A DNA stretch of 64,000 bases from an uncultured Lentisphaerales bacterium (GTDB lineage Bacteria > Verrucomicrobiota > Lentisphaeria > JABSQK01 > JAJFLO01): positions 13,814 to 77,813 of the forward strand of contig CAZTTH010000008.1 in assembly GCA_964615975.1 (NCBI GenBank). Direction: 5' to 3'. The notes beneath the pieces are model-generated. The model saw only the letters and a list, made by a program, of their open reading frames with translations. It searched no databases and had not been told where the DNA came from. Position 1 is the stretch's first letter; every line of letters starts with the position of its first letter. Shown here one piece after another: positions 1 through 64,000 of the stretch. Both the position numbers and the translations under genes were made by a program.

Positions 1-735
1 ACGCTGCGGCTAATGGGTGATGCCGGGATCAGGCGGGTCCTGGCTTTATTTACTTCGGCATATAGCAGCTATTCCGGCTGCCGTCAGTATCGGGAGAACC
101 TCCAAGATGCCAGGACCACCGCCGGACGACCTGATATGGTTGTCGATAAAATCCGGGTCTTCTTTAACCACCCCGGTTTTATTGAAGCGAACACCAACCA
201 TATCCGGGCGGCCATGACTTCATTGCCGACGCTGGACAAATCCCATACCGCCCTCGTCTTCACCGCCCACAGCATACCCCTGTCCATGGCACAGGGTTGC
301 GCCTACCAAAAGCAATTGCGGCAAGCGTGCAAGCTGGTCACCGCAGCGCTGGTTTGGGACGATTGGGATCTGGTTTATCAAAGCCGCAGTGGTCCACCCC
401 ATCAGCCCTGGTTGGAACCGGATATCCTTGACCATTTGCGGCGGTTGCACGAAGCAGGGACACAAGCGGTGGTGATTTCGCCGATCGGCTTCATTTCCGA
501 TCATCTGGAAATCCTCTTTGACCTTGACACCGAAGCCCGGGAATTATGTCAGGAGCTCGGCATGACCATGGCGTTGGCCAAAACCGCCGGCGCTCATCCC
601 GCCTTTGTGGCCATGATCCGCGAATTGATCGAAGAACGGCTGGGGTTGCGCGTTGACCGCCGTGCCCTCGGCCAGCTTGGTCCCTGGCATGATGTGTGTC
701 CGGAAAATTGCTGCCTTCCAACCTCTATGAAATAG
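1..735 (+). CDS. hemH: ferrochelatase, C-terminal part (5' end lies outside the window)
   Basis: The frame is open from nt 1. Motifs FTAHSIPLSMA and SPIGFISDHLEILFDLD are typical of ferrochelatase. Confidence 0.9.
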   Translation, partial: TLRLMGDAGIRRVLALFTSAYSSYSGCRQYRENLQDARTTAGRPDMVVDKIRVFFNHPGFIEANTNHIRAAMTSLPTLDKSHTALVFTAHSIPLSMAQGCAYQKQLRQACKLVTAALVWDDWDLVYQSRSGPPHQPWLEPDILDHLRRLHEAGTQAVVISPIGFISDHLEILFDLDTEARELCQELGMTMALAKTAGAHPAFVAMIRELIEERLGLRVDRRALGQLGPWHDVCPENCCLPTSMK

Positions 736-833
736 TGATCAGCGGCTTGGCTGAATTTACTGTCATGGATGAAAATCCAACATAATTAAAAGCATAACCC
801 CCAGCTGGTATGTGTTTAATTATGGTCCATCGC

Positions 834-1694
834 TCAGGTTGACCCTGATTTTCCACGGCGCTTGTCTTCATTTCCTGCACTGTTTTGCCCGGCCTTCCGT
901 TTATCGAAGTAGGGTTGCCATTTGGTGCCGTGCTTAGAAGATACAAATGACTTTGGCGCAACAGCATGCTTCTCGATGATGACGCAGAACGGGTAGAAAT
1001 GGATCGAATGGATTGACTTCTGGAACTCATTCAAGTCGCCAAAGTGATTTAGCTGGTCAACGAGACTGGTCGCGTAGGCGGAAAAATCATTCCCCTTTCC
1101 ATGCACGTCTTCACAAAAATACACCCCGCCGCAACGCAAATGTGGAAGCATCTCTTCAAGCGTTATGCGCTGTTGCTCAGGTGTATGGCCGCCATCGTCG
1201 ATCAAGATATCGATCGGAGGAGTATTTACTCTAAAGGCTTTCCAAAAGCTCCTATCAGCCTGGTCACCGATGCGCACGCTTATGTGATCGTTTTCGTAGG
1301 ACTTACAAGTCTCATTTATATCAACACCGTATATGTGACATTGGGGGCCGAAGTAGGATCGCCACATATCGAGGCTGCCGCCACTGTAGACGCCGATTTC
1401 CAATATATTAACCCTTCGCGCAACGAACTTTGAGAAGTGCCGTTGATATATCTCAAAGTAATGCCGCCATTTCCATATTCCGTGTCCTTCAGTATGATTC
1501 TCGAAGTAATCTCTCAGCGGATTTGCTGGCGGCAGTGCGGTTTCAACTGGTGCCCCGCCCTGCTCACGATACCGCGAAACATATTGCTCGGCCGTGAAGC
1601 GCGATGTTATCTTCCCCAACAGCACCAAGAAGAGCTTCGGAGAGGAAATGCCCGCAACCGCGAGGTTCCTGGCTTTTCGTAGATATCGTTTCAT
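834..1694 (-). CDS. class I SAM-dependent methyltransferase (TylF/MycF/CmcI-like)
   Basis: 286-aa ORF. HYFEIYQRHF...ILEIGVYSGGSLDMW...GVDIN...DDGGHTPEQQ...GGVYFCEDVH matches the Rossmann methyltransferase pattern of this family. The exact start is uncertain. Confidence 0.7.
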   Translation of the reverse strand: MKRYLRKARNLAVAGISSPKLFLVLLGKITSRFTAEQYVSRYREQGGAPVETALPPANPLRDYFENHTEGHGIWKWRHYFEIYQRHFSKFVARRVNILEIGVYSGGSLDMWRSYFGPQCHIYGVDINETCKSYENDHISVRIGDQADRSFWKAFRVNTPPIDILIDDGGHTPEQQRITLEEMLPHLRCGGVYFCEDVHGKGNDFSAYATSLVDQLNHFGDLNEFQKSIHSIHFYPFCVIIEKHAVAPKSFVSSKHGTKWQPYFDKRKAGQNSAGNEDKRRGKSGST

Positions 1695-2106
1695 TGTGCG
1701 TTTTACCTTGTTGCCAAATTTATCTTACTGAATACCTACTATTTGCGTTTGAGTCAAACTGTCAATTCATCCTGGGAATTCTGCTTGTACTTGAGTCATT
1801 GAATCAACATTCCCCCTCCGCGTCTCGGCGCCTTGGCGTGATGATCATCATCTTTCGAACTGATTGCTATAAAAAAATATTCGTGATCGCGTAATAATTT
1901 GACTGATTACGAATCGGGATACTTAAGAATATGGAATCATTACCTGCTTTCAATAAATATTCAGAAAATCGTTATGGCTTATCATCGTTCCCGAACATCG
2001 GCGCCAGCTCAAACATCGGTATTAATTGTTTTTTTTCGCTGATATGAAATTATTTTTAGGTGATTAATTGTTATCAGCGTATCATCGCATCACCATATCT
2101 ATTATT

Positions 2107-2337
2107 ATGAGGACAACAATAACCATTGATGATGATGTATTTGAAGCAGCTCGAGCGCTGGCGCAAGCATCTGGCATAAGGCTTGGTCAGGCTCTTTCAT
2201 TGCTGGCTCGGCGAGGATTGCGCGTTTCACTCGATAGTGCGAAAAAGCGTGGATTGCCTGTTTTTAAAGTCAACCAGGATGCCAGGATTATCCCAAATGA
2301 TCTCGCCTGTAAAATGATGGCAGAAGAAGCAACGTGA
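2107..2337 (+). CDS. vapB: type II antitoxin, VapB-like
   Basis: The N-terminus MRTTITIDDDVFEAARALA is typical of small VapB-type antitoxins. Its stop lies 13 nt before the PIN gene start. The ATG at 2107 is preferred over the ORF-track start at 2068. Confidence 0.7.
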   Translation: MRTTITIDDDVFEAARALAQASGIRLGQALSLLARRGLRVSLDSAKKRGLPVFKVNQDARIIPNDLACKMMAEEAT

Positions 2338-2349
2338 AAATCAGCCCGA

Positions 2350-2757
2350 TTGGATACGAATGTGGTTCTGGCGTTAGGATGGCTGAATCCTCAAGGTCAG
2401 CATCAGGCACATTTATGGTTTGCAATACAGTCAAAAAACGGCTGGGGCACTTGTGCTTTAACCCAACTTGGTTTTATTCGGCTCTCCGCCAATCCGGCAG
2501 ATACAGAAAGTGCCGTTACTCTCCAAGAAGCTGCTGGTTTGTTAAAACAATGGACCTAACTGAATTCCCATTATTTCTGGGATGCTCCACCAGCAGATAA
2601 TCCAACCATCTTCTCCCGTGCCATAGGGCATCAGCAAATCAATGACGCCTGGTTGGTGGAAGTAGCCCGTCATCACTCAGGAAAGCTGGTCACATTTGAC
2701 CTCCGCCTGTCAGCCCACTCTAGCGAATCAGGGTTGGTCGAGGTAATTGAAACCTGA
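2350..2757 (+). pseudogene. vapC: VapC PIN-domain toxin interrupted by an in-frame TAA at 2557-2559
   Basis: The first half (TTG start, LDTNVVLALGW...GFIRLSANP...LLKQWT) and the second half (HYFWDAPP...INDAWLVEVARHHSGKLVTFD) are in the same frame. Together they give a PIN toxin of about 135 codons, split by one stop codon. Confidence 0.75.
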
Positions 2758-2832
2758 AACAACTTTCAGGGATATGAAAATTTTATTAATCCGGTAGTAG
2801 AGTCAGACATATGATCCCAGACTGAACTGACA

Positions 2833-2846
2833 CCGTGGTTAAAATT
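2833..2846 (+). repeat. CCGTGGTTAAAATT motif, a partial copy of a dispersed short repeat
   Basis: Shares CGTGGTTAAAWTT with copies at 15352-15365 and 26705-26718. Confidence 0.4.
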
Positions 2847-3073
2847 CTTCCCCGAATTCCTCGCCCCTGATCGCTGAATTGCCAGTGATCGGCCATGCGC
2901 CCGGATTTGCCAAGGTGATCGAATTTAAGCCCGAATCCAGGTACTCAAAAAGTCCAACCGCGTTACTCAGATGGAGAATCCTTAGGTAAAGTGATTGAAA
3001 ACATCATCAAGCTTGTTAATTTTACCCCCTTCATTGCGAAATTATAATACGACAATCAGGCGATAAAACAGGA

Positions 3074-3640
3074 TTGAATTATCAACTTATGAAACGTCTA
3101 CTATCAGCGCTTAAAGCCTTCTGGCACATCCTTTGCGGTCGCGAAGAGGCTCCCCCTGTCCCGGTTCAACCAGAGTCAGTAAAACCAGCAACTGCTCCGG
3201 CAACACCTGCAGCGGCGATTACCGCCGCATCCAAATCAGCTTCATCGGATAAACATACATTTCAACACGGCGCCATCTATGCCCTGGTGCTGTTGCAACG
3301 GCATGGCCGCCTGATTGATTTTCTTCAGGAAAAGCTGGACGACTACAGCGACGAACAAATCGGCACTGCCGTCCGTCAAATCCATCATGATTGCCAGGTG
3401 GTTTTCACCGAGAATTTTCACCTCCAGCGTATCCTGCCAGAGGAAGAAGGACAGCCCATAAAATTCGAAAAAGCTGTCGACCCTCTGGCAATCAAACTGA
3501 CTGGCGCCATCCCCGCCGCGCCTCCCTACCAGGGGGTGTTGCGTCACAAGGGATGGAAGATTGGTAAAATTCATTTGCCGGAACGGAGCGGGAAAATCGA
3601 TCCCCACATCATTGCCGCCGCGGAAGTGGAAATCGCTTGA
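3074..3640 (+). CDS. DUF2760-like protein
   Basis: GRLIDFLQEKLDDYSDEQIGTAVRQIHHDC and the C-terminal GVLRHKGWK match my recollection of the DUF2760 family, which is usually encoded next to atypical Hsp70 genes. The start is either TTG 3074 or ATG 3089. Confidence 0.65.
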   Translation: MNYQLMKRLLSALKAFWHILCGREEAPPVPVQPESVKPATAPATPAAAITAASKSASSDKHTFQHGAIYALVLLQRHGRLIDFLQEKLDDYSDEQIGTAVRQIHHDCQVVFTENFHLQRILPEEEGQPIKFEKAVDPLAIKLTGAIPAAPPYQGVLRHKGWKIGKIHLPERSGKIDPHIIAAAEVEIA

Positions 3641-3691
3641 ATCGTATCCCGGGATTAAAGGATGATGATGGTGGTATAACTCATAAATAAA

Positions 3692-3790
3692 CCGTTGAAC
3701 TCATTAACCTGCGAACCTTATAACCTATTAACTCTTTAACCTCTTAACACTGAACCCCATTAACCTTTGAACCTTGAACTTTATTAATCC
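3692..3790 (+). repeat. G-poor tract built from reiterated TTAACC / TGAACY words, directly upstream of the Hsp70 gene
   Basis: Read directly: ttgaactcattaacctgcgaaccttataacctattaactctttaacctcttaacactgaaccccattaacctttgaaccttgaactttattaatcc. Confidence 0.6.
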
Positions 3791-3799
3791 CATACCCCC

Positions 3800-5611
3800 A
3801 TGTCACGTTATATCATCGGCATCGATTTAGGCACAACCAATATCGCCATATCCTATCTGGATCTGGAATCCGACACGCCCACAGTGGAACTCTTTTCCGT
3901 CCCCCAACTGGTGGCGCCGGGAGAGATCGATGCGCTTCCACTGCTCCCCTCATTTCTCTATCTCCCGCCCGAGGCGGATGTGGAACGCGGCATTTATGAT
4001 CTGCCGTGGGCAGAGAAACCCCAACATTGTGTTGGCACGTTGGCGCGCAAGAACGGGCCGCTGGCGCCCGGGAAGGTGATTGCTTCGGCCAAATCCTGGC
4101 TGTGCACACCGACCGTCGATCGGCTGGCGCCGATTCTGCCGTGGGGTCAACCTGCGACGGCAGGCAAGATCTCCCCGATTGACGCGACCCGCTATTATCT
4201 CGAGCATCTCAAAGGCGCTTGGAACCAGCATTTTGCCATGGACGATTCCACCCTCGCATTTGAACAGCAAAAAATCATTGTCACCGTGCCCGCCTCCTTC
4301 GATGCCGTGGCCCGGGAATTGACGGTCAAGGCGGCGGAACTGGCAGGATTGACAATTAATTTGCTTGAAGAACCACAGGCGGCGTTTTACGCCTGGCTGC
4401 ATGAGCATGAGAAGAATTGGCGCAAGATGGTGGCGATCGGCAAGCGCATACTGGTCTGCGATATCGGCGGCGGCACCACCGATTTCAGCTTGATTCAGGC
4501 GGTTGACGATAACGGCAGTGTCGGCCTTGAGCGGGTCGCGGTCGGCAATCACATCCTGCTAGGTGGGGACAACCTGGACCTGGCGCTGGCAGTCTATCTT
4601 TCCGAAAAACTCAAACGCGACAAGGGGATCAAGCTCGATCTCAATCAGTTCACCGCCATGACCCATTCCTGCCGAGAAGCCAAGGAGAAGCTGTTCTCGA
4701 GCGCTAAACCGAAACCGCAGAAAATCACCGTGCTGGGACGCGGCAGCAGTGTCATCGGCGGCACGATCACCACGGAACTTACCTTGGAGGAATTGACCAC
4801 GGTGGTGCTGGAGGGATTTTTCCCCCCCTGCGAGCTAAGTGACCAACCGACAACACAAAAGCGACTGGGATTACGCGAATTCGGCTTGAATTACGAGTCC
4901 GATCCGGTGATAACCAAGCATTTGGCGGCGTTTCTTTCCCGGCACTCAGACACGGCGGGGGCCGCCGGCCTGCCAGAGATGATCCTCTTCAACGGCGGCG
5001 TCACCAAAGCCGACAGCATCTGCCAGCGCATCATCGACAACCTGAGAAAATGGCATGGCAACTCTGAAGCCTCGGAAATCACCGTTCTCACCGGCACGGA
5101 TCCCGACACGGCCGTGGCGATCGGCGCCTGCTGGTATGGTCATGTCAGTATTGGCAAAGGCATTCGCATCAAGGCCGGCAGCGCGTTCTCCTATTATGTC
5201 GGGGTGGAATCATCACAACCGGCAATACCCGGATTTCAACCGCCATTGCAGGGACTGTGCGTAGCGCCATTTGGCCTCGAAGAAGGCAGCACTGTCGATA
5301 TTCCCTACACCGGCCTGGGCCTGGTGGTTGGTGAACGCACCGACTTCCAGTTCTTCGCCAGCACTGATCACAAGGAAGATCAATGCGGTACGATCATCGC
5401 CGATGTCGAAGAAGCCGGACTGCACACCCTGCCGGTGCTGACCGCCGAACTGCCGGCGGATGAAGCCACCATCCCTGCCGGCACCCTCCTGCCTATCCGC
5501 CTCAAGACCGTGCTCACCGAAATCGGCACTCTGCAGCTCTGGTGCCTGGAAGAAAACGGCGACCGCCAGTGGCAGCTCGAATACGAACTCCGCGCCCGCG
5601 ACGCGGATTAG
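3800..5611 (+). CDS. Hsp70-family ATPase (non-canonical, HscC/YegD-like) with a divergent C-terminal region
   Basis: IIGIDLGTTNIAIS (phosphate-1), VCDIGGGTTDFSLI (phosphate-2) and LFNGGVTK (adenosine motif). The C-terminal ~200 aa do not resemble the DnaK substrate-binding domain. Confidence 0.85.
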   Translation: MSRYIIGIDLGTTNIAISYLDLESDTPTVELFSVPQLVAPGEIDALPLLPSFLYLPPEADVERGIYDLPWAEKPQHCVGTLARKNGPLAPGKVIASAKSWLCTPTVDRLAPILPWGQPATAGKISPIDATRYYLEHLKGAWNQHFAMDDSTLAFEQQKIIVTVPASFDAVARELTVKAAELAGLTINLLEEPQAAFYAWLHEHEKNWRKMVAIGKRILVCDIGGGTTDFSLIQAVDDNGSVGLERVAVGNHILLGGDNLDLALAVYLSEKLKRDKGIKLDLNQFTAMTHSCREAKEKLFSSAKPKPQKITVLGRGSSVIGGTITTELTLEELTTVVLEGFFPPCELSDQPTTQKRLGLREFGLNYESDPVITKHLAAFLSRHSDTAGAAGLPEMILFNGGVTKADSICQRIIDNLRKWHGNSEASEITVLTGTDPDTAVAIGACWYGHVSIGKGIRIKAGSAFSYYVGVESSQPAIPGFQPPLQGLCVAPFGLEEGSTVDIPYTGLGLVVGERTDFQFFASTDHKEDQCGTIIADVEEAGLHTLPVLTAELPADEATIPAGTLLPIRLKTVLTEIGTLQLWCLEENGDRQWQLEYELRARDAD

Positions 5612-5789
5612 AGTGGATGCAGTTCACCGTTTGGAACAACGCTATCTGGATCACCCAGGATGAAATTTTAATCCATCCAAAAATTTGCTTGGAAAATGAT
5701 AATTTTGCCGTCACCATCTGACTACCATAACAGATATACTGCACATGAATGATGGCTATTCATCTTCCCGTCAGGTTGGGCAAGGCAGC

Positions 5790-7862
5790 TTAAGCTCGTA
5801 AGTCATCCAGGAATTCTGAGGCTGGTTCAATGCCTGTGACCAGTAAATGATCCCTTGCCCGTGTACAAGCGACATAAAGCAAGTGACGTTCAGTGTCGTA
5901 GACCTCTTGCAAATCGGCATCGTCACCGACTGTTTCAATACGTTCCTGTAAGGGGATAATCTCGTCATCACAGGATATCACGGCCACGGCGCGGAATTCA
6001 AGCCCCTTGGCCAGGTGCATGGTGCAGATCGATACATGACCACTGCTCGTCTCGACATGGTCATCGAGGATATTGAATGGCAAACCCGACTCCTTGACTG
6101 CATCTTGAGCTCGTTCCAGTTGCCCTGGTGAACGCACGAAGACGCCGAATTCATGGGGTAGGAGACCGGCTTTCGTGAGCTCGGCAATCCATGTACCAAC
6201 AGAACTTATTTCGTCATTTTCACTCTTGAACACGCGAATGTCGGGTAATGGACCATTGAAGATCGAAATTGTATCGCTCCGATCTTCTCGATTGCCGTCC
6301 ACATCAGTAACTTCCGGACCAAGCAGACGATCAGCTTGCTGGCGGATTTGATGGGATGTGCGATAATTGATTCGCAGCGTGCGGGAACGACCGCGGATAT
6401 CAACACCGAGTGATTTCCAGGAGAAGGGTTGTTGGAAAATACGCTGACCAAGATCACCGGCAAAGAATAAAGCGTTGGAGCGCTCACCACCAAGCACGGC
6501 AAGGAAGCGGAGTTGTGAAACACTGAGATCCTGTGCCTCGTCAACAACTACAAAATCGAAGGGTAGCTTTTTGCTTTCCACCAATGTGGACGACAAGGCA
6601 GTGAAAATCCCCGCATGAGTGGATAACTTCCGCTCTTTCAATCCACTGCTGACCTGCTCAAAGATAGACCAGAGTACCACTCGTCGCTTTTCGGGCAGCC
6701 GGGTTTTGCGGCCAAGGCGGGCTACATCGCGGTAAGACTCCCATGTTTCCAATTGCCACGCATCGACGACTTGTTCCCATTCGGTAACCAGGAAATGCAG
6801 ACTGAACTTGTGATCTCCCACCACTTTCGCCGCGACATTGAGCAATTCCCGCACGATATCACGAGTGGCCAGGTTCACCTTGCCACATTGTGATTTAAAG
6901 AGTCGGAGACCGATGGCATTCAGGGAGTAAACTTCAATGCGTTCGACAAGACGCGGTTCGTTGCCGACCAATCGTTTTAGCTTGGTACGAAGCGCATTTG
7001 CCAGCGTGTCGGAAAAGGTTGTGAGCAGGATGCGGGCATCGGGATAGGCGCGGGCCAGATACACTGCCCGATGCAACGCCACAATCGTCTTTCCGGTTCC
7101 AGCCGATCCTGAAACACGGGATGGTCCATTTTGGTCGCGTTCCACCCATTGACGCTGTTCGGGATGGAGAAAAACAGTCCACTTCTCCCAGGGGAAATCG
7201 AGAGCACATTGAAGCTCTTCGATATTGTTCATCACCCGGAAGCGGCGTTGCGCATCGGGGTGATCAAACGGACTTGCAATCGGCATGGCCGGTTGAATCA
7301 CTCGCGGTTTGCCACCGGTGGCAAGTTCCAGGAGCGCTTCAGCCGCTTCCCCGGGCAGACGTTCCGCTAACAATAACAGGCTGTCTTCATTAACCTGGCG
7401 CACATCATTCAACCATTCTGCCGGCACGCCATAGCCAAGCAGTTCTTCATCGGAATTGGCGGTAAACAGGGGTGGTTTCGGTAGCGCCGGCAATTCCTGT
7501 TGCACATACACTGGTACATAGACCTCCTTCACCGTCTCGCGAATTTCCACGAGCTGAGCCGCCCCCGTCTTGGGATGCGTTTCCAGTTTCCGGCGTTGCG
7601 CCCAATTATAGGCTTTATCGTGGTGATCGACATAACAGAGCATCAAACTGGTACCGGTTTTGTGAACGATGAGCCGAATATCACTGGTTGCTCGAATCGA
7701 CCAGAAGTTGGCATCTTTGGCGCCCTCAATACGATGGCATTGCATCCCGGGATTGAGGGGATTCATCTGCAGGTCAAATGCCGTTGTCTTGACCGCTTTC
7801 TGCTCATCGCCGGTCAGGCGTGCAAGGCTATCGGTGAAGGTGGCGGCAATGCGGAAGTTCAT
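5790..7862 (-). CDS. SF1 UvrD/Rep-like helicase with an N-terminal RelE/ParE-like domain
   Basis: Helicase motifs: GSAGTGKT (I), VVVDEAQDLS (II), FFAGDLGQRIF (III), INYRTS (IV), TMHLAKGLEFRAV (V) and LLYVACTRARDHL (VI). The GAGGA Shine-Dalgarno sits about 7 nt upstream of the ATG. The first ~95 aa (FWSIRATSDIRLIVHKTG..LMLCYVDHHDKAY) look toxin-fold-like. Confidence 0.85.
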   Translation of the reverse strand: MNFRIAATFTDSLARLTGDEQKAVKTTAFDLQMNPLNPGMQCHRIEGAKDANFWSIRATSDIRLIVHKTGTSLMLCYVDHHDKAYNWAQRRKLETHPKTGAAQLVEIRETVKEVYVPVYVQQELPALPKPPLFTANSDEELLGYGVPAEWLNDVRQVNEDSLLLLAERLPGEAAEALLELATGGKPRVIQPAMPIASPFDHPDAQRRFRVMNNIEELQCALDFPWEKWTVFLHPEQRQWVERDQNGPSRVSGSAGTGKTIVALHRAVYLARAYPDARILLTTFSDTLANALRTKLKRLVGNEPRLVERIEVYSLNAIGLRLFKSQCGKVNLATRDIVRELLNVAAKVVGDHKFSLHFLVTEWEQVVDAWQLETWESYRDVARLGRKTRLPEKRRVVLWSIFEQVSSGLKERKLSTHAGIFTALSSTLVESKKLPFDFVVVDEAQDLSVSQLRFLAVLGGERSNALFFAGDLGQRIFQQPFSWKSLGVDIRGRSRTLRINYRTSHQIRQQADRLLGPEVTDVDGNREDRSDTISIFNGPLPDIRVFKSENDEISSVGTWIAELTKAGLLPHEFGVFVRSPGQLERAQDAVKESGLPFNILDDHVETSSGHVSICTMHLAKGLEFRAVAVISCDDEIIPLQERIETVGDDADLQEVYDTERHLLYVACTRARDHLLVTGIEPASEFLDDLRA

Positions 7863-7932
7863 GAACTTTCCTCACCCGTCACTTACAATCGTTTTCAGTT
7901 TTCATCTCAGGATATCCTCGATATAACTCGGA

Positions 7933-8361
7933 TCATTTAGCATAATGGCATTCCATAACAGTATCGGCGATCAGTTGTGCTATAGTCAGATTATCTTGAT
8001 GAGAAATCCCATGAATTCCGCTATGAGACGGATCATTGTCTTCAGGTTCATGAATGAACTGCAACTGACGCGAATCATTCGATTCATTTTTTACAAAATT
8101 CCTGGTGTTTCCAACATTCACCACTGCAAACATACCCGTTGATGCCACATTGAATTTTTTAGCAAAAATTCGTCTTACTTCTTCAATTTCTTGAACACGA
8201 GAAGTTTTCTTGAGATATTCCAGCCAATTCACGGACAGATAAGTTTCATCATCTCGAAGCATGAATGAGGCACCGGTTGGTAGTCCAGTGGAAGGTGAAA
8301 GACTCCGAGGTTTACAATATCTTGAAACGTGATCGGAATCCTGGATAATGTCATTTCTCAT
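7933..8361 (-). CDS. hypothetical protein (142 aa), last gene of a three-gene operon
   Basis: The ORF overlaps the upstream gene by 11 nt. I recognise no family. The conserved-looking C-terminal HEPEDNDPSHSGIHGI may be catalytic. Confidence 0.55.
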   Translation of the reverse strand: MRNDIIQDSDHVSRYCKPRSLSPSTGLPTGASFMLRDDETYLSVNWLEYLKKTSRVQEIEEVRRIFAKKFNVASTGMFAVVNVGNTRNFVKNESNDSRQLQFIHEPEDNDPSHSGIHGISHQDNLTIAQLIADTVMECHYAK

Positions 8362-9067
8362 TGATCGTCGTCCATCGTTCTGTATTGAAGGGCGTTATGA
8401 GTTGACGAAAATCTTTCATGCCACATTTTCCTGAATTCCTAATTATTCCGTCCTGAGACGGAGAAAATATCAAATAATTAAGGTTATAATCCGAAAGAAA
8501 CTCAATGGTCAGATTTCGGGATTTATCTTTGCGCCATTGACAGATAATTGTCCCATTAGGGGATGCCATAATGTCAGGATGACAAAGGTCTTTATTCTGG
8601 GATAAAAATCGCAAGCAAGCGCCGACAGATGTTGCACTTAATTTCGTTTCCTCTAGATCTTCGGCGAGAAGGTCATTCAATTCTGTAATGCGAGCCAGCA
8701 CTTCATCTTTCTTTAACAGTGTTCGGCTTGAAAGGCGAAAGTCTATTAATGTTGCTCGAACTTTGTCATATTCTGACCTTATATCTCCTAAAATAGCCAT
8801 GGAAGTATTTTCCGAGGATTCGATTTCAGCTATGATTGCTTTGTCCTCTGGGCAAACACTCAAATAGATCATGGGTGTAAAATAATTCCGCGGTTTGATA
8901 GATGAGAACGAGGTTTTGGGGTTGAGAGATGATTCCCACTGGGCAAGAATTGAATAATCCGTTTGTCTTCGAGATAACAACAATGATTGTACTTGATATT
9001 CATCTTGATCGAATAGTGCTTCGCGGGTTAAGTCAAAATCATCCTTGTATGCGACTGCGGCAGTCAT
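8351..9067 (-). CDS. hypothetical protein (238 aa), middle gene of a three-gene operon
   Basis: An ATGA start/stop overlap with the upstream gene (9064-9067) indicates translational coupling. No recognisable motif. Confidence 0.55.
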   Translation of the reverse strand: MTAAVAYKDDFDLTREALFDQDEYQVQSLLLSRRQTDYSILAQWESSLNPKTSFSSIKPRNYFTPMIYLSVCPEDKAIIAEIESSENTSMAILGDIRSEYDKVRATLIDFRLSSRTLLKKDEVLARITELNDLLAEDLEETKLSATSVGACLRFLSQNKDLCHPDIMASPNGTIICQWRKDKSRNLTIEFLSDYNLNYLIFSPSQDGIIRNSGKCGMKDFRQLITPFNTERWTTINEK

Positions 9068-9858
9068 TTATCCTTCCTCCCCCAGAATTTTTTTTGGATA
9101 TTAATATCAGTAAAATCGCAAAATCCATAAACAATCCATTCATGCGCCAGGTCAAACCACTCCTCCATACGCTTATAACTGACGTCTCCACCCAAACCTT
9201 TAGCTGATAATTCGAGAATGTAAATAGGACTACCGTCCGTTTGTCTTTGACTAAAGCTCAAGCTTACCGTCAGTCGTCCAAAATCTTCAGGTAATGTAAA
9301 GATACCTCTCCATGCGTTTGATTCTGGTCCCGGCAGGAATCGGTCTTCATTTCGCCAAATCAAATCGGGGGCGAAATTTCCAACTTCTGCCGGCGTTTGC
9401 CATATGTCACCTATAGGTATGTGGTTGATGTAAGACAGTTCGCATTTCTGAATGTTGGGCTTGGGTATTTCTTGTTCGGAGAGAAAGGTACAAAATTCCT
9501 TAAGTTGATTCCAAAATTCGTTAATGACATTGGAATATCGCGGATAGGTTTCGTCACCTGTGATCCGCCGCCAATTAAACACGAAACAATTTCTCTGAAT
9601 TTGGATCAGCGATGTTTGGGTTGAGTTCAATAACCAAACACGCGGCCATGGCAGATCGTTCTCTGGGTCTAATGGTAAAAGTGGTTGTGCATGTTCACAA
9701 TGGGGATATCGCTCCTGAATTCTATCCCAATAACGTCCAATATGAGGAAGTTTGAATCCCGCCAATGATTTAAAATAAACACCAGCCACCACCTCATTGA
9801 TAGGCGGAGTTTCAAAATCCGGTAATTGTGTTTGTATGTCTTTTTTGTTTTTCTTCAT
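9064..9858 (-). CDS. TIGR04255-like uncharacterised protein (264 aa), first gene of a three-gene operon
   Basis: The N-terminal PPINEVVAGVYF, the length and the overall pattern resemble the TIGR04255 family as I recall it. Assigned from memory, not from a search. Confidence 0.55.
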   Translation of the reverse strand: MKKNKKDIQTQLPDFETPPINEVVAGVYFKSLAGFKLPHIGRYWDRIQERYPHCEHAQPLLPLDPENDLPWPRVWLLNSTQTSLIQIQRNCFVFNWRRITGDETYPRYSNVINEFWNQLKEFCTFLSEQEIPKPNIQKCELSYINHIPIGDIWQTPAEVGNFAPDLIWRNEDRFLPGPESNAWRGIFTLPEDFGRLTVSLSFSQRQTDGSPIYILELSAKGLGGDVSYKRMEEWFDLAHEWIVYGFCDFTDINIQKKFWGRKDK

Positions 9859-9969
9859 TGATTTATCCTTATGTTTTTGGGTCTAACCAATTTCATATAT
9901 AACATTAACAAAATTAAGATAGACAATTCAATCCGTCTGAGGTCTGTATTTTACCCACACTGACCAAAA

Positions 9970-10125
9970 TCACCTGTCCTTTGCCCTGTCGAGTTTATAG
10001 AAGATCAGTGCCAATCTTGCCAGGTTAACCTGCAAATCAAATGCTGTCGTCTGAACTGCTTTCTGCTCATCGCCAGTCAGGCGTGCAAGGCTATCGGTGA
10101 AGGTGGCGGCGATACGGAATTCCAT
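9970..10125 (-). pseudogene. 5' fragment of a second, diverged helicase allele (N-terminal 33 codons, then unrelated sequence and a stop)
   Basis: nt 10030-10125 align without gaps to nt 7767-7862, with 84/96 identical by hand count. It translates to MEFRIAATFTDSLARLTGDEQKAVQTTAFDLQV, versus MNFRIAATFTDSLARLTGDEQKAVKTTAFDLQM in the helicase. Confidence 0.85.
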
Positions 10126-10242
10126 TTCTTATTTCTAAACTTATTTATTTTATTTATAAATTTTTATTTTCAAAACAAGCGTTTTTGCAATGAGTTATGA
10201 TTTTCTTATAAATATTTTTTTATTAAAATCGCTGTTTTATTT

Positions 10243-11898
10243 CTAAATAAGATGCCATTTCGGGTATTTTCGCGATCCTTCATTCCGGATTAAGTCCTCC
10301 CTTGCCATCGACTGAATCAGGTTAGTTACTTTGTTACGTTTCCGATCATCATCCAGGACATCAGATAATTTGCTGAATAAGAGCTTATCGATATCCTGGC
10401 GTGTGGCATGGCCATACTTCCGAATGAATTCCAGAATCATCTGCTTGTAATGTGCATCGTCGAAAGCGCGGTTTTTTATATACTGTGCTTTATCTCCAGT
10501 GGCCGAGGCGATATGCGCTGCCACGTATAGATTGGGATAACGGCCTTCAATAAGTTTATCATTTCGTAGCATATTCGCTTCATCTTTGGATACTGCTTGT
10601 CGTTTCTGAATTCGGTCTAATAAAATCACTTTGCTCAGCGGCAAATCTTTCTGATCCATAAGCATGACGGTGTAATTAGGGTCAATCACCTGGCCATGTA
10701 TGGTTACGATTACTTTACCCGGTGTCGATAGATTGAAATCGGGTAACGGATAAAATCGCTTGCGTTGCTCCTGGAACATCCGTCGAATGCCATATCCCAT
10801 GGTATCGATCATATTCACATTCACCATGGCGTCTGCGAGAAAACGATTACGATAGCGCTCTGGGGTCTTTTCCCGCAACGTATAATCCTCAAGCCCACCT
10901 TCGAAAAAATCTCCCGCACTCTCAAATACCAAACGATCAGGTCGCTCCGCGACAATTATCCGCGCTTGCTGGCGGTAATCCTGATGGGCAATCGCATTAT
11001 GCATTGCTTCCAGTACCACCCATTTTTCATACTTGGGGACTTCAAATGGAACCAGTTGACCGGGGACATCAAGCTTTTGCATGGTATTACGAATCCGGGC
11101 ATAACATTCACTGGTAGTCAGGAGAAATGGCGGACTGAAGTGTTCGTATGCCTGTTCCGTTCCTTCCAGTTTCCAGGTGATTTGCGCTACTGCCGGTTCC
11201 AGATGATAAGCCGCTTCTTCTCGCCCCAGCAACAGCAGACATGCACGGGTAATCGCGCCGTTCTTTGTCAATTTGGCTTTATCCAGCAATGTCGTATTCG
11301 ACCATGAATCAATCTCTCCGGCAAAGTACTTGTTTCGATTTTTATCACGAAAGTTCCGCCGAGCCGCCACGATTGCCTCCGAATTCAAGTCGTCAATAGT
11401 GGCTTGTGAACAGATTTCTGCTGACCAATCATCAAGCACTGCTTGTGACCGAATCTGCTCCAACTCATGAAGACTTAAGGCGACCAGCGACTCCCCATCG
11501 CGACCATACCAATGCCCTTTGAAGGAGACCGGCAACCCGGGCGGCGCCGCGGGAACCTGAAACATAATGACCCGGCCAGCGGCATGATACGCAATGTGAA
11601 TATCGATAAAACTCATGCGATTGGTTTGATTGGCAATTTCATGTTTAAGGCTATTCAAATAGTCTGCTTTGTCGCGATAACGACTCCCACAAATGCTCCG
11701 ATCATCATTGGCGATGCCGAACACCAGCCAGCCACAGGGTTGATGCTTGAGGTTTGCTTCATTCGCCAACGCTGAAAAATATTGCCCCAGTTTATCGAAG
11801 GAGAAATCATTTTTCGCTTCTTTGAACTCCACCCATTCCGTTTCATGGGGAAGCTGTCGTAGTTCATCAAGTTTATCAAGTAATTGCTGATTCGTCAT
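10243..11898 (-). CDS. AlbA_2/Schlafen-like (divergent AAA) DNA/RNA-binding protein with a RecG-C-terminal-like ATPase/wHTH region
   Basis: ETEWVEFKEAKNDFSFDKLGQYFSALANE is the hallmark N-terminus of the AlbA_2 family. The start overlaps the mod stop by 4 nt. Confidence 0.75.
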   Translation of the reverse strand: MTNQQLLDKLDELRQLPHETEWVEFKEAKNDFSFDKLGQYFSALANEANLKHQPCGWLVFGIANDDRSICGSRYRDKADYLNSLKHEIANQTNRMSFIDIHIAYHAAGRVIMFQVPAAPPGLPVSFKGHWYGRDGESLVALSLHELEQIRSQAVLDDWSAEICSQATIDDLNSEAIVAARRNFRDKNRNKYFAGEIDSWSNTTLLDKAKLTKNGAITRACLLLLGREEAAYHLEPAVAQITWKLEGTEQAYEHFSPPFLLTTSECYARIRNTMQKLDVPGQLVPFEVPKYEKWVVLEAMHNAIAHQDYRQQARIIVAERPDRLVFESAGDFFEGGLEDYTLREKTPERYRNRFLADAMVNVNMIDTMGYGIRRMFQEQRKRFYPLPDFNLSTPGKVIVTIHGQVIDPNYTVMLMDQKDLPLSKVILLDRIQKRQAVSKDEANMLRNDKLIEGRYPNLYVAAHIASATGDKAQYIKNRAFDDAHYKQMILEFIRKYGHATRQDIDKLLFSKLSDVLDDDRKRNKVTNLIQSMAREDLIRNEGSRKYPKWHLI

Positions 11899-14800
11899 GG
11901 GTTCACCCGGAATACCTTCATTACCTCGTCTCCAAGATGGTTGATTACTTTGATGGCGATGCGGCCGGACTTCGGCTTCTCGAATGGGCGGGAGGTGTCA
12001 CTGTTCAGAGTGGCCCAGGCGTCGGCGTTGATCTCGGCTTTGAGAGTGGTCTTGAGGGCGCTGTAGGGATCGTTGGCGCCAAGGAAATATGCATGGCGGA
12101 CAAAGAAGCTTTCTTCATTGTAATCGGTGTCGATGAACCAGCAGGCAATGCCATCGGTATTGCAGCTTTCTACTTCACCGGTTTGGGGTTTGAAGACATC
12201 CACTCCATTTACAGTGACCTGGAAATAGTGGCGAGTGGTCAGGGGAGAGTGGATAGCGATTTGATCAATGCGTTTAGCATTTTGTTGATCTTGGCACAAT
12301 TGTTCAATAAGTTTTCGCAGTCCTTCCTGGAAAGAAGTTCCAGCCTTTCGGACAAGATCAGAAAGGTTTCCAACTCCGCCAGCGATCCCCGCGCAATGCC
12401 AAGCGATTGTAGAAACTCCCCCGTGCTCCTGCGGGCCTGCCCTTCGGCGATGTTTGCCGGGACGGAGGTCACTGCCCGTCGCATTTGTGATGTAATCCCA
12501 TATCTCTCGGCGGCAGGAAAGCTGCGCGTAATCGCGTAGGTCTGCACCGCCAAGTCGATTGATTTCTGCCAGACTATTAACTCCCGATATGAGCTTATAG
12601 ATTTCATAAGGTGCTATTCTCCTTTCTGAACTATCCACTAACCACTCTTCACTTGCCACTTCAATATCAGGTTCCCCGAATATCACAAACAAGTTGCCTT
12701 TGCCGGTGTTCTTGAGATCTTCAGCCATGTGGAGGTCGGCGTTCATGCGGGCTTTGAGCACTGGGATGCGGCCCAGCTTCTTGAATTCGGTGGTGTGCGC
12801 TTCGTAGTTAAAAGCGCAGACGATCAAGACATCAAACCCGGCATCGCCGGCTTCGCGGGCGGCGGCGACGAGATCGGCGCGCTGGACGGTGCCGAACTCG
12901 GGGCCGATGAAGATTCCAGCACGGATTTCCGTGCCGGAATCAGTGGATAGTGAGGAGTGGTTAATGGCATATTTTTCTTGTTGATCACCCTTCACTAACC
13001 ACTCACCACTTGCTTCAAACCGCCCTTCGGCGCAGACCAATTCGCCCGGCCAGGGAACCAACGAGGTGAAAGTGATCCGATCCTCCTTGTGCGCCTGCTG
13101 CACCCCTGCGGTCTTGAGGTTTTCCAGAACCATCTGGGGGAATGACTGCTTTCCATATTCGACACCGCCTTCCAACATGGTGTCGATCAATTCGTCGTCC
13201 TCGTCGACCCCGAGCACACGATGAGGTGAAAGACTCTCCACGGTGAAGGGACCGGCGACGCGGACTGTCTTCTTGTCCTCATAGGGTTTGTCGTAGAGAT
13301 ATTCGACATCAGCCTTGGCGGAAATCGACGCATCAATTTCCTTTTGGCGGGCAATTCGTTTGTGCCACCAGTCGGAATGCAGCTTCAGAATGTGGGACAG
13401 ACATTCTTGTCTGTCTTTAGGGGGGAGTTTGGCGGTGGAAGAAGCAGACAGGAATGTCTGCTCCACACTGGCAGATTCGCGCGGAATTTCCCATTCTTCC
13501 CATTTCATATTAAGCGCGGTATTGAGCTCTGCTCGAAGAAATTCCAGCTCTGGTTGGAATTTCTCCCAGATAACATCGATCTCGGCGTTGTTGGCGATGG
13601 ACTTGAGCGTGATGTGTGGCACACGTTCATAGACGAAGCCGTGGCGGATGTTCCCCTGCACCGGTTGCGAACTTGGGGCGGTGCGAGTGACTTCGGCTTC
13701 CTTGAGCTGACCTTCAATGGAATCGACTAGTAGGTAAAAGGGATACCGTGCGCCCATGATGCGAGCACGGGCCAATGCCAGCGCCACGCGTGAGGTGTCG
13801 ATCGTGATCCAACGGCGCCCCCATTGCTCGGCGACGGTGGCGGTGGTACCAGAACCGCAGGTCGGGTCAAGTACGAGGTCACCGGGATCGGTGGCCAAGA
13901 GAAGGCATCGTTTTATTGCTTCTGTAGCAGTCTGAACGACAAAAATCTTTGGATCTGCACGGCTTTGAATGCCCCCGATATCATCCCAGACGTTTGAAAG
14001 TGTATGAACGGGAAAATCTTCAATGTAGCGAACGTAATTTAATATCTGCTTGCTCGGAGAAATACGATTTGCCAATTCGAGTCTGGCCATGCCATTGGGT
14101 GTTGTCTTCCAACTGCCTTGGTGTTCGCAGTTTCGTAGTGTCACTAACACTACTGGGTTTGCTTCTGACGTTGTCTTGTCGAGACGGAAAATTCGTGACG
14201 CGGGCGGGAAGGCATCAGGGAATTTTTCACTCGCTTGTTTTAGTGTAATTCTTGTTCCATCTGGTAGTTCGACTCCGTTGTATTTTGTGCCGCCATGTTC
14301 TCCTGGTCTCTTCTCGGCGTACAGATGCCGTGCTTTCGCATGGGTCTTATGCTTTGCGAACCAGAGAATGAAATCGCATTTGTTATTCACGAAGTCTTGA
14401 ACAAGACCTCCTGTCTTTACGAATGTGATTTGGCTGACACAATTCTCTTCTCCGAAGACCTCATCCATCACTGCCCGGACACGGTGAACATTTTCATCGC
14501 CGATCTGGACGAAGATGGAGCCGGAATCTGTTAACAAGTCACGGGCCACTGTCAACCGGTCCCGCAGGTAGGTAAGGTAGCTATGGATGCCTTCGCGCCA
14601 GGTATCGCGAAAGGCTTTAACTTGTTCGGGTTCACGTGTAATATGATCAACCTTGCCGTCCTTCACATCACGGCTGGTGGTGGACCACTGGAAATTGCTA
14701 TTGAACTTGATGCCATAAGGCGGATCGATATAGATGCACTGCACCTTGCCGCGCAACCCCTCGCGCTCGGCCAGGCTGGCCATGACCTGGAGGGAGTCGC

Positions 14801-15230
14801 CGAGGATCATGCGGTTGGACCAATTCTGATCGTGTTGATAGAACTCAGTCTTGTCCACGCCCTGAGGAATGCCATTAAAATCCGCGAATAAGTCTGGCTG
14901 CCACGATTCGGTGGAGTGATTAGTGGATAGTGAAGAGTGGCGCAGTAGATCGTCAATCAATACCTTGGGGTGAATTTTCTCCTGAATGTATAACGGCGGG
15001 GCATGGACAACGAGATCGCTCCAGTCCTGTTCATCCTTGCCGCGCCAAACGAGTTGGGGATCGAGATCGGTGTTGCGGGGATAACGCACCTGCTTGGGGT
15101 TCTGCTGCTCCTTCTCCAGCACCGACTGGTATTCGGCGGTGGGAATGTTCTTGCGCGTCGCGTCGTCGTGCTTGAGTGTTTCGACTGTCTTGGTTTTATT
15201 GTTTGCATTGGCCATGTTATTAAATCCCAA
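11895..15230 (-). CDS. mod: type III-like N6-adenine DNA methyltransferase (Mod), 1111 codons including several in-frame insertions
   Basis: IYIDPPYGIKFNSNFQ (motif IV, DPPY), LVLDPTCGSGTTATVAEQWGRRWITID (motif I), and the conserved C-terminus CWFIDTDYNEESFFVRHAYFLG...IAIKVINHLGDEVMKVF. Confidence 0.85.
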   Translation of the reverse strand: MGFNNMANANNKTKTVETLKHDDATRKNIPTAEYQSVLEKEQQNPKQVRYPRNTDLDPQLVWRGKDEQDWSDLVVHAPPLYIQEKIHPKVLIDDLLRHSSLSTNHSTESWQPDLFADFNGIPQGVDKTEFYQHDQNWSNRMILGDSLQVMASLAEREGLRGKVQCIYIDPPYGIKFNSNFQWSTTSRDVKDGKVDHITREPEQVKAFRDTWREGIHSYLTYLRDRLTVARDLLTDSGSIFVQIGDENVHRVRAVMDEVFGEENCVSQITFVKTGGLVQDFVNNKCDFILWFAKHKTHAKARHLYAEKRPGEHGGTKYNGVELPDGTRITLKQASEKFPDAFPPASRIFRLDKTTSEANPVVLVTLRNCEHQGSWKTTPNGMARLELANRISPSKQILNYVRYIEDFPVHTLSNVWDDIGGIQSRADPKIFVVQTATEAIKRCLLLATDPGDLVLDPTCGSGTTATVAEQWGRRWITIDTSRVALALARARIMGARYPFYLLVDSIEGQLKEAEVTRTAPSSQPVQGNIRHGFVYERVPHITLKSIANNAEIDVIWEKFQPELEFLRAELNTALNMKWEEWEIPRESASVEQTFLSASSTAKLPPKDRQECLSHILKLHSDWWHKRIARQKEIDASISAKADVEYLYDKPYEDKKTVRVAGPFTVESLSPHRVLGVDEDDELIDTMLEGGVEYGKQSFPQMVLENLKTAGVQQAHKEDRITFTSLVPWPGELVCAEGRFEASGEWLVKGDQQEKYAINHSSLSTDSGTEIRAGIFIGPEFGTVQRADLVAAAREAGDAGFDVLIVCAFNYEAHTTEFKKLGRIPVLKARMNADLHMAEDLKNTGKGNLFVIFGEPDIEVASEEWLVDSSERRIAPYEIYKLISGVNSLAEINRLGGADLRDYAQLSCRREIWDYITNATGSDLRPGKHRRRAGPQEHGGVSTIAWHCAGIAGGVGNLSDLVRKAGTSFQEGLRKLIEQLCQDQQNAKRIDQIAIHSPLTTRHYFQVTVNGVDVFKPQTGEVESCNTDGIACWFIDTDYNEESFFVRHAYFLGANDPYSALKTTLKAEINADAWATLNSDTSRPFEKPKSGRIAIKVINHLGDEVMKVFRVNP
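12227..12660 (-). mobile_element. IVS-like cassette inside mod: a four-helix-bundle gene bounded by 30-nt imperfect inverted repeats
   Basis: The arms at 12227-12256 (agtggcgagtggtcaggggagagtggatag) and 12631-12660 (ctatccactaaccactcttcacttgccact) are reverse-complementary at 23/30 positions by hand count. They enclose the ORF 12239-12607. Confidence 0.55.
12239..12607 (-). CDS. four-helix-bundle protein (23S rRNA intervening-sequence protein / Avd-like family), nested in mod in a different frame
   Basis: YRELIVWQKSIDLAVQTYAITRSFPAAERYGITSQMRRAVTSVPANIAEGQAR...GSLAELETFLILS is the classic family signature. It has its own AAGGAG Shine-Dalgarno about 11 nt upstream of the ATG. Confidence 0.8.
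   Translation of the reverse strand: MKSISSYRELIVWQKSIDLAVQTYAITRSFPAAERYGITSQMRRAVTSVPANIAEGQARRSTGEFLQSLGIARGSLAELETFLILSERLELLSRKDCENLLNNCAKINKMLNALIKSLSTLP
12942..13013. repeat. 'empty' hairpin made of the same AGTGG/CCACT arm family, in frame within mod
   Basis: agtggatagtgaggagtggttaatgg, a ~19-nt loop, then ttcactaaccactcaccacttgc. The right arm is near-identical to 12636-12657. Confidence 0.6.
13396..13461. repeat. pair of short perfect palindromic hairpins inside mod coding sequence
   Basis: GACAGACA-ttct-TGTCTGTC (13396-13415) and GCAGACA-ggaa-TGTCTGC (13444-13461). Same hairpin family as 15410-15429. Confidence 0.7.
14911..14940. repeat. solo arm of the AGTGG repeat family within the 5' part of mod
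   Basis: gtggagtgattagtggatagtgaagagtgg. The stretch agtggatagtgaagagtgg matches 12942-12960 at 18/19. Confidence 0.55.
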
Positions 15231-15331
15231 AATCAGGTTGTTGTCTACATTTATTCGGCCCGCTAATCACGCAAAACACACGAATGTTCAGTTCTCAGTT
15301 AAGAATGAAGGCTGATTTGCTTGGATTGAAT

Positions 15332-15365
15332 ATTCGTGTCGTTCGTCTGATTCGTGGTTAAATTT
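15332..15365 (+). repeat. three 9-nt direct repeats (ATTCGTGTC GTTCGTCTG ATTCGTGGT) followed by TAAATTT
   Basis: Read directly. It is related to 26662-26718, with the same ATYCGTGT start and GATYCGTGGTTAAATTT end. Confidence 0.6.
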
Positions 15366-15376
15366 GAACGGTGGTG

Positions 15377-15436
15377 AACGGAGGGCGGGTTTTCCAACCC
15401 GCCAAACAAGGCGGACAGGAATGTCCGCCCTCCGTT
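15377..15436. repeat. REP-like double-hairpin element with an alternative 12-bp outer stem
   Basis: GGCGGGTT-ttcc-AACCCGCC (15384-15403) and GGCGGACA-ggaa-TGTCCGCC (15410-15429). The outer stem AACGGAGGGCGG (15377-15388) pairs perfectly with CCGCCCTCCGTT (15425-15436). Confidence 0.7.
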
Positions 15437-15473
15437 ATCCTCAAAATCGATACCTGAGTTGTTACAATATATT

Positions 15474-15707
15474 TTATATTTTGCCATCGCGTTTCAATTC
15501 GATAATCATGTCCTCAAACGAAACTAATGGTTCATCCGCGCGCATATCGAAGGCGGCTAAATCCTCTGTATCCTCCGCCAGCGACAATATTACCGCTTCA
15601 TTAACGAGGTCGGACATCGATCTTGATGTATCAATGGACTTTTGCTGTAATGCTTTATGAATATCCGGTTTTAGGTAAATAGTGGAACGTTTTGATAATA
15701 CTGTCAT
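15474..15707 (-). CDS. ribbon-helix-helix (CopG/ParD-like) antitoxin, now orphaned
   Basis: STIYLKPDIHKALQQKSIDTSRSMSDLVNEAVILSLAEDTEDLAAFDMRADEP is typical of RHH antitoxins that pair with RelE/ParE toxins. Confidence 0.65.
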   Translation of the reverse strand: MTVLSKRSTIYLKPDIHKALQQKSIDTSRSMSDLVNEAVILSLAEDTEDLAAFDMRADEPLVSFEDMIIELKRDGKI

Positions 15708-15777
15708 ATGATAACCTCCATGATTTTATTGATTGAACAATTATAACGTTACATTACCAATCGTGGAATGAAAAATT

Positions 15778-16350
15778 TCAAACTGCCAATCGGTCAGTGA
15801 CTACATCATCGATCATCTTGTTGAACTCGGCTTCAACCTTTTTAGTAAAATCCGCCTCGATCTGATAAACCATGCGTTCGCTCGCCCGGATTTCGCAGAC
15901 CTCTTCAAGCAGTTCCTCGAAGTATCGCCGGTCGAAACGAGTGCCGTGTTTAAAGCGGTCGGAATCGATAGCGAAACCTTTGAGGATGTAGTCCTTTAAC
16001 CGATCGGTAGCCCAGGTACGAAATTGGGTCGCTCGCACGCTTTTGACGCGATACCCAACAGCTATGATCGCTTCGAGGCTGTAAAGCTTCGTACGATACT
16101 GCTTGCCATCAGCGGCAGTTACCGAGGATTCCTCGGTAACTGCTGATTCGATTAGTTCTTGATCGGCGAAAATATTCTTTAAATGCAAGGAGATATTGTC
16201 GGTGGAACACTCATAAAGTTCGGCTATGAGTTTCTGGGTGAGCCAAACATTTTCGTTCTCGAAGCGAACTTCAACGCGAGCCCGCCCATCTTCACTTGCG
16301 AAGATGGTGATATTGTCGATGCGTATAGGTTGCGAATTTTTAGACATCAT
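15778..16350 (-). CDS. RhuM-family protein, truncated and fused to a Res-type C-terminal tail
   Basis: The RhuM core is LYSLEAIIAVGYRVKSVRATQFRTWATDRLKDYILKGFAIDSDRF...EIRASERMVYQ. The last ~25 aa (IEADFTKKVEAEFNKMI) are homologous to the Res C-terminus (IEADFSKKVKFEFDRML). Confidence 0.75.
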   Translation of the reverse strand: MMSKNSQPIRIDNITIFASEDGRARVEVRFENENVWLTQKLIAELYECSTDNISLHLKNIFADQELIESAVTEESSVTAADGKQYRTKLYSLEAIIAVGYRVKSVRATQFRTWATDRLKDYILKGFAIDSDRFKHGTRFDRRYFEELLEEVCEIRASERMVYQIEADFTKKVEAEFNKMIDDVVTDRLAV

Positions 16351-17435
16351 TAACTTCCTTCCTGCATGGATTCTCTGGTCAAAATAGCATTCAAGGCGGT
16401 GTTAATGTAGTAATTAGTCCGCCCTATTTTTTGTTTTTTAAGGAAGCCGCCGCCGGTCAACGCATCGAGATATTTGGTGGCGGTGAGGCGCGACACCTTC
16501 AGATCACGTTCGACGAATTCGATCTTGGTATAGGGGTGGGTAAACAGGTTATTGATCAGATCCTGACTGTAAAACTTGTACTCCGCGCGAATACGGTGCT
16601 TCGCATCCATCAACGCCGCATTAATGGCATGGATGGTTTCGATGGCATCACCGGCGGTTGATTCAATGGCGGTAAGCAGGTAAAGCACCCACTCTTCCCA
16701 TGCATCGTTTTCGCGAACACTCTGAAGCAGTCGATAATAATCCGGTTTGGTGCGGACGATGTGGCGGCTGAGATATAGCACCGGGATATCGAGCAGACCT
16801 TCCTTCACCAAGTAAAGCACATTAACGATGCGGCCGGTGCGGCCATTGCCATCATAGAACGGGTGGATACTTTCAAACTGGTGATGGATCAACGCCATTT
16901 TAATGAGCGGGTCAGCGGCAAATAAATCACGATCATTGATGAAACGCTCAAGATCGCGCATGAGCGCGATAATGGTATCTGGATCTTGCGGCGGCATATA
17001 GATCGCCTGACCAGAGCCATCTTTCAACACAGTCCCTGGCAGTTTGCGGAAACCGGCGTTGTTTTGCTCCAGCTCTACCTGAATCTGAATGATATGGTTG
17101 ATGGTAAGCAGACCACTTTGTTGCACTAGATCGAATCCAACCCGTAAAGCCTGGCGATACCGTAGTACCTCCTTGGCGGCGCCATGGTGCAAGTTCTCGG
17201 GAAAAAGGTCATCTTTATATAATTCGTCATGAGTGGTCACGATGTTTTCTATGGCCGAACTATCCTTGGCCTCCTGTATTCCCAGAGTGTTGATGAGTAT
17301 CCCCTGGTTAGGAATGGAGGCGGCGACTCCCTTGAGTTCAGCTAGTTTACGACTTGTTAAAGCCAATTTTTTAAGGATAACGGGAGTATCGAATCTTATC
17401 GACGGCAAACGATCTAATGGCAGAATGGTGGTCAT
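16350..17435 (-). CDS. Fic-family protein (AMPylase/adenylyltransferase type) with a C-terminal wHTH
   Basis: Fic motif HPFYDGNGRTGR. The stop overlaps the rhuM start. Confidence 0.9.
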   Translation of the reverse strand: MTTILPLDRLPSIRFDTPVILKKLALTSRKLAELKGVAASIPNQGILINTLGIQEAKDSSAIENIVTTHDELYKDDLFPENLHHGAAKEVLRYRQALRVGFDLVQQSGLLTINHIIQIQVELEQNNAGFRKLPGTVLKDGSGQAIYMPPQDPDTIIALMRDLERFINDRDLFAADPLIKMALIHHQFESIHPFYDGNGRTGRIVNVLYLVKEGLLDIPVLYLSRHIVRTKPDYYRLLQSVRENDAWEEWVLYLLTAIESTAGDAIETIHAINAALMDAKHRIRAEYKFYSQDLINNLFTHPYTKIEFVERDLKVSRLTATKYLDALTGGGFLKKQKIGRTNYYINTALNAILTRESMQEGS

Positions 17436-17458
17436 GTTATCCCCTTAACCCCTTGTCG

Positions 17459-17529
17459 ATATGTATATAAAAATAGCGTTTTCTATACATATGGCGCACA
17501 ATGTGTATAGGATATGGCAAGATTGTATA
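17459..17529. promoter_or_regulatory. putative operator array upstream of fic: four TGTATA/TATACA hexamers at 20-22-bp spacing
   Basis: A perfect inverted repeat, ATATGTATA (17459-17467) and TATACATAT (17484-17492), is separated by a 16-nt spacer. Further TGTATA hexamers lie at 17504-17509 and 17524-17529. Confidence 0.4.
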
Positions 17530-17537
17530 CGGATTAT

Positions 17538-20500
17538 TCATAATGATGCCGGCCGCGGGTGTATTATCATGCTTAACATCCGATCAAATTCAAATTTAAC
17601 CTTCTTGGAAAAATCTGCCTCAATCTGATAAACATCATTGAACTCGGCGAATGCCCAGCGGCCAAACGTGCCCAGGTTGTTCACACCGGGTACCCAGTAG
17701 GTTTCGATGGCGGACTTCTTATCCTTGGCATCCTCGCGGCGGTAGCCTTTGATCTCAACAATCAGATGGAGGAGATCGTCGGGCCCGTGGCCGTCATCCA
17801 CGCGCACGATAAAGTCCGGCAGATACTTGCGGATTTCAGAACCATGGCGATAGGGCACTTCGAGGCCGAGGTTGTGATTTTTGACGTAGGCATGAACTTT
17901 AGGGTGCGACTCGGCGACCCGGCAGAACTCGGCTTCCCAATCGCTGTCGAGGATAACCCAGTTGATATGGCAACTCTTGGAACTGGTTTCCCAGCGGTCA
18001 CGGCGCGAGGTGTTAAAGCGAACATGGGCCGTGGAGCCCGTGGGATTATAAGGGTCGAGCAGGGCTTTGATGGGACGTTCTCCGACGAAGGCGCGGGTAA
18101 TACCGGCAGTAATGCGTTCGCAAGCTATATCAGCGAGCATTTTGTATTTTAACTGCGCGGGGTAAGTTCTACCCTTGCAAATCAAGCAAGTGTCCAGCCA
18201 ATGCTTGGCAATCCGTTTCAATTGTCCGAAAAGATTAAAATGGGCAGACTGCCCCGGGTCACGCCAATGATTCAGAACGAGATGGGAAGTCAATTCAAAA
18301 AGAATTTGTGATGGACGCACCTCTCTAGTATGATCGAGAGTCAGGTCGACAGTTTGTCCAATTATTCCAGACTGACGAGTCGTTGTTGCACCAACCAACT
18401 CCGGGGTAAGCTCAAGAATCGAGTCTTGGTCAAATTGGGCAATTAGACGATCATCGGGCAATTCAACACGATAGCCTGCCACACGGGGGAAAATTATCTC
18501 CAGATGATTTCTCTCTGGGCTAATGGCTTTCACTCGGACGGTTTGCGGGGGTGGTTGTGGGGGAGAGATTACGGGCTGGGCTGTAAAGTTAAAGGGAATG
18601 CCAATAATATCAGCATATTCTACATTGAACAATCCTTTATCCGATCCTTCCTCATTTAGCCAATAGGACCATCGCCTCAGAGCTCGGCCGATGACCTGTT
18701 CACATAGTAGCTGAGTACCAAAAGCCCGAACTCCAAGTACATGAGTGACAGTGTTGGCATCCCAGCCCTCGGTAAGCATGGAAACTGAAACAACACAACG
18801 AATGTCACTACCAAGTGTCCCAGGTTTGCCCACAGTGTTCATAACTTCCCGCAATAGGGTTGTATCGTCGAAATCTTTTCCTTCCCTCAATTGCTCCGCC
18901 AAGGGGCCGCCTCTTTCCATAACTTGACTCTTGAACTGAGTAATTTCAGGGGCTGCAACTGCTCGGAAGTTATCATCGAAACCTTCCCCCGATTCCAATT
19001 GAGCGCTGTCGATGAGCAATGTGTATGGGCGAGTTAATGGGTTGCCGTGCTCGTCATGATTTCGGAATAGTTCGAGACGTCCACCCACAGGCTTGAAGCT
19101 TCCATCCTCCTGCAGTTGATCAAAGCCAGAAATGAAATCGTAGATTAGCTTCGAAACGGCCGTGTTCTGACAAACAATGATAAAGCATGGCGGAACCGGG
19201 ATCCCTCTTTCTCGCCAACACTGAAAAGTTTTGGAATAGTGGCCATAGAGTGCTTCGAGTGCGGTTTGAAGTAAGGGGGGCAGGCTCAAAGGGTCAAGTC
19301 TAGACTGACCGCGCTTTTTCTTTGGCATTTTCGAGCGCACGTTCTCCCACAGATTTCTGAATAACGGAACGTCAGCTCCGGGTATGTTGTCCGAGACTGG
19401 AACCCGAGGCAATTTCACGATTCCGCACTCAATTGCGTCCATGAGTGAAAAATCGCTCATCGTCCAGTGGAACATCGTACCTTCTCGATATCCAGAGCCA
19501 CGGAGAAAGAAAGGTGTTGCAGAAAGATCGATTACACGAAGAAGACCGATTTTGCGATTCACTTTCTCAAGTCCCGAAATCCAAAGTCGTGCCGCCTTGT
19601 TGTTCTCCGCAGCTTCTTCCCTGGCTTCTCTCAGTGCGTTGCCAGAAAGAGGATTACCTTCTGAATCAGTGAACTGACTGTCGTCTGCAGGTTTCTCACG
19701 ATAACAGTGATGTGCCTCGTCATTTATAACAAGGATATTTTTCATGCCCATGAGTTCGGGCATGACACGTTGAATCATCTGGCCTTCGGTCTCAAGTGTT
19801 AGCGGATCATCACCGGTTCGGCCCTTGAGGAGTTGACGGTTGCCTTTTGAAAGATTGGTGCGCTCCCGGAGTTTGAAGGCATGGTAGTTGGTGATGACAA
19901 TCTTGGCCTTCTTGAGATCGTCGAGCATATCATGCGGCACGAGTTCGCGGCTAGCATAATAGCTGTCAGGATCGTGGGGTTGGAGGACGCGCAGACGATC
20001 CTTGATGGTCAGACCGGGGGCGACGATGAGGAACCCACGGCTGAAATATTTGCTGCCAGGGCGGCGGACAGCATTGATGGTTTGCCAGGCGATAAGCATG
20101 GCCATAACGGTGGTCTTGCCAGCGCCGGTGGCCAGTTTCAGGGCGAAGCGCATGAGTTCAGGATTGGCATCCTGATTAGCGCTTGCCAGGTAATCGAGCA
20201 ATTGTTTACTGCTCTTATAAAAGGGAGCGACTTCGGTCAGCCAGATGGCGGTTTCGACCGCTTCAATCTGACAGAAGAACGGGCGGAAGTCGCCGAATTT
20301 ATGGTGACGCCAGTGCTGCAGCAGGCGGGTTGTCTCGGGGCTAACCTGCCATTGGCCGGGATTGGACAACGCCCGCCAGGCATTCACATGGCGGCGAACT
20401 TCATTGATGTTGGACGTAGGATCGTATTGCTGATCCTTGGTCGAAAGCCCCTGGCCTTCGTCGAATACGAATTCTTCCTGAGCGGCGGATTGCTTCCGCT

Positions 20501-20654
20501 TCTTCGGTTTGGGAATAGGAGTGATAAACTCAGCCCGGCGACGACTCAGCATGATCCGCTGTGTCGGTTGTCCAGATTTATCCAATTCCCAGTGTCGACT
20601 TGGACACTCATAAGGCGAGTTGAGGATGGGGTGGTCGAAGAAGGGATTGGACAT
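17538..20654 (-). CDS. res: type III-like restriction endonuclease / SF2 helicase subunit (Res)
   Basis: KLATGAGKTTVMAMLIAW (Walker A / motif I), LVINDEAHHCY (DEAH, motif II), and MLTEGWDANTVTHVLGVRAFGTQLLCEQVIGRALRR (motifs V-VI). Confidence 0.9.
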   Translation of the reverse strand: MSNPFFDHPILNSPYECPSRHWELDKSGQPTQRIMLSRRRAEFITPIPKPKKRKQSAAQEEFVFDEGQGLSTKDQQYDPTSNINEVRRHVNAWRALSNPGQWQVSPETTRLLQHWRHHKFGDFRPFFCQIEAVETAIWLTEVAPFYKSSKQLLDYLASANQDANPELMRFALKLATGAGKTTVMAMLIAWQTINAVRRPGSKYFSRGFLIVAPGLTIKDRLRVLQPHDPDSYYASRELVPHDMLDDLKKAKIVITNYHAFKLRERTNLSKGNRQLLKGRTGDDPLTLETEGQMIQRVMPELMGMKNILVINDEAHHCYREKPADDSQFTDSEGNPLSGNALREAREEAAENNKAARLWISGLEKVNRKIGLLRVIDLSATPFFLRGSGYREGTMFHWTMSDFSLMDAIECGIVKLPRVPVSDNIPGADVPLFRNLWENVRSKMPKKKRGQSRLDPLSLPPLLQTALEALYGHYSKTFQCWRERGIPVPPCFIIVCQNTAVSKLIYDFISGFDQLQEDGSFKPVGGRLELFRNHDEHGNPLTRPYTLLIDSAQLESGEGFDDNFRAVAAPEITQFKSQVMERGGPLAEQLREGKDFDDTTLLREVMNTVGKPGTLGSDIRCVVSVSMLTEGWDANTVTHVLGVRAFGTQLLCEQVIGRALRRWSYWLNEEGSDKGLFNVEYADIIGIPFNFTAQPVISPPQPPPQTVRVKAISPERNHLEIIFPRVAGYRVELPDDRLIAQFDQDSILELTPELVGATTTRQSGIIGQTVDLTLDHTREVRPSQILFELTSHLVLNHWRDPGQSAHFNLFGQLKRIAKHWLDTCLICKGRTYPAQLKYKMLADIACERITAGITRAFVGERPIKALLDPYNPTGSTAHVRFNTSRRDRWETSSKSCHINWVILDSDWEAEFCRVAESHPKVHAYVKNHNLGLEVPYRHGSEIRKYLPDFIVRVDDGHGPDDLLHLIVEIKGYRREDAKDKKSAIETYWVPGVNNLGTFGRWAFAEFNDVYQIEADFSKKVKFEFDRMLSMIIHPRPASL

Positions 20655-20950
20655 TGATGAATAAGATTTTATTAGCGTATTAGAATCTTGTCAGAAATCG
20701 AGAACTCGATTAATAGAACTTGTAGTGTTGACAAATAAAAGATCACGTTAAAATCTTGTTCGACTTCCCATGACGTATAGCGAATACATTGGGGAGAAAA
20801 ATGCATGGAAAGTTGATATACAATGTCACAAACGGCAAGGATGCCGATGATACAAACAGCGATCCTCTATATTGGCAATATAGGCGCGCGACGTGATGTT
20901 CATGGAATGCTGACCCAGAACAAACTAGAGAGGGGAAAGCATTATTGTTA

Positions 20951-21407
20951 AATTCATCGGCGGGTGTAAGCCGGATTCTGTCCTCTGGTGGTAACGCCGT
21001 GTTGATCATGACGGTTAAGCCATGAATCAACGCGGCTCCCAGAGTAACGACCATTTATCTGCGCGGTCTACCCGGAACTTATATCTTGCGAAACGGCACG
21101 GGCCGCGCCTTGTTCCCTATTTGACCTTGCTCCAGGATGGGTTTACCCTGCGATTCGGCTTGCGCCGGAATCCGGTGGGCTCTTACCCCACCATTTCACC
21201 CTTACCCCATCTTCACCGCCGGCAGGATGGTTCGCATCCCGCCGGCGGTGAAGATGAGGCGGTATATTTTCTGTGGCACTTTCCTGACCGAGGCGTCTGG
21301 TCCTCGATATCCGGGATTGCTCCCGGATTCCTCGCCCTGTGGAGTCCGGACTTTCCTCCATTTCAGGTGATGATCCTGAAACAGCGACCGTTCCCCGCCG
21401 ATGAAAT
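20951..21407 (-). ncRNA. rnpB: RNase P RNA, bacterial type A
   Basis: The reverse complement contains GGAGGAAAGTCCGGACTCCACAGGGC, GTGCCACAGAAAA, GGGTAAGGGTGAAA, GGTAAGAGCCCACC, GGTAAACCCATCCTGGAGCAAGGTCAAATAGGG and ACAGAATCCGGCTTAC. P1 is formed by TTCATCGGCGGG / CCCGCCGATGAA. The ends are approximate to within a few nt. Confidence 0.88.
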
Positions 21408-21432
21408 TTGTAAACATGATAAGGATTCTCCG

Positions 21433-22356
21433 CTATTTCAGCGGCGCTTCGATGCGTTCGACCGTTTCGACCTGAATCAGTGGTCGCGGCCAGCCTTTGA
21501 TCCAGCTTTCTTCGCCAGTGATTTCAACCTGTTTTCCCAGATGAACGGCCAGATCACCGTTGGGCATACTTAAATATGCCAGTGGATAATAGCGTTGATT
21601 GATGGCGATTGCCAGAGCGTATATCGAGCGTTGCTCACCCAGCTTCAACGTAATCAGCTCCCCCTGCCTGGTTACTGATCGCGGCGTTCCCACCGGAATC
21701 GTTTCCGCGGGAAGCGCCGCGGGCACCAAAGGATCAACGATCATGCCATCCCTTAGAGTCGCCGGCGCCACGGTTTGTTCTACCAATTGTTTGCTCAAAT
21801 CGTGCCCCTGTTCATCACGGGATTGGGATTTCCAGCTCTTGTCGCGCCGCATCGATTCCCGATCAACGGTTATGAAACTGGCGTTGACCCAGACAATCGT
21901 ATCTGCCGGCGGTTTTATATGCACCCAGCGATGGCCGACTCGATTGAGGATTTCAACGATATCATCCTTTGACAAGGTTAAATAAGCGGAAAACAATTCC
22001 CCCGGTCCGGCATATACAGGCGTGTGGTCATTAATGACCCGATTATCGGCGAGACGATCGGCGGCGATCCAGGTTTCAGTGTTGGTTGGCGCGGCGATGC
22101 CATACCAGTCATCGACAAGGCGTTTGATTTCCACCTCCGCTCCTTTTTCCAGCACACAGACGACTTCCGATTGAATACCTGCCTGGGCGCGCACATTCAA
22201 TTTATTGGAATTGACAATGCCCTTGAAGGGAAACGCGTAACGCGCCTCAGGATCAGCCGGCTCCGCACCGGAAACCAGCGCTACCATGCAGTAAAGTGAT
22301 AGGATGATGACCGCCAGCAGTGCCGGTTTGATGAGATTTTTTATCGCTCTAGACAT
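21433..22356 (-). CDS. secreted/membrane-anchored SH3b-domain protein
   Basis: N-terminal hydrophobic signal/anchor, followed by GIVNSNKLNVRAQAGIQSEVVCVLEKGAEVEI..DDWYGI, an SH3_3-like repeat. Confidence 0.55.
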   Translation of the reverse strand: MSRAIKNLIKPALLAVIILSLYCMVALVSGAEPADPEARYAFPFKGIVNSNKLNVRAQAGIQSEVVCVLEKGAEVEIKRLVDDWYGIAAPTNTETWIAADRLADNRVINDHTPVYAGPGELFSAYLTLSKDDIVEILNRVGHRWVHIKPPADTIVWVNASFITVDRESMRRDKSWKSQSRDEQGHDLSKQLVEQTVAPATLRDGMIVDPLVPAALPAETIPVGTPRSVTRQGELITLKLGEQRSIYALAIAINQRYYPLAYLSMPNGDLAVHLGKQVEITGEESWIKGWPRPLIQVETVERIEAPLK

Positions 22357-22370
22357 AACTACTCCCTAAT

Positions 22371-24143
22371 TTAATTAAGCACCGCCTTGATGCGGCGGAC
22401 CCCGCGGCTGGAACTTTCTTCCTTGAGAATTTTGAATTGACCCAGTTCCGCGGAATTTTGCACATGAGGACCCCCGCAAATTTCCATGCTGAAATCGCCG
22501 ATGGTATAGACACTGACCACCTCGCCATATTTTTCTTCAAACAATCCAATCGCGCCTTGTTTTTTGGCTTCGCTGACACTGGTCTCGCTCCGCGACACGG
22601 GTAAGCCGCGGCGGATTTGCTCATTCACGATCGTTTCCACCTGTTTGAGCTGTTGTTCATCCATCTTATCGGGATGGGAAAAATCGAAACGCAATCGATC
22701 GGCAGTGATGTTCGAACCTTTTTGGGCGACATGATCCCCCAATACCATTCGCAATGCCTTATGGAGAAGATGAGTGGCGGTATGCAGCCGTGTCGTCGCA
22801 TCGGAATGATCGGCCAGCCCCCCCTTGAATTTCTTTTCCGCCCCTTCCCGGGATAACGCCTGATGTTTTTTGAATTCTTCGTAAAATTCCGCTTCGGCCA
22901 CAGCATAACCCTTATCCCGCGCGATTTCTCGAACCAGCTCCAAGGGGAACCCATAAGTTTGATAAAGATCGAATGCCTGGATCCCAGAGATGGTTTTCTG
23001 ACTGGCGATGGCGTTGTTTGATTGTAATAACTTATTCAATTCATATAGTCCCTTGTCCAGGGTTTTCTTGAACTGCGCTTCCTCCGTCTCCAGGGTGTCA
23101 TAAATCTCGACGGCGCGGGATTCCAAATCCGGATGATCGGGGGTGTATTGGGTGATCACTGCTTCTGCCAGTGATCGGGTAAAGTGCCCATCGATGCCCA
23201 ATTGCCGCCCTTCGCGGATGGCACGGCGGATCAACCGCCGCAGCACATAACCCTGATCCACATTGGCGGGAACGATACCGGTGGTGATAATAAACACCGC
23301 GGCGCGCAGATGCTCGACCACGATTCTCCCACCCCTGCTCTGCCGGGGATTGTGAGCGGAAATAAACGATTGCAAGCGCTCGAACAAGGGGGTGAATAGT
23401 TCGGTATCGTAGACGCTTGATTTCCCTTGCAGAATCGCGGTTACCCGCTCGACTCCCATGCCGGTATCGACATTTTTCTGGCTCAGAGGAACATACAATC
23501 CATCCGGAGTCTTGTTGTACTCCATGAACACATCATTCCAAATCTCCACCCAGCGGGAATCATCGGGATCAAAGTTTTCTGGAGGAGAGCCGCCGCCTGT
23601 CCAATAAAACATTTCAGTATCCGGACCACATGGTCCGGTTTGTCCCGCCGGTCCCCACCAGTTGTCTTCCTTGCCCAGTCGGGCAAGGCGTGCTTCCGGG
23701 ATCCCGAGAGACCGCCAGCAGTCATAAGCGAATTGATCGAAAGCGGCGTCGTTGTCACCGGCAAAAACCGAGACCGCCATCCGCGCTGGCGGCAATCCGA
23801 GAAATTTTTCGGAGGTTAAAAATTCGTAACTGAAGGAAATAGCTTCTTTCTTGAAATAATCCCCCAGCGACCAGTTCCCCAACATTTCGAAATAGGTCAA
23901 ATGGGTTTCATCGCCAACGCTGTCGATATCGCCGGTACGAACGCATTTCTGGACATTAACTAGGCGATTGCCGGCAGGATGTTTCTGTCCCATGAGGTAA
24001 GGGACAAGCGGATGCATCCCGGCCGTGGTAAACAGACAGGTGGGATCGTTTTCCGGAACCAGGGAAGCACTCTTGATGGGGGCGTGATCGTGCTGGCGAA
24101 AAAATTCGATGTACTTCTTTTTTAATTCTGATGCGGTGATCAT
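22371..24143 (-). CDS. alaS: alanine--tRNA ligase, short form lacking the C-Ala domain
   Basis: N-terminal ELKKKYIEFFRQHDH...LFTTAGMHPLVPY, WSLGDYFKKEAI, and the editing-domain motifs HTATHLLHKAL and CGGPHV. The ORF ends about 35 aa after CGGPHV. Confidence 0.9.
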   Translation of the reverse strand: MITASELKKKYIEFFRQHDHAPIKSASLVPENDPTCLFTTAGMHPLVPYLMGQKHPAGNRLVNVQKCVRTGDIDSVGDETHLTYFEMLGNWSLGDYFKKEAISFSYEFLTSEKFLGLPPARMAVSVFAGDNDAAFDQFAYDCWRSLGIPEARLARLGKEDNWWGPAGQTGPCGPDTEMFYWTGGGSPPENFDPDDSRWVEIWNDVFMEYNKTPDGLYVPLSQKNVDTGMGVERVTAILQGKSSVYDTELFTPLFERLQSFISAHNPRQSRGGRIVVEHLRAAVFIITTGIVPANVDQGYVLRRLIRRAIREGRQLGIDGHFTRSLAEAVITQYTPDHPDLESRAVEIYDTLETEEAQFKKTLDKGLYELNKLLQSNNAIASQKTISGIQAFDLYQTYGFPLELVREIARDKGYAVAEAEFYEEFKKHQALSREGAEKKFKGGLADHSDATTRLHTATHLLHKALRMVLGDHVAQKGSNITADRLRFDFSHPDKMDEQQLKQVETIVNEQIRRGLPVSRSETSVSEAKKQGAIGLFEEKYGEVVSVYTIGDFSMEICGGPHVQNSAELGQFKILKEESSSRGVRRIKAVLN

Positions 24144-24230
24144 GTGATAAACGTTAGATATAAGATTAGTGATTTAGGATTTGGTTAATCAAATCAATAG
24201 AATCAGCCTTTTCGATAACCATCGGCAAGG

Positions 24231-24860
24231 TTACTCCGACCTGACAACATACTCCGGGGTTCCCTCCCTGACTTCATCGATAAGTTCATCGGGAGGAACG
24301 GGGAAGTTAAACACCTTCGTCAAATCGATTTCCAGTCCCGGAAACGAGGGGCTTGTCAATCGTTCGTCCTGACCATAACCCTGATGTATCCGATAGCTCG
24401 CGCCGTCCAACAGCAGGATTTCAACCAACGCGGGATACGGGGTTACCAGCCAATATTCCTTGATCCCAAATTTGGCATACACAAAAGTTTTTCGCAATCG
24501 GTCATGCCGTTGCGTGGATGGAGAAAGGATTTCAACAACCAGAGCGGGGGGCCCTTCGATATGAGTTTCCTTGATTTGCCTGGGATCGCATACGACCAAT
24601 AGATCCGGTTGAACAATGTCTTGATTTGAAAGTTTTACATCGACTGGTGATATCAATAATTCGCAAGACTTTTTAGCAAAATATGATCGCATCTCAATAA
24701 ATAACTCTCGGACTATCCGCTGATGTCGGATCATTGGCGCCGGAGACATGTTGAACGCTTCACCGTCAATGAGTTCCCAGCGCTGTCCATCATCCCAATG
24801 GCAATAATCTGCCCAGTTATAATGTGTTAAGTTGCGCACTGCATCCATAAAACCAACCAT
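24231..24860 (-). CDS. Uma2-family (DUF820) putative endonuclease
   Basis: WELIDGEAFNMSPAP..RHQRIV, PDLLVV, ALVVEILSPST and GIKEYWLV match the Uma2 pattern. Confidence 0.8.
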   Translation of the reverse strand: MVGFMDAVRNLTHYNWADYCHWDDGQRWELIDGEAFNMSPAPMIRHQRIVRELFIEMRSYFAKKSCELLISPVDVKLSNQDIVQPDLLVVCDPRQIKETHIEGPPALVVEILSPSTQRHDRLRKTFVYAKFGIKEYWLVTPYPALVEILLLDGASYRIHQGYGQDERLTSPSFPGLEIDLTKVFNFPVPPDELIDEVREGTPEYVVRSE

Positions 24861-24886
24861 TTATATTGTCGTCTATTAACTTAAAA

Positions 24887-25987
24887 TTATTCGCGCTGAA
24901 AACTGCCGTCTTCCACGCTAAATACTGCCGCCGGCTGCAAACGCTCGATCCAATGACGGTCGGTGCAGGTGACAAAGGCCTGCGGCGCCAGGCGCAATAT
25001 TTCCAGGAAGATCTCCTGACGGCGGGCATCCAGTTCATTCAGAACATCATCGACCAGATAGATGATACACTCTCGGTTTTTACTGTTTACTAATAATTGA
25101 CCGATGGCAAATTTCAACGCCAGCATCGCCAGACGGCATTGCCCTTGTGAGCCATAAAACCGCAGTGATACATCATCCATGACAATGGCAAAATCTTCGC
25201 GCTGAGGACCGCTTTGAGTATAGCCATTGCGACGATCACTATCCTCATTGTCTTTGAGGGTCCGCGCATAGGCGATTGCCAGATGATCCTCATTAATTTT
25301 TTTTATCTCGGCAGCGCAGGAAAATTGATAGTCGAGGATAATCCGATGGTGATCGACGATCCGATAATCCGTTTCTGCCAGTTGACGATTTATCTGCTGA
25401 CACACCTGATAACGCCGCAAGGCTATGGCGGCGCTCTTGCGCGTCAGTAATCCATCGAAAGCTGTCAGGCTCTCATTGTCGGGAGGATATTGGCGCAAGA
25501 GAATGTTACGCGACTTCAAACTGTGCGAGTAATCATTAAGCAAAAAAATATACTCGGGATGAATGAGCGCGGTAATCAGATCGATGAAACGGCGGCGATC
25601 AACACCGGTTCCCTGGACAACACGCAAATCCTGAGGAACAAATGCGACAGAGAGAAAATTATTGATATAATCACTGGCACGCCCAACCGCGGCGCCGGCG
25701 ATGGTCAATTGCGTCGTTTGACCAAACTTGATGGAAACCTGCTGGCTGATTCCACGATCATTGAACCGGGCATGAAGGGCAAAATTATCCCGTTGCCAGC
25801 GGCTTAAATTTTGTGTACCGGAACCACGAAAAGAACGTAAATAACAGATAAAATGGATGGCTTCGATGAGATTGGTTTTACCCTGTCCATTGGCGCCGAG
25901 AATCAGATTGATGCCGGGGACGGTTGTGATCGCCGCATTCTCGAGATTGCGAAAATCAACCGGTGTTATTTCTTCGAGTATTCCCAT
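24887..25987 (-). CDS. recF: DNA replication/repair protein RecF
   Basis: GINLILGANGQGKTNLIEAIHF Walker A, and the C-terminal SQGQCRLAMLALKFA...YLVDDVLNELD signature and Walker B. Confidence 0.9.
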   Translation of the reverse strand: MGILEEITPVDFRNLENAAITTVPGINLILGANGQGKTNLIEAIHFICYLRSFRGSGTQNLSRWQRDNFALHARFNDRGISQQVSIKFGQTTQLTIAGAAVGRASDYINNFLSVAFVPQDLRVVQGTGVDRRRFIDLITALIHPEYIFLLNDYSHSLKSRNILLRQYPPDNESLTAFDGLLTRKSAAIALRRYQVCQQINRQLAETDYRIVDHHRIILDYQFSCAAEIKKINEDHLAIAYARTLKDNEDSDRRNGYTQSGPQREDFAIVMDDVSLRFYGSQGQCRLAMLALKFAIGQLLVNSKNRECIIYLVDDVLNELDARRQEIFLEILRLAPQAFVTCTDRHWIERLQPAAVFSVEDGSFQRE

Positions 25988-26004
25988 GATCAGACAGGCT
26001 CACA

Positions 26005-26502
26005 TCAAACAAATTTCAGCAAATCTTCGAGATTGAGACGACGGGTGAACATGGCCAGTCGGCCATCGGTCGTGCGCGGCCAAAACTCTGGTGGACGATC
26101 CCAGTATAGCTCCACGCCATTGCGGTCGGGATCGCGCAAATATAATGCTTCACTCACTCCGTGGTCGGACGCGCCATCGAGTTTAATATCCGCCTTTATC
26201 AGCCGGCAGTAGGCATCGGCCAGGAGGGCACGGGAAGGATATAATATGGCCAGATGATACAGGCCGGTGGCATTATTGGGAGGAGGTTTCCCGCCCTGGC
26301 TCTCCCAGGTATTCAACCCGATATGATGATGGTAACCGCCCGCGGAGATAAATACCGCATCCTGCCCATAACGCTGCATTTCCTGAAAGCCAAGAACACC
26401 GCAATAAAAAGCCAAAGACCGATCAAGATCGGCTACCTTGAGATGGATGTGACCGATACGCACACCGGCATCGATTGGAGTATCCATGTCGATATCGGGC
26501 AT
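26005..26502 (-). CDS. VOC/glyoxalase-family protein
   Basis: IGHIHLKVADLDRSLAFYCGVLGF and HHIGLNTW are motifs of the vicinal oxygen chelate fold. Confidence 0.75.
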   Translation of the reverse strand: MPDIDMDTPIDAGVRIGHIHLKVADLDRSLAFYCGVLGFQEMQRYGQDAVFISAGGYHHHIGLNTWESQGGKPPPNNATGLYHLAILYPSRALLADAYCRLIKADIKLDGASDHGVSEALYLRDPDRNGVELYWDRPPEFWPRTTDGRLAMFTRRLNLEDLLKFV

Positions 26503-26661
26503 AAATAGTTTCCTTATATGCTGAGTGATGTTTTACTTAATGTTTTATGATTGGAATCGCTCCAAACTGACGATTGAATTTTTGTTTATATCCCAACGCG
26601 GCAAAACCATAAACAAACTAAATTTTTTCTGAAATGGTAAATGTTTTGTTTTTGAAAGAAT

Positions 26662-26718
26662 ATCCGTGTGCCTCCGATTCATTATCAGTGTTCATCCGCG
26701 CGATCCGTGGTTAAATTT
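26662..26718 (+). repeat. dispersed short repeat (ATCCGTGTG ... TTCATCCGCGCG ATCCGTGGTTAAATTTT)
   Basis: Same family as 15332-15365. It lies just downstream of the esterase stop codon. Confidence 0.55.
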
Positions 26719-26752
26719 TCTTAATTTTAAGCAGAAGTTTGTAAATATGCGT

Positions 26753-27391
26753 CTAACCGCCAGTCAATGACAACAGTAGCGTCCGCACATAATTGACTTC
26801 ATCCTGATTGATCACATGATTTGCACCAGGATAGATTCGTTCCGTTACACTCGCACCCATTCTCTGAAAAACCGTGCTAGACTCACGAACGCGTTGCACG
26901 GGGATATGCGGATCATTGTCGCTGCAACCAAGAAAAACCGGGGTCCCCAATAAGTTGCCCGGATAGTTAACCAATGTCCCGATCGGCCCAAAAAGACCGC
27001 CGCTCAACCCGACGATCCCGCCATATCGGCAGGGATAACGCGCCGCGAATTCCAAGGACAAACACGCGCCTTGTGAGAATCCCAGGACAACTATCTTTTC
27101 CCTGGGTATTCCGGCGGCTTCCACTGATTCGACCAACTTGTGTATCACCATAATACCTGATGAAATACCGGGTTCATTTTCAGGTATGGGGCGAATAAAA
27201 TTATATGGGTACCAGGTGCGGGAACTGGCCTGTGGCGCCAAATAAGAAAGGTTAATTTCCTTAAACTGATTTGCGAACTTTAACATATTTTCAGCTGTTG
27301 AACCGCGCCCATGGATCATGATCATCGCAGCCGTGGCTGATTCCAACGGTTCACCCCGGCGTAAAATCAGTTGTCCTTCATGTGGTTTCAT
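26753..27391 (-). CDS. alpha/beta hydrolase (phospholipase/carboxylesterase, MhqD-like)
   Basis: Nucleophile elbow GFSQGA. Length and order are typical of the carboxylesterase family. Confidence 0.75.
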   Translation of the reverse strand: MKPHEGQLILRRGEPLESATAAMIMIHGRGSTAENMLKFANQFKEINLSYLAPQASSRTWYPYNFIRPIPENEPGISSGIMVIHKLVESVEAAGIPREKIVVLGFSQGACLSLEFAARYPCRYGGIVGLSGGLFGPIGTLVNYPGNLLGTPVFLGCSDNDPHIPVQRVRESSTVFQRMGASVTERIYPGANHVINQDEVNYVRTLLLSLTGG

Positions 27392-27460
27392 GTTTTACTC
27401 CCTAAAATTTCGCTGGCAGTTAAGATCATCTATAGATGAATCACCCTGAGTATGTCTGGG

Positions 27461-28402
27461 TTAATGGTATTTTAATGGCGGCAAGGCGTTTTCGATGGTA
27501 GCGCGCTGTAATTCCAGCCAGGGCGGTAGTTTGAGATGGCCTCCTAATTCCGCGAGGGTTTCATCAACAGTGAATCCAGGCGGATCAGTGGCGATTTCAA
27601 AGAGAATATTATTGGGCTCGCGAAAATAAATCGAGTGAAAATATTGCCGATCGATAATCGGACTGACGTTATAACCATGCCTGATTAATTGATTCCGGAG
27701 TTGAAATTGTTTCTCTGCATCACGAACGCGAAACGCGATATGATGAATAGTCCCGATGCCGATTTGACCGTTTCTACCCGTCGGCTGTGATACCACATCC
27801 ACCATGGATCCTGGACCACCACTACCTGATTCATAACGCTGTCGATTACCCTCACAGTCAATCAGTCGAAAACCTAAAAGCTCGGTTAAAAGAAGTGTTG
27901 TGCGTTCATCATCAGTAACCGTCAAAACCGCATGATGAAATCCACGAATCACATGCTCAGCCGGAATATCATATGACGCCCATGTCTGACGGGATTCCTT
28001 CACTGAGGCCACCAATTCGATCGGCAATCCATCCGGATCATGAAACGTGATGCAGTCATCCTCAAAACGTGTTATCGGACCGGCAAAGGATATCATATTT
28101 TCCTGAAGCCGGTTGACCCAAAATTGGAGCGACTGCGGCGGGATTGAATAGGCGGTCACAGTAGTTTGACCAGTACCGGCGTTTCCGCGGTATCCATTCC
28201 TGGTCCAGGGAAAGAAGGTAACGATGGAACCGGGATTTCCGGAATAGTCGCCATAGTAAAGATGGAAGGTGCCTGGGTCATCGAAATTAATCGTTTTTTT
28301 GACCAGTCTCAATCCCAACACATGCGCATAAAAATCGACATTTTCCTGAGCGTCTCCGGCAATCGCGGTAAGATGATGAATCCCCTGTACAAGTGCGGTC
28401 AT
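27461..28402 (-). CDS. ring-cleaving dioxygenase, two-domain VOC family (MhqA/MhqO-like)
   Basis: GIHHLTAIAGDAQENVDFYAHVLGLRLVKKTINFDDPGTFHLYYGD and a second VOC repeat (HHIAFRV...YFREP). Confidence 0.75.
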   Translation of the reverse strand: MTALVQGIHHLTAIAGDAQENVDFYAHVLGLRLVKKTINFDDPGTFHLYYGDYSGNPGSIVTFFPWTRNGYRGNAGTGQTTVTAYSIPPQSLQFWVNRLQENMISFAGPITRFEDDCITFHDPDGLPIELVASVKESRQTWASYDIPAEHVIRGFHHAVLTVTDDERTTLLLTELLGFRLIDCEGNRQRYESGSGGPGSMVDVVSQPTGRNGQIGIGTIHHIAFRVRDAEKQFQLRNQLIRHGYNVSPIIDRQYFHSIYFREPNNILFEIATDPPGFTVDETLAELGGHLKLPPWLELQRATIENALPPLKYH

Positions 28403-28462
28403 CTTATGCCTGGTGCTATTCGCGCTGCTGGATGGGATGGTTTCAACAGAACGATAACCTAA

Positions 28463-29557
28463 TCACCCGCGCATCGGCATGATCACATAGAGAAACCCTT
28501 CATCACCCAGAATTACCACGGGTTTGAATTCGTCGTTAAACCGCAGGGTCAGATCATCACACTCAAGATTTTTCAATGGTTCCTTGATAAACAGAGGATT
28601 AAAATTGATAATTACAGGGTCACCGACATATGCGACCGTGATTGGTTCTTCAGCCTCGCCAATCTCGGCAGACATTGCGCTCAATATCATCAAATCGTTT
28701 CCGAGCTTCATCTTCACTGACGCGCTGCCATCATTGAGAACCATGGAGACACGATTCATTACTTCAGAGAATTCTTCACGTGGAAGTATAACCGAATTAT
28801 TGAAAGAAGCCGGAATGACCTGGCGATAATTGGGATAAGTGCCATCAACTAATTTTGATGTCAAAATCGTCCCTGGTATAATAAATTGAACATACGATTG
28901 TGAGAGTTTTATAATAATCTCCCCCTCGGATTCAAGAAGTTTCTGGAGTTCATTTACCACTTTGGTCGGCATGATGATATCACTGTCGATGAGGTTCTTG
29001 TTGGAATCGAAAACTTTTTCGACCATGGCCAGACGCCGTCCATCGGTTGCCACTGTTGTCATGGTACAATCACGGATGCTGAGGAGAATGCCATTTAAAA
29101 CCACGCGGCTGGGATCATTGCTCATGGCATATGAAATTTTACGCAGGTTCTTGGCCAGCTCGAGTTTTTGCAGAATGATTTCCTGTTCACCGTCAAATTC
29201 GATTTGTTTGGGGAACGAGGCCGGATCCAATCCCATGATTTTAAATAAGGCCCGCCCGCATGAAATGGTGGTAATTAACTGGTCATTGGTATCCAGGGTG
29301 ACGATACCATCGGGAAATGTCCCAACTATCTGGGCAAACTTTTTTGCGGGAATGGTCGTTTGTCCGGATTTTTCAACCGTGGCATCGATGGTTGTGACAA
29401 TGGTAATTTCATTATCAGAGGTGGTCAGCCATAACTGATTGTCTTTGGTTTCCAATAAGACGTTATTCAAAATTGCCATGGTGGTCCGATTGGCGACGAC
29501 ATTCAATACCTTTTTCAAGGCGTCATTGAGTAATTTCGAAGGTACAAGTAACCTCAT
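28463..29557 (-). CDS. dnaN: DNA polymerase III beta sliding clamp
   Basis: 364 aa. LLNDALKKVLNVVANRTTMAILNNVLLE, ATDGRRLA, and the C-terminal YVIMPMR. Confidence 0.9.
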   Translation of the reverse strand: MRLLVPSKLLNDALKKVLNVVANRTTMAILNNVLLETKDNQLWLTTSDNEITIVTTIDATVEKSGQTTIPAKKFAQIVGTFPDGIVTLDTNDQLITTISCGRALFKIMGLDPASFPKQIEFDGEQEIILQKLELAKNLRKISYAMSNDPSRVVLNGILLSIRDCTMTTVATDGRRLAMVEKVFDSNKNLIDSDIIMPTKVVNELQKLLESEGEIIIKLSQSYVQFIIPGTILTSKLVDGTYPNYRQVIPASFNNSVILPREEFSEVMNRVSMVLNDGSASVKMKLGNDLMILSAMSAEIGEAEEPITVAYVGDPVIINFNPLFIKEPLKNLECDDLTLRFNDEFKPVVILGDEGFLYVIMPMRG

Positions 29558-29901
29558 GTTAAATCCCCGTGTTAGCGATTGAGAGCAGTTATTGGTTTAG
29601 TGATAATTGTTAATATAAGTATTGGTATAATAAACTTTAAACTTAATATTATAAGCTGTTAGTATGTTGACAAATTTTCCTTCTTATTGAAATTCAAACC
29701 AGTTACGTCAGAATATACCTGTTTATAACCCTATTCATAGTTTTAGCCGATTTGTTGATAGATTGGTTATTGATATTTTATTAACAACTTGTTTTAATTA
29801 TATCAAATGCATCTTTTGACGCGTGGCTGCGGTTTGATGTCACCAATCAGTGGTGAATGGTTTGAGTCAATTCAATTTATGGTATCTTATACTTACATCT
29901 T

Positions 29902-30543
29902 ATGACAGCAAATGATATCGATTCATTATTATTGAGATTTCCTGAATTACATTCCTGCCAGGTGGATATCGATATGGCATTAAAAACCATGATTTTGGTG
30001 CTGGAAAGTGATGGCCATATTTACATATGTGGAAATGGCGGGAGTGCTGCGGATGCCGAACACATGACCACGGAGTTGGTGAAGAGTTTTGTAATGCCAC
30101 GACCACTTGATGAGGATTTTCAGGTGCGATTATGTGAGGATTTTCACGAGACTGGCCGGTATTTAGCCACTCACCTGGAGAATGGATTGCGAGTATCATC
30201 GTTAACCAGTAATGCGGCGTTTATCACTGCCATGTCCAATGATGTGGGGGCTGATCTGATTTTTGCCCAACAGATTCTGGCTTTGGGAAAAAAAGGAGAT
30301 TTACTGATTTGTATCAGCACCTCAGGGAACTCAGCCAACGTGTGTCACGCCGCGCGGGTGGCGAAAACCATAGGGATGAAAACTGGAGCATTAACCGGGA
30401 GGAAGGGAGGAACAATTGCCACGATCTGCGATTGGTCCATCAAGGTTCCTGTGACTGAAACTTATCGGATTCAGGAGCTTCATTTACCGGTATATCACTT
30501 TCTATCGGCTGCGATGGAAAATCACTTTTTTGCTAATAACTAA
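29902..30543 (+). CDS. SIS-domain protein (phosphoheptose isomerase GmhA / DiaA-like)
   Basis: [18 protein letters not shown] and [10 protein letters not shown] are SIS motifs. Confidence 0.75.
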
Positions 30544-30557
30544 CTGAGGAGGTCAAT

Positions 30558-31628
30558 ATGGCAATCGAAATGAGTGATTTGTTGCAATTAATTTTGGATG
30601 AAGGAGGGAGCGATCTTCATATTTCAACGAATGTTCCGCCTGCCATCCGTATGAATGGCAAAATGGTGTGTCTTGATGCCGATCCATTGACTCCGGAAGA
30701 TTCAGAACGGCTAATGAAATCAGTAACATCCGAGCCGAATCAACAGAAGATCAGGCAACAGGGGGGATGTGATTTTGGCTTTGCCTTTGGCGATCAGGCA
30801 CGCTTTCGTGTCAGTGTACTCAAGCAGAAAGGGGCGATCGGCATGGTGCTCCGCGTGATCCCCAATAAGCTGCTCACCATGGAACAAATCGGTCTGCCCC
30901 CCATGATCAAGGATTTGCTCTTCCGTCCACGCGGATTGGTACTCGTGACTGGACCGACGGGGAGCGGTAAATCCACCACCCTGGCTTCAATGATTAATAT
31001 TATTAATGAAGAACGAGATGATCACATCATCACCATCGAGGATCCAATTGAATTTTATCATCCCCATAAAAAATGCATTGTCACCCAACGCGAGGTCGGC
31101 GTCGATGTGCCATCATTTGCCGAAGCCTTGCGCCGCGCCCTGCGGCAGGACCCGGATATCATCCTGGTGGGAGAAATGCGCGATCTGGAAACCATTGAGG
31201 CTGCTGTCTCCGCCGCGGAAACCGGACATTTGGTCTTTGGCACTCTCCACACCACGGGCGCCGCTGAAACCATTGATCGCATAGTGGATGCCTTTCCCAG
31301 CACTCAACAGGAACAAATTCGGACGCAGTTGGCCTCTTCGATCGTTGCTGTCATCTCCCAAGTGTTGATGCCAAGATCCGATAAACCCGGACGGGTTGCC
31401 GGCTTCGAGATCATGGTGAACACACCGTCCATCAAAGCATTGATTCGGGATGGAAAAACCTTTCGTATCACCTCGGATATTCAGACCGGAGCCAAATTTG
31501 GCATGAATACATTGGATGCTCATCTAACCAGTCTTTACGAGAAAAATATGATCACTTATGGTGAATTGATCACGAAATGCAAAGACCCTCAGGGTATCAT
31601 TCAAAGTTTGCAGGGAAGTAAAAATTAG
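30558..31628 (+). CDS. pilT: type IV pilus retraction ATPase PilT
   Basis: [10 protein letters not shown] Walker [23 protein letters not shown] and [10 protein letters not shown]. Confidence 0.9.
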
Positions 31629-31718
31629 TATAAAGTAGATTTTGCTGTAAGATATGTATCGGACCAGCCGCAACTGTGGCGTAATTTCCGACTTAATTAT
31701 TTATTTGGAGCGTGGTTT

Positions 31719-32984
31719 ATGCCAAAATTCAACTATGTCGCAATGGACGGTCAGGGAAAGGAACAAAAAGGGACGCTTGATGCCGATAATGAAAATGATG
31801 CCTCATCAAAATTAAAAGAAAAAGGCCTTTTTCCTACCAGTATTAACGAAGAAAAAGGCTCAGGAGGAGGCAAGGGAGGCGCGGCTAAATCCCGTACCAC
31901 GGGTAAGAAAAAAGGGATCAACATTTCTCTTGGTTCCCCAACCATAAGCATCAAAATATTATGCCAATTTACCCGGCAATTGGCGACCTTATTGGATGCG
32001 GGGCTGCCGCTTCTCAGAGCCTTGAGAACATTGGAAAAGCAGGCTCCCGATAAAAATGCCAAAAAAGTATTTGGCGATATCGCCGAGAGTGTTGAAGGCG
32101 GCAAGACCTTTTCTGAAGCGTTGATGAAACATCCCAAATCTTATAACAAACTTTATGTCAACATGATCAGGGCTGGTGAAGCTTCCGGCGCCATGGAATC
32201 AGTGTTGAACCGGCTGGCTGAATTCATGGAGAAATCGGCAAAATTAAAAGCGAAAGTCAAAGCCGCGATGACCTATCCGTTGGCGGTATTGTTTATCGCG
32301 GGCGGCATCACCTCTGGGTTGATGGTCTTCATTGTACCAAAATTCGCCAAAATGTTTGATGAAATGTTAGCCGGAGAACCCTTGCCTGGCCTGACACAAT
32401 TCGTTATGGGCATCAGCAATGTCATGAGTCATTATGCCATTCATGCGGCCGTGGGTGCGTTTGTCGGCTGGATAATTTTCAAGCAACTTATGAAAACCAA
32501 ATTAGGATCTTATTTATTTGATCTGATTGTCATCAAATGTCCGCCCTTCAGCGGATTGGTCGTCAAGGTTTCTGTCGCCCGGTTTTGTTCAACTCTAGGG
32601 ACATTAATGAGCTCGGGAGTGTCGATTTTAAATGCCTTGTTAATCGTGCGCGACACAACCGCAAATCAATTGATCGCCAATGCCGTGCAGGTTACCCATG
32701 ATGCCGTCGCTGAAGGGGAAGGGGTAACCAGACCCTTGGAATCAGCAAAAATATTTCCGGGAATGGTCATCAGCATGATCGAGGTGGGCGAGGAAACCGG
32801 CGCCTTGCCGGACATGTTGGCTCGAGTTGCCAAAACCTATGAAGAAGAAGTCGATTTGGCAGTCGATGCGTTGACATCATTGATCGAGCCGCTGATGATC
32901 TGTTTTTTGGCTGTGGTTGTCGGCGGTATTGTCATCGCGCTCTTCATGCCCCTGATCAAACTGATAGATTCACTGGGCGGATAA
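31719..32984 (+). CDS. pilC: type II secretion / type IV pilus platform protein (GspF/PilC family)
   Basis: Two GspF repeats (FTRQLATLLDAGLPLLRAL; FCSTLGTLMSSGVSILNAL) and three TM segments. Confidence 0.85.
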   Translation: MPKFNYVAMDGQGKEQKGTLDADNENDASSKLKEKGLFPTSINEEKGSGGGKGGAAKSRTTGKKKGINISLGSPTISIKILCQFTRQLATLLDAGLPLLRALRTLEKQAPDKNAKKVFGDIAESVEGGKTFSEALMKHPKSYNKLYVNMIRAGEASGAMESVLNRLAEFMEKSAKLKAKVKAAMTYPLAVLFIAGGITSGLMVFIVPKFAKMFDEMLAGEPLPGLTQFVMGISNVMSHYAIHAAVGAFVGWIIFKQLMKTKLGSYLFDLIVIKCPPFSGLVVKVSVARFCSTLGTLMSSGVSILNALLIVRDTTANQLIANAVQVTHDAVAEGEGVTRPLESAKIFPGMVISMIEVGEETGALPDMLARVAKTYEEEVDLAVDALTSLIEPLMICFLAVVVGGIVIALFMPLIKLIDSLGG

Positions 32985-32998
32985 TCGTCCTGCGGTAT

Positions 32999-33952
32999 TT
33001 ACTTGGTTTGTAATCCGATACGAACTTCCAGGGTTAGCGGGGTGATTTCCAGCGGGACACAATCATTGGCATCGACCCAAAGGTGAACCGGAAGTCGGCA
33101 GGTGCCAATCGTGGATATCTTTGAGATATCAATGAATGGACGCAGCGACGAATTGCTCAAGGCGTCCATTACCCCTTTGGGGCCATTGACCACTGCTTCC
33201 GCCTTGAGAGACCCTCCCGATAAAATCTCCGCCACGTAAAAATCCTTGTTTGAGGAATTCATTATGGCAATGTCAAGATCACTGAATAATTTGGAATCTC
33301 GCATCTTATAAAGCTCGACAGTGACTTTGACTTTTTCCGGTGTGATGGTGACCTGAGGGAGTTTCTCGAGGGCGATTTCGATTTCAAAATCCTGCATGAT
33401 CGATTTATCCAGCTTGATTGGCTCGGTGGTAATATCTCTGATACCCCTGATGGTTTTGGAGGGTCCGGTTATTTGCACGATCTTGGGGACAATGATCAGG
33501 TTTTTCCGTCCATAATCCTCCGGTAATTGACCATCAAAACGACATCGGATGGGCACGGAATCCTTGGTTTCAACCTGATCAATATAAACGTGGAATGAAT
33601 TGGGTTGAATATCAACCACTTCCATATGACCGGGTAATTCGATATTTTTGTCCCTTAACTGCACGGTATAGCGTCCGTTGGTGGCTTCTTCGCTTATCTG
33701 ACCAAAAACTTTGATATCGGCATTGGTCATATTTTTCAACCGCTTTTTTGACCCTTTAACCGTGACATTTACTTTGGGTAATTCCTGTTCGCCGACAGTG
33801 ATTGATTTGTTATGTTTCAAGGTGATGGGGATATCGCGATACACTTCTTCTTCGCTCAATTGTTTATGGACGGAATACCAGATGAGGAAAGCGCAGGTAA
33901 ATGCCATAAGTTTCCGTGGCAAGTCGATGCGAAGCGGCCCATGCAATTTCAT
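32999..33952 (-). CDS. YbbR-domain protein (CdaR-like regulator of CdaA)
   Basis: N-terminal TM followed by repeated YbbR-like beta modules. Overlaps and is coupled to the upstream cdaA. Confidence 0.65.
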   Translation of the reverse strand: MKLHGPLRIDLPRKLMAFTCAFLIWYSVHKQLSEEEVYRDIPITLKHNKSITVGEQELPKVNVTVKGSKKRLKNMTNADIKVFGQISEEATNGRYTVQLRDKNIELPGHMEVVDIQPNSFHVYIDQVETKDSVPIRCRFDGQLPEDYGRKNLIIVPKIVQITGPSKTIRGIRDITTEPIKLDKSIMQDFEIEIALEKLPQVTITPEKVKVTVELYKMRDSKLFSDLDIAIMNSSNKDFYVAEILSGGSLKAEAVVNGPKGVMDALSNSSLRPFIDISKISTIGTCRLPVHLWVDANDCVPLEITPLTLEVRIGLQTK

Positions 33953-34851
33953 GACGATTTTTCCTTTTCCATGTTTTTCATGACCGGCAAGGACTTGACG
34001 ATTGAGGTGATTTGGGATTTTAAGTCGATTGATTTCCCTGCCAGAACGATTCCGGTCTTATCTTTTTTTACCAGATAATTGAGGAGGTGACGCCCCAGTC
34101 TCTCCGCGTTAATATTGCGCACCAACTTGCCTTTGTGTGCCAGGCTGACAAAACCCTCTTCTTCCGAGACAATGATCGAGACGGCATCAGTTTCTTCCGT
34201 GATCCCGACCCCGGCGCGATGTCGGGTCCCCATGGATTTGCCAATTTCAGCCTGAGTCAGAGGAAAAAAGCATGCAGCCGAGAGGATGATGCCGTTTTTA
34301 ATCACGACCGCGCCATCATGAAGGGGCGTATTGGGATAAAAAATCGTCGAGAGCAATTCAGAGGATACGGGCGCATTGATCTTGACCCCGGCTTCGGTGT
34401 AAAACCGCATGCCGATATCCCTTTCGATGGTAATCAAAGCGCCGATCTTTTTTTCCGCCAGGCTATAGGCGGAGTGAATCAATGCGTTGATGGTTTCTTC
34501 TTTCGTTTTAGCCGTGCTGATCAAGCGGTGAGGATTGACTCCGATTTCGGCAAATACACTGCGAATTTCGGGTTGAAAGATGATCAACAGCGCAAAAAAC
34601 ATTAATGCGGGGAGCTTGGCGATAATCCACTCAATGACTTCCAATCCGAAAATCTGAGAAAGGATCCACCCGCTGAGAATGGTAATGACAATTCCCACCA
34701 GTATGGGTTCCGCGCGGGTCCCTTTCAAAAACAATAAAACCGTGTAGATAATAACCGTCAGTAATCCGATCTGAATTATAAATTGCACCATTTCGCGCAA
34801 AGGCGTCCAGTATCTTCCGAAATACTCGATTGCGGTTACCAGGTTTTCCAT
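33949..34851 (-). CDS. cdaA: diadenylate cyclase CdaA
   Basis: Three N-terminal TM helices plus a DAC domain (GALITIERD, PLHDGAVVI, GTRHRAGVGITE). Confidence 0.85.
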   Translation of the reverse strand: MENLVTAIEYFGRYWTPLREMVQFIIQIGLLTVIIYTVLLFLKGTRAEPILVGIVITILSGWILSQIFGLEVIEWIIAKLPALMFFALLIIFQPEIRSVFAEIGVNPHRLISTAKTKEETINALIHSAYSLAEKKIGALITIERDIGMRFYTEAGVKINAPVSSELLSTIFYPNTPLHDGAVVIKNGIILSAACFFPLTQAEIGKSMGTRHRAGVGITEETDAVSIIVSEEEGFVSLAHKGKLVRNINAERLGRHLLNYLVKKDKTGIVLAGKSIDLKSQITSIVKSLPVMKNMEKEKSS

Positions 34852-34881
34852 AAGTAGGGTGCGATTAAAAATCCAGTGTTA

Positions 34882-35469
34882 TCATGATTCAATGAGTGTG
34901 CAAGCCTTTTGATGCTCCGTATGCAAAATTCCAATATAGGGCAGCTGGCGATAATATTCATTATAATCCAAGCCATAGCCAATTACGAACTGATCATCAA
35001 TCGAAAAGCCCTGATAGTCTGGGATTATTGCCGGCGGGGTGTGGCGTTTCTTATTTAATAATACACAGCAGCGCAAGCTGTCAGGGTGATGTAACGCAAA
35101 ATCCTTCATGAGCGCGTCCAGGGTAAAACCAGTATCCAAAATGTCATCGATGATCAGTACATGTCGGTGGTGCAGCGGCAGTTTTAAGTCTGAGCGAACG
35201 TTGAGGGCGCCTGTGCTCGCGGTTCCTCGATAGGAGGAAACCGGGTAGACATCGTAGCGGATGGAAATGGTCAGCTTGCGGATCAGATCGGCGGCAAAGA
35301 CTATGGCGCCGTTGGCGATAATAACAAGATCAAGAATTTTACCATCGTAATCCGTGCTTAACTGGGCCGCAAGTTCACTCGTCCGGGCACGCAATGCTGC
35401 CGCGGTTATCAGCGGTTTGATTTGGCGATTATCTAGAGGATGTATCATGGTAATGAAAATAGACTGCAC
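34882..35469 (-). CDS. hpt: hypoxanthine phosphoribosyltransferase
   Basis: HVLIIDDILDTGFTL PRPP-binding motif and GYGLDYNEYYRQLPYI. The true start may be the internal Met (MIHPLD). Confidence 0.85.
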   Translation of the reverse strand: MQSIFITMIHPLDNRQIKPLITAAALRARTSELAAQLSTDYDGKILDLVIIANGAIVFAADLIRKLTISIRYDVYPVSSYRGTASTGALNVRSDLKLPLHHRHVLIIDDILDTGFTLDALMKDFALHHPDSLRCCVLLNKKRHTPPAIIPDYQGFSIDDQFVIGYGLDYNEYYRQLPYIGILHTEHQKACTLIES

Positions 35470-35603
35470 GCAGTCGAATTTATGAACATCGTCGTTCCAA
35501 TCAGGCTGGTAATCGTGTGATCTTGTTCTAAAACCTGATTATGTTTAGTAGATTTGTCAGCAATACAACTTGAAACCTAACGCCAATATTCCCGGATGTA
35601 ATC

Positions 35604-36794
35604 ATGAATACCGATAATAAACGAGGTAAATATATCTATTTCGACAATGCCGCGTCGACTCCGATGGTTCCCTGCCAGCGAGCGGATTATCTTCAGCTCC
35701 TGTCTGATTATTATGCCAACCCAACTGCGCTGCATAAGCTGGGACGTTCCATAAAGAATGAGATTTCTCGAAGCGAAGAAATGTTTCTCCGGCAACCGGG
35801 ATTTGAAAATGAAAAAGTAAATATCATCTGGACCAGTGGCGCCACGGAAGCCAATAATTTGGCGATACTTGGTTATGCCGCCACCTTCAAAAAGGCGGCG
35901 GATTTCACCGCGGTCAGCCTAAAGACCGAACATGCGTCCATTTATCAACCGCTTCTGTATCTTCAGGGACGTGGAGCGCAGGTGAAATGGGCTGCAATCG
36001 ATAACCATGGCCATATGGATGTCAATCATTTTGCTGAGATGCTCGATCATAAAACCAATTTAATCGCACTCTCCGCAGTCAATAATGAGATCGGTGTCAT
36101 GGCGGATTTGACGGCACTGAGAAATATGATTTCCTTACATGCGCCCGAAGCCAGATTGCTTGTTGATGGTGTTCAGTCGATGGGAAAATTTCTCCTCCCC
36201 TGGCATGCGGCAGGTATTGATATGCTGACGCTTTCTGGTCACAAGATCCACGGGCCAGGTGGTATCGGAGCCTTATTGACACGTCAGGATCGGGTCACAT
36301 TACACCCCTTATTCCACGGCGGTGAACAGCAGGATGGCATTCGTTCCGGCAGTCTCGATGCGCCGGCGATTCTCGGCTTCCTGAATACGGCCGCCTGCTG
36401 GCATACCCGATGGCGGCAGGAATCGGAACAACGCGTTATCAAACTTCGTGAATTATTGCTTGACGGATTAACCCGCATGAAGGATGCGCGAGGCAGCCAG
36501 ATCGAATGCCACATCAACTCTCCTGAAAATGCTTCTCCCTATATAATCAGCCTGAGTTTTCCGCACTACGATGGCGCGGTATTGATGCGGATGCTGGGAG
36601 AACAGGATATCATTGTCGGAACCGGCAGCGCTTGCGCCGCCGGCGCTAAAAAGCCCAACCGGGTGTTGACCGCTTTGGGATTGTCGTCGCGCCGGATTAG
36701 CGGAACCATCCGGATCAGCTTTGGCATCCAGAACACCGAAGCGGATGTACTCCGTTTTTTGGCGGCATTGGAGACCATTTTGATTCGTTATTAA
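35604..36794 (+). CDS. cysteine desulfurase / class V aminotransferase
   Basis: SGHKIHGPGGIGAL (PLP lysine) and a C-terminal SGSACAAG-type active-site loop (GTGSACAAG). Confidence 0.8.
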   Translation: MNTDNKRGKYIYFDNAASTPMVPCQRADYLQLLSDYYANPTALHKLGRSIKNEISRSEEMFLRQPGFENEKVNIIWTSGATEANNLAILGYAATFKKAADFTAVSLKTEHASIYQPLLYLQGRGAQVKWAAIDNHGHMDVNHFAEMLDHKTNLIALSAVNNEIGVMADLTALRNMISLHAPEARLLVDGVQSMGKFLLPWHAAGIDMLTLSGHKIHGPGGIGALLTRQDRVTLHPLFHGGEQQDGIRSGSLDAPAILGFLNTAACWHTRWRQESEQRVIKLRELLLDGLTRMKDARGSQIECHINSPENASPYIISLSFPHYDGAVLMRMLGEQDIIVGTGSACAAGAKKPNRVLTALGLSSRRISGTIRISFGIQNTEADVLRFLAALETILIRY

Positions 36795-36802
36795 CCGATG
36801 AG

Positions 36803-36833
36803 ATTGGCTAAGCTGCAATGACAGCCAATTTTC
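36803..36833 (+). terminator. weak candidate intrinsic terminator after the cysteine desulfurase gene
   Basis: 7-bp stem ATTGGCT / AGCCAAT with a 13-nt loop, followed by TTTT. Confidence 0.3.
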
Positions 36834-36896
36834 AAGTGATAGTTCGATCCTATTGCAGAGCGCATTTTTGAGGATAATTGGAAGAATCGATCTCCC

Positions 36897-37622
36897 TCAG
36901 GTGCGGCGTTGATTGCCAAAAAGTTCGATGTGGGCGCGGGGCGTGTATTTCCACCCATGCTTGAAGCACATGGCAAGGCATTTTTTGCCATTGTTGGCAA
37001 GCGTTTCCGGGGTTATCCCCTGGGGCATGAGGTAGATATCGGGATCGTTGTGCGCATGCAAGTCGGCAAGAATTTGGAGGATTTCACTTTCATCATTCTC
37101 ATTGTCGATGACAAATTTAAACTGATGGGGATAATTTTTACACCAGAAACGCAGTGCTTCGGGGTGATAACGAACCTGTTGATGCAGCTCGGTATAAGGA
37201 GTATTCAATGGCGTCGAACTCGCTAATTTTGGTGATAAGGTGACAAAATCGAAAGGCAGGTAGTGCGCGATGGTGCCGTTGGTTTCCAGCATCAGGGTAA
37301 AATCATGCTGATGTAAGGCGCAAAGCAACTCTTTCAGCGCCGGTTGCAGCAATGGTTCGCCGCCGGTTATGATGATCAAGTCAATCACCGGATGGCGTGC
37401 CTGTAGTGCAAGAACCATCGCCAAGGCATTATCGACAGAAAGAAAGTTCGCTTCCGCCTGCCAGGACGTATAAGGGGTGTCACATGGGTTGGTTTGCCAC
37501 TGACAGCGGAGATTGCATCCGGAGGTGCGGATAAAAATAGCCGGATGACCAAGGTATTTTCCTTCACCCTGTATGGTCACAAAAATATCACTGATGTTGA
37601 TTTTGTCGGATGCAATCGGCAT
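36897..37622 (-). CDS. queE: 7-carboxy-7-deazaguanine synthase (radical SAM)
   Basis: TIQGEGKYLGHPAIFIRTSGCNLRCQW...CDTPYT. Confidence 0.8.
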   Translation of the reverse strand: MPIASDKINISDIFVTIQGEGKYLGHPAIFIRTSGCNLRCQWQTNPCDTPYTSWQAEANFLSVDNALAMVLALQARHPVIDLIIITGGEPLLQPALKELLCALHQHDFTLMLETNGTIAHYLPFDFVTLSPKLASSTPLNTPYTELHQQVRYHPEALRFWCKNYPHQFKFVIDNENDESEILQILADLHAHNDPDIYLMPQGITPETLANNGKKCLAMCFKHGWKYTPRAHIELFGNQRRT

Positions 37623-37667
37623 GACGGAATAAGACTCACGCAGTTGATTATGGGGCTGGCGCTGTTT

Positions 37668-38105
37668 TCAGGCAATAAAATCTGCCCAGGAATTCGGGGT
37701 TTCATACAGACGCAGTTTGTCAATCTGCAACCGGTTGGGAAGATGGGAGACAAGCGCGCGATAACACCATCCAGAAATATTTTCAGCGGTCGGGATGAAG
37801 GGAACACTGATTGCTTTGAAATCGCCGCGATGTTGTTGATTGAAAAACTCATAGAGGATGGAATCATTTTCGTAGAACATGAACGCATGATCCAGCACAT
37901 CATGGATGTTTTCCATGATGACTTTTTTGATGTCGCCAAAATCCATGACCATTCCTTCCGAACTGTTCCCGGGTATTTCAATCAGGTCGCCATTGAGTGT
38001 CACTTCCAAACGATAGCGATGTCCATGGAGATTGCGGCATTTGCTATTGTGATTCGGAACCCGATGCCCCATATCCCATTCGATACATTTGGTTATTTTT
38101 ATCAT
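37668..38105 (-). CDS. queD: 6-carboxytetrahydropterin synthase
   Basis: GHRVPNHNSKCRNLHGHRY motif. The start is chosen at the internal Met (MIKITKC), giving about 145 aa. The ORF-track start is 38186. Confidence 0.8.
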   Translation of the reverse strand: MIKITKCIEWDMGHRVPNHNSKCRNLHGHRYRLEVTLNGDLIEIPGNSSEGMVMDFGDIKKVIMENIHDVLDHAFMFYENDSILYEFFNQQHRGDFKAISVPFIPTAENISGWCYRALVSHLPNRLQIDKLRLYETPNSWADFIA

Positions 38106-38375
38106 GATCTTGAATACAATTTTTTTTATGGTGTGGTATTGTTTAAACCCTTGGTTATAATTCAATCTTGTGCGATATTCATACAAGACAATAAGGATTT
38201 ATCTGTTTGTTTACTTGGTGTGTAAGTAAATACAATTTTGCCGTTGAAATTGACAGTATAAAATCAGTCGGCTAATGTACGGCGTTTTATTTATTAATTA
38301 TGACATTAGTTGTTTTCGTGCTTGCTGGCAAGCCGGGAATAACATAATCAATAATACAGAAAAGGGGTATTATTT

Positions 38376-39125
38376 ATGAGCGACAAAAATAATCAGACAG
38401 GAGATGAAGCCGCTATTTTGCGCCGGCTGGAAAGTTTGGAAACACAAATTACGCGCCATGACGATTTGCAGGTAAAGTTAAAATACATTTCATTGTCGGG
38501 TCTTTTTCTGGTACTCTTTTTCTTCCTGCTATTTGTGTATCGTCTGATCAACTATGTACGGCATTACGAGGTAAATATCTTGATTGACAATTTGCGGGCT
38601 CAGTCCATGGAAGTTGTAAAACCGGAAATAGAATTGTTTTTAAATGATCTTCGTTCTGATTTGTTGCCGACATTCTCGAAACAATTAACCGATGAATTTG
38701 ATAAACAAATGCCTTTGCTTAAAGATACGACGTTGGAATTGGGGCATCGGCTTGAAGAAAAAGTTCGTCTTCATGCTGAAGAGCGGTTAGTTGAATCAAT
38801 GATCACTGGTTTGGAGTCCAGCGAAAAGGAAATCCAGATCATTTTTCCGGCATTCACCGCCGAGAATTTGGAAAAACAAATCGGTCAATCCATGACTTAC
38901 TATGTCGACACTCTGCATGATTCGCTGGAAGAACGAATCGCGTACATCTCATCCAGCATCGAAACGCTTAAATCATCGATCATGGAACTGGGTAAATCTG
39001 ATGCCATGAAGGATCATGTTCCCACTACCAAGGAGCAGGCGGAAGCTCAAGTGTTGGATTCAATTCTCGATTTGGTTGTATATGAAATTAAACCCGAGCT
39101 CGGCGATGAACCGGTAAAAAAATAA
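38376..39125 (+). CDS. hypothetical single-pass membrane protein with an N-terminal coiled coil
   Basis: Coiled-coil leader, TM segment LSGLFLVLFFFLLFVY, then a helical domain. No family recognised. Confidence 0.55.
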   Translation: MSDKNNQTGDEAAILRRLESLETQITRHDDLQVKLKYISLSGLFLVLFFFLLFVYRLINYVRHYEVNILIDNLRAQSMEVVKPEIELFLNDLRSDLLPTFSKQLTDEFDKQMPLLKDTTLELGHRLEEKVRLHAEERLVESMITGLESSEKEIQIIFPAFTAENLEKQIGQSMTYYVDTLHDSLEERIAYISSSIETLKSSIMELGKSDAMKDHVPTTKEQAEAQVLDSILDLVVYEIKPELGDEPVKK

Positions 39126-39141
39126 TAGAAAGAGGTGAACC

Positions 39142-39951
39142 ATGAGTAAAATAGCGGATAAAATTTCGACTCTGGAAACGCTCCTGAATCAAAAGGAGAC
39201 AAAACTAAAGAAAAAGATCACCAACACCCTGATTATTTATGCGGTATTGGTTGCCGTCGTTGCTGGTTACACTCTGTGGATTGTCCCGAAACTCAAGGAA
39301 ATCACCAGCACCCAAGCCATGACAGAAATCATTTTAACTGAGGTTTCTGAGTTATTATCTAAAATGAGGACGAATTTTACTGATGAGGTGCACGCTAATT
39401 CGTCCGTCTGGGCAGTCGAAATAGTCAAGCAATCCATTGAAGCCATTCCTCAGGTGGAAGAGCCTCTCCTTGAAAAGGCGGATGCCATGATAGATTACCT
39501 GGCACAGCATTTGGAAAATCAGTTGATCCCCTCATTTACCGATTTTCTGCGTGAAAATTCAGTGGAATTACGCGAACGTTACGCTGAGTTCAAGGATGAG
39601 GAAATGATGCAGGGGCTATCGCTCATATTTGTGGAAACCATCGAAACCGAGATCGATCAATACTTAAATGATTATCTCATTAAGGAAATATCCCATTTGC
39701 GGAATCAGATCCGCCAGTTGAATCAGGGCAAGAAAATATTAACAAAAAGGGATGAGGCACAACGAAATTTAATCGTCTCATGGGTTTATCTGACGGAAAA
39801 TCATGCGGATGAAGGGTCAATATTGAGTGATTGTTTAAGCAGAGTAAAAGATCGTTGCATGAGTATGTTTACCATCGAGAATATGAATGTCAAGGAACTT
39901 ATGGAAGCCGAACCAGAGGATGTTGAAGGCGTTGGCGAAGTCTATGAATAA
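39142..39951 (+). CDS. hypothetical single-pass membrane protein, same architecture as the upstream gene
   Basis: Coiled-coil leader and TM segment LIIYAVLVAVVAGYTLWIV. There is weak similarity to its neighbour (LLPTFSKQL versus LIPSFTDFL). Confidence 0.55.
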   Translation: MSKIADKISTLETLLNQKETKLKKKITNTLIIYAVLVAVVAGYTLWIVPKLKEITSTQAMTEIILTEVSELLSKMRTNFTDEVHANSSVWAVEIVKQSIEAIPQVEEPLLEKADAMIDYLAQHLENQLIPSFTDFLRENSVELRERYAEFKDEEMMQGLSLIFVETIETEIDQYLNDYLIKEISHLRNQIRQLNQGKKILTKRDEAQRNLIVSWVYLTENHADEGSILSDCLSRVKDRCMSMFTIENMNVKELMEAEPEDVEGVGEVYE

Positions 39952-40035
39952 CAGAACATTCCCGGGCTGTGTCGTCAGATATCAGTTTAGTTAATTTGTT
40001 TACAACACGCGAATTCAATATGAGTATGATCGATA

Positions 40036-41370
40036 ATGTCAATCTTAATACCACGACTGAGAAAGACATGTATCTGCATAGTGTTAGGGCATAGTTTTAT
40101 TGGCAATGTAAAAGTATGTGAAGGCGGAACCCATTCAGGGGGTTCCGCCTTCTTTTTGTCGCCATACGCCACCCAGCTGATTCTCCCTGGTGAAAGTTCA
40201 TTGCCTGTTTCCGCTGAAAAATCATCTTCTTCATCCGCAACCCCAAACTGTTATCCCGAGTGGGCATTGGCACAGAGATCGAATGCGGATTCTTCTTTGC
40301 ATACTTCAAGTCCAGACCAAGGTGACGATGTTCTGTTTCAACGTTCGGTTACGATCTCAGATATTGAAGAGTATTTACAGGCATCCGATAATGCACTGGA
40401 TATTGGCTACGCGAACTTATTGATTGGCAAGGTGTTTGAACCACGCTTGAATGTCAAGAATTATCTTGATTTCATTGATAAGATGTTGGAGACCATAAAA
40501 GATAAATCAGGGCGAAGCAATAAACCGGAAACGGTCATCGCCGCTATCAATCAATGCTTTTATGAAGACCATCGTTTTACGGCAGTTATTGATCCATTTC
40601 CGGAGGATTTCCTGATCAATAATTTGGTGGATAATAAACAGGGAAGATGCATGTCGCTGGTGGCTCTTTATCTCGCTGTGGCGAAACGGCTAAAAGTACC
40701 GGTAGTGGCCTTATGCATACCCGAACATATATATGCTCGCTGGGAGATCGACAAAGGAGTCCGGAGGATTTTTTCCCGTGGACCGGATTACGTTAATATC
40801 GAAACGACCCTGAAAGGCAGTAATTATTCAGATAAGCATTATTTGGAGATGCTTGGATCCAACCCCGCGGAATTGCATGGGGAGTTCTACCTTCGCCCGT
40901 TGTCACCGAAGGAAACAATCGCGACTTATTTAAGCCCCTTAGGCAGCCTTCTGCGCGATCAAGGACGTTTGGATGAAGCGATTTCAGCGTGTCGGCTTGC
41001 GGTTAAAATTAATCCTGGAGATGCGGAAGCATGGAATAATCTGGGCATGTCTTATCGGCGCAAGGAGATGAAGGACCTGGCAATGACTTCCTACCAGAGA
41101 GCGGTGGAAGTATATCCTAGATTCGCCGAAGCCTGGCATAATATGGGAAGTATTCAGGATGAACACAGCAAGCGCATCGAATATTTTAAAAAAGCCATTA
41201 CCATTAAACCTCAATTTGTCGAAGCCTGGCGTAATCTGGTCATTGCTTATTATGAAAACCAGAATTATCAAATGGCCATGGCATGTGCTAATCAATGCCG
41301 CTCCCTCGGTTATGAATTACCTGGAGAATTGCTCAATAAAATCCAGCGGCATTTGAATGCGGCAAAATGA
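40036..41370 (+). CDS. TPR-repeat protein with a transglutaminase-like/SirB1-type N-terminal domain (start uncertain)
   Basis: QGRCMSLVALYLAVAKRLKVPV...IPEHIYARW core, followed by TPR repeats (AEAWNNLGMSY, AEAWHNMG, VEAWRNL). The listed start lies upstream of a strong terminator, so the true start is probably after about 40160. Confidence 0.6.
   Translation: MSILIPRLRKTCICIVLGHSFIGNVKVCEGGTHSGGSAFFLSPYATQLILPGESSLPVSAEKSSSSSATPNCYPEWALAQRSNADSSLHTSSPDQGDDVLFQRSVTISDIEEYLQASDNALDIGYANLLIGKVFEPRLNVKNYLDFIDKMLETIKDKSGRSNKPETVIAAINQCFYEDHRFTAVIDPFPEDFLINNLVDNKQGRCMSLVALYLAVAKRLKVPVVALCIPEHIYARWEIDKGVRRIFSRGPDYVNIETTLKGSNYSDKHYLEMLGSNPAELHGEFYLRPLSPKETIATYLSPLGSLLRDQGRLDEAISACRLAVKINPGDAEAWNNLGMSYRRKEMKDLAMTSYQRAVEVYPRFAEAWHNMGSIQDEHSKRIEYFKKAITIKPQFVEAWRNLVIAYYENQNYQMAMACANQCRSLGYELPGELLNKIQRHLNAAK
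40120..40157 (+). terminator. rho-independent terminator
   Basis: A perfect 13-bp stem GAAGGCGGAACCC / GGGTTCCGCCTTC with a 7-nt loop, followed by TTTTTGT. Confidence 0.75.
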
Positions 41371-41585
41371 TTCCTTTCGTAGAACATGCTTGTAACAGGT
41401 ATACCGCAATGCATCAGTTGATGCTGCAGTGGAGTACGAACTAAATTGGTGTTGAATTAAAGATTGCATGAATTTCAACATAACGATCAAATTCCCAACA
41501 CTTTCTGCTCCGATAGTGACGATAATCAAGTTCTCTCGCATGCGGGTTCAATAAACGCGAAGAGAGCGTTAAACTTATATTAATC

Positions 41586-42890
41586 TTGAGAGACATGGCT
41601 GCAATTATTTTGAGAAATGGGCGGGTGGTCGATCCATACACCGGTAAGGATACCGTCCGCGATATTGGGATCTGCGGAAGCACCTTGGTATTGCCTCAAG
41701 AAATTGAATCAGATCCGCAGCTTCACACATTCGATCTTTCCGGTATGATCGTGGCGCCGGGACTGATTGATATACATGTGCATTTACGAGAACCTGGTTT
41801 TGCATATAAGGAGACAATTGCCACCGGCACCGCCGCGGCTGCCGCGGGAGGCTTTACCACAATTGTTGCCATGCCCAATACCAACCCCGCTATCGATACC
41901 ATCGCCCGGGTTACCGATTTGCAGCATCGCATTGATGAAAGCGCCCTCATCGCGACTCATATCACCGCATGCATCACCCGGGATCGCGCCGGCGAGGAAT
42001 TGACTGATATAGCGAGATTAAAACAACAAACCAAAATCGTCGCGTTATCCGATGACGGGGACTGTGTCCAGGATTATGGTCTGATGAAAGCAGCGGCACG
42101 GCTTGCCAGAGAAAATGATCTTCCAATCATGGATCATTGTGAAGATCATTTCCTTAGTAAAAACGGGGTAATGCGGGCCGGACCAATATCCCAAAGTATG
42201 CGTCTGCCTGGAATGCCAGGAGAAACCGAAAGCAATATCGTTGCCCGCAATATCCAATTGAGTCGGGAAACCGGTGCTCATTTCCACCAGCAACACCTGA
42301 GTTACAAGGAATCAGTTCGGCTTCTTCGTTGCGCTCGTCAGGAAGGATTGCCGGTTTCCGGTGAAGCTTCACCACATCATTTGACACTTACCCATGACCT
42401 GGTACCCATCCTGGGAACCAATGCCAAGATGAATCCACCGCTGGGGACTGAAGAGGATCGCCAGGCTTTGATCGCGGCAGTATTGGATGGCACGATCGAT
42501 ATCATTGCCACCGATCATGCTCCACACGCGTCTTGGGAAAAGGCGCGAGATTGGGGCGCGGCCCCCTTCGGCATCCTTGGTCTGGAAACTGCTTTACCAC
42601 TCGTCCTTACTGAACTTTATGGTAAACATCACATGGACTTGATGGCGTTGTTGTCGCGATTTACGCTAGGACCAGCCAATTTATTGCATCTGCCTAAAGA
42701 CGGTTTGATACCAGGTGCGCCCGCAAACCTGGTTATTTTTGACCTCACTCAATCATTCCCGCTGGATATTACAAACTCCCGGTCGCGCTCCCGAAATTCT
42801 CCCTTTCATCACAAACAGGTCATCGGTAAAATCATGGGGACCATGTCAAACGGCCGATGGGTCTACCAACATCAGGACTTTTCCTCCTAA
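41586..42890 (+). CDS. pyrC: dihydroorotase
   Basis: GLIDIHVHLREPG, the TTIVAMPNT stretch, and ATDHAPH. The likely start is ATG 41595. Confidence 0.85.
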   Translation: MRDMAAIILRNGRVVDPYTGKDTVRDIGICGSTLVLPQEIESDPQLHTFDLSGMIVAPGLIDIHVHLREPGFAYKETIATGTAAAAAGGFTTIVAMPNTNPAIDTIARVTDLQHRIDESALIATHITACITRDRAGEELTDIARLKQQTKIVALSDDGDCVQDYGLMKAAARLARENDLPIMDHCEDHFLSKNGVMRAGPISQSMRLPGMPGETESNIVARNIQLSRETGAHFHQQHLSYKESVRLLRCARQEGLPVSGEASPHHLTLTHDLVPILGTNAKMNPPLGTEEDRQALIAAVLDGTIDIIATDHAPHASWEKARDWGAAPFGILGLETALPLVLTELYGKHHMDLMALLSRFTLGPANLLHLPKDGLIPGAPANLVIFDLTQSFPLDITNSRSRSRNSPFHHKQVIGKIMGTMSNGRWVYQHQDFSS

Positions 42891-42950
42891 TTTTTGATGC
42901 ATTTTCATAAGCAAAATTAATTCTCTTTATTTCTCGTTGCCGGGGTATGA

Positions 42951-45701
<2,751 letters not shown>

Positions 45702-45819
45702 TTGGGAATTGTCTGGATGATAAATCCGCCCGATGGAATTATTATCCGGGGACGAATACAACATGATGATGCTTATATGTTCATAAGCGCATCTTTATCA
45801 AAGAGCGAAGCAATAATCT

Positions 45820-48405
45820 ATGGCTAACGAACCGGACCACAGCAAAGGCTATATTGACGTCAATATCGAAGATATCATGCATTCGGCATATCTGCAGTAT
45901 TCGCTGAGTGTCAATATCGGCCGCGCAATTCCCGATGTCCGTGATGGCTTGAAGCCCGGCAACCGCCGCATTCTCTACGCCATGCGGCAATTGGGACTTA
46001 CCCATACTCATGCCTATACCAAATGCGCCAAGGTTGTCGGGGAAGTAATTGGTAATTATCATCCGCATGGAGATCAATCGATTTATGATACCATGGTGCG
46101 CATGGCGCAGGATTTTTCCCAGCGTTATATGCTGATCGATGGGCAGGGAAATTTCGGCAGTATCGATGGCGATGCGGCGGCGGCATATCGCTATACGGAG
46201 TGTCGGCTGAAACGATTGGCGGAAGAATTGTTGACCGATTTGGATAAAGACACGGTTGAGATGATCCCTAATTTCGATGAGAGCCTGCTTGAACCAACCG
46301 TATTGCCTGCCGGTTTTCCCAATCTCCTGGTCAATGGCTCCACTGGTATTGGGGTTGGCATGGCCACCAATATTCCTCCTCACAATCTGGGAGAGGTTAT
46401 CGACGGCATTGTTAAATTGATCGATGAGCCGGCAACCACCTCCAAGGAATTAATGATGTTGATTCAAGGTCCGGACTTTCCCACCGGCGCCATGATTATC
46501 GGCCGTCAGCCAATCATTGATCTATACGAAACCGGACATGGGATCATCAAGGTGCGGGCTAAAGCGACCATTGATGAAACCGAAACTGGTCGTGAACGCA
46601 TTGTCGTTACTGAAATTCCCTATATGGTCAACAAGGAATCATTGCAAAAACGCATTGCTGAATTAGTCAATAAAAAAGTTATTCCCGGCATTTTCGCGAT
46701 GCGAGATGAATCGAGCAGCCGGACGGGGATTCGTCTGGTAATCGAAGTCAAGAACAACGAACGTGCGGATATCGTACTTAATCAGCTTTACAAGCATTCA
46801 CAATTACAGACCAGTTTTGGCGCCACATTCATGGTCGTCAGTAACAATCGTCCCGTGACCATGAATCTGTCGCAGTTGTTGCAGGCTTACATCGACCACC
46901 GCCTGGAAATCATTACTCGCCGCTCCCAATTCGAGCTGGAGAAAGCTCAGGCCAAAGCGCATATCCTTGAAGGACTGATCAAAGCTGTTGATAATATCGA
47001 TATTGTCATTGCCATTATCCGAAGTGCCAGGGATCGGGAGGACGCGGCCGGACAGTTGATTATCCGTTTTGAACTATCCCGCAAACAGACCATGGCAATC
47101 CTGGAAATGCGGCTCCATCAATTGACGAGCCTGGCACGGGAGGAGTTGATCAAGGATTACAATGAGACCATGTCGCGCATTGAGTATTTGAAAAGTCTGT
47201 TAGCCACCAAGGAATTGCGCATTGAGGTGGTTAAGCAGGAATTGATTGATATCAAAAATAAGTATTCCGATCCACGGCGCACTGAAATTATTGCTGCTGA
47301 AACCGATATCAACATCGAAGATCTTATTACCCGTTCAATCTGTGCCATCACAATTTCCAATACCGGTTACATCAAGCGCCTGCCTTTGGATGAATTCCGC
47401 GTTCAACGGCGCGGCGGTGTTGGCGTCAGTGTCATGCAGACCAAGGAAGATGACTTTGTCCGGCAGGTACTTTCAGCATGTACCCATGATTATATCATGT
47501 TCTTTACTAATAAAGGGTTAATGCATTGGCTCAAGGTTTATGAAATTCCAGAGGGGATGCGCGCGGCGCGCGGCAAGGCAATCGTCAATCTGGTGGGAGT
47601 TCAGCAGGATGAACAGATTCGTGCACTCATTACGGTTACAGAAGTCGATGTGGATGATCTGTTTATCATCCTTGCCACGCGGCGCGGGATTATCAAAAAG
47701 ATGAAATTGTCCCTGTTTCGCAAAATGCGAAAAAAAGGCATTATCGCTGTCACCCTCAAAGAGGGAGATGATGTGATCGATGTCCGCCTGGCTCGTCAGG
47801 ACGATCAAGTCATGCTCTTTACATCGTTGGGCAAGGTTTGCCGTTGTCCGATTCGTGAAATTCCCGTAAGATCCCGTATTGGTATTGGAGTGATCGGGAT
47901 TCGTTTGCGTGGCGGCGATGAGGTGGTGTCACTCCTGGTGGTAAATCCCGGCGATGAGATTTTAAATATTACCAGCAGGGGCATGGGGAAACGCAGTCAG
48001 ATCGGTTCGGGAATAAGCGAAGAAGACGCGGAAATTGGGGGTGGTTATCGCTTGACCCGCCGGGGCGGCACCGGGGTGCGTTCAATGTCATTGCGTGAAG
48101 GCGACCGGGTGATGGGAGCGTCGTTGGTGCAGGCTCATGATGAGTTGATGATTACCACCATGTATGGCAATATAGTCCGTATCAATACCGATGAAATTCG
48201 CACCATCGGGCGCTCTTCCAAAGGAGTCCGGCTCATCAATTTACGCGAAGGCGATACCGTCATGGGCATGGCCATTATCCAGCAGATGGATGATGAAGAT
48301 GGTCAGGGAACCAGTGAAGCCGGAGATGACCGCATTGCAGCCGCCTCCGTCCCGCCCGCGCTCCCCCCGGCGACCCCGGAATTGCCCGAACCGGATGAAG
48401 ATTAA
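45820..48405 (+). CDS. gyrA: DNA gyrase subunit A
   Basis: [31 protein letters not shown], the catalytic AAAYRYTE stretch, and GyrA-box beta-pinwheel repeats. Confidence 0.95.
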
Positions 48406-48410
48406 CCGCA

Positions 48411-50540
48411 TTATTTGGTGAGTGATTTTCTCTCCTCAAGATTGACAACAAGGGTTTTGGATAAATGCGTTGTCGCGGCCGCGGCAGGTTTGATGATCGA
48501 GGTGGTTTTGCTTTGAAATCGCTTCCACCATTGGCTGGCATCATCTTCACTCCAGGGAGTATTTAATTGCAGTCGTTCCAATTCGACCATCAACTCTTTC
48601 ACATTCGCAAATCTCATTTCTGGTTGCTTTTGCAGGCATTTCATAATCACGTTTTCCAGATCCTGGTCAAAGTGCTTCTTAAATCGTTGCGATGGGGGTA
48701 CCGGCGGAGTTGCGATGTGATGGCGGCAAATATCGACGACAGTCTTGGCGGTGAACACCTCCTGTCCGGTTACCAGCAGATAAGCGGTAGCGCCGAGGGA
48801 ATAGATATCGCTCCGGGGATCGATATTCTCGGGATTGAGGATGGTTTCCGGCGCCAGATATTGCGGGGTGCCGCTGATGATATCCAAGTCTCTTGATGAA
48901 TTACCGTTGTCATCCGATGTCGTCATGTTTTCCATCAGACCAAAGTCGAGAACCTTGATAAAATCGTAAATATTTCCACGTTTACCGATAATAATATTCG
49001 AGGGCTTGATATCGCGATGAACCAGTCCGATTTCATGTGCTTCGGACAGGGAGCCGCAGACTTGTTTGATCATATGAATAACCCGGCCGGGTGGCTGGGC
49101 GCCGTCGATTTGTACCAAGTCTTTCAGATTAACGCCATCCAGATATTCCATCGCGTAATAAAAAATTCCATCCGGAGTATGGCCGTAATCATAGATTTGA
49201 ATCGTGTTGGGATGAACCAGCCGGCTGGTTAGCTGAACCTCCTCTTCGAATCGCTTTATCATGGTCTGGGCGGCATTTCCGGGCAATAGCAGTTTTACCG
49301 CGGTGGGGCGACGCATGAATGCGTGTCGCGCCCGATAAACCGGTCCCATGCCGCCTTCACCAATTTTATATTCGAGTGTGTATTGCCCCAGTTGCCGGGT
49401 TTCCATTTCCGCGGCGTGAATTCTTCGTTGCAGCCTGGATGCCACAATTGAACATATCAGTGTGATACCGGTATAGGATGCCAGCAATCCAAATAATACG
49501 CAAAACAGTCGGCGCATGGTTTTCAATGATTGATAGGCTTCAGCGTACGCGGTTTCGGTGGCGACACCAAAGTCATAGTCATAGAGCCAGGTCCAGGCGC
49601 CGATTACCGGTACCCCCAGATAATTTCGATAACCGTCCACATTTATTCCGGAGTGACCGGACACCGCGCTGGCAGCCATTTCGGTCAATGGCAGATGAGA
49701 TCGCGGGCGGGCCGTTTTATATCCGCTTGTCACAGCGCTGCCGGGGTCGCGCAAATCCAGGTTGAGGACTGAGCTTGATTCGGTCATATCCATAAGCAAA
49801 TCAGCCCTTTTCAATTCGTCAATAAAGCGGCTTTCCGAAATCATTATTCCTTGCTTGTCGAAGGCGTAGGTTTCGCCGGATTCACCGGAACGGGCAACCG
49901 AGAGAATTCTGGTAAATTCGCTTTCCGGATGGAAGTGAAGTCCTAACACCGCGACAATTTGGCCCGCAGTGTCTTTTATTGGCGTTCCGACCACCATCGA
50001 CTTGGATTTTCCCGAGTCTGAGTGAGGAAAACGAGGTATAAACGGAGTGCTTACCAGGGTTCGACCTTCATTGAGAATGGGTTGAATACGATGCAATGCA
50101 ATTTCATCTAATTCTTGACCGATGACAAAGTCATTGCTGGCGGCAATAAAACCCCCATTTCTGCCGATGATGCTAAAACTAAAATACTCCATCCGCATCA
50201 ATTTGGGACTTAGGTAATCACGCAGTTGCTGGAGAGCTGTGTTTTGGATCAGGTGTTTATGATCCTTGCGTCCGGTATTTTGTAGCAATTGCGCGACCAA
50301 CTCGCGAACCAGAGGTTCATAGGCAATCGACTCGGCATTACGTTCCTGGCCTTGGTTCCAGATACGCAGTGCTTTGACATTGGCCCTTAATACATCATTT
50401 AGGTCCTTGGTGAGGATTTCCTGGGTTGCCTGTTTCATCAGATTGTCTGCCCGCCATCCAATTAAAATAATTGAGAGGCCGACAATGCTTGGAATCAGTA
50501 ATGACTCGATGCCCGTTAAAAAATGAAATTTTTTTATCAT
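48411..50540 (-). CDS. Ser/Thr protein kinase with an N-terminal TM + Cache-like extracytoplasmic sensor
   Basis: Kinase motifs GEGGMGPVYRA, HRDIKPSNIII, DFGL and GTPQYLAPE lie in the C-terminal half. The N-terminal ~340 aa are flanked by two TM segments. Confidence 0.85.
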   Translation of the reverse strand: MIKKFHFLTGIESLLIPSIVGLSIILIGWRADNLMKQATQEILTKDLNDVLRANVKALRIWNQGQERNAESIAYEPLVRELVAQLLQNTGRKDHKHLIQNTALQQLRDYLSPKLMRMEYFSFSIIGRNGGFIAASNDFVIGQELDEIALHRIQPILNEGRTLVSTPFIPRFPHSDSGKSKSMVVGTPIKDTAGQIVAVLGLHFHPESEFTRILSVARSGESGETYAFDKQGIMISESRFIDELKRADLLMDMTESSSVLNLDLRDPGSAVTSGYKTARPRSHLPLTEMAASAVSGHSGINVDGYRNYLGVPVIGAWTWLYDYDFGVATETAYAEAYQSLKTMRRLFCVLFGLLASYTGITLICSIVASRLQRRIHAAEMETRQLGQYTLEYKIGEGGMGPVYRARHAFMRRPTAVKLLLPGNAAQTMIKRFEEEVQLTSRLVHPNTIQIYDYGHTPDGIFYYAMEYLDGVNLKDLVQIDGAQPPGRVIHMIKQVCGSLSEAHEIGLVHRDIKPSNIIIGKRGNIYDFIKVLDFGLMENMTTSDDNGNSSRDLDIISGTPQYLAPETILNPENIDPRSDIYSLGATAYLLVTGQEVFTAKTVVDICRHHIATPPVPPSQRFKKHFDQDLENVIMKCLQKQPEMRFANVKELMVELERLQLNTPWSEDDASQWWKRFQSKTTSIIKPAAAATTHLSKTLVVNLEERKSLTK

Positions 50541-50826
50541 AACACAGATTAATCAATTAAATTTTCTCTACTGACAGTACTATATAACCTTGTGGTGATG
50601 GAAGTTACTGGGCTGGATGCCACGCAATACAAAAATGGACAAGCACGATAGTATTATTAATGTCATTATGGCCATGTCAAGATTAGTTATGATCGACCTG
50701 GTGTCCACGGTAGCGAGAGCAGCAGATTGGCACTACGATATGAGATTAATTGAATCCTCGCGATCCTGCAGGTATGATGTCGGTCGCAAGCCAATGAAAA
50801 AAACTTCATTATCACCAATATAAATC

Positions 50827-51576
50827 GTGTTGACTGAATCACACATACAACATAACCCATTTCAAATTACCATTGATGGTCCAGCTGCATCCGGGAAAAG
50901 CACTGCCGCCAGGATACTGGCAGGGAAGCTTGGCGTTTATTATATCAATACCGGTGAAATGTATCGGGCGGTTACCTGGTTCATTTTGCAGGCGGGAATC
51001 GATCCGGGTCATTCGCCGTCTCAAGTCATTGAACTATTGTCTCAACTCAATTTAAGTTTTCGCGTTAACACCAGTGGTAACGCAAGGGAAAATGGAATAC
51101 AACTCTACTTCAACGATCAACCTGTGGACATTCAAGCGATTCGTGATCCGGATGTGACGCGTTACGTCAGTCAGCTCGCTGCCATTTCTGAAGTTCGAGA
51201 GCGGCTGGTGAGCTATCAACGACAGGCAGCGCAATTGGGGACGATAGTCATGGAGGGACGGGATATTGGAACCGTGGTGTTTCCCGAGGCCAGGGTAAAA
51301 TTTTTTGTCACCGCCAGTCCGGAGGTTCGCGCGCGGCGCCGACTGGCACAATCCGGAGAAGTGAAGGAGGGCGCTACCCTGCAATCGGTTATTGATGATA
51401 TTACCCGTCGCGACCATCTTGATTGTACCCGTGCCATCGCTCCCTTGTGTCCGGCCGCGGATGCAGTGATCATCGATACGTCACAGCTTTCGCTGGCGAA
51501 AACCGTTGATGCGATGATTGCGCATCTCACCGATATAGGGATCTATGAGGATCGGTGTATTGCTCAGGATGAGTGA
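50827..51576 (+). CDS. cmk: (d)CMP kinase
   Basis: ITIDGPAASGKST P-loop, and GRDIGTVVFP...KFFVTASPEVRARRR. Confidence 0.85.
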   Translation: MLTESHIQHNPFQITIDGPAASGKSTAARILAGKLGVYYINTGEMYRAVTWFILQAGIDPGHSPSQVIELLSQLNLSFRVNTSGNARENGIQLYFNDQPVDIQAIRDPDVTRYVSQLAAISEVRERLVSYQRQAAQLGTIVMEGRDIGTVVFPEARVKFFVTASPEVRARRRLAQSGEVKEGATLQSVIDDITRRDHLDCTRAIAPLCPAADAVIIDTSQLSLAKTVDAMIAHLTDIGIYEDRCIAQDE

Positions 51577-52357
51577 AAAAGATTTTACTTTTCCAATTGC
51601 TTTGGAGACAGTCAATTTTTATAGTACCCAAGTCTACGGACGATGTGGGTGTTCATTATGAAAATAGCAATTGGGAAATATGGTGTAATTGGATCGTGAG
51701 TTATTCATGTATAGTTGTAATCGGTAATAAGGTATTAATGGGTATAATGGGAATAATTATGCTCTCTTTGGAATCGATTCAAATGTTGGTATTGAGGATG
51801 AGAAGGAGTATGGATTGCATAACTGAATGTGTTTTTAGGGCATTCATGCCTTTAAAGCGTTTGGTTTTTGAATTTCACAACGGATACAATTGTGTCTGCG
51901 ATATTGTGAATAATTGGCTTCGGTTGTTGTTGCTTCCACTTTATCAGGATGGGGGTAGAAATGCAGACTCCGAGTGGGCGGCGAAACCAGCTTTCGCCCA
52001 AAATGCTCACTTAGTGAAGTCCACCGTCTGTATTATCCCAATGGAGCAAAAATTTTGTTCCTGGGATGAAGGGTATTGGCAGCAACTGCAGCTTTGTCCA
52101 ATCGGTCATCCACGGTTATTTCCGGGGTAAATTGCCCCCTCTTAATCACCGCCACTTCTGCCAACTTTGTCTTCAACACGATCTTGCCTGTTGTTATTCT
52201 CCCAATCGGGTCATTAATAGTCCAACCTTCTCATCGTTCTTAAATGAATTGATTCATCGTCGTGATGACGAATGAAGAGGTAAGGATAATAAAATCGACA
52301 ACCCCTTCGGGGTATCCGTTAATCGATTATCCAAAGTATTTGGGAGGATGAATTAAC

Positions 52358-53698
52358 ATGCTGTTTTCCGCTGACTTTGGTAAGAATCCACCGCCAAATT
52401 CGCGGGTGGAGCAACCGCTTGCCGCGCGTTTGCGGCCCAGAACCTTTAGTGAGTTTGTCGGCCAGGAGCATCTTCTTGGGGCAGGCAAACCTTTGCGTGT
52501 TGCAATTGATAATAATACTCTGTCTTCGCTCATCCTTTTCGGGCCTCCGGGAGTGGGAAAAACCACCATCGCGGCGCTGATCACAGCAACTGCCGCTGCC
52601 CGGTTCGAACGCTTGAGTGCTGTCGTTGCGACGGTATCAGATATCCGCCGGTGCATTGAAAACGCGGCCCGGGAATGGCAGTCAGGCACGGGCAGGCGAA
52701 CCTATTTATTTATCGATGAAATCCATCGCTTCAATAAGGCGCAACAGGATGTGCTTCTGCCGGATGTCGAAAATGGCACCATTCGTTTAATCGGCGCCAC
52801 CACAGAAAATCCTTTTTTCCATGTCATCGGCCCTTTGCTTTCGCGTTCTCAAGTATACCAGCTCCACCCCTTAATGACGGCGGATATCCTTTCCATTCTC
52901 GATCAGGCCTGCCAGGACGAACGCGGATTTCCGGGATGGCAAATTCATCTGCTGCCGGAGGCGGCACAATTCATCGCCGAATCATGCGAAGGCGATGCCC
53001 GCAAGGCATTGAATATTTTGGAAGTTGTGGTGACGGCAGCAACCCAAGATAATTCCACGGCGGCCCAGTCACTGACAATCTCCCTGAAACAAGTGGAAAA
53101 CGCGTTGCAAACCAAAGCGATCGACTATGGAGCTGATGGCCATTATGATACCATCAGCGCGTTTATTAAAAGCATGCGCGGCAGTGATCCCAATGCTGCC
53201 ATTTATTGGCTGGCAAAAATGTTGTATGCCGGAGAGGATTTGCGGTTTATTGCCCGTCGAATCATTATTTTTGCGGCTGAAGATGTGGGCAATGCCGATC
53301 CGCGGGCACTGGTGCTGGCGGTCAATGCCTTGCAGGCAGTGCAGGCAATTGGCATGCCGGAGGCTCGCATCATCCTTGCTCAAGCAGTCACGTTTTGTGC
53401 CACGTGTCCTAAAAGTAATGCGTCCTACCTTGCCATTAACCGCGCCATGCACGATGTCGAGCACCATCCGGTTGCCTCGGTGCCGGTTCATTTGCGTGAT
53501 GCTCATTATGCCGGAGCGAAACGGTTGGAACACGGTAAGGGGTATCAATATCCCCATGATTATCCCGGACACTTCATTGCACAGGAATATCTCCCTGAAC
53601 CGCGAATTTATTATGAACCAGCCGATAGTGGGTATGAAACGCGGATCAAGGAACGGATGCGGGATTGGAATGAACAAAGGAAAAATACGACCGCATGA
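52358..53698 (+). CDS. rarA: replication-associated recombination protein A
   Basis: [36 protein letters not shown], and the MgsA C-terminal [26 protein letters not shown]. Confidence 0.9.
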
Positions 53699-54342
53699 AT
53701 CAATCATTGAGATTAAAAAAGAAGCGTCAACGTGACGCGCTTCTGAAGCGGCGGCAAGCCATGGCAGAAGGTGAATCAAAGATAGCTGGTGAACGAGTTA
53801 CCCGCCTTTTGCTCGATGTGCCGTGGGTGCGGAAGATACGCCATATTGTTGCTTACGCGGCAGTGGGCAATGAAATTTCACTGGATCATTTTGTGGCGCT
53901 AATGGGCGATCTGGGCGCGCAAATTTTTTATCCTCGTTACAATAAGGACCGCGATCAATATGATGTGGCATTTGTGGATCAACCTGAAACTGATTTCATT
54001 TCCGGTCCACATGGGATTCGCGAACCTCGGCCTGAGGCTCCGGGAATTCAGGTCAAGGAGATCGCCAATCGGATTCTCTGGCTTGTTCCCGGTGTCGCGT
54101 TTGATCGAACTGGCGGGCGCTTGGGGCGGGGTTACGGTCATTACGACCGGATGCTGCAGGGTACGGAAGGAATAAGGATAGGAATTGGTTACGATTGGCA
54201 GATCATAGATAAGGTTGCCATTGGCTCGGAAGACATTCTGATGCAGTATGTGGTTACGGATCGTCAGTGGGTCGAATGTCGCAATCAAACCAAGACTAGA
54301 AATTTAATCAGGAGTGGAGATCGACAGCAACAACCGATTTAG
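53695..54342 (+). CDS. 5-formyltetrahydrofolate cyclo-ligase
   Basis: GIREP...LVPGVAFDRTGGRLGRGYGHYDR is characteristic of the MTHFS family. Confidence 0.8.
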   Translation: MNQSLRLKKKRQRDALLKRRQAMAEGESKIAGERVTRLLLDVPWVRKIRHIVAYAAVGNEISLDHFVALMGDLGAQIFYPRYNKDRDQYDVAFVDQPETDFISGPHGIREPRPEAPGIQVKEIANRILWLVPGVAFDRTGGRLGRGYGHYDRMLQGTEGIRIGIGYDWQIIDKVAIGSEDILMQYVVTDRQWVECRNQTKTRNLIRSGDRQQQPI

Positions 54343-54446
54343 GCATAATTATCGCGGATGCGAATGCCATGGGTACATGCGGAACTCCATCCCTCTGATG
54401 GAATACAAGGACAATTAACAATTGATACAATGAAGGAGAAATAGTT

Positions 54447-56009
54447 ATGGCATTAGTATTTGCACTAATATTGGCGATCGTCGGAGCCGTTATCGGAGCA
54501 GGAGTTGGGTATATCATGGCGCAAAAAGCCAGTCAGAACGCCCGAAAAACCATCGATGAACTGGTCCTTGAAATGAAGAACAATGCGACGCTGGAGGCCG
54601 AACAGATTATTAAGGAAGCCAAATTAAAGGCCAAGGAAGAAGCGATTAAAATGCGGGAGGATTTTGAACAGTCTACCCGGGATCGAAAACTGGAACTGCA
54701 TGAAGTAGAAAGACGTTACAAGGAGCGTGAAACAACCATCGATAAAAAAATGGACATTGTCCAGAATCGGCTCGATGAAGTCATGCGTCGAGAAAAGGAA
54801 ATTGATGAAATCGAGAAACGGTTTAAATCCCGACAACATGAACTCGATGAAATAAGCAAAAAACAAATTGTTCAACTGGAAGGGATCGCCATGCTTACTC
54901 GTGATCAGGCCCGGGTGCAAATCATGCAAAAGTTGGAGCAGGACCTGGTCAATGATCGGGGCGTATTGATTCGTCGGCATTTGGATGAACTCAAGCAAAA
55001 ATGCAAAAAAGAATCCCAGGTGCTGATGATCCAGGCAATGCAAAAATTTGCCAGTGAATGTGCCAATGAGCGCACCACCGCTACGGTCGCCCTGCCCTCA
55101 GATGAAATGAAAGGCCGGATTATTGGCCGCGATGGCCGGAATATTCGTGTCTTTGAAGCTGAAACCGGGGTGAATGTGCTCATCGATGATACCCCATCAG
55201 CGGTAGTTTTGACCTGTTTTGAGCCAACCCGCTTGGAAATCGCCCGCCTGGCAATGGAGAAATTGGTGGAAGATGGTCGGATTCATCCGACTCGGGTAGA
55301 AGAAGTTGTGAATTGGGCAAAAACTGAAGTTGAAAGTGAATTGGTGCGCGCGGCGGAAGAAGCGATACATGAATTGCGCATCGGTCATGTCAATCCCCAG
55401 GTCATATCCGTATTGGGTAAACTAAAGTTTCGTTATAGTTATTCGCAAAATGTACTTAAGCATTCGATTGAAGTGGCTAAATTTATGTCGATCATCGCCG
55501 CTGAGCTCGGTCTGAATGTGGAGAAAGCCAAACGCATGGGGTTGTTTCATGATATCGGTAAGGCCTTGGATGATGAGATCGAGGGGCCCCATGCGATGAT
55601 AGGCAGAGAATTTCTCAAGCGTGCCGGTGAAGATTCGGAAGTCGTTAATGGCGTTGGTTGCCATCATGGCGATATTCCTGCGGAAACCCCGCTGGCTTCT
55701 CTGGTGAGTGTCTGTGATGCCATGAGTGCCAGCCGGCCAGGTGCCCGCTCTGAAACCAATGAAGTGTATATTAAAAGACTGGAGCAACTCGAACAAATTG
55801 GCAAAAGCTTCAATGGCATTGAATCCTGCTACGCGGTTCAGGCAGGCCGGGAATTGCGGGTGATCGTCGAACCCGCAAAAATGAGTGAAGGCGAAGCGCA
55901 TTCACTGTCTCGCGATATTTGCCTAAAGATTGAGTCGGAAATGCAGTATCCAGGGCAGATAAAAGTATGCGTTATTCGTGAAACCCGCGCCATTGTCTAT
56001 GCGCGTTAA
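54447..56009 (+). CDS. rny: ribonuclease Y
   Basis: N-terminal TM, a long coiled coil, a KH domain (GRIIGRDGRNIR) and an HD domain (HSIEVAKF...HDIGK). Confidence 0.9.
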   Translation: MALVFALILAIVGAVIGAGVGYIMAQKASQNARKTIDELVLEMKNNATLEAEQIIKEAKLKAKEEAIKMREDFEQSTRDRKLELHEVERRYKERETTIDKKMDIVQNRLDEVMRREKEIDEIEKRFKSRQHELDEISKKQIVQLEGIAMLTRDQARVQIMQKLEQDLVNDRGVLIRRHLDELKQKCKKESQVLMIQAMQKFASECANERTTATVALPSDEMKGRIIGRDGRNIRVFEAETGVNVLIDDTPSAVVLTCFEPTRLEIARLAMEKLVEDGRIHPTRVEEVVNWAKTEVESELVRAAEEAIHELRIGHVNPQVISVLGKLKFRYSYSQNVLKHSIEVAKFMSIIAAELGLNVEKAKRMGLFHDIGKALDDEIEGPHAMIGREFLKRAGEDSEVVNGVGCHHGDIPAETPLASLVSVCDAMSASRPGARSETNEVYIKRLEQLEQIGKSFNGIESCYAVQAGRELRVIVEPAKMSEGEAHSLSRDICLKIESEMQYPGQIKVCVIRETRAIVYAR

Positions 56010-56224
56010 CCGGTGCTGAAATGGGCTCTCTGTGCCGATGCTGTATGATGACGCGCGCAAGCAGCTTTGGAATTGATATTTCGCTGTTACCTGATTGTCA
56101 CCTGTCTTCCAGCATCGTTGACTCGACGATGATTCAGAGCAAGAAAGACAATGATTTTATGGGATCACAACCTTCACCTTGGAGTTGTAACCATTCAAAG
56201 CCGAATAATTGTAAGGAATAACTG

Positions 56225-56764
56225 ATGTTAATACTATCTATTTTCCTGGTCTTGACACTGTCTACGCTGGTAGCGATGAAATTACTGAATTTTCCCCTGA
56301 ATTTATTGCCCCCGCACTCATCTCCGCCACGATCTGTCATGGGCATGATAACATTATGCGGTGTGGGTTTGATCGTTTTCAATGGTCTTCAAGTCGAACA
56401 TGGCATGTTACAGAAGAAATGGCCGACTCTGCCAGGTCGGGTCATCACGGCGGTAGTCTCGGATGATTCGACCTGTGTTCCAGATATTACTTATTCCTAT
56501 GAATCTTTGGGGGTTACCTATACCGGGAGATCAGATTTGCAGGTTCCTTATTTCGGGGGCAAGAGCTCGCGCCGGGAAGTGGCGTATAAAACCATAATGG
56601 AATGCCGTCAACATCCTGTTGTCACCGTCTATGTCAATCCTGAAAACGCCGCAATTTCAACCTTGAAACCCGGTCCGCGTTGGGATCAATTTACGCGGTT
56701 GTCCTTGGGAGCATTGGTATATATGTTAGGGATCGGCGGCCTAATTTCGGTCGGCAAAAATTAA
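56225..56764 (+). CDS. DUF3592-like membrane protein
   Basis: TM, then GRVITAVV...PDITYSYESLGVTYTG, then a C-terminal TM. This pattern fits DUF3592. Confidence 0.55.
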   Translation: MLILSIFLVLTLSTLVAMKLLNFPLNLLPPHSSPPRSVMGMITLCGVGLIVFNGLQVEHGMLQKKWPTLPGRVITAVVSDDSTCVPDITYSYESLGVTYTGRSDLQVPYFGGKSSRREVAYKTIMECRQHPVVTVYVNPENAAISTLKPGPRWDQFTRLSLGALVYMLGIGGLISVGKN

Positions 56765-56940
56765 GTCGAATTCCGTAGTCGGGGTTAGAGATTATTTTCC
56801 ACAAATCGCTAAACCGCAATCCTGTATCGCATTCTCCGCGAGAGTTGTAACGAGCTTAATTGACAGGCCAGAGTAGATCAGGCAGAAAACCTGAATTTCT
56901 CAGAGGCAATCACACTTCTCTCGTCCACTTCCTTCAGGTT

Positions 56941-58851
56941 TTATTCCTCCCCAAATGCCAGCCATGCAGTTGCCGACGCGTCAGATGGCATCCGCCAATC
57001 ACCGCGTGGAGAAAGTCCGATTGTCCCGACCTTGGGCCCATCTGGTAGGCAGCTGCGTTTGTATTGGTTGCTGAAGAAGCGTTTGAGGAATACCGCGAGC
57101 CAACGGTCGATGACTTCGGGTTGATATTGACCGGCAAATGCATGAATGGCTAAAAATCTGATTTTTGCGGGTGACGCTCCGTATTTAAGCAGATGATAGA
57201 GGAAGAAGTCGTGTAATTGGAAGGGGCCAATGATCTTTTCAGTTTCCTGCCCAATGCTTCCGTCTGCTTTGGGCTCGGTTAGTTCCGGTGAGATCGGTGT
57301 ATTCAAAATATCGATTAAAATCTTCATCAGCTCTGTCGAGGAATGATCCGCGACCCATTTGATAATATATTGGACCAATGTTTTGGGTATGCCGCTGTTA
57401 ATTCCGTACATTGACATGTGATCGCCATTATAGGTGGACCAGCCCAGCGCCAACTCCGAGAGATCGCCGGTGCCCACCACCAATCCATGGTTTTGATTGG
57501 CCAGATTCATCAGGATAAGGGTTCGTGTCCTTGCCTGAATGTTTTCAAATGTGGTATCCTGGCATTTGGGATCGTGGTTGATATCCTTATAGTGCTGATT
57601 GCAGGCGTCTCGGATTGAAATTTCACGAAAATTAGTATTCAATGCCAGGCACAGCTTTACCGCTTGTGAGAGGGTTTTGCTGCTGGTTCCAAAGCCCGGC
57701 ATGGTGACCGTGATAATTGAGTCGTTCTCTTTCTTTAATAATTTTGCGGTTTCACAGACTGCCAGTAATGCCAGGGTTGAATCCAATCCGCCGGAAATAC
57801 CAATGATCATCGTATGCGCTTGTGTATGCACCCAGCGTTTAGCCAGGCCTGCGGCTTGAATTTGAAAAATTTCCTGGCATCGTTCATTGCGGGTTTCGCT
57901 TTTACGGGGAATAAAAGGATGGGGATCAAAGACGCGTTGCAGGCGGGTAATCGTGGGCTTCAATGTCAGCGGTATATGACGGTACGATGCCGGTTGGTTT
58001 TGCTTGAAACAGGTTTCGGACAGTCGACTCATCGTCAACCGCTGGCTATCAATATCGCCGCAGAGAAGTTGGTTACTGCGTATGAAGCGCTCATTTTCAG
58101 CCAATAATATGCCGTTTTCCGCGATCAGGCAATGACCGCCAAAGACCAGGTCGGTGGTGGATTCGGTTACGCCGCTTGAAGAATACACATAGGCGCACAC
58201 ACACCGGGCGCTCTGGTGGCGAACCAGTTCGCGGCGATAATCCGCTTTGGCAACCAGTTCATTGCTGGCCGACAGGTTGGCAATAATCGTCGCGCCTGCC
58301 AATGCGTGATGACAACTGGGGGGAATCACATTCCACAGATCTTCGCATATCTCTACGCCCAGGATGGCTTCATGGTTTATGGGAAAAAGCAGATCGACAC
58401 CAAATGGTATTGGCGTGCCAAAAATCTCAATGGTGTCACCGACAAGCTCTTTGCCTGGTTTGAACCACCGCTGTTCGTAATATTCCTTGTAATCAGGCAG
58501 ATAACTTTTGGGTACAATGCCCTGAATTTTCCCTTGATGGATGACGACGGCACAGTTGTATAATCGATCACGATGACGCAAAGGGCAGCCGATTATGGTG
58601 ACAGGAGAGCGTTTCTTACCCAGTGTCGTAAGCAGGGTATTCAATCCTTCAAGGGTTGCCGTCTGCAGTTGATCCTGAAAGAACAGGTCGCCACAAGAGT
58701 AACCGGTCAGGCATAATTCCGGAAATACCACAACCGCCGCTTCTTCAGTTTGAGCTTGGGTTATCAGGCTGAGAATGTTCTTGATATTGGCATCCACATC
58801 AGCAACTGAAATGGTTGGCACGGCGCAACTTAAACGTATAAAACCATGCAT
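56941..58851 (-). CDS. nadE: glutamine-dependent NAD+ synthase (long form)
   Basis: N-terminal CN-hydrolase domain (VVVFPELCLTGY, ICEDLW) plus a synthetase domain (GISGGLDSTLALL). Confidence 0.9.
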   Translation of the reverse strand: MHGFIRLSCAVPTISVADVDANIKNILSLITQAQTEEAAVVVFPELCLTGYSCGDLFFQDQLQTATLEGLNTLLTTLGKKRSPVTIIGCPLRHRDRLYNCAVVIHQGKIQGIVPKSYLPDYKEYYEQRWFKPGKELVGDTIEIFGTPIPFGVDLLFPINHEAILGVEICEDLWNVIPPSCHHALAGATIIANLSASNELVAKADYRRELVRHQSARCVCAYVYSSSGVTESTTDLVFGGHCLIAENGILLAENERFIRSNQLLCGDIDSQRLTMSRLSETCFKQNQPASYRHIPLTLKPTITRLQRVFDPHPFIPRKSETRNERCQEIFQIQAAGLAKRWVHTQAHTMIIGISGGLDSTLALLAVCETAKLLKKENDSIITVTMPGFGTSSKTLSQAVKLCLALNTNFREISIRDACNQHYKDINHDPKCQDTTFENIQARTRTLILMNLANQNHGLVVGTGDLSELALGWSTYNGDHMSMYGINSGIPKTLVQYIIKWVADHSSTELMKILIDILNTPISPELTEPKADGSIGQETEKIIGPFQLHDFFLYHLLKYGASPAKIRFLAIHAFAGQYQPEVIDRWLAVFLKRFFSNQYKRSCLPDGPKVGTIGLSPRGDWRMPSDASATAWLAFGEE

Positions 58852-58882
58852 CGTAACCCCCGTGATTACAGTAGTGAGTTAA

Positions 58883-59899
58883 TTAAAACTGCTGCAGAAA
58901 GCGGACATCGTTTTCATACAACAGCCGGATATCCGGAATCTTGTATCGAATCATTGCCAATCGTTCGACTCCCATGCCGAATGCAAATCCAGTAATATGA
59001 TCGGGATCGTAACCGACCGAGGTAAAAACTGCGGGATCAACCATCCCGGCGCCAGAGATTTCCAACCAGCCGCTTTGCTTGCAGATTGAGCACCCTTCTC
59101 CGCGACAATTGATGCAACTAAAGTCATACTCCAAACTCGGTTCGGTAAATGGGAAAAAATGAGGCCGAAATCTTACTTGGATGTCGGGACCAAACATTTC
59201 ATGGGCAAATCGCAGGAGTGTTCCTTTTAATTCAGCCATTGATACCTGCCGGTTGACATATAACCCTTCGATTTGATGAAAATTCATGCTGTGGGTCGCG
59301 TCGGGAGTGTCACGTCGGTAACAACGACCGGTTGCGATAATGCGCACCGGCGGTTGTTGCTTCTCCATTACCCGGATCTGTACCGGGGAGGTGTGAGTGC
59401 GGAGGAGTCGCCCGTCGGCAAAATAAAAGGTATCCTGCAAATCTCTCGAGGGATGATCGGAAGGGGTGTTGAGGGCATCAAAATTGTGATATTCGTCTTC
59501 GATGTCAGGACCATCGGCCACAATAAATCCCATACGGCGAAAAATGTCGACCGCGTCGTCAATCACATGATTGATGGGATGTTTATATCCAGTTTTACGC
59601 CGGCGTCCCGGAAGAGTCACATCAATAGTTCGGTCAGCTGCTGAAGTATTTTTGATCACAACCAGTCTTCGATCAATCGCTTCCTGGAGTGTTTTCTTGA
59701 CCCCATTGGCTTTTTTACCGGTTTCCGGCCGTTCTTCGGGTGACAATATCCCCAGGCTTTTCATCATCTGTGAAATAGCGCCATTTCTGCCTAAGTATAA
59801 AGCTTTAATGGCTTCGAGTTCCGGTATCGTTTCGACCTGGTCAATTGCTGTCAGGCCATTTTGCAACGCAGAGTCGAGATGTGTCATCAAATCGTTCAT
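58883..59899 (-). CDS. pheS: phenylalanine--tRNA ligase alpha subunit
   Basis: HPINHVIDD, DTFY, RTHTSPVQIR, FHQIEGL and GFAFGMGVERLAM. Confidence 0.92.
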   Translation of the reverse strand: MNDLMTHLDSALQNGLTAIDQVETIPELEAIKALYLGRNGAISQMMKSLGILSPEERPETGKKANGVKKTLQEAIDRRLVVIKNTSAADRTIDVTLPGRRRKTGYKHPINHVIDDAVDIFRRMGFIVADGPDIEDEYHNFDALNTPSDHPSRDLQDTFYFADGRLLRTHTSPVQIRVMEKQQPPVRIIATGRCYRRDTPDATHSMNFHQIEGLYVNRQVSMAELKGTLLRFAHEMFGPDIQVRFRPHFFPFTEPSLEYDFSCINCRGEGCSICKQSGWLEISGAGMVDPAVFTSVGYDPDHITGFAFGMGVERLAMIRYKIPDIRLLYENDVRFLQQF

Positions 59900-60603
59900 G
59901 GGGTGACGTTTGTTTCCAATTAATTATATTAGTATCGATTCAAGTACATTTGGTTTTCACGATATTATTCGCTCTCGTACGATTATCTGATTATATACTA
60001 ATCGTTATCAGGTTTTCTTAATTTTATTGATCTGGGATGGATGTCTTTTGTAAGCCCGAAGGGCTGAGATGTAGCCCAGGGTAACACCCTTGGGTAGGTT
60101 AAATCAATGAAAATTTAGCTGTGAAGGAGTGTAATAAATGTTGGAAATTCCGAAAACCTGATTCATACAAGTTTATAACTATCCTCACAATCTTGATCGA
60201 GATTTTTTTTATGTTAGATCAGTCGAATCCTTTTTGGCAACCTCCCCCTTGTCTCTTCATCAGATGTGGATCCATGTCCCGGTCATACTTTTGAAGATAC
60301 AAACTTGACGAGAATAAAATGCACCGTTCCCCGGCAGTCGTGGGCGGGCGGAGAATTCACCCCTATTACTTGATCATTACAATAGCGGAGTTCAAGTTTT
60401 ACTCAGATACTCATGATGATTGATTAATGTGCTTCTCAAGTTTTAGGAGATTGAGGGATCTAATCGACACTCCTCTTTAATGAAATCTTGGTCAAGATTG
60501 GCATTCACATTTGGTGCGGGCAAGGAATACCGAAACAGCAAACCCTTCCAGGGAAATCAGCCTCGAGGTTTGAGTGAGTGATAATAATTGACAGCACTAC
60601 AGA

Positions 60604-60631
60604 GTAAAAAATCACTTCGTTTGAAGTGATT
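60604..60631 (-). terminator. rho-independent terminator overlapping the HEAT-protein gene stop region
   Basis: On the minus strand: AATCACTTC-aaac-GAAGTGATT, followed by TTTTTT. Confidence 0.6.
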
Positions 60632-60632
60632 A

Positions 60633-62219
60633 TCATTGGGGTACAAATTGTGGTATGGTTGGGGGAAAAGACAGACTTCCGCCAAGTAGGGGTAGAATCA
60701 GTTGCCGCAAGGTGATATCCGTGGTGGTGGCCGCGATTTCCTGGAGTAATATTGTCCCCTTATCAGGTTGAAAACGGAGTAAATGGGTGAGGACTTGCTG
60801 GCGCAATAACTGATCCTTGTCAGCCAGGGTTTGGGTGGTGATTGTTTCCCAATTGTCCAGCTGGCGACGAATGATTTCTCCCACTGCGTCTGAACGAATC
60901 GATTGTTGATCGTCGAGCATTAATTCTTCCAGCAGCAATGCGGCATCCCCATTGTTGAGTCGCCGGGAGAGCAGAATAGCGGTTTTGCGGTTGTCACCAA
61001 AACGACTTTTAGCCAGTGACATAAGTTGGGCGGTGGTTGGTTGTGGAATGCGGGGTAATAATTGTTCTGCAGCCTCGCGCACCGACCTGTCATTGTCGCA
61101 TGCCAAACTAAATAGCAGCTCAACATCTGATTCGAAACGATAGTGTAATCCGTATGTTTTCAATGCCATGGTGCGATAGCCGGGATTCGGATGTTTCATG
61201 AGTTCCTGCAAAGCAGTCCTGCCGGAATCTCCCAATACTGGCATTGATTGAATAATGGATTCCGCGAGTGTGGGATCGATTCGCGGATCATCAAGTGCTT
61301 GTCGCAATGTTTTATCGTGAGCTGGTTGACCGTGAAGAAGTAATTTTAAGCGTGCGGAATGCGCAATTTCAAAATCGCTGTCTTTGATCATTTCTTCTAG
61401 GATTTTATCTGCGCGTTTGTCATTGAATTGACCTAATATTTGGGTAAGGCGTTTACGGATGGAAATATCAGGATCCTGAGTCAGTCTGGCAATGGTCTCG
61501 AAGAGCTCCGGCATCGACAATGTTATTGATGCCGCCTGCAACGCCAACATGCGGACATCGCGATCGGCATCCAGTAATAATTTTTTTAAGTTCTCGGCGG
61601 GTAAAATTGTTTGGAAATAATGGTAATAGGTTATCATGTTTTTTCGCACGGTGACATCGCTATCCGCAAAGGCTTTTACCAGTGCGACTTTCAATTGTTC
61701 GTCAAACTCCTGTCCCGGCGTGATAATAATACCCCAACTCCGGAAGCGAAAAATTTCCGGAATATAAGATGAAATAATGCGTCGGATATAAACGTCTTCA
61801 TCGGCGATCATCTCCAGCATCGTTTGGGCGATGGTGGCGGGAATAGCTTTTTTTTCGGTAAGTGATACCAGGGCTGAACGACGAATTAGGGAAGCTGGAT
61901 CTCGCAATGATTTCTGAATTCCCAGCATAGCATTCGGTTGATTATATTTGCCCAATATCAACACCGCACGTTGACGGACTTCCACCTGTGTGGAATTCAA
62001 ATCGGCAAGGCATTTGGCAATGGTTTCCTCTTCCGTTTCTACTCCAGATATGAAAGGTTGGTTTTGGCAGTATCCTGATTGCATAATCAGCACAAATGCC
62101 CCCAGAATGATGACAGAATTGAAATACGGGAAACTAACCCCCTGAAAAACCCAAGTTTTTGTCAATGCCTGAAACATGGTAATTTCTGCTACTCTTTTTC
62201 GTCCTCCTATCCCTATCAT
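60633..62219 (-). CDS. HEAT-repeat protein with an N-terminal signal/anchor
   Basis: Repeated ~30-aa units of the type D.D..VR..A...L (EVRQRAVLILG, SLIRRSALVSL, DVTVRKNM, DRDVRMLALQA, DISIRKRL, DRSVREAAEQ). Confidence 0.7.
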   Translation of the reverse strand: MIGIGGRKRVAEITMFQALTKTWVFQGVSFPYFNSVIILGAFVLIMQSGYCQNQPFISGVETEEETIAKCLADLNSTQVEVRQRAVLILGKYNQPNAMLGIQKSLRDPASLIRRSALVSLTEKKAIPATIAQTMLEMIADEDVYIRRIISSYIPEIFRFRSWGIIITPGQEFDEQLKVALVKAFADSDVTVRKNMITYYHYFQTILPAENLKKLLLDADRDVRMLALQAASITLSMPELFETIARLTQDPDISIRKRLTQILGQFNDKRADKILEEMIKDSDFEIAHSARLKLLLHGQPAHDKTLRQALDDPRIDPTLAESIIQSMPVLGDSGRTALQELMKHPNPGYRTMALKTYGLHYRFESDVELLFSLACDNDRSVREAAEQLLPRIPQPTTAQLMSLAKSRFGDNRKTAILLSRRLNNGDAALLLEELMLDDQQSIRSDAVGEIIRRQLDNWETITTQTLADKDQLLRQQVLTHLLRFQPDKGTILLQEIAATTTDITLRQLILPLLGGSLSFPPTIPQFVPQ

Positions 62220-62731
62220 TTTCGTTTACCTTTCTTTCCTTGAGTGCTTACTCATCGGATCGGATGCAAGTAACTCTTTGCCGTAAAAGCAATTATCCGG
62301 CATATCGCATTAAGTCATTTTGGTCTCAAGACCAAAGCGTAATCATTACAGACTGCTGAAGGGGGATGACACATTTTTTTTCACTCATAGAATTTTAATT
62401 CACCAATCAATTAACTGCCTGGAAGCCCTTCTCGGCTTTTCCCGCTGACGTAAACCGATACGAATGTGTGCTTTCTGAGACCTACCCTGATTGGTTATAC
62501 CCTCAATAATGATTTATGTTGCAATTCCCACTTCCAATATTGGGAAGGGAATCATCTCTCAGTAATATCTCTTCAGGGAGAACAGTATCGACCGCGTATA
62601 ACACCACAGAGAGGTCCTGAGCCTGACATTACATGTTTAACGGCCATTATTTGAAAGATTGGTGAACGGTTGTGCAACGGAGTGTGGATATTCGCAGAGA
62701 ACCGCATTGATCAAAATCCCAGCTTGGATCT

Positions 62732-63832
62732 TTACAATTTACCAATCCGTTTTAAAACGCGAAGTATGTCGTCACCGCTGTTGCCGTGTGAGGCCGCGAC
62801 GTCGCGAGCTTCCATGCCAAGGTCTACTTCTAATTTAGGCAAAGTCACATATTGGTCGACTGCTTTTTTTACTCGGGTTCGTTTATGATGACCGGAAATT
62901 TGATTGAAATCATCGACTAATTCGAGCGGTTTACGTGAATATAATACCGACACGGTAATCAAGGGTTTCTTTATTTGTGGATTGTGGATTACACTGTAAA
63001 TCGGCGACACTCCATCCGTGGCAAAAAAATCAATAATATCATAAAACTTTGAGGTTAATTCGGGATCAGGCAATTCCAATAGGAACAGCGCTTCAATTGC
63101 TCCTTCTGGCGCCAACAACAATGGATTATGATGATTTTGATATTGGGTTCCAAACGACTTATTGGGATCAAATACAAACTGACAAAAGTGATTAAAATAT
63201 GGCTTGCTTTTGTACAGCGAAAAATCTTCGTGATCAATATTGCCATCCAGATTGGCAAGCTTAGCGTTTTTATCCGGAATAATGAGAAATTGCCGCAAGG
63301 AATCGATTACCATTTCATTATATGTTTTTTCAGCCAATCTTTCTGTGAACTTTACCCGGTTCGAGAATAATACCATATTTCCCGTATTTCCAGTATCGAT
63401 GGCTGCGGAAACCGGACCTTGTAAAAATATCAAGGTATTATCAACATATTCAGATGCTTCCAATTCTGGATATGGAAGAACAAACACAAACATGGTTTTG
63501 TTCGCTAGGGGTATGGTTTCATTCCCACTCAATCTTTCAAGTATTTGCGAGCAGATCCCATTGCCGGTGCCACCGCCTGTAGAACTAAAAACGATGTTGC
63601 CTCGTATAATTTCAAGAAGTTTATCGCTGATGGAATGGTATGCCTCTCGACCAATCTGGGGTTCTTTCCTGGCGCCCTTGAATTGATCCTTATATGAATG
63701 GATGACTGCCCGTATTTTTTCCTGTGCGGCCACCTTGTCCAGTTCCACCTCAGAAATATTCACAATTATCGCCTCACCATTATCCAATAATGAAGCCAAC
63801 TTGCTGCCTGCTCCGCCGATGCCAATACTCAT
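62732..63832 (-). CDS. divergent FtsZ/tubulin-superfamily GTPase (366 aa)
   Basis: T1 loop GIGGAGSK; T3-like GARKEPQIGREA; T4 tubulin signature SSTGGGTGNG; T7-like NLDGNIDHED. The GGAGG Shine-Dalgarno lies 8 nt upstream of the ATG. Confidence 0.7.
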   Translation of the reverse strand: MSIGIGGAGSKLASLLDNGEAIIVNISEVELDKVAAQEKIRAVIHSYKDQFKGARKEPQIGREAYHSISDKLLEIIRGNIVFSSTGGGTGNGICSQILERLSGNETIPLANKTMFVFVLPYPELEASEYVDNTLIFLQGPVSAAIDTGNTGNMVLFSNRVKFTERLAEKTYNEMVIDSLRQFLIIPDKNAKLANLDGNIDHEDFSLYKSKPYFNHFCQFVFDPNKSFGTQYQNHHNPLLLAPEGAIEALFLLELPDPELTSKFYDIIDFFATDGVSPIYSVIHNPQIKKPLITVSVLYSRKPLELVDDFNQISGHHKRTRVKKAVDQYVTLPKLEVDLGMEARDVAASHGNSGDDILRVLKRIGKL

Positions 63833-63835
63833 GTT

Positions 63836-64000
63836 TTAGCCCTCCAGAAAAAGAGATGATTTGGTGGTGAATGATCGTTGTTTTATTAATATTTCCAATG
63901 CTTTTGCGCCTTCCTTGGTGATATAAAGATTGCGCCGATTTTGCTCCAATAGAATGGCAATAAAACACAGCAGTGAAAGCGATTCGATATATGTCATTGC
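63836..64000 (-). CDS. small ORF (at least 53 aa, possibly truncated by the window edge) translationally coupled to the FtsZ-like gene
   Basis: The frame is open to nt 64000 and reads (A)MTYIESLSLLCFIAILLEQNRRNLYITKEGAKALEILIKQRSF.... Its TAA stop is 3 nt before the FtsZ-like ATG. The C-terminal half is reminiscent of a wHTH wing (YITKEGAKALE). Confidence 0.35.
   Translation of the reverse strand, partial: AMTYIESLSLLCFIAILLEQNRRNLYITKEGAKALEILIKQRSFTTKSSLFLEG

Follow-up and report, generated by a model that had tools for sequence, protein, structure and literature searches.

Hsp70 biology rests on an Hsp70 together with a J-protein and an exchange factor. HscC of E. coli is accompanied by the membrane-anchored co-chaperones DjlB and DjlC, and HscA by HscB; the partners of both Hsp70s are J-domain proteins. 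Hsp70-like domains combined with HEAT-like repeats are found in CnuD of the CoCoNuT systems, in which the ATPase motifs are described as degenerate (PMC11090510). In Myxococcus xanthus, the Hsp70-like protein StkA, a regulator of exopolysaccharide with a length of 540 aa, is encoded upstream of an SCP2-like and a PhaE-like gene (PMC4319316). Deletion of non-canonical Hsp70s in the same organism resulted in only mild sporulation and oxidative-stress phenotypes (PMC8265645).

Here we investigated a 64-kb stretch of DNA (the window) in which a gene encoding a DUF2760 protein is followed by the gene of a short Hsp70-family ATPase. Both genes belong to a widespread and unstudied module, normally of three genes, in which they form the first and second cistrons. 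In the literature searched for DUF2760 and DUF3731, the latter a domain encoded by the third gene, no paper mentions either, consistent with the original prediction that the pairing is without an established function; a search of the literature on non-canonical bacterial Hsp70s yielded nothing pertinent. With a probability of about 65%, we consider the pair to be part of a widespread, self-contained Hsp70-type module that has been rearranged at this site and is not a defence system. The features of the region are compiled in Table 1.

Table 1. Position and properties of the DUF2760-Hsp70 pair, its surroundings and the synteny anchors within the window
Feature	Position	Strand	Remarks
VapB-like antitoxin gene	2068-2337	+	VapB_antitoxin E=4e-4, under the Pfam cutoff
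PIN/VapC toxin gene	2350-2757	+	In-frame TAA at 2557-2559
Promoter-like site (putative)	3021-3048	+	TTTACC, 16-nt spacer, TATAAT; ~40 nt upstream of the DUF2760 start codon
DUF2760 gene	3089-3640	+	183 aa; Pfam PF10816
Degenerate 8-nt tandem array	3690-3783	+	~12 units, AAC every 8 nt
Short Hsp70-family ATPase gene	3800-5611	+	603 aa; NBD ~aa 1-450, all-beta domain ~aa 455-600
Junction where the operon stops	5612-5789	.	Convergent helicase gene next
Defence island	5790-20654	-	~15 kb; from Pfam, PADLOC and GC content per gene
alaX-like gene (synteny anchor)	22371-24143	-	
recF (synteny anchor)	24887-25987	-	
dnaN (synteny anchor)	28463-29557	-	

The open reading frame of the first gene extends from a TTG at 3074 to 3640 and corresponds to the 188 aa given in the original prediction. 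This reading frame is real, but translation likely starts at the ATG at 3089, yielding a product of 183 aa that is identical to database protein P0121. Its assignment to DUF2760 was confirmed by the profile search, with E=1.6e-41 and 141.5 bits (cutoff 25) against PF10816 over profile positions 4-124 of 124. According to the AlphaFold2 model (pLDDT 78), the protein begins with an amphipathic helix (aa 2-16), which a disordered linker rich in Pro and Ala (~aa 17-60) connects to a conserved alpha/beta domain (aa 61-183); the fold search with DUF2760 was without a match. The conserved domain contains the motifs LLQRxGRLIDFLQE and GxLRHKGW, ends with AEVE[IV] and retains every residue that is invariant in the alignment (19 columns). 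The family comprises 2,140 clusters at 50% identity across many phyla and is encoded by at least 555 genomes among the GTDB representatives, and the DUF2760 domain is always located at the extreme C-terminus. One to three N-terminal transmembrane segments are predicted in 105 of 186 representatives, while the remainder possess the conserved amphipathic helix. There was no sequence similarity signal between DUF2760 and the J-domain, GrpE or HscB. The promoter-like site upstream of the gene agrees with the consensus at 10 of 12 positions in a consensus scan and, as a consensus match only, is considered putative.

The DUF2760 and hsp70 genes are separated by a 159-nt spacer that consists largely of a degenerate 8-nt repeat array, for which Tandem Repeats Finder gave a period of 8/16. 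The phased AAC pattern occurs nowhere else in the window, with 0 instances expected from 100 shuffles.

The second gene encodes, as proposed originally, a 603-aa Hsp70-family ATPase, which is identical to database protein P0001. Its membership in the Hsp70 superfamily is indicated by the match to PF00012 (71 bits, cutoff 20.6; aa 156-345 only), by the phosphate-1, phosphate-2 and adenosine motifs and by the catalytic residues. The curated NCBIfam cutoffs were missed by a wide margin, both for DnaK (76 bits vs 648 and 73 vs 823; NF001413 and TIGR02350) and for HscA (74 bits vs ~708-709; TIGR01991). The nucleotide-binding motifs had been described as intact, and the alignment of the catalytic and allosteric positions agrees with this: the equivalents of DnaK D8, K70, P143, R151, E171, D194, T199 and D201 are all present. 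Among the aligned homologues (59 short, 43 long), the same positions are kept throughout except for one gapped sequence per set at D8 and a single R151K replacement in a short homologue. In addition, the protein keeps every alignment-invariant residue over well over 100 columns. The DnaK residues R167, N170 and T173, at which the J-domain docks, are replaced by N, E and Q, respectively, and across the family by T or N, an invariant E, and Q or L. The interdomain linker reads [IV]-R-[IV]-[RK], compared to VLLL in DnaK. The protein is a divergent Hsp70 and not a canonical DnaK or HscA. The GC3 of the hsp70 gene is 0.69, compared to 0.48-0.58 in housekeeping genes; this value was not taken as evidence of transfer because the adjoining hemH gene is at 0.64.

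The nucleotide-binding domain (NBD) ends near aa 450; hence, the additional C-terminal domain consists of ~150 aa and not of the ~200 aa assumed before. That this part does not look like a DnaK substrate-binding domain proved partly correct: neither sequence similarity nor an hhalign signal was obtained with the substrate-binding domain of E. coli DnaK, and the AlphaFold2 model (pLDDT 87) has 8-9 beta strands and no alpha-helical lid. On this model, 399 residues were superposed with BiP and 437 with Sse1 in their full-length ATP-state structures, versus 340-347 for an NBD alone. The best 50 Foldseek matches were all chains with a beta substrate-binding domain, and identity between the short Hsp70 and the solved Hsp70 structures retrieved by fold searching was only 15-24%. 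As modelled, the lid-less all-beta domain resembles the beta substrate-binding domain of Hsp70s.

In the usual gene order, DUF2760 is followed by the short Hsp70 of ~600 aa and a paralogous Hsp70 of ~900-970 aa carrying DUF3731 at its C-terminus. With informative loci defined by at least 5 kb of sequence downstream of DUF2760 (n = 54), the full triad was present in 37, belonging to many phyla. The other loci contained a HEAT-repeat protein as the third gene (three), the pair only (four), the long Hsp70 only (two), the HEAT gene only (two) or DUF2760 alone (six). A HEAT-repeat protein in third position is seen in some Desulfobacterota loci. No homology was detected between the HEAT-repeat protein and DUF3731 (hhalign probability 0.1%). 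A HEAT protein is also encoded in the window (60633-62219), for which a generic repeat match only was obtained. The triad is annotated in Proteobacteria as well, and among culturable hosts it is carried by Burkholderia and Bradyrhizobium; in M. xanthus, MXAN_5323 (925 aa) may represent a long Hsp70 of this family. In the PVC relatives nearest to the window, genes for FHA and MBL-fold proteins follow the triad. The view that the DUF2760-Hsp70 pairing is real, conserved and atypical is supported.

Long and short Hsp70s are paralogues that share 35-38% identity over ~600 aa; the long one is extended by ~320 aa of DUF3731, a Trp/Arg-rich domain without a relative among solved structures. The short Hsp70 of the window is 58-60% identical to the short Hsp70s of complete triads and 35-38% identical to the long paralogues. 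It is thus the orthologous ~600-aa protein, with DUF2760 directly upstream on the same strand; no open reading frame or fragment of a long Hsp70 with DUF3731 exists directly downstream or elsewhere in the 64 kb. Of 68 loci, at least 18 have the DUF2760 gene overlapping or abutting that of the short Hsp70. None of the triad loci contains a J-domain or GrpE gene. For the window, phmmer searches with the E. coli DnaJ J-domain, GrpE and HscB against the six-frame translation of all 64 kb returned nothing at E<=1, and the claim that no DnaJ or GrpE partner is nearby was thereby upheld. In Lentisphaerota, the components often lie apart, and DUF2760 is solitary in several genomes; the parts of the module may therefore not be obligate partners.

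In the closest relatives, 20-600 nt separate the stop codon of the short Hsp70 gene from the start of the following long Hsp70 gene with DUF3731. In the window, neither the C-terminal domain of the long Hsp70 nor the FHA and MBL genes gave a tblastn match, and an HMM of the DUF3731 region found nothing; this search covers the 64-kb window of a 105-kb contig. In the sister genome L085, the genes dnaN-recF-alaX are followed, in the same orientation and at a distance of 2.4 kb, by the complete five-gene operon, in a neighbourhood without defence genes. The corresponding anchors of the window share 37-65% identity with the L085 proteins (tblastn), and none of the L085 genes ahpC, long Hsp70, FHA, MBL and tyrS occurs in the window. 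Relative to these anchors, the pair is oriented opposite to the L085 operon, with an island of ~15 kb in between. A rearrangement beside the origin-proximal dnaN-recF-alaX block has probably inverted DUF2760 and the short Hsp70 gene, cutting the pair off from the rest of the operon and leaving both genes intact, with the defence island now located at the junction. The direction and order of these events we infer from one sister genome with ~60% protein identity. The pair would thus owe its place beside the island to a local rearrangement of the genome, not to a function in defence.

The island itself contains a NERD/UvrD-type helicase, three low-GC unknown open reading frames, a Schlafen/AlbA_2 ATPase, a type III methylase, RhuM, SoFic and a type III restriction enzyme, with C3a187, MTase_III (1355 bits), PDC-S05 and SoFic called by PADLOC. 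Neither tRNA genes nor convincing terminal repeats mark its ends. On the other side of the pair, the read-through translation of the PIN gene scores 30.3 bits (PIN cutoff 23.6), and this VapC gene, broken by the in-frame TAA, is a pseudogene. The location between a toxin-antitoxin module and helicase and restriction-modification genes was described correctly on both sides, apart from the in-frame stop codon in the toxin gene.

It was from this location that the original prediction derived a possible role in conflict or stress, naming distribution in core-genome contexts as the observation that would speak against it, and core-genome contexts are what we found. That the pair is a conflict or anti-phage component whose function is tied to that of the toxin-antitoxin, helicase and restriction-modification genes around it is largely refuted and appears highly improbable. 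The pair does directly adjoin a real defence island recognised by PADLOC, and Hsp70-like domains are known from the CoCoNuT restriction systems (PMC11090510), but the pair and the island genes are arranged convergently and not in a common orientation. The short Hsp70 matches the PADLOC model PDC-M61B (26 bits, E=8e-7), yet this weak match spans 87 residues of the NBD only; DUF2760 had no match in PADLOC-DB 2.0, and neither protein matches a defence-system model of that database significantly. At one further locus (L017), the module is likewise followed closely by genes of defence type, one encoding HKD+Snf2 and one Schlafen-like, but this was the only one of 32 independent loci with strong defence-type neighbours, a count from a small sample and without a formal background model. 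The 126 nearest flanking proteins of these 32 loci include no recurrent family and are not conserved across phyla; they belong to housekeeping functions such as CysRS, PGI, DHDPS, NifU/IscS, MlaE, permeases and RNase II. DUF2760 was found in none of 50,697 phage records, in none of 2.9 million IMG/VR viral contigs and in 11 of 72,556 plasmids. Across these collections and the 32 loci, the module is hence not found repeatedly in defence islands or on mobile elements, and in sister genomes the operon resides in the core dnaN-recF neighbourhood.

Two other explanations concern the state and the partners of the pair. It might be what remains, non-functional and decaying, of the broken operon, as the missing third gene, FHA and MBL genes, the neighbouring VapC pseudogene and the unusually long spacer filled by a repeat array could suggest. 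We regard this as unlikely, since both reading frames are full length and keep all family-invariant residues, and a promoter-like site precedes them. Moreover, the pair occurs without the third gene in at least four other genomes; together with the frequently unlinked components in Lentisphaerota, this raises the possibility that the partner is encoded elsewhere. Somewhat more doubtful still is that the Hsp70 is an ordinary auxiliary DnaK paralogue served by the housekeeping DnaJ and GrpE, with DUF2760 as an unrelated neighbour. Such a role would fit the Hsp70 fold with its intact catalytic and allosteric residues, and deletions of non-canonical Hsp70s in M. xanthus gave mild phenotypes only (PMC8265645). 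Against it stand the non-conserved J-domain docking residues, the lack of an alpha-helical lid and the scores far out of reach of the DnaK and HscA family cutoffs; in addition, DUF2760 adjoins an Hsp70 of the same clade at most loci, often with overlapping genes.

For the self-contained module that we favour, identity and genomic context are well supported, and for the mechanism we infer a machine that is probably membrane-tethered and J-protein-independent. DUF2760 would act as a membrane-associated adaptor or co-chaperone, held by its amphipathic helix or by transmembrane helices, with the long flexible linker carrying the conserved domain. This domain may bind and regulate the short Hsp70 in place of a J-domain protein, contacts that are proposed from the co-operonic gene order alone. 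The short Hsp70 would cycle ATP, with its lid-less beta domain holding a client, and the long paralogue could act as a heterodimeric partner by analogy with Hsp110 or Ssz1, in the role of an exchange factor or holdase and with DUF3731 as its targeting domain. Counted for this mechanism were the full set of catalytic and allosteric residues in both paralogues, the replaced J-domain docking residues, the lack of linked J-domain and GrpE genes, the N-terminal transmembrane segments or amphipathic helix of DUF2760, the C-terminal position of its domain and the overlapping or abutting genes.

More tentatively, the triad could constitute an undescribed class of bacterial Hsp70 machine, working without J-protein and GrpE, tethered by DUF2760 and consisting of two active, heterodimerised paralogues acting on a dedicated membrane-proximal client, although we think it rather less than an even chance. 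In such a machine, the invariant basic motif RHKGW of DUF2760 might contact the invariant glutamate at the DnaK N170 position, and the heterodimer would be a bacterial counterpart of Hsp70-Hsp110.

If true, the proposed mechanism would define a widespread bacterial Hsp70 system in which both co-chaperones are replaced by a membrane-tethered DUF2760 protein and a second Hsp70 paralogue. The instance in the window is an incomplete copy and of modest interest alone. For genome scanning, it illustrates that adjacency to a defence island in a single genome is weak evidence; here, a rearrangement junction, recognised by reference to a sister genome, accounted for it.

Compared with DnaK-DnaJ-GrpE, the short Hsp70 has the same actin/Hsp70-fold NBD with all catalytic and allosteric residues, followed by a beta-rich domain, but it differs in the missing alpha-helical lid and J-domain docking residues, in the interdomain linker and in having no linked J-domain or GrpE gene. 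Like HscC and HscA, it is a specialised non-heat-shock Hsp70 paralogue encoded beside its own small partner, which in the case of HscC is membrane-anchored; however, DUF2760 is unlike a J-domain or HscB. StkA is likewise a non-heat-shock Hsp70 homologue in a small operon with non-chaperone genes. It was rejected as a known homologue, since its operon content differs and contains neither DUF2760 nor DUF3731, making it a different locus. CnuD of CoCoNuT and PDC-M61B share the combination of an Hsp70-like ATPase with a helical or HEAT-type domain, whereas the ATPase motifs are intact in the module described here, McrBC, HEPN or other CoCoNuT parts are missing, and the genomic contexts of DUF2760-Hsp70 are not defence islands. 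As in the eukaryotic Hsp70-Hsp110 (Sse1) and the ribosome-associated Ssz1-Zuo1, two Hsp70-fold paralogues of unequal length appear to act together; in the triad, however, both paralogues keep full catalytic sets, and the longer one carries the unrelated DUF3731.

The DUF2760 and short Hsp70 genes are normally part of a triad that is completed by a long paralogous Hsp70. When a single genome of each species was scanned with a DUF2760 profile, at least 555 relatives were found; the best 80 loci (designated L001 and so forth) were examined, and architecture classes were assigned by phmmer for the 54 loci in which DUF2760 is followed by 5 kb or more of sequence. The full triad, with a long Hsp70 of ~900–970 aa, occurred in 37 of these 54 loci, DUF2760 and the short Hsp70 together with a HEAT-repeat protein (~288 aa) in three, the pair only in four, DUF2760 with only the long Hsp70 or only the HEAT-repeat protein in two each, and DUF2760 alone in six. 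The lone genes are chiefly from Victivallales and Lentisphaeria. Since several genomes of these groups (L005, L007, L009, L012, L015, L018) have no Hsp70 gene within 10 kb of DUF2760, the parts of the module are not linked in this phylum; at L015 and L018 a J-domain protein is encoded ~5 kb off.

The long Hsp70 is 35–38% identical to the short one across ~600 aa and carries in addition a ~320-aa Trp/Arg-rich domain, Pfam DUF3731, for which no relative was found among solved structures. The HEAT-repeat variant, which occurs in a set of Desulfobacterota and Thermodesulfatator loci, was seen at six further loci with shorter flanks, and homology of this protein to DUF3731 was not detectable. Its gene (PF13646) stands in place of the long Hsp70 gene in L028, L041, L042, L045, L052, L054, L057, L059 and L061. 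At least 18 of 68 loci have the DUF2760 gene overlapping or abutting the next Hsp70 gene. In a library of 1.84 billion representatives, 2,140 clusters at 50% identity belong to the family. Its members come from phyla such as Lentisphaerota, Verrucomicrobiota, Desulfobacterota, Myxococcota, Chloroflexota, Nitrospirota, Planctomycetota and Pseudomonadota, and in RefSeq-type annotation the same triad is found on a Comamonadaceae megaplasmid and a Bradyrhizobium conjugative plasmid. FHA and MBL-fold genes follow the triad in L001, L004, L006, L085, L086 and L087, which may point to a connection with phospho-threonine signalling; L002 has the triad without either gene. Among the PVC-clade relatives nearest to the window they encode an FHA-domain protein of ~150 aa and an MBL-fold hydrolase of ~300 aa with a weak Apyc1-like match. 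The short Hsp70 of the closest relatives is 58–60% identical to that of the window.

Both reading frames of the original prediction were found in the window. The DUF2760 frame opens with a TTG at 3074, the ATG at 3089 is the probable start, and the resulting 183-aa protein, identical to the database protein P0121, covers the entire Pfam DUF2760 profile (E = 1.6e-41), confirming the suspected family. The 603-aa Hsp70 is identical to the database protein P0001. Both genes are intact, retain every residue invariant in the family alignments and have a promoter-like site (consensus match) upstream. The phased AAC pattern of the tandem array that fills most of their spacer occurs only here in the 64 kb (0 expected by chance); at L017, a Lentisphaerae locus, the spacer in the equivalent place is shorter and GAAC-phased. 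The DUF2760 protein begins with an amphipathic helix (aa 2–16), from which a disordered Pro/Ala-rich linker leads to the alpha/beta domain at the C-terminus. One to three N-terminal transmembrane segments are predicted in 105 of 186 family representatives and a short amphipathic helix replaces them in the others, while the conserved domain, with the invariant basic motif RHKGW and the invariant C-terminal tail AEVE[IV], is at the extreme C-terminus in every case. No sequence relative was found among solved structures, nor any similarity to J-domain, HscB or GrpE proteins.

In the short Hsp70, Pfam HSP70 scored above threshold but was limited to aa 156–345, and the scores for NCBIfam DnaK and HscA were about one tenth of the cutoffs. 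Against solved structures, a profile of 30 homologues aligned with the nucleotide-binding domains of DnaK and Hsc70, and with nothing past residue ~450. Likewise, the AlphaFold2 model (mean pLDDT 87) consists of a nucleotide-binding domain to ~aa 450, followed by an all-beta domain of 8–9 strands without the alpha-helical lid. Residue mapping and the C-terminal comparison used as reference a DnaK sequence in which the expected residues are present at the known catalytic positions. The nucleotide-binding motifs are intact, as had been proposed: DnaK D8, K70, P143, R151, E171, D194, T199 and D201, with catalytic or allosteric roles, are all present, also in 59 short and 43 long homologues except for one gapped sequence per set at D8 and one R151K. 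The claim that the C-terminal ~200 aa are not DnaK-like held in that neither sequence similarity to the DnaK substrate-binding domain nor a lid was detected; their extent is smaller, the nucleotide-binding domain reaching ~aa 450 of 603. With moderate confidence, we regard this region as a beta substrate-binding domain that has diverged and is lid-less.

R167, N170 and T173 of DnaK dock the J-domain. These residues are N, E and Q in the window protein and T, an invariant E, and Q or L across the family, and the DnaK linker VLLL is replaced by [IV]-R-[IV]-[RK]. Consistent with the predicted lack of a nearby DnaJ or GrpE partner, phmmer searches of the six-frame translation of the 64-kb window with E. 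coli DnaJ J-domain, GrpE and HscB sequences gave no match, and J-domain or GrpE genes were absent from all triad loci.

The triad is a conserved, self-contained operon of two Hsp70 paralogues, catalytically competent as judged by their residues, and a small protein predicted to be membrane-associated; a J-domain or GrpE partner is lacking, and the J-docking residues are altered. For this identity and context we assign a probability of roughly 0.85. How the parts work together is a much more doubtful matter. DUF2760 may be a membrane-tethered adaptor or co-chaperone of the short Hsp70 or, alternatively, its client. The long Hsp70 might act as a heterodimeric partner by analogy to Hsp110 or Ssz1, with DUF3731 as a putative targeting or binding domain. 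More speculatively, RHKGW may contact the invariant glutamate at DnaK position 170, and the AEVE[IV] tail may be recognised by the helical third component.

A role in conflict systems, originally suggested from the position beside defence genes, was not borne out. The adjoining island is real, with a NERD/UvrD-type helicase, a Schlafen/AlbA_2 protein, a type III methylase (1355 bits), RhuM (PDC-S05), SoFic and a type III restriction enzyme. We surveyed the immediate neighbours of the module, two genes to either side, at 32 loci without shared neighbour families. In this small sample of 126 proteins each Pfam family occurred in at most two, and the genes were of the housekeeping kind (CysRS, PGI, trehalose-phosphate synthase, DHDPS, NifU, aminotransferase, MlaE, permeases, RNase II), the core-genome context that had been set beforehand as speaking against a defence role. 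PADLOC families matching at E ≤ 1e-10 were found in one protein each, mostly as generic look-alikes such as DinG, IscS-like SspA/DndA matches and sigma-54 activators. The only strong defence-type neighbour was an HKD+Snf2 gene after the triad of L017 (Lentisphaerae GWF2_38_69; PADLOC C3a139, E = 1.8e-130). It is followed by a gene similar to the Schlafen/AlbA_2 gene of the window, a second case in this phylum of defence-type genes downstream of the module. DUF2760 did not occur in 50,697 phage records or in IMG/VR, and was present on 11 of 72,556 plasmids, mostly chromid-sized replicons; PADLOC models gave no convincing match to either window protein. That the pair adjoins defence genes is incidental.

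The copy of the module in the window is incomplete. In the sister genome L085, SIS-dnaN-recF-alaX is followed after 2.4 kb by the complete operon, which shares the orientation of dnaN, recF and alaX. Orthologues of these four genes are present in the window. There, ~17 kb filled by the defence island separate the alaX-like gene from the pair, which has the opposite relative orientation, and the ahpC, long Hsp70, FHA, MBL, aminotransferase and tyrS genes of L085 have no counterpart in the 64 kb. From this single sister genome we infer, as the simplest reading, an inversion or insertion with one breakpoint directly 3′ of the short Hsp70 gene; had the inversion taken in a larger segment, the long Hsp70 could be found shortly before the start of the window. 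The cumulative GC skew is minimal near 10–12 kb, within the island, and no dnaA was found beside dnaN. Further observations concern the island and its edge. The VapC/PIN toxin looks inactivated because of an in-frame TAA in a gene whose read-through translation still matches Pfam PIN. Three low-GC ORFs without family match (GC 0.39–0.42), bracketed by a 101-nt direct repeat, with one repeat copy forming the 5′ end of the gene for the NERD/UvrD helicase, look like a cassette inserted with duplication of its target.

Coordinates of features in the window and at loci of other genomes
Sequence	Feature	Position	Remark
Window	VapB-like gene	2068-2337	beside VapC/PIN
Window	VapC/PIN toxin gene	2350-2757	TAA at 2557-2559
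Window	DUF2760 gene	3089-3640	+ strand; frame from 3074
Window	8-nt tandem array	3690-3783	degenerate, ~12 units, AAC each 8 nt
Window	Short Hsp70 gene	3800-5611	+ strand
Window	Putative breakpoint	5612-5789	
Window	101-nt direct repeat	7762-7862, 10025-10125	86% identity
Window	Three low-GC ORFs	7933-9858	
Window	Type III methylase	11895-15230	
Window	RhuM	15778-16350	nested in restriction-modification operon
Window	SoFic	16350-17435	nested in restriction-modification operon
Window	Type III restriction enzyme	17538-20654	
Window	dnaN, recF, gyrB, gyrA region	22371-48405	origin-proximal genes
Window	alaX-like	22377-24140	65% identity to L085
Window	recF	24902-25987	37% identity to L085
Window	dnaN	28466-29557	60% identity to L085
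Window	SIS	29935-30531	54% identity to L085
L001	FHA and MBL genes	14837-16209	
L085	FHA and MBL genes	13333-14679	
L086	FHA and MBL genes	13065-14420	
L087	FHA and MBL genes	12923-14268	
L041	HEAT-repeat gene	12463-13329	
L017	HKD+Snf2 and Schlafen-like genes	15193-19962	

Both DUF families are already catalogued and the genes are labelled in genome annotation, and in the literature searched no paper naming DUF2760 or DUF3731 was found, in agreement with the statement that the pairing has no established function. This copy is of modest interest; the family itself merits experimental work. In Myxococcus xanthus, deletion of MXAN_5323, a 925-aa non-canonical Hsp70, lowered sporulation and oxidative resistance (PMC8265645); it may be a long Hsp70 of the module, which its length fits. 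M. xanthus StkA was rejected as the same system, belonging to a different operon. CnuD of CoCoNuT systems combines Hsp70-like domains with HEAT-like repeats, has degenerate ATPase motifs and sits with McrBC-type genes (PMC11090510); unlike CnuD, the window Hsp70 has no degenerate ATPase motifs and is not found with McrBC-type genes. It also lies outside the DnaK and HscA families, because it falls short of their curated cutoffs and lacks both the lid and the J-docking residues. The module represents an Hsp70 machine variant that has so far gone uncharacterised, and in our reading it works like a specialised Hsp70 system.

Follow-up and report, generated by a model that had tools for sequence, protein, structure and literature searches.

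A truncated helicase start as a probable seam between stacked defence modules in a Res-MTase-helicase operon

The window, that is, the whole 64,000-nt stretch of Lentisphaerales DNA that was analysed, carries three core genes that encode a Res subunit, a Type III-like DNA methyltransferase (MTase) and a helicase. They form an operon that was found across phyla, with the helicase as its third gene (Table 1). A tblastn census was carried out on 80 helicase loci, out of some 600 or more that were detected. The MTase gene lay directly upstream of the helicase gene in 67/80 related loci, and Res, Mod and helicase were co-linear in 41 loci (within 10-kb flanks). Profile matches place Res and Mod in one operon, as in Type III restriction-modification (R-M), but the operon does not have the two-gene Type III form, since in those 67/80 loci a third conserved gene, the helicase, follows Mod. 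In homologues the N-terminal domain of the helicase is named RelE-like by JGI and is followed by a UvrD-type helicase. Amino acid identity of the helicase across phyla was 68-83% (closest homologue, 83%); its first ~32 residues are nearly invariant, and the last ~107 residues of the MTase are 80-94% identical across phyla.

The boundary between the MTase and helicase genes is a general cargo slot. The distance from the MTase stop to the helicase ATG was 1-11 bp in 13/66 related loci and 342-7919 bp in 52 loci, where it was filled by varied defence cargo. This cargo comprised 135 ORFs in 100 clusters (120 ORFs co-oriented) and included HamA, GmrSD, AbiEii-type ATPases, SIR2, DRT reverse transcriptases, DarT with Macro, ABC-3C components and a TrlF/Ppl-like ATPase. 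In 12 of 29 matching passages of one R-M review, cargo embedded in Type III-like operons did not come up. In the window, the slot was shown to hold two modules, namely the AlbA_2 gene, which begins with a 4-nt overlap of the MTase stop, and the TIGR04255 three-gene cassette; a fragment of a helicase gene lies exactly between them. The AlbA_2 cargo family was also found in the Res-MTase slot of loci L023, L064 and L077.

Table 1. Features of the operon and its cargo in the window, with positions numbered from its first nucleotide.
Feature	Position	Strand	Description and basis
Full-length helicase, 690 aa	5790..7862	-	Third core gene; Pfam UvrD-helicase, UvrD_C
Spacer, 70 nt	7863..7932	-	Between cassette and full-length helicase ATG
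Cassette gene 3, 142 aa	7933..8361	-	Predicted ADP-ribosyltransferase/NAD-utilising fold
Cassette gene 2, 238 aa	8351..9067	-	No family or structure match
Cassette gene 1, TIGR04255-family, 264 aa	9064..9858	-	NCBIfam TIGR04255, E 1.7e-11
AT-rich spacer, 94 nt	9859..9952	-	Between fragment end and cassette start; holds the non-homologous junction
Helicase 5' fragment (pseudogene)	9953..10125	-	Codons 1 to ~58 of a second allele; ungapped alignments, conservation table
53-nt patch	10058..10110	-	Fragment nt 16-68; 52/53 identical to 7795-7847 of the full-length gene
Very AT-rich spacer, 117 nt	10126..10242	-	Between AlbA_2 stop and fragment ATG
AlbA_2 / HATPase_c_4 protein, 551 aa	10243..11898	-	Upstream cargo module; Pfam
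Type III-like DNA methyltransferase	11895..15230	-	Second core gene; Pfam N6_N4_Mtase, PADLOC MTase_III PDLC03632 1355 bits
Second scar, Res-3' stub fused to truncated RhuM	15778..15870	-	Res last ~30 codons; ORF 15778-16350
Res subunit, BPTD_3080-family restriction endonuclease	17538..20654	-	First core gene; NF046055 1319 bits; Pfam ResIII, RE_endonuc

The three cassette ORFs (9064-9858, 8351-9067 and 7933-8361) do lie between the two copies of the helicase start, in agreement with an earlier reading made from the sequence alone (the sequence-only reading), in which the cassette was bracketed by two direct copies of the helicase N-terminus. Twenty-five homologues of cassette gene 1 were found, and its AF2 model (pLDDT 89) had no significant fold match. 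A gene of 214-217 aa occupies the gene-2 position after gene-1 homologues in L083, L085 and L087, and a metagenome scan with gene 2 returned only two short loci. The product of gene 3, in which R14, S43/N45/E48 and H113 are conserved, is likely to be the effector. When the sequences of the three cassette proteins were searched against solved structures, nothing significant was found. The GC content of the cassette was ~0.40, compared to ~0.52 in the core genes, and a trio of matching gene sizes, starting with the gene-1 homologue, was present amid unrelated neighbourhoods in L083, L085 and L087. The L085 trio sits among ordinary metabolic genes with no adjoining recombinase gene, and the L087 trio has an integrase pair upstream. 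The cassette is a foreign, low-GC unit, and an autonomous one, because the size-matched trio recurs at these three loci and the GC content of the cassette departs from that of the core genes.

No homologues of the cassette were found by tblastn among the 80 helicase loci. A relationship between the 142-aa gene 3 and the 147-aa third gene of the commonest cargo cassette was rejected (profile comparison probability 0.35%); since the third genes are unrelated, the two cassettes share the TIGR04255 component only. Literature searches on TIGR04255 and on BPTD_3080 returned no papers.

The fragment was aligned directly to the start of the full-length helicase gene. Positions 10030-10125 matched 7767-7862 without gaps at 84/96 nt, as the sequence-only reading had counted by hand, and the same pair was found independently by a repeat scan as a 101-nt repeat (86%). 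The binomial probability of at least 84/96 matches at p = 0.30 is ~1e-31. The residue was the same in 30/32 codons; the 30 identical residues counted earlier were correct, but they had been set against 33 codons and 96 nt hold 32. Of the 12 nucleotide differences, nine are third-position changes, and one at a first position, CTG/TTG, is likewise synonymous. Similarity between fragment and full-length gene begins exactly at the ATG, and no similarity was detected upstream of it in the alignment. The 70-nt spacer before the full-length gene does not resemble the one that lies upstream of the fragment.

The fragment had been thought to run into unrelated sequence after codon 33. This holds only in comparison with the full-length helicase of the window, an atypical sequence in that stretch; relative to other members of the family, homology continues until codon ~58. 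The distal part of the fragment, ..DLQVNLARLALIFYKLDRAKDR*FWSVWVK, aligned to the family sequence ..DLQVNPAGPGLSFHKLEKAKDKNFWSVRVS, and over fragment nt 97-174 the identity was 54/78 with both L005 and L001, compared to 33/78 with the neighbouring helicase. The fragment has Glu2 and Val33, and its distal codons (33-58) are mainstream family sequence where the neighbouring gene is atypical. Similarity to family members was lost after fragment nt ~173. The stop at codon 52 is present (9970-9972), but it is an in-frame TGA at a position where the family has Asn and lies within the homologous region, not in unrelated sequence as had been proposed.

Further signs of decay were found. Replacements listed for the fragment were K25Q, P35L, G39A, H43Y and R57W, and it departs from family residues of at least 90% conservation at six positions. 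Over codons 33-58, it differed from the nearest alleles by 11-15 non-synonymous codon differences (family mean, 6.3). The fragment is a different allele because its distal half resembles other family alleles and not the neighbouring gene, and a decaying pseudogene because there is a nonsense change inside the homology and six conserved residues are replaced. Positions 9953-10125 are the dead leftover of a second allele of the operon helicase and span its first ~58 codons.

Two other explanations for the fragment bear on these data. The first is duplication of the helicase start in place, followed by divergence, with no foreign allele. The 84/96 identity over the first 32 codons and a rare Ala7 common to both copies would suit such an event, but beyond nt 96 the fragment is nearer to the alleles of other genomes (54/78) than to its neighbour (33/78), and we regard it as extremely improbable. 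The same comparison upholds the earlier view of a diverged allele rather than a fresh duplication. The second is that the 51-codon ORF is a functional small gene, whether it encodes a leader peptide, serves as a uORF or supplies the cassette with a promoter and translation start. Its ATG and first 32 codons are well kept, with mostly synonymous differences from the full-length gene, and a long AT-rich region lies upstream; these observations are set against the nonsense codon inside the homology and the replacement of residues that are at least 90% conserved. There is no translational coupling, because 111 nt separate the end of the ORF from the beginning of cassette gene 1. Around the fragment, a scan for promoters and terminators gave no site on the relevant strand and fewer sites overall than shuffled sequence did. 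A short ORF conserved in relatives had been named as an observation that would tell against a scar; what was found was core-gene stubs in 4/52 other filled slots, comparable to the fragment but of 5 to ~35 codons, compared to ~58 here, with differing downstream fusions. A functional role for the ORF is highly unlikely.

The 53-nt patch of near identity to the full-length gene, which the sequence-only reading had missed, lies within the fragment; 35 consecutive nucleotides of it match perfectly, and at codon 7 it has the rare GCC (Ala). Among 515 family pairs of comparable overall divergence, none reached 52/53 in any 53-nt window, the maximum being 49, and codon 7 was GCC in 1/80 family genes, which was the window's own helicase. 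The patch is likely to mark the place where homologous exchange, or gene conversion at a later time, occurred, and copying from the full-length gene would explain the preservation of fragment nt 16-68. Rare nucleotide variants common to a stub and its adjacent gene numbered one in the window (nt 20), none in L051 and one in L018, and were not informative. The full-length gene was shown by sliding-window comparison to be atypical at nt ~61-180, and sliding-window nearest-neighbour and group-affinity profiles gave no clean crossover switch in it. Exact look-ups of the helicase, cassette gene 1 and the 51-aa ORF found none of them on record.

At its other end, the homology of the fragment stops abruptly at ~9953. 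The next 94 nt match nothing. In a blastn-short comparison with all 81 loci, the 94-nt spacer matched itself only, with no core-gene homology and no MTase remnant. The illegitimate join had been placed near the DLQ(M/V)N codons; the actual end of homology lies ~75 nt farther, at codon ~58, near 9952.

The arrangement of direct copies around an insert resembles that left by integrative elements. The elements e14 and phage 21, which enter icd, and islands that target tRNA genes use a site-specific integrase and a fixed core, and the element's own copy of the gene end restores the gene. The cassette could likewise be a site-specific element directed at the helicase 5' end, bringing with it a replacement start for the gene. 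As in icd, diverged direct copies of a gene end flank the insert and a functional copy is restored; moreover, the atypical stretch of the helicase (nt ~61-180) ends near the end of the fragment (nt 173). Unlike icd, the locus has no recombinase, and breakpoints are variable. The cassette and positions 1-30000 of the window were found to contain no integrase, transposase or tRNA gene, the sequence at the fragment end differs from the full-length gene at the same position, and helicase stubs end at differing positions (nt 16, ~75, 105 and 173) rather than at a fixed core. The L085 trio also lacks an adjoining recombinase gene, although L087 has the integrase pair. This origin is hard to credit. 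An integron gene cassette was also considered and rejected, as there was no integrase and, in the repeat scan, the cassette was not bounded by paired inverted repeats, the weak I8 and I9 being the only pairs that appeared.

Stubs of core genes were found at four other loci, L051, L038, L018 and L036, in each case placed exactly between stacked modules. In L051, helicase nt 1-105 are fused to the last ~23 codons of the MTase, with RhuM cargo following, and the junction shares GGCC. In L038, helicase nt 1-16 are fused to the last ~29 MTase codons at a junction that shares TCG. The L018 stub comprises helicase codons 1 to ~25, and that in L036 the last ~21-23 codons of the MTase. The joins at the parallel loci show only 3-5 nt of microhomology, and the helicase breakpoints vary over four loci (nt 16, ~75, 105 and 173), which agrees with what is expected of illegitimate joins. 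The window itself holds the second scar, in which the Res 3' stub is fused in frame to RhuM at a shared VYQ / TATCAG. Scars of this type recur in unrelated bacteria.

Stubs were detectable in 5/53 filled MTase-helicase slots, so most cargo exchange must have been scarless, or the scars have decayed. Upstream-gene stubs begin in a narrow range, 21-30 codons before the stop, which purely random illegitimate joins do not predict; a homology-length threshold combined with loss of long repeats may account for it.

These parallels also bear on the possibility that two strain variants with different cargo were joined during assembly through their shared helicase start. The locus is on a single contig, with no other copy in the collections, and the 35-nt exact run occurs in both copies. 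A k-mer mis-join switches paths, however, and would not give a truncated copy with 105 diverged bases, a nonsense codon and a unique spacer. The same architecture was seen in independent assemblies from other phyla (L018, L051, L038 and L036), and the window has, at a distance of 6 kb, a second such scar. An assembly artefact is very unlikely.

A different route to the scar deserves more weight, although we consider it unlikely. A circular or tandem intermediate, made up of an MTase 3' stub, cargo and a helicase 5' stub, would arise by microhomology within one donor operon and then enter by a Campbell-type crossover in the helicase 5' segment; alternatively, a tandem duplicate copy would later be swapped for other cargo by double crossover. 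The head-to-tail joins of helicase 5' to MTase 3' in L051 and L038 are the exact products expected, and a Campbell crossover within the repeat would yield the 52/53 patch in one step. Furthermore, the MTase 3' and helicase 5' ends share 8-11 nt (CCGCATCGCCG, RIA in both) in ~14/58 loci. Against this, the window junction has no MTase stub, no examined junction lies at the RIA microhomology and no circular form was observed. The distal 105 nt of the fragment are also far from the neighbouring gene (33/78 at nt 97-174), which simple tandem duplication does not predict.

The fragment is most probably a seam scar between two separately acquired, tandem defence-cargo modules in the MTase-helicase slot. 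Recombination would have taken place between the resident operon and DNA of a further operon version that bore different cargo. The conserved helicase 5' end would have served as the homologous anchor for one join, with the 53-nt patch as its probable trace, and the second join would have been illegitimate, at ~9952. The new module would thus have been placed beside the old one instead of replacing it, leaving a truncated helicase start stranded between them, and the stub would have decayed afterwards through one nonsense codon and replacements at conserved residues. The helicase 5' end flanks the cassette on both sides (84/96; 52/53; 35-nt run); neither a recombinase nor a tRNA gene was found within window 1-30000, and breakpoints vary. 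The earlier proposal of one homologous and one illegitimate join fits both the window and the four independent parallel loci. The accompanying picture, of a resident helicase invaded by a cassette with its own helicase allele, stood as regards the foreign cassette edge and the diverged allele; the helicase, however, is not free-standing but the third gene of an operon, and an earlier cargo gene, AlbA_2, was already upstream of the fragment.

Three points are inferred, namely the order in which the events took place, which of the modules was the incoming one, and the kind of DNA transfer. A mirror-image event, with its anchor in the MTase gene, would give an identical product, and for this reason the resident and incoming modules are not told apart. 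The state before stacking is deduced from distant loci (68-81% amino acid identity), because the collections searched yielded neither a near relative nor a sister genome that carries just one of the two modules. The 35-nt perfect repeat (10076-10110 and 7813-7847) predicts loss of the cassette by recombination between the two helicase starts, which would leave MTase-AlbA_2 and then a hybrid helicase.

The scar is of a known kind in a new setting. Homology-facilitated illegitimate recombination was invoked for the stacked immunity arrays of Vibrio cholerae T6SS clusters (Kirchberger et al. 2017, PMC5361080). In those arrays, entry occurs beside a conserved gene located upstream, which acts as homologous anchor, the other end is illegitimate and there is no integrase; older modules are pushed aside and not deleted, which leaves orphan immunity genes and displaced effector ends (PMC5361080). 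The course proposed here for the window is similar. The window differs in that the cargo consists of anti-phage defence genes in an R-M-helicase operon and not of toxin-immunity pairs, in that conserved anchors lie on both sides of each slot, and in that the remnants are the ends of flanking core genes (helicase 5', MTase 3' and Res 3') rather than of cargo.

In Rhs / CDI systems, C-terminal displacement is reported to leave rows of orphaned 3' fragments (Jackson 2009, Poole 2011 and Koskiniemi 2014, via PMC5361080). There too, conserved segments flank variable modules and truncated conserved copies mark earlier states, but conserved and variable parts belong to one ORF and orphans can be reactivated, whereas here the remnant is the dead 5' end of a separate gene. 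Laboratory homology-facilitated illegitimate recombination is reported for Acinetobacter, S. pneumoniae, P. stutzeri and E. coli (de Vries and Wackernagel 2002; Prudhomme 2002; Meier and Wackernagel 2003, via PMC5361080; PMC3240628). Those events combine a homologous anchor with an illegitimate join at microhomology that is short and GC-rich, to which the GGCC of L051, the TCG of L038 and the TATCAG of the window's Res-RhuM junction may be compared. The laboratory events had defined donors; here the event is reconstructed from its product and the anchors have ~70-85% DNA identity outside short perfect runs. Variable anti-phage hotspots between conserved genes are reported in P2-like phages and P4-like satellites (Rousset et al. 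2022, PMC9122126). These resemble the present slot in their highly diverse defence cargo and fixed place between conserved genes, and differ from it in that the platform here is not a phage or satellite but a chromosomal R-M-helicase operon with two internal slots.

A broader reading is offered tentatively. The operon may be a recombinase-free, integron-like platform, in which conserved core-gene ends act as portable homology arms for cross-phylum swapping and stacking of cassettes in two slots; stubs would then be fossils of stacking when one incoming arm was too short for homologous recombination.

It is still unsettled how defence genes become clustered and how they move without obvious mobile-element genes, and this locus and its relatives provide sequence-level traces of one route, in which conserved operon genes act as anchors, cargo is added next to older cargo and stubs of anchor genes remain at the seams. 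Stubs of core-gene ends in such slots may serve as a search key and help to delimit separately acquired modules, and so help to find candidate new defence systems. The three-gene cassette with TIGR04255 and ADP-ribosyltransferase-fold (ART-fold) components is one such candidate.

Ungapped alignment of window positions 10030-10125 with 7767-7862, the start of the full-length helicase gene, confirmed the identity at 84 of 96 bases reported by the sequence-only reading; 30 codons also agreed as reported, although of 32 rather than 33. Third codon positions held nine of the 12 differences. The same pair was picked up independently by a repeat finder, and the probability of such a match by chance was approximately 1e-31 (p = 0.30). 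Similarity started right at the ATG, the sequences 5' of the two start codons being unrelated. The copy had been thought to run into unrelated sequence after codon 33, but homology to the helicase family continued to approximately codon 58, so that the junction had been misplaced and in fact lies near position 9953. The next 94 nt (9859-9952) had no match to anything in a homology search. The stop that had been noted at codon 52 was present; it stands in place of a family Asn, inside the homologous stretch and not past it. The fragment peptide was MEFRIAATFTDSLARLTGDEQKAVQTTAFDLQVNLARLALIFYKLDRAKDR*FWSVWVK, and a typical family member has MDFRIADTFTDSLARLTGDEQKAVKTTAFDLQVNPAGPGLSFHKLEKAKDKNFWSVRVS in the same region.

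The apparent break after codon 33 arose because the full-length helicase is itself atypical at nt ~61-180 (codons ~21-60, window 7682-7802), where it diverged from every family member. Identity to the family over these positions was 0.51-0.54 for the full-length helicase and 0.68-0.73 for the fragment; the former reads NPLNPGMQCHRIEGAKDANFWSIRATS, compared to NPAxPGLSFHKLxKAKDKNFWSVRVSS in the family. Outside this stretch the full-length helicase grouped with Verrucomicrobiota alleles (L001, L002, L003 and L005), and the stretch could be either a patch from another allele or the result of fast evolution. Fragment nt 97-174 matched the L005 and L001 alleles at 54 of 78 positions and the neighbouring helicase at 33 of 78, in agreement with the earlier proposal of a diverged allele rather than a fresh duplication. 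Duplication of the helicase start in situ is contradicted by this comparison and was excluded. The fragment also departed from family residues conserved at a level of at least 90% (D7A, K25Q, P35L, G39A, H43Y and R57W). Together, the nonsense codon, the replaced conserved residues and the homology to a different allele indicate that the fragment is a pseudogene remnant of a second helicase allele. Allele divergence and decay ruled out a fresh duplicate or a conserved small gene. It is unlikely that the 51-codon ORF encodes a functional leader peptide, since truncated core-gene ends of this kind (stubs) were rare and variable among loci, the window copy is damaged, and the ORF ends 111 nt short of the next gene.

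Fragment nt 16-68 (10058-10110) and positions 7795-7847 of the full-length gene were identical at 52 of 53 bases, a patch with one uninterrupted 35-nt match and with GCC (Ala) as codon 7. This codon was always acidic (GAC, GAT, GAA or GAG) in other loci, and only one other Ala was found at residue 7 among 115 related proteins. The post hoc choice of segment was allowed for by scoring any 53-nt segment in each family pair. The best segment in 515 pairs with overall divergence like that of the two copies had 49 identities; 52 identities were reached in only four of 3081 pairs, all of them close relatives overall. We infer that the two copies probably exchanged sequence by homology here, whether in the original crossover or through gene conversion at a later time.

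Features of the operon in the window and example coordinates of the commonest cargo in related loci
Feature	Position	Strand	Basis
Res, BPTD_3080-family restriction endonuclease	17538-20654	-	family/domain search
SoFic	16350-17435	-	family/defence profile search
Truncated RhuM	15778-16350	-	domain search
Res stub (last ~30 codons), fused in frame to RhuM	15778-15870, copy of 17541-17633		
77-aa ORF	15474-15707	-	
Type III-like methyltransferase (MTase)	11895-15230	-	domain/defence profile search
AlbA_2 / HATPase_c_4 protein	10243-11898	-	Pfam
Helicase fragment, including 51-codon ORF (9970-10125)	9953-10125	-	family alignments
Three-gene cassette, tightly packed: 264 aa; 238 aa; 142 aa	9064-9858; 8351-9067; 7933-8361	-	
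Helicase, 690 aa, last gene of operon	5790-7862	-	domain search
Commonest TIGR04255 cargo	L046 8282-9073; L027 1524-2072; L036 5404-5844		

Of 80 related loci, 67 had the MTase gene upstream of the helicase gene. The distance from the MTase stop to the helicase ATG (66 measurable loci) was 1-11 bp for 13 loci, 54 bp for a single locus and 342-7919 bp for the other 52. The Res-MTase boundary was alike, with a gap of 3-85 bp in empty slots and of up to 3.9 kb in filled ones. Filled slots contained 135 ORFs in 100 sequence clusters, with 120 ORFs in operon orientation. Cargo families identified using Pfam and NCBIfam were HamA, GmrSD, AbiEii-type and other ATPases, SIR2, DRT-like reverse transcriptases, DarT with Macro, ABC-3C components, a TrlF/Ppl-like ATPase and RhuM. 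One family may use either slot: AlbA_2 is at the MTase-helicase boundary in the window and at the Res-MTase boundary in L023, L064 and L077, and RhuM shows the reverse pattern. These variable gaps and diverse, interchangeable cargo point to an operon that serves as a platform, with defence cargo placed in two internal slots. The MTase-helicase slot of the window holds two modules, with the fragment exactly between them; the suggestion that cassette DNA had entered a resident helicase gene was right as to a recombination scar, but the setting is richer than one invaded gene.

Close relatives of the helicase number in the thousands (68-83% protein identity) and occur in many phyla (Verrucomicrobiota, Proteobacteria, Nitrospirota, Planctomycetota and Acidobacteriota, plus one Clostridiales bin), and the last 107 MTase residues were 80-94% identical across related loci. 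Such identity across phyla suggests that the whole operon has been spread widely by horizontal transfer. The N-terminal domain was named RelE-like by JGI in several helicase homologues; none was detected with Pfam in the window helicase N-terminus. The operon neighbours are ordinary (ferrochelatase, an Hsp70-like protein with DUF2760, alanyl-tRNA synthetase and a RecF-like protein). L009 (7526-7660, 8480-8734), L061 (4192-4320, 4417-4737) and L026 (1832-1921) retain cargo and helicase together with a Res N-terminal fragment that lies near what is left of an MTase 3' end; these operons look like products of internal deletion of most of Res and MTase.

Most homologues lacked MTase residues ~862-1003. 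The additional 423 nt (12221-12644) hold a complete 23S_rRNA_IVP four-helix-bundle ORF (12239-12607; Pfam E 8e-39) on the MTase strand in the +1 frame, across which the MTase frame remains open. Both frames were open in all six insert-bearing loci (the window, L013, L054, L051, L004 and L050), with IVP identity down to 55%; the insert represents either a conserved dual-coding overlap of ~120 codons or an element that intervenes in a protein-coding gene. Short repeats in the MTase gene (12927-12960 and 14907-14940; 12636-12656 and 12993-13013) encode a recurrent ..HSSLST(N/D).. motif near the borders of segments that are variable or inserted, and a similar peptide, NLNHSTD, follows the helicase stub of L018.

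The cassette is a unit in its own right. Its 264-aa TIGR04255 protein has few homologues (25 proteins), and where their context was readable, in three unrelated neighbourhoods (L083, L085 and L087), the homologue was followed by genes of 214-217 aa and 119-144 aa, matched to the cassette genes by size alone. GC content was ~0.40 in the cassette and ~0.52 in the core genes. A structure search with the TIGR04255 protein model (pLDDT 89) gave no significant match. The commonest cargo at the MTase-helicase boundary of the 80 loci was another TIGR04255 gene followed by ~183-aa and ~147-aa genes, found in six loci from different phyla (L023, L027, L036, L046, L050 and L058); its relationship to the window cassette was detectable only in the TIGR04255 component.

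A search of all loci, with the 60 residues at the ends of each core gene as queries, revealed extra truncated copies between cargo modules. In L051, helicase nt 1-105 are joined directly to the last ~23 MTase codons and stop, with GGCC common at the junction, between a Hel308-like module and RhuM cargo. The first 16 helicase nt of L038 are joined to the last ~29 MTase codons, with an internal TAG, between genes of 445 aa and 397 aa. L018 carries a stub of ~25 helicase codons, with a TrlF-like ATPase on one side and two more genes on the other, and L036 carries the last ~21-23 MTase codons between a DRT-like reverse transcriptase and a TIGR04255 cassette. Within the window itself, RhuM is truncated at residue 163 (family length ~334 aa) and is joined to the Res stub at VYQ/TATCAG, common to both parents; the stub (VYQIEADFTKKVEAEFNKMI..) was 85% identical over 39 nt to the Res 3' end (VYQIEADFSKKVKFEFDRML..). 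This fusion shows that cargo modules are stacked at the Res-MTase boundary too, which forms a second slot: SoFic and RhuM come first, then the 77-aa ORF. Helicase stubs in the four loci that have one (L038, L018, L051 and the window) ended at nt 16, ~75, 105 and 173, and upstream-gene stubs were all short (21-30 codons). In ~14 of 58 loci, the MTase end (..GRIAVKV..) and helicase start (MDFRIAD..) share 8-11 identical bases (CCGCATCGCCG), ~21 codons before the MTase stop and at helicase nt 9-19 (e.g. L038, L028 and L002). GGCGA(C/T)GAG is a second such match. These matches form short direct repeats on either side of the slot, and no examined junction fell exactly on one.

The scar products were all alike in form, with a left part from one operon and a right part from another. 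On the left, a core gene with cargo a would run on into 0-58 codons of the core gene that comes next; on the right, 0-30 codons from the core gene upstream would lead into cargo b and then the following core gene. One join would be homologous, with the conserved core-gene ends as its source; the variable breakpoints, with 3-5 nt of microhomology at slot junctions and TATCAG common at the Res-RhuM join of the window, indicate that the other was probably illegitimate. No integrase, transposase or tRNA gene was found in the cassette or in window 1-30000. The mechanism first proposed, one homologous and one illegitimate join, fits these observations, and site-specific integration fails on the variable breakpoints and the lack of a recombinase. 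If the incoming DNA carried a long MTase arm, both ends would be expected to recombine homologously, replacing cargo a without a scar, and stacking would be expected only when the arm was too short for homologous recombination. Long direct repeats would also be quickly lost by recombination; both effects may explain why upstream-gene stubs are short. In the window, either module may be the newcomer: the cassette in an operon that already had AlbA_2, or AlbA_2 in one that already had the cassette.

A live alternative, which would give the same product as stacking, is that a circular or tandem-duplication intermediate formed first and then integrated by homology. It suits the head-to-tail helicase-MTase joins of L051 and L038; it fits the window less easily, where there is no MTase stub and the distal part of the fragment is strongly unlike the neighbouring helicase. 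Mis-assembly is very improbable, since neither a decayed, truncated copy running into unique sequence nor recurrence in independent assemblies would be expected from it. The fragment is thus a genuine feature, and there is good support for reading it as a recombination scar.

Scars of this kind are already known from T6SS loci (PMC5361080) and, as cited in the same paper, from Rhs and CDI loci. The same model has been proposed to explain how immunity genes came to be stacked in arrays at T6SS clusters (PMC5361080), whereas here the modules are defence cargo in a Res-MTase-helicase operon; no report of such scars in this platform was found in the literature searched. Alone, the scar is ordinary; with its parallels, it is direct sequence evidence for the stacking of defence modules without mobile-element machinery.

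Follow-up and report, generated by a model that had tools for sequence, protein, structure and literature searches.

A four-helix-bundle gene nested out of frame (+1) in a Type III-like mod gene whose own frame is open throughout

The stretch of DNA analyzed here (the window) comprises 64,000 nt from an uncultured Lentisphaerales bacterium and carries a restriction-modification (R-M) locus on its minus strand. Within the methyltransferase gene of this locus, mod, lies a 434-nt cassette bounded by inverted arms, which encloses a complete gene for a four-helix-bundle (4HB) protein. The features are as follows, given in window positions and, for the most part, in the direction of transcription:

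17538-20654, minus strand: res, the partner of mod, a Type III restriction subunit with a ResIII helicase and an endonuclease domain (PF04851 and PF19778)
11895-15230, minus strand: mod, a Type III-like N6/N4 DNA methyltransferase gene of 1111 codons with a TTG start at 15230 (PF01555, E = 2e-33)
14915-14932, minus strand: a tract of right-arm-type heptamers (CACTATCCACTAATCACT), located in mod's N-terminal variable loop and reading HSSLSTNHS in Mod
12942-13013, minus strand: a solo hairpin of the same heptamer family, with a geneless 16-nt loop between its arms
12227-12660, minus strand: the cassette (left arm, Shine-Dalgarno-like tract, 4HB ORF, and right arm)
12225-12659, minus strand: the read-through (overprinted) Mod segment, residues 858-1002, 145 aa
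12631-12660, minus strand: the 5' (left) arm, built of degenerate heptamers in tandem (AGTGGCA AGTGAAG AGTGGTT AGTGGAT AG), ..ASEEWLVDS in the Mod frame
12619-12624, minus strand: an AAGGAG Shine-Dalgarno-like tract, 11 nt 5' of the 4HB ATG
12239-12607, minus strand: the 4HB gene, encoding a 122-aa four-helix-bundle/23S-rRNA-IVS-family protein
12227-12256, minus strand: the 3' (right) arm, complementary to the left arm at 23 of 30 positions

A database copy of Mod (P0001) matches it at 100% and begins 5 codons later than the TTG at 15230. The catalytic motifs DPPYGI (residues 169-174) and DPTCGSGTT (residues 455-463) are conserved, and PF01555 is the only Pfam family in Mod; the search returned no Hint, homing-endonuclease, or intein domain. 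With its methyltransferase domain, its motifs, and a helicase-bearing Res partner, the pair can be assigned by sequence to the Type III systems. The neighboring genes that were scanned encode Res, Fic, RhuM, AlbA_2/HATPase_c_4, and a UvrD-like helicase, and the order Res, Mod, UvrD is the same in two related loci (L081 and L082).

The ORF at 12239-12607, which the initial annotation had ascribed to the four-helix-bundle/23S-rRNA intervening sequence (IVS) family with the proviso that a profile match might fail to appear, matches PF05635 over its full length (profile positions 1 to 106 of 106; E = 8e-39; 132.6 bits versus a cutoff of 33.8). It also matches TIGR02436 (E = 2e-39; 134 bits versus a cutoff of 24) and NF008911 (146.6 bits versus a cutoff of 137), and its sequence is homologous to those of the solved four-helix-bundle structures 2gsc (XCC0516; E = 8.5e-23) and 2rld (E = 1.2e-10). 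On these profile matches, the product is a full-length member of the PF05635/TIGR02436 four-helix-bundle family. Members of this fold family, which includes Avd, the accessory protein of diversity-generating retroelements (DGRs), form pentamers, and 2gsc holds five chains. Avd itself is distant kin (PF22296, E = 5e-7; NF033474, E = 1e-7); the scores of the 4HB protein are below the curated cutoffs (30.7 versus 40 bits and 32.1 versus 80 bits, respectively), and identification as Avd was rejected. The context also differs from that of Avd, being an R-M operon, and no reverse transcriptase is present among the scanned neighbor genes. A weak tblastn match at 33783-33956 (E = 0.002), inside a YbbR/CdaR-like gene, is the only other sign of 4HB in the window and was treated as chance.

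The 4HB ORF lies wholly within mod on the same strand. A Mod codon begins at 12608 and the 4HB ATG at 12607, so that 4HB occupies the +1 frame of Mod and Mod occupies the -1 frame of the cassette. The Shine-Dalgarno sequence noted at the outset is present, at a long spacing from the ATG. Among nested copies, the ATG is kept in 44 of 46 and an SD-like purine tract is found at -22 to -5 in 41 of 46; a scan for sigma-70-like promoters inside mod found none. The 4HB protein of the window has no entry in a collection of 15 billion proteins. Since gene callers give Mod or 4HB and rarely both, as the absence of the window's 4HB from the collection illustrates, nested genes of this kind are systematically under-annotated.

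The two 30-nt arms, recognized early as imperfect inverted repeats, align with a score of 28.5, versus 15.3 ± 2.3 in 2,000 shuffles (P ~0.001). The heptamer periodicity of the left arm is reflected in a lag-7 identity of 0.47 versus ~0.27 at other lags, and the right arm encodes both the final 6 residues and stop of 4HB (..LSTLP*) and ..IHSPLTTRHY of Mod. Local arm alignments across copies recovered arms in 40 of 50 copies nested in Mod, in 5 of 5 nested in other hosts, and in 13 of 26 free-standing copies. The heptamer sequence varies by lineage while the complementarity of the two arms is retained; in 29 copies of the window's lineage (lineage A), 76% of arm cells pair, versus 28 to 50% when the register is slid, with a covariation score of 0.089 versus 0.073 in shuffles (reached in 2 of 500). 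G·T and A·C mismatches are nearly equal in number (42 versus 36 in nested copies and 14 versus 13 in free copies), i.e., there is no sense-strand bias, and a DNA-level role or a generative origin fits this symmetry as well as an RNA role does. A search of Rfam at E ≤ 1 over 11500-15500 returned no ribozyme and no other family. A model in which mod is simply read through gives this conserved, covarying stem no role; were the stem an RNase III site, some mod mRNA would be destroyed.

Related repeats occur elsewhere in mod. The solo hairpin at 12942-13013 is in frame with mod, is translated as ..SGEWLVKGDQQEKYAINHSSLST.., and is present or absent at the same site among Mod homologues. In the tract at 14915-14932, the left arm is no longer there, whereas the homologues P0004 and P0005 have both arms at this site.

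Alignment with Mod homologues that lack the insert, as proposed in the initial annotation, defined the boundaries of the cassette. Among 120 Mod homologues, 46 have just a loop of 11 to 16 aa (a β-turn) at the site, and 73 hold the ~145 residues. The filled allele reads GEPDIE / VASEEWLVDS...HSPLTTRHYF / QVTVNGVDVF and the empty allele GEPDIE-LLREQDGRL-RVKVKGVDVF; past the cassette the conserved C terminus of Mod resumes, as had been claimed. The annotation had also held that an insertion would be disproved if homologous Mods shared the ~145 residues. Such sharing is literally found in the 73 homologues, yet the finding stands, because the nested 4HB gene is present in these as well and the segment is missing altogether from 46 close relatives. 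By this alignment, the cassette is an insertion in Mod. Peptides encoded in the Mod frame at its junctions include ..PDIEVASEEWLVDSSER.. and ..IHSPLTTR...

In the AlphaFold2 model, β-strands at Mod residues 855-865 and 998-1014 flank the insert, which places the cassette, according to the prediction, at the tip of a surface β-hairpin near the Mod C terminus. Helices are predicted in residues 861-900 (pLDDT 86 to 88), and about half of the read-through segment is predicted to be of low confidence or disordered. The models are mediocre: the pLDDT of whole Mod is 65.6, and the insert-only prediction (pTM 0.68) is unstable, its five models spanning 41 to 70. Because of this and of the low confidence of residues 921-955, a picture of a stalk plus a domain is weak. 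A Foldseek search of the insert-only model against the PDB gave no match (best E of 0.2, TM ~0.15), and Pfam returned nothing for the segment.

The Mod frame contains 0 stops across the cassette, in agreement with the first reading of the sequence. When synonymous codons of 4HB are resampled with the codon usage of the window, 6.2 stops are expected and the probability of none is 4e-4; when the gene's own synonymous codons are shuffled, it is 0.019. The earlier random expectation of ~0.3% falls between these values. The same frame is open across 4HB in all undisrupted nested copies (50, i.e., the window and 49 loci), including AT-rich ones of 36 to 43% GC; the single nominal exception, L052, has a frameshift that pushed the scored interval beyond the cassette. 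In contrast, 25 intact free-standing relatives have 1 to 16 stops in the corresponding frame (mean, ~4). The third frame has about 8 to 10 stops in every copy. Length variants of the insert are all multiples of 3, and the Mod frame remains open in P0061, which has an in-frame deletion of 64 aa in the insert, and in L004 and L063, which have stops within 4HB.

Selection was then estimated in both frames. For 4HB, ω (dNN/dSN) is 0.18 (95% CI, 0.15 to 0.21), and the ORF is unbroken in 46 of 50 nested copies; thus, the nested gene itself is not junk. For the Mod frame, dNN/dNS is 0.73 (0.63 to 0.84) in 23 independent nested pairs, versus 1.40 (1.25 to 1.68) in 9 free-standing pairs, a small control set of somewhat different composition (Mann-Whitney p = 2e-4), and the extra constraint persists once mutational paths that create stops are left out. 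For copies in other hosts, the ratio is 1.59, from 2 pairs only. The two frames are thus open and under purifying selection across relatives, as would be expected of dual coding, and the co-selection of both frames that had been offered as one explanation is supported. As judged from these comparisons, the data show that a nested 4HB gene with an open Mod frame is maintained by selection and not by luck.

The distribution was followed in 80 species-level genomes with the closest 4HB relatives, one genome per species. The loci were gathered via 4HB similarity, and copies with a decayed 4HB are therefore under-sampled. In 49 of the 80, the closest 4HB locus lies between ModN and ModC homologues, i.e., at the same Mod site, and the hosts there include Mods whose C-terminal region is only 30 to 40% identical to that of the window. 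The nested arrangement spans at least 13 phyla and about 50 species. Among Mods with C-terminal flanks ~90% identical to the window's, P0065/L081 has an empty site, the window carries lineage A, and L082 carries lineage B, whose 4HB, identified by translation and BLASTP, is 53% identical to that of lineage A and whose read-through peptides are rich in G, S, and R and low in complexity. Hence, the cassette turns over: close Mods are empty, filled with lineage A, filled with a 53%-identical lineage, or left with an in-frame-deleted remnant. The 4HB of the window shares 74% identity with that of the free-standing L013 and 61% with those of copies in distant Mods. A single ancient insertion followed by purely vertical descent was rejected, as the 4HB and Mod phylogenies disagree.

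Elsewhere, related cassettes are nested in MmeI-family enzymes and one kinase or lie in operon spacers; the nested status of L075 (Chloroploca) is tentative, there being no N-terminal MmeI domain ahead of the cassette. The free-standing copies are co-oriented in the spacers beside unrelated housekeeping genes, and an association of the cassette family specifically with R-M systems was rejected on that ground.

The closest known counterpart of the cassette is the IVS of 23S rRNA, which was reportedly described with its S23p ORF by Ralph and McClelland in 1993. The IVSs of Leptospira and Coxiella share with the cassette the PF05635 protein family (Warrier et al. 2016, PMC4990558), and that of Coxiella is 428 nt long with a 28-bp stem cut by RNase III (PMC4990558). 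Further points in common are a size of ~430 nt, terminal inverted repeats (a stem of ~28 to 30 bp), an ORF of ~120 codons, sense orientation in the host transcript, location at a host hairpin tip, and a sporadic distribution that suggests horizontal transfer. Unlike the IVS, the cassette resides in a protein-coding PF01555 methyltransferase ORF, in a region with no Rfam match; it appears to be read through in a second frame and not cut out, both frames are selected, and its arms are tandem heptamers.

Nested genes on the same strand include comS inside srfA and Rz1 inside Rz, in which, as for 4HB and mod, a small gene lies wholly in a larger one, out of frame and on the same mRNA. The present pair differs in that the inner gene is the older one, horizontally acquired and with free-standing homologues, while the outer frame is overprinted; in that the overlap of 369 nt is conserved across phyla; and in that the inner gene sits within a hairpin-bounded, exchangeable cassette. 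The Rickettsia palindromic elements (RPEs) of Ogata et al. (2000) are said to be palindromic DNA inserted in frame in permissive protein loops and translated. The solo hairpin fits such an RPE- or MITE-like in-frame palindrome, whereas those elements are geneless and the cassette has a conserved ORF in a different frame. Cyanobacterial STRRs are heptamer repeats, and their description resembles the tandem heptamers of the arms, as a lead only; HIP1 (GCGATCGC) was looked for as a sign of cyanobacterial origin, with 0 copies found. Inteins and group I and II introns likewise occupy a fixed site in a conserved host gene, are patchy among close alleles, and do not inactivate the host. The cassette was rejected as an intein or self-splicing intron by the absence of Hint and homing-endonuclease domains (Pfam) and of ribozymes (Rfam); nothing suggests its removal at the RNA or protein level, and it appears to persist by being translatable.

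We therefore regard it as probable that an IVS-type, hairpin-bounded 4HB cassette is lodged in Mod, that it is not spliced, and that Mod is translated through it while 4HB is made from an internal start. Ribosomes translating mod would pass straight through the unremoved cassette in its -1 frame, which would give Mod about 145 additional residues; the arm-encoded strands may form a stalk that lengthens the native Mod hairpin, and the overprinted middle would be partly helical and partly disordered. For the 4HB protein, translation would start internally on the mod mRNA, at the gene's own +1-frame ATG. Of the two alternative frames, just the -1 frame can be kept open, since changes at 4HB wobble bases can remove its stops. 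Selection on the R-M system would keep the Mod frame stop-free and in register, and selection at the level of the cassette would keep 4HB intact. We infer from the sequences that 4HB and full-length Mod are both made and that Mod stays active. As it is gained, lost, and swapped among mod alleles, the cassette would act as a semi-selfish passenger carried along by a horizontally mobile R-M system.

Several other readings were weighed against this one. The cassette might be purely tolerated junk, as the initial annotation suggested, i.e., a neutral passenger in a permissive loop in which only stops and frameshifts are disfavored and 4HB has no role in R-M. Its place at a β-hairpin tip, the predicted disorder of half of the insert, its patchy presence among close Mods, and the free-standing cassettes beside unrelated housekeeping genes, which imply that 4HB is not tied to R-M, all agree with this. 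Tolerance explains the data only in part, however: the segment is under measurable constraint, which remains without stop-creating paths, and the low ω and intact ORF of 4HB also argue against junk; we consider this reading somewhat unlikely. Exaptation, in which the segment is now a functional Mod domain kept for its own sake (e.g., for partner binding or regulation), would account for a Mod-frame dNN/dNS about half that of controls, for the predicted helices of residues 861-900 (pLDDT 86 to 88), and for the survival of the segment where 4HB is broken (L004, L063, and P0061). It is harder to reconcile with the 46 close Mods without the segment, among them the window's nearest relatives by C-terminal flank, with the low-complexity peptides of lineage B, with the lack of a Pfam family or fold match, and with the lack of such constraint in the 2 pairs of copies from other hosts, and we hold it to be quite improbable.

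A further reading is IVS-like RNA processing, in which the arms would pair in the mod transcript and be cut by RNase III, releasing a 4HB mRNA and down-regulating or fragmenting the mod mRNA; read-through would then be secondary or confined to uncut transcripts, and such processing could coexist with translation through the cassette. The size and layout match those of the Coxiella and Leptospira IVSs with their RNase III-cut 28-bp terminal stem (PMC4990558), the arms recur in nested and free-standing copies alike, their complementarity is retained and covaries across lineage-specific heptamers, and cutting would be harmless for free-standing copies co-oriented in operon spacers. Nevertheless, the mismatches have no sense-strand bias, the region has no Rfam match, and a cut without ligation would lose the Mod C terminus, although the frame into ModC is strongly selected; ModC is preceded by no start codon or SD, and a conserved open frame would be pointless if cutting were obligatory. 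Processing of this kind therefore seems to us fairly unlikely. That mod is a decaying pseudogene whose frame is open by chance, or that the arrangement is an artefact of assembly or annotation, was possible a priori, and 7 nested loci have the upstream portion of mod in a different frame, which could be due to frameshifts, split genes, or assembly errors. This reading is effectively refuted by the low probability of a stop-free frame in the window alone (4e-4 to 0.02), by the same open frame in about 50 independent assemblies, and by the intact catalytic motifs of Mod and the intact Res gene.

On the preferred reading, translation of Mod through an unspliced cassette, 4HB within mod looks, from comparative sequence data, like a rare maintained gene-within-a-gene in bacteria. 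To our knowledge, long, same-strand, fully nested bacterial gene pairs with both products selected are very rare and much debated, and the full-text literature searched, whose coverage leaves out most subscription journals, held no prior description of 4HB nested in mod. Here, a nested pair overlapping by 369 nt is shared by about 50 species of at least 13 phyla, with the free-standing copies as a built-in control. The direction of overprinting is unusual, in that the host frame runs over a horizontally acquired gene and provides ~145 new residues in a conserved enzyme. The 30-year-old question of the rRNA IVS and its S23p/4HB ORF is thereby tied to a wider set of hairpin-bounded cassettes in spacers and ORFs, and R-M genes, with methylation as an easy readout, offer a place to test cassette mobility and 4HB function.

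A broader proposal, which we put forward as speculation and consider rather doubtful, is that 4HB cassettes constitute a mobile family of gene-carrying "translatable intervening sequences." They would colonize transcribed spots that encode loops or hairpins, whether in rRNA helices, operon spacers, or ORFs; the pentameric 4HB protein, or a recruited host factor, would use the heptamer arms for site-specific insertion and exchange; and cassettes in ORFs would persist via a stop-free second frame and not via splicing, with new overprinted segments as a by-product. If this is true, such cassettes would represent a third strategy, beside introns and inteins, for elements living inside essential or selected genes.

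The nested gene pair lies on the reverse strand and is composed of the following features.

11895-15230 (-), mod, 1111 codons, N6/N4 DNA methyltransferase (PF01555, E=2e-33)
12239-12607 (-), gene for 4HB, a 122-aa four-helix-bundle/23S rRNA intervening sequence (IVS) family protein (PF05635, E=8e-39, 132.6 bits vs a threshold of 33.8, whole profile)
12631-12660 and 12227-12256 (-), left and right arms, 30 nt each, 23/30 complementary
12619-12624 (-), AAGGAG, 11 nt from the inner ATG

The four-helix-bundle assignment made in the initial annotation is borne out by the PF05635 match and by matches to TIGR02436 (E=2e-39) and to XCC0516 (2gsc), a solved four-helix-bundle protein (E=8.5e-23). Since a Mod codon starts at position 12608 and the ATG of 4HB at 12607, 4HB is confirmed to lie within mod on the same strand but in another frame; i.e., it is in the +1 frame of Mod, and Mod codons therefore begin with 4HB wobble bases. 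The Shine-Dalgarno sequence and the inverted repeats that had been described were also found, with an arm alignment score of 28.5 against 15.3 +/- 2.3 for shuffles (P about 0.001). The exact 4HB protein is missing from a collection of 15 billion proteins in which the overlapping Mod (P0001) is present; gene callers evidently discard one of the two overlapping genes.

The cassette (12227-12660) had been regarded as an insertion, and the Mod alignment gives its junctions. Of the 120 close homologues of Mod, 73 share a segment of 149-163 aa at precisely this point, 46 show just a loop of 11-16 aa, and one (P0061) has a decayed cassette, in which a 64-aa in-frame deletion destroys 4HB and leaves a 94-aa remnant with Mod in frame. 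The empty allele reads GEPDIE-LLREQDGRL-RVKVKGVDVF, vs GEPDIE-VASEEWLVDS...HSPLTTRHYF-QVTVNGVDVF in the window; the cassette has taken the place of a β-hairpin tip. In the AF2 model of the whole Mod (pLDDT 65.6), β-strands are predicted on either side of the insert (residues 855-865 and 998-1014), residues 861-900 form short helices (pLDDT 86-88), and residues 921-955 are of low confidence; a model of the insert only (pTM 0.68) was unstable across models. The read-through segment, which is the Mod-frame peptide across the cassette, matched no Pfam family and no fold in the PDB, as expected for a sequence born by overprinting. A search with this peptide against 1.84 billion representative proteins returned 57 hits; among the 20 larger ones scanned with Pfam, those with a domain match were mostly Mod fragments, along with two MmeI-family proteins and one protein with a DUF559 domain.

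From the 4HB side, one genome per species was searched and the best 80 loci were each tested with the Mod flanks of the window. In 49 of these 80, the 4HB gene lies between homologues of the Mod parts on either side of the insert site. The 49 loci belong to Pseudomonadota, Cyanobacteriota, Chloroflexota, Planctomycetota, Nitrospirota, Acidobacteriota, Bacteroidota, Bacillota, Desulfobacterota, Verrucomicrobiota, Gemmatimonadota, Poribacteria, Latescibacterota, and Binatota, and represented among them is a deeply divergent subfamily of Mod, with a C-terminal region only 30-40% identical to that of the window.

The open Mod frame noted through 4HB exceeds chance expectation. When the synonymous codons of 4HB were redrawn from the codon usage of the window, the Mod frame was stop-free in 0.04% of trials (6.2 stops expected), and shuffling the gene's own synonymous codons left it stop-free in 1.9%. 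Counted from 1 nt before the 4HB ATG, the Mod frame runs through 4HB without a stop in all 50 nested copies (the window and 49 loci), even in those with 36-43% GC; L052, nominally the sole exception, carries a frameshift, and its measured interval extends beyond the cassette. The corresponding frame contains 1-16 stops (mean about 4) in 25 intact free-standing relatives, including 3 in L013, which encodes a protein with 74% identity to the window's 4HB. Every copy contains about 8-10 stops in the third frame, which is typically closed already at ATGA. The -1 frame is the only one ever found open, and its stops (NNT/AAN, NNT/AGN, and NNT/GAN) are removable by silent 4HB changes. Insert lengths vary only in multiples of 3. 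Of the 50 nested copies, 46 have an intact 4HB ORF, and in two others (L004 and L063) this ORF has premature stops with the Mod frame still open. The resampling and shuffling odds, together with the open frame in nested copies, exclude chance, pseudogene, and artefact readings.

Substitutions were analyzed in both frames, as the initial annotation had suggested, by classing them according to their effect in each frame after Wei & Zhang (PMC4316641) over phylogenetically independent pairs. The dNN/dSN of 0.18 (0.15-0.21) for 4HB indicates strong purifying selection. The Mod-frame dNN/dNS is 0.73 (0.63-0.84) in nested copies, whereas the same pseudo-frame of free-standing controls gives 1.40 (1.25-1.68) (Mann-Whitney p = 2e-4). 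This contrast was unchanged after stop-creating paths were excluded; thus, the read-through peptide is moderately constrained beyond stop avoidance.

Degenerate tandem-heptamer arms flank nearly all members of this 4HB subfamily, nested and free-standing alike (lag-7 identity 0.41-0.59 vs about 0.27 at other lags). The heptamer is lineage-specific: AGTGGTT/AACCACT in the majority of Mod copies, AGTTTTT/AAAAACT in a Brocadia/Thermodesulfovibrio group that shares this Mod site, and GGTCCAG, GTGGGCA, CGGTAGT, ACACCTC, and others elsewhere. In the best 80 loci, the left and right arms are often AGTNNNN and NNNNACT, respectively. As leads, the tandem heptamers may be akin to cyanobacterial STRR repeats, and their repeat number may echo the pentameric state of family members. 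Two further heptamer sites were found.

12942-13013 (-), solo hairpin without a gene, in frame in mod, same heptamer family, 16-nt loop
14915-14932 (-), right-arm-type heptamer tract (arm remnant), read HSSLSTNHS, in the N-terminal variable loop of mod

The arms of the solo hairpin are AGTGGTGAGTGGTTAGTGAAGGGTGATCAA and CATTAACCACTCCTCACTATCCACT, with the Mod-frame reading SGEWLVKGDQQEKYAINHSSLST; its site is filled in some Mod homologues and vacant in others. At the site equivalent to 14915-14932, both arms are present in the homologues P0004 and P0005 (SSEWIVAS...HQSLSTV). All three heptamer sites of the 64-kb window are inside mod, with no copies of the family elsewhere in it.

The upstream and downstream arms are complementary in every lineage. 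In 29 alignable copies of the window's lineage (lineage A), 76% of cells pair, compared with 28-50% when the register is slid; there is modest covariation (0.089 vs 0.073, reached in 2/500 shuffles), and the stem has a conserved 3x3 internal loop. The cassette resembles 23S rRNA IVSs with an S23p ORF in size, layout, and protein family, and the Coxiella IVS (428 nt, 28-bp stem) is cut by RNase III (PMC4990558). The types of arm mismatch (G.T 42 vs A.C 36) lack a sense-strand G.U bias; the stem may be an RNase III processing site, may act in recombination at the DNA level, or may reflect a generative origin. No intein domain was found in Mod and no ribozyme at the locus. A role of 4HB as the Avd protein of a DGR was rejected: it scores under both Avd thresholds, and the neighboring genes scanned contain no RT.

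Insert-bearing and insert-free Mods are intermingled among homologues. The closest relatives of the window in the C-terminal flank (about 90% identical; P0065, on contig L081) have no insert, whereas contig L082 (JGI 3300044948; Mod at 3001-6222), with flanks 90-91% identical, carries a 4HB of another lineage (lineage B, 53% identical) at identical junctions, with a G/S/R-rich, low-complexity read-through peptide. This 4HB is less similar to that of the window than are two free-standing relatives, at 74% and 66%, and the 4HBs nested in the distant Mod subfamily, at 61%. The identity of 4HB correlates only moderately with that of the Mod flanks (Spearman 0.59, vs 0.80 between flanks). The cassette therefore undergoes exchange, loss, and regain while its site stays fixed, perhaps through homologous recombination between mod alleles or through a dedicated mechanism.

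Free-standing cassettes (e.g., L079, L080, L031, L062/L068, and L067) occupy operon spacers flanked by housekeeping genes, in most cases in the same orientation as these: pgk/pyk, gyrB-like/gyrA-like, imuB/dnaE2, amidohydrolase/aldo-keto reductase, and after ftsY. No sigma-70-like promoter was found inside mod, and the cassettes thus appear to be carried on host transcripts. Cassettes in the same -1 relationship occur in Planctomycetes genes for R-M enzymes of the MmeI family (L054, L070, and L073; L075 from Chloroploca is doubtful), in a large gene encoding a DUF559 protein (P0270), and in a Planctomyces Ser/Thr kinase gene (L064), where the Pkinase domain is interrupted after profile position 132.

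The partner of mod is a ResIII-helicase/endonuclease gene, which makes this a Type III-like R-M system. Its operon is interrupted by cargo genes (15474-17435 and 10243-11898, both (-)).

17538-20654 (-), res, ResIII-helicase/endonuclease
16350-17435 (-), Fic, between res and mod
15778-16350 (-), RhuM, between res and mod
15474-15707 (-), 77-aa ORF, between res and mod
10243-11898 (-), Schlafen-AlbA_2/HATPase_c_4 gene after mod, its ATG overlapping the mod stop (ATGA, 11895-11898)
5790-7862 (-), UvrD-like helicase gene, downstream of Res-Mod

The UvrD-like helicase gene is downstream of this type of Res-Mod not only in the window but also in the two related contigs examined (L081, 8917-10995; L082, 7932-9222); the helicase may belong to the system as a third component. 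The alanyl-tRNA synthetase ORF (22371-24143, (-)) encodes just 590 aa (catalytic domain and SAD), seemingly short for AlaRS.

Of 46 nested copies, 44 conserve the 4HB ATG and 41 have a Shine-Dalgarno-like tract. In the best-supported model, which we consider probable, the cassette would not be removed; ribosomes would translate Mod through it, 4HB would be made on the same mRNA by internal initiation, and selection on the R-M system and on the cassette would jointly maintain the dual-coding stretch. In the full-text literature searched, we came across no account of a methyltransferase gene with a 4HB/S23p gene nested in it, nor of such cassettes in any setting other than rRNA. IVS elements, overprinted genes, and in-frame palindromic elements are known kinds akin to the nested cassette; the arrangement of 4HB in mod is widely distributed and conserved, and it comes with a clean internal control.

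Follow-up and report, generated by a model that had tools for sequence, protein, structure and literature searches.

A truncated RhuM reading frame joined to a Res-like C-terminal tail in a BPTD_3080-type restriction-modification operon

The 64,000-nt stretch of DNA analyzed here (the window) carries a 190-aa ORF in which the N-terminal half of a RhuM family protein is joined, in frame, to the 3' end of a second, divergent restriction endonuclease (res) gene. We read this ORF as a recombination scar rather than a functional gene of a new type, and lean, if only slightly, toward a one-ended (homology-facilitated) insertion as its origin. The ORF lies within a BPTD_3080-type operon consisting of res, mod and a UvrD-helicase gene with variable cargo between these core genes. 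Relevant features of the operon are given below in window coordinates, together with the evidence on which each assignment is based.

5796-7862 (-): full-length UvrD-type helicase gene, 689 aa, the third core gene (Pfam UvrD-helicase and UvrD_C)
9952-10125 (-): helicase 5' stub, ~58 codons, interrupted in frame by a stop at codon 52 (residues 1-56/58 of six full-length helicases align here by tblastn)
11895-15230 (-): mod, Type III methyltransferase gene (PADLOC MTase_III, 1355 bits; Pfam N6_N4_Mtase)
15377-15436 (-): hairpin of 60 nt with a perfect stem, located between mod and the RHH ORF, unique in the window (MFE -46.3 kcal/mol, z-score -5.05)
15474-15707 (-): ribbon-helix-helix (RHH) ORF of 77 aa, RelB-like antitoxin-type, immediately following tail B (weak matches only)
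15778-16350 (-): fused rhuM'::res-tail ORF, 190 aa, ending ..EIRASERMVYQIEADFTKKVEAEFNKMIDDVVTDRLAV
15778-15861 (-): tail B, orphan res 3' end, last 27 codons (IEADFTKKVEAEFNKMIDDVVTDRLAV) and natural stop, in frame with rhuM' (profile and DNA matches)
15860-15870 (-): junction GTTTATCAGAT (V161-Y162-Q163 plus 2 nt), crossover within (end of RhuM homology, start of Res homology)
15862-16350 (-): RhuM-derived part, codons 1-163, N-terminal half only (Pfam profile positions 1-97/252)
16350-17435 (-): fic, 361 aa, SoFic-type (Pfam Fic_N, Fic and SoFic-like_C; PADLOC SoFic, E 8e-113)
17436-17537 (-): res-fic spacer with three TATACAT/ATGTATA half-sites (conserved in the window, L038, L088, L021 and L010)
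17538-20654 (-): intact res, 1038 aa, BPTD_3080-family Type III-like restriction endonuclease gene, ending in tail A (NCBIfam and Pfam)
17574-17633 (-): tail A, the res 3' repeat copy that closes intact res (VYQIEADFSKKVKFEFDRML; profile 32.1 bits; 43/60 nt versus tail B)

The RhuM-derived part of the fused ORF

Profile searches place the ORF within the RhuM family: PF13310 (RhuM) matched residues 70-164 to profile positions 1-97 of 252 (E 7.3e-35; 120.9 bits against a cut-off of 33.7), and PADLOC PDC-S05 matched with an E value of 5e-63. Intact RhuM relatives are ~332 aa long and possess a C-terminal helical half. This architecture is missing from the 190-aa ORF, whose alignment to the family stops at Q163. 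A database search returned 7760 relatives of the fused protein, the best of which, itself excluded, cover at most ~85-94% of the query; one of these, P0002, is 85% identical to the fused protein over the RhuM-derived part. In a 14-sequence alignment, all homologues that reach Q163 go on ERMVYQKITDIYATAADYSP.., and the window protein departs after Q163. The continuation YQK(I/V)(T)D after SER.. was found in 104 of the 120 closest RhuM homologues, and a one-residue variant of the motif in 3 more; the remaining ones stop or frameshift ahead of it. These comparisons bear out the initial annotation, according to which the ORF follows the RhuM consensus up to ..EIRASERMVYQ and then switches, and alignment with full-length RhuM proteins sets the truncation point at Q163. 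A Res-like ending (IEADF..KKV..EF) was present in none of 119 RhuM homologues, so the idea that full-length RhuM proteins naturally end this way falls away; the window protein alone has such an ending. Judged from these alignments, we regard the ORF as a truncated RhuM derivative, not an intact member of the family. A 190-aa 'RhuM family protein' annotated at this position is in fact a chimera, and PADLOC-type PDC-S05 matches may be truncated remnants.

We used an AlphaFold model of the full-length RhuM homologue P0020 (64-sequence alignment, mean pLDDT 76) to locate the break. It falls inside a predicted helix (residues 155-163), which opens the C-terminal helical half, and not at a domain linker. 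Twenty-eight of the 65 invariant RhuM columns lie beyond the break, and an invariant D161..H188..T195-A196-x-E198 block (P0020 numbering) is lost with the C-terminal half. A Foldseek search of the PDB with the RhuM model returned weak winged-helix-type matches only (TM <0.2) and yielded no functional assignment for the lost half. RhuM' retains the N-terminal, probably winged-helix, part. RhuM has been proposed to represent a toxin domain filling, in restriction-modification (R-M) operons, the slot otherwise taken by Doc/Fic (PMC3710099). Since the C-terminal helical half with its invariant residues is missing, RhuM' would most likely be inactive as a RhuM effector.

Little decay is apparent in what is left of the gene. 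Only 1 of 51 strongly conserved positions in the retained 163 residues is changed, and the appended tail is consensus-like, which fits a fairly recent event; selection acting on the fused ORF could be another explanation for the missing decay. Such selection would imply a functional fusion in which a C-terminal Res peptide is attached to the N-terminal domain of RhuM, e.g., a DNA-binding regulator or a subunit recruited by the Res tail. In keeping with that idea, the reading frame runs uninterrupted to the natural res stop, its start codon overlaps the stop codon of fic, and the short PADLOC PDC-S05 profiles (~174 aa) match residues 10-168. We nevertheless consider a selected fusion very improbable, given that it is unique among 120 close homologues, that the protein forms a singleton cluster, that the break lies within a helix rather than at a linker, and that half of the invariant residues are gone. 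Moreover, split or truncated genes are frequent among close RhuM relatives, indicating that decay is common in this family.

The two Res tails and their junction with rhuM'

The intact res gene matches NF046055 (NCBIfam) with 1319 bits against a cut-off of 800 over profile positions 1-969 of 970, encodes Pfam ResIII and RE_endonuc domains, and is 70-75% identical at the aa level to 80 genome loci. In 120 database proteins and 79 genome loci, Res C-termini read ..GRWAFAEFTEVYQIEADFKAKVESEFNKMIE.. and then vary over a short stretch before stopping ~22-32 residues past YQ. A Res-tail profile, derived from these 79 loci with the window left out, was searched against the six-frame translation of the window. 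Its best match was 15802-15870 (-) with an E value of 3.2e-14 and 49.6 bits, whereas the window's own Res tail (tail A) scored 32.1 bits by the same profile; no further match in the six-frame translation was better than E ~4. Tail B displays the ..VYQIEADFxxKVExEFNKMI.. pattern of the BPTD_3080 family, with its stop 27 residues after YQ. In place of ResIII and endonuclease domains, RhuM sequence lies upstream of it, and only the intact gene at 17538-20654 has both domains.

The relationship between the two tails is also evident in the DNA. Positions 15822-15870 and 17585-17633 are identical in register at 37 of 49 positions, and 15811-15870 and 17574-17633 at 43 of 60, while identity in the flanking 60 nt is at random level (13/60 upstream and 16/60 downstream). 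The initial annotation had reported a match of ~36/49 between 15820-15868 and 17587-17635; the count holds once the register is fixed, but the two ranges, taken literally, are offset by 4 nt relative to each other and yield 11/49. The similarity therefore persists in a proper alignment and by profile scoring. The further proposal that fic-rhuM' is bracketed by two direct copies of the res 3' end is likewise upheld, the copies being 17574-17633 and 15781-15870, inclusive of the shared V-Y-Q codons. The DNA of tail B further aligns with res tails from more than 20 unrelated loci (88-94% over ~30 nt), always at the homologous position, and no DNA matches to other loci were found downstream of 15809. 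Chance similarity, or a natural alternative C-terminus of RhuM, is refuted by the profile match (E 3.2e-14), the endings of the 119 RhuM homologues and the in-register DNA matches to more than 20 loci, and we give it next to no weight. On these matches, tail B is an orphan fragment of the Res C-terminus.

Tails A and B are 72% identical, their longest exact match is 11 nt, and tail B is closer to the family consensus than is tail A. Because they are only 72% identical, we conclude that the tails represent two different res alleles and did not arise by recent duplication in situ. No other locus was found to have a second res tail between res and mod; the only further extra tail (L016) lies upstream of res.

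The join itself lies within GTTTATCAGA(T), allowing a microhomology of up to 10 nt. At this position RhuM relatives read ..TAYCARAARATCACC (TAYCARAAR) and res relatives read GTNTAYCARATY, with exactly GTTTATCAGATC in two loci. The microhomology exists because V-Y-Q codons are common to RhuM and res relatives: V-Y-Q is conserved independently in the two families and in the same codon phase, so a join at this point is automatically in frame. The initial annotation had placed the junction at a V-Y-Q-I microhomology; V-Y-Q is indeed conserved in both families, but the I is conserved in Res only. Products of homology-facilitated illegitimate recombination (HFIR) carry a short microhomology at the illegitimate junction, and here GTTTATCAGA is shared by both parental families. 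We conclude that the junction is very probably an illegitimate, microhomology-mediated join.

These match lengths also bear on whether an assembler joined two strain variants of the locus. The protein collection contains RhuM', Fic and Res on one 105-kb contig only, as might be expected of a chimera. However, the longest exact match between the tails (11 nt), like that between a full rhuM and a res tail (at most ~10 nt), is far shorter than the k-mers used by assemblers, the genes to either side of the join have the order and orientation typical of the family, and comparable scars are present in independent assemblies. Since no exact match at the join exceeds 11 nt, misassembly is unlikely, and we allow it only a slim chance.

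Operon context and the proposed origin of the fusion

In 80 genome loci from many phyla, relatives of the operon are arranged as res, variable spacer, mod, variable spacer and helicase, and the window helicase is 64-80% identical at the aa level to the helicases that follow mod in L006, L009, L012, L035, L039 and L050. The res-mod gap, measured in 61 loci, is ≤100 nt in 17, 0.1-1 kb in 18 and >1 kb in 26; that of the window is 2.3 kb. Loci without the fic-rhuM insert, for which the initial annotation had suggested a search, thus exist: res abuts mod in the 17 loci just mentioned, and several others are ordered res-fic-mod. Both cargo genes recur, rhuM in the res-mod-helicase operons of L017, L080, L090 and L139, and fic between res and mod in L010, L021, L038, L065, L088, L092 and L139. 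In most res-fic-mod loci, mod starts within a few nt of the fic stop. Adjoining fic and rhuM genes were found in none of 160 loci. Among 80 metagenome loci encoding close Fic relatives, ~70 of the genes are solitary, a few are in the res-fic-mod arrangement, and none lies beside rhuM.

Within the window, the fic stop overlaps the rhuM' start (TAATG). The spacer between res and fic is likely, as predicted from its conserved half-sites, to be the fic operator and promoter region; a promoter and terminator scan of 15.15-17.7 kb found sites no more numerous than in shuffled sequence. The res 3' end, the spacer and fic as far as its stop are colinear between L038 and the window (75% DNA identity), and these three elements constitute one linked block. 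On the other side of the fused ORF, the RHH ORF sits in an AT-rich block of 40% GC, displays weak matches (Pfam RH3, E 0.008; NCBIfam RelB-like, E 0.006) and has no tblastn homologue in 160 loci. An adjacent candidate, the ORF MAKYKI.. at 15487, was considered as the first codons of a RelE/ParE-type toxin and rejected, being too short and lacking family matches. The hairpin at 15377-15436 is possibly a terminator or a relic. The start codon of mod is likely the ATG at 15215, based on start context compared across loci. A fic 3' relic in the 13 nt preceding the mod ATG, which if real would have meant that rhuM'..RHH was inserted into a res-fic-mod ancestor, was rejected: ATAA(N)C-ATGGCC is common at mod starts whatever lies upstream. 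At the opposite end of the operon, rnpB is directly upstream of res, with the rnpB-res junction at 20.6-21.4 kb.

The fusion has a mirror image in the same operon, as the initial annotation had claimed. The helicase 5' stub (9952-10125) and the full helicase gene (5796-7862) are 88% identical over their first 90 nt, after which identity falls, and they flank three cargo genes (7933-9858, ~40% GC). Duplicated end-fragments of res, mod or helicase were likewise found in 10 of 88 other related loci (~11%). These include res fragments (3' in L016, 5' in L052), mod fragments (3' in L022 and L057; 5' in L033, L047 and L090) and helicase 5' fragments (L027 and L038); in L017 and L090 a helicase stub is followed by rhuM. 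Fragment end-points vary by locus, with helicase stubs of 38-58 codons and res fragments of 27 and ~56-65 codons. No integrase or recombinase domain was found among the ORFs between 5.8 and 20.7 kb, and the locus has neither the recombinase gene nor the fixed cassette boundary of an integron-like or other site-specific cassette system. Given the variable end-points and the lack of a recombinase, the process that produced these fragments is not site-specific. The initial annotation went further, suggesting that the island is remodelled repeatedly by recombination that uses homology at one end. The duplicated core-gene ends are consistent with repeated remodelling of this kind, which is nonetheless a matter of interpretation, since deletion gives the same product.

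We propose the following origin for the fusion. A segment consisting of the 3' part of res, the spacer, fic and the 5' half of rhuM would have entered a resident res-(RHH)-mod locus, pairing homologously on one side, within res. Its non-homologous end would then have joined the resident res tail at V-Y-Q by HFIR, and this microhomology join would have placed codon 163 of rhuM directly ahead of the final 27 codons of a res allele that differs from the intact res upstream. As a result, the working res gene would have come to terminate in the incoming res 3' end (tail A), and the resident tail (tail B) would have been displaced 1.76 kb downstream, where it is read in frame behind rhuM'. The corresponding empty site would be a res gene ending ..KKVEAEFNKMIDDVVTDRLAV*, with the RHH gene and then mod after it. 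The direction of this event, the identity of tail B as the resident tail, and transfer as opposed to deletion are what we infer from the arrangement of the locus. The helicase stub, as well as the core-gene fragments of other loci, would be explained by the same one-ended pathway.

Searches for a parental configuration of the fusion found none. The RhuM', Fic and Res proteins of the window are singleton clusters in a collection of 15 billion proteins, and a degenerate DNA search of metagenome contigs for a res allele ending EFNKMIDDVV gave 0 matches. In a plasmid collection, matches to fic-rhuM' DNA covered ≤55% of the query, with the twelve best listed over fic only, and fic beside a complete rhuM was seen on no plasmid. 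P0004, P0008 and P0009, which are among the closest RhuM homologues, lie in unrelated neighbourhoods with no donor-like fic-rhuM pair, and two of the three are split genes themselves. DNA identity to all relatives is 65-83%, too distant for a segment-wise comparison of res to resolve a mosaic breakpoint.

Deletion within one genome would leave an identical product with an identical microhomology junction. In such a scheme, a locus with tandem res systems, or with rhuM followed by a second res, would have undergone a microhomology-mediated deletion, running from the V-Y-Q of rhuM to that of the downstream res, that removed the 3' half of rhuM and nearly all of the second res. Among the relatives, the orphan res 3' fragment of L016 is directly upstream of a full res, so adjacent res copies occur; L165 bears internal deletions of core genes; and rhuM, as noted above, is recurrent cargo. 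Two full tandem systems, however, were found in 0 of 160 loci, and deletion by itself leaves unexplained both the helicase stub and the recurrence elsewhere of end-fragments beside cargo. We consider deletion possible but doubtful.

The direct repeats that flank the insert are also the expected product of a Campbell-type single crossover, in which a circle bearing a res-tail segment, fic and rhuM' integrated into the res tail and duplicated the segment. In an E. coli HFIR assay, duplications adjacent to the anchor were the main outcome, and the authors credit these to single crossovers with circular plasmid molecules, not to HFIR (PMC3240628). In the window, however, the repeat is only ~60-90 nt long and its copies are 72% identical, making it a poor substrate for homologous crossover. 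Furthermore, the circle would itself require an illegitimate rhuM/res join, making this a variant of the one-ended insertion outlined above. We view a Campbell-type origin as rather unlikely.

Significance and comparison with known systems

We regard the fusion as an ordinary scar of cargo-gene shuffling, not as a new kind of system. As a pseudogene-like remnant it leaves the understanding of R-M, Fic and RhuM function as it was; it is useful as a dated footprint, which would display, at nucleotide resolution, the exchange of R-M operon cargo via very short homology beside conserved core-gene ends. Viewed together with the helicase stub and the fragments in ~11% of related loci, it points to a general route, independent of recombinases, for defence genes between operons of distant phyla, and gives a modest hint that conserved core-gene ends serve as handles for cargo exchange in BPTD_3080-type operons. 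A broader and distinctly tentative reading is that these operons may be integrase-free cassette platforms, whose conserved res 3', mod 5'/3' and helicase 5' 90-nt ends would act as one-sided anchors for swapping SoFic, RhuM, Schlafen-like and TA cargo between distant phyla. If so, orphan ends would form a readable record of past exchanges, with the fusion and the helicase stub as two records in one operon.

The closest mechanistic parallel is the HFIR model (de Vries & Wackernagel 2002; Prudhomme et al. 2002; Meier & Wackernagel 2003, in the form in which these are cited in PMC5361080). As in that model, a foreign segment lies beside a stretch homologous to a resident gene, the junction at the far side of that segment uses a short microhomology (here up to 10 nt), and the insertion alters resident sequence near the anchor. 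The window differs in that the pathway is read from the product alone, and in that it displays a short duplication of the anchor gene's end, whereas deletion is described as typical for HFIR.

An HFIR-type mechanism has been proposed for the orphan 3' ends of Rhs/T6SS loci (Kirchberger et al. 2017, PMC5361080). Those Rhs/CDI/T6SS loci and the window have in common that a conserved gene gains a new 3' end plus cargo, that the old 3' end is pushed downstream and stays as an orphan, that the same mechanism is proposed, and that the pattern recurs across related loci. In the window, tails A and B bracket fic-rhuM' and the helicase stub and full helicase bracket three genes, with the core-gene end-fragments of 10 of 88 other loci providing the recurrence. 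In contrast to a variable toxin tip with its cognate immunity gene, the window orphan is a conserved, non-catalytic, 27-codon restriction-enzyme tail followed by an RHH ORF. It is single, with no array, and shares its reading frame with a truncated cargo gene to which it is unrelated. The resemblance is therefore in mechanism only.

With respect to cargo, toxin-type genes (Fic/Doc, RhuM, PrrC/RloC) are known to be embedded in R-M operons (Anantharaman et al. 2013, PMC3710099). The window conforms to this pattern, with fic and rhuM between R-M subunit genes and RhuM in the kind of slot taken by Doc/Fic; it differs in that the host operon is of the BPTD_3080-type res-mod plus UvrD-helicase kind, and in that rhuM is truncated and chimeric. 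Likewise, the window fic matches the SoFic single-gene model (PADLOC PDLC03963) end to end (E 8e-113), but its NCBIfam SoFic score of 342 bits is below the equivalog cut-off of 550, and the gene is inside an R-M operon rather than standalone and is not itself part of the scar. Taken together, these comparisons indicate that R-M operon cargo, HFIR and orphan gene ends are all already known, and that the window provides a clean new example of them in a different host system.

Cargo between the helicase gene and mod

Features between the helicase gene and mod in the window
5796-7862, (-): full UvrD-type helicase, 689 aa
9952-10125, (-): helicase 5' stub, ~58 codons, with an in-frame stop
10243-11898, (-): AlbA_2 (Schlafen-like) and HATPase_c_4 protein, 551 aa, between mod and the helicase stub

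The helicase 5' stub and the full helicase bracket three cargo genes (7933-9858, ~40% GC), one of which matched TIGR04255; a family was sought for all three and, besides this match, none was found for the other two. Genes distantly related (25-34% identity) to the AlbA_2/HATPase_c_4 gene of the window occupy the slot between res and mod in related loci L001, L014, L049, L069, L075 and L080.

Reading frames within and upstream of mod

Features overlapping other reading frames
Window 12239-12607, (-): complete 23S_rRNA_IVP-family gene (PF05635, E 8e-39), nested in the mod ORF (11895-15230, (-)) and read in frame +1
L017 14950-15303; L042 12943-13308; L074 6207-6560: 23S_rRNA_IVP-family genes within mod in other loci
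Window 15299-15487, (-): ORF overlapping the ribbon-helix-helix (RHH) ORF and beginning MAKYKI.., which resembles a RelE/ParE toxin start

Neither frame is interrupted by a stop across the 23S_rRNA_IVP/mod overlap in all 4 of 4 loci (the window, L017, L042 and L074), and in each of them the mod-frame translation of the overlap is rich in Gly, Ser and Arg. Most related mod genes are devoid of this segment of ~140 codons, which may be either an insertion that kept the frame intact or a gene that arose by overprinting.

Upstream of mod, the RHH, RelB-like ORF (15474-15707, (-)) stands without a toxin partner. The ORF that overlaps it gave no family match past its MAKYKI.. start and may be a third truncation. 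Between the RHH ORF and mod lies a hairpin of 60 nt whose long stem is perfectly paired (15377-15436, (-); -46.3 kcal/mol, z -5.05); it occurs once in the window, and an Rfam search of window positions 5-22 kb gave no match to it.

Sequences upstream of res and fic

Noncoding features upstream of res and fic
Window 20951-21403, (-): bacterial RNase P RNA, rnpB (RF00010, 220.6 bits)
Window 17436-17537, (-); L038 10907-11010; L088 1444-1548: TATACAT/ATGTATA half-site region

Since rnpB is located directly upstream of res, the defence operon abuts rnpB. The three half-sites upstream of fic are conserved in five loci of different lineages, and they are likely the operator of the SoFic gene.

Remodelled gene ends in other loci

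The nearest RhuM genes on long contigs (L081-L087; homologues P0008 and P0009) are split into two ORFs, each matching PF13310, and sit in unrelated neighbourhoods; RhuM pseudogenisation appears to be common. Locus L090 (1152-3253) carries, in order, a fic-like 3' end, a 5' stub of mod that covers residues 2-100 and 238-274, fic and full mod. Its fic/mod border is duplicated, which makes this a scar of the same type at the opposite edge of the cargo slot. In L016, an orphan res 3' fragment (7403-7579; tail profile E 1.5e-11) lies ~230 nt upstream of intact res; tblastn aligned the last ~56 codons of res there, and judged by its reading frame the fragment may be as long as ~65 codons.

Res with an extra C-terminal domain
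L048 10778-11248
L063 10778-11293
Database proteins P0134, P0136 and P0199

In these Res proteins, an extra domain of ~130 aa (..LRMELRSE..WW..W..W..) is fused after the usual tail, which is another mode of res 3' end remodelling.
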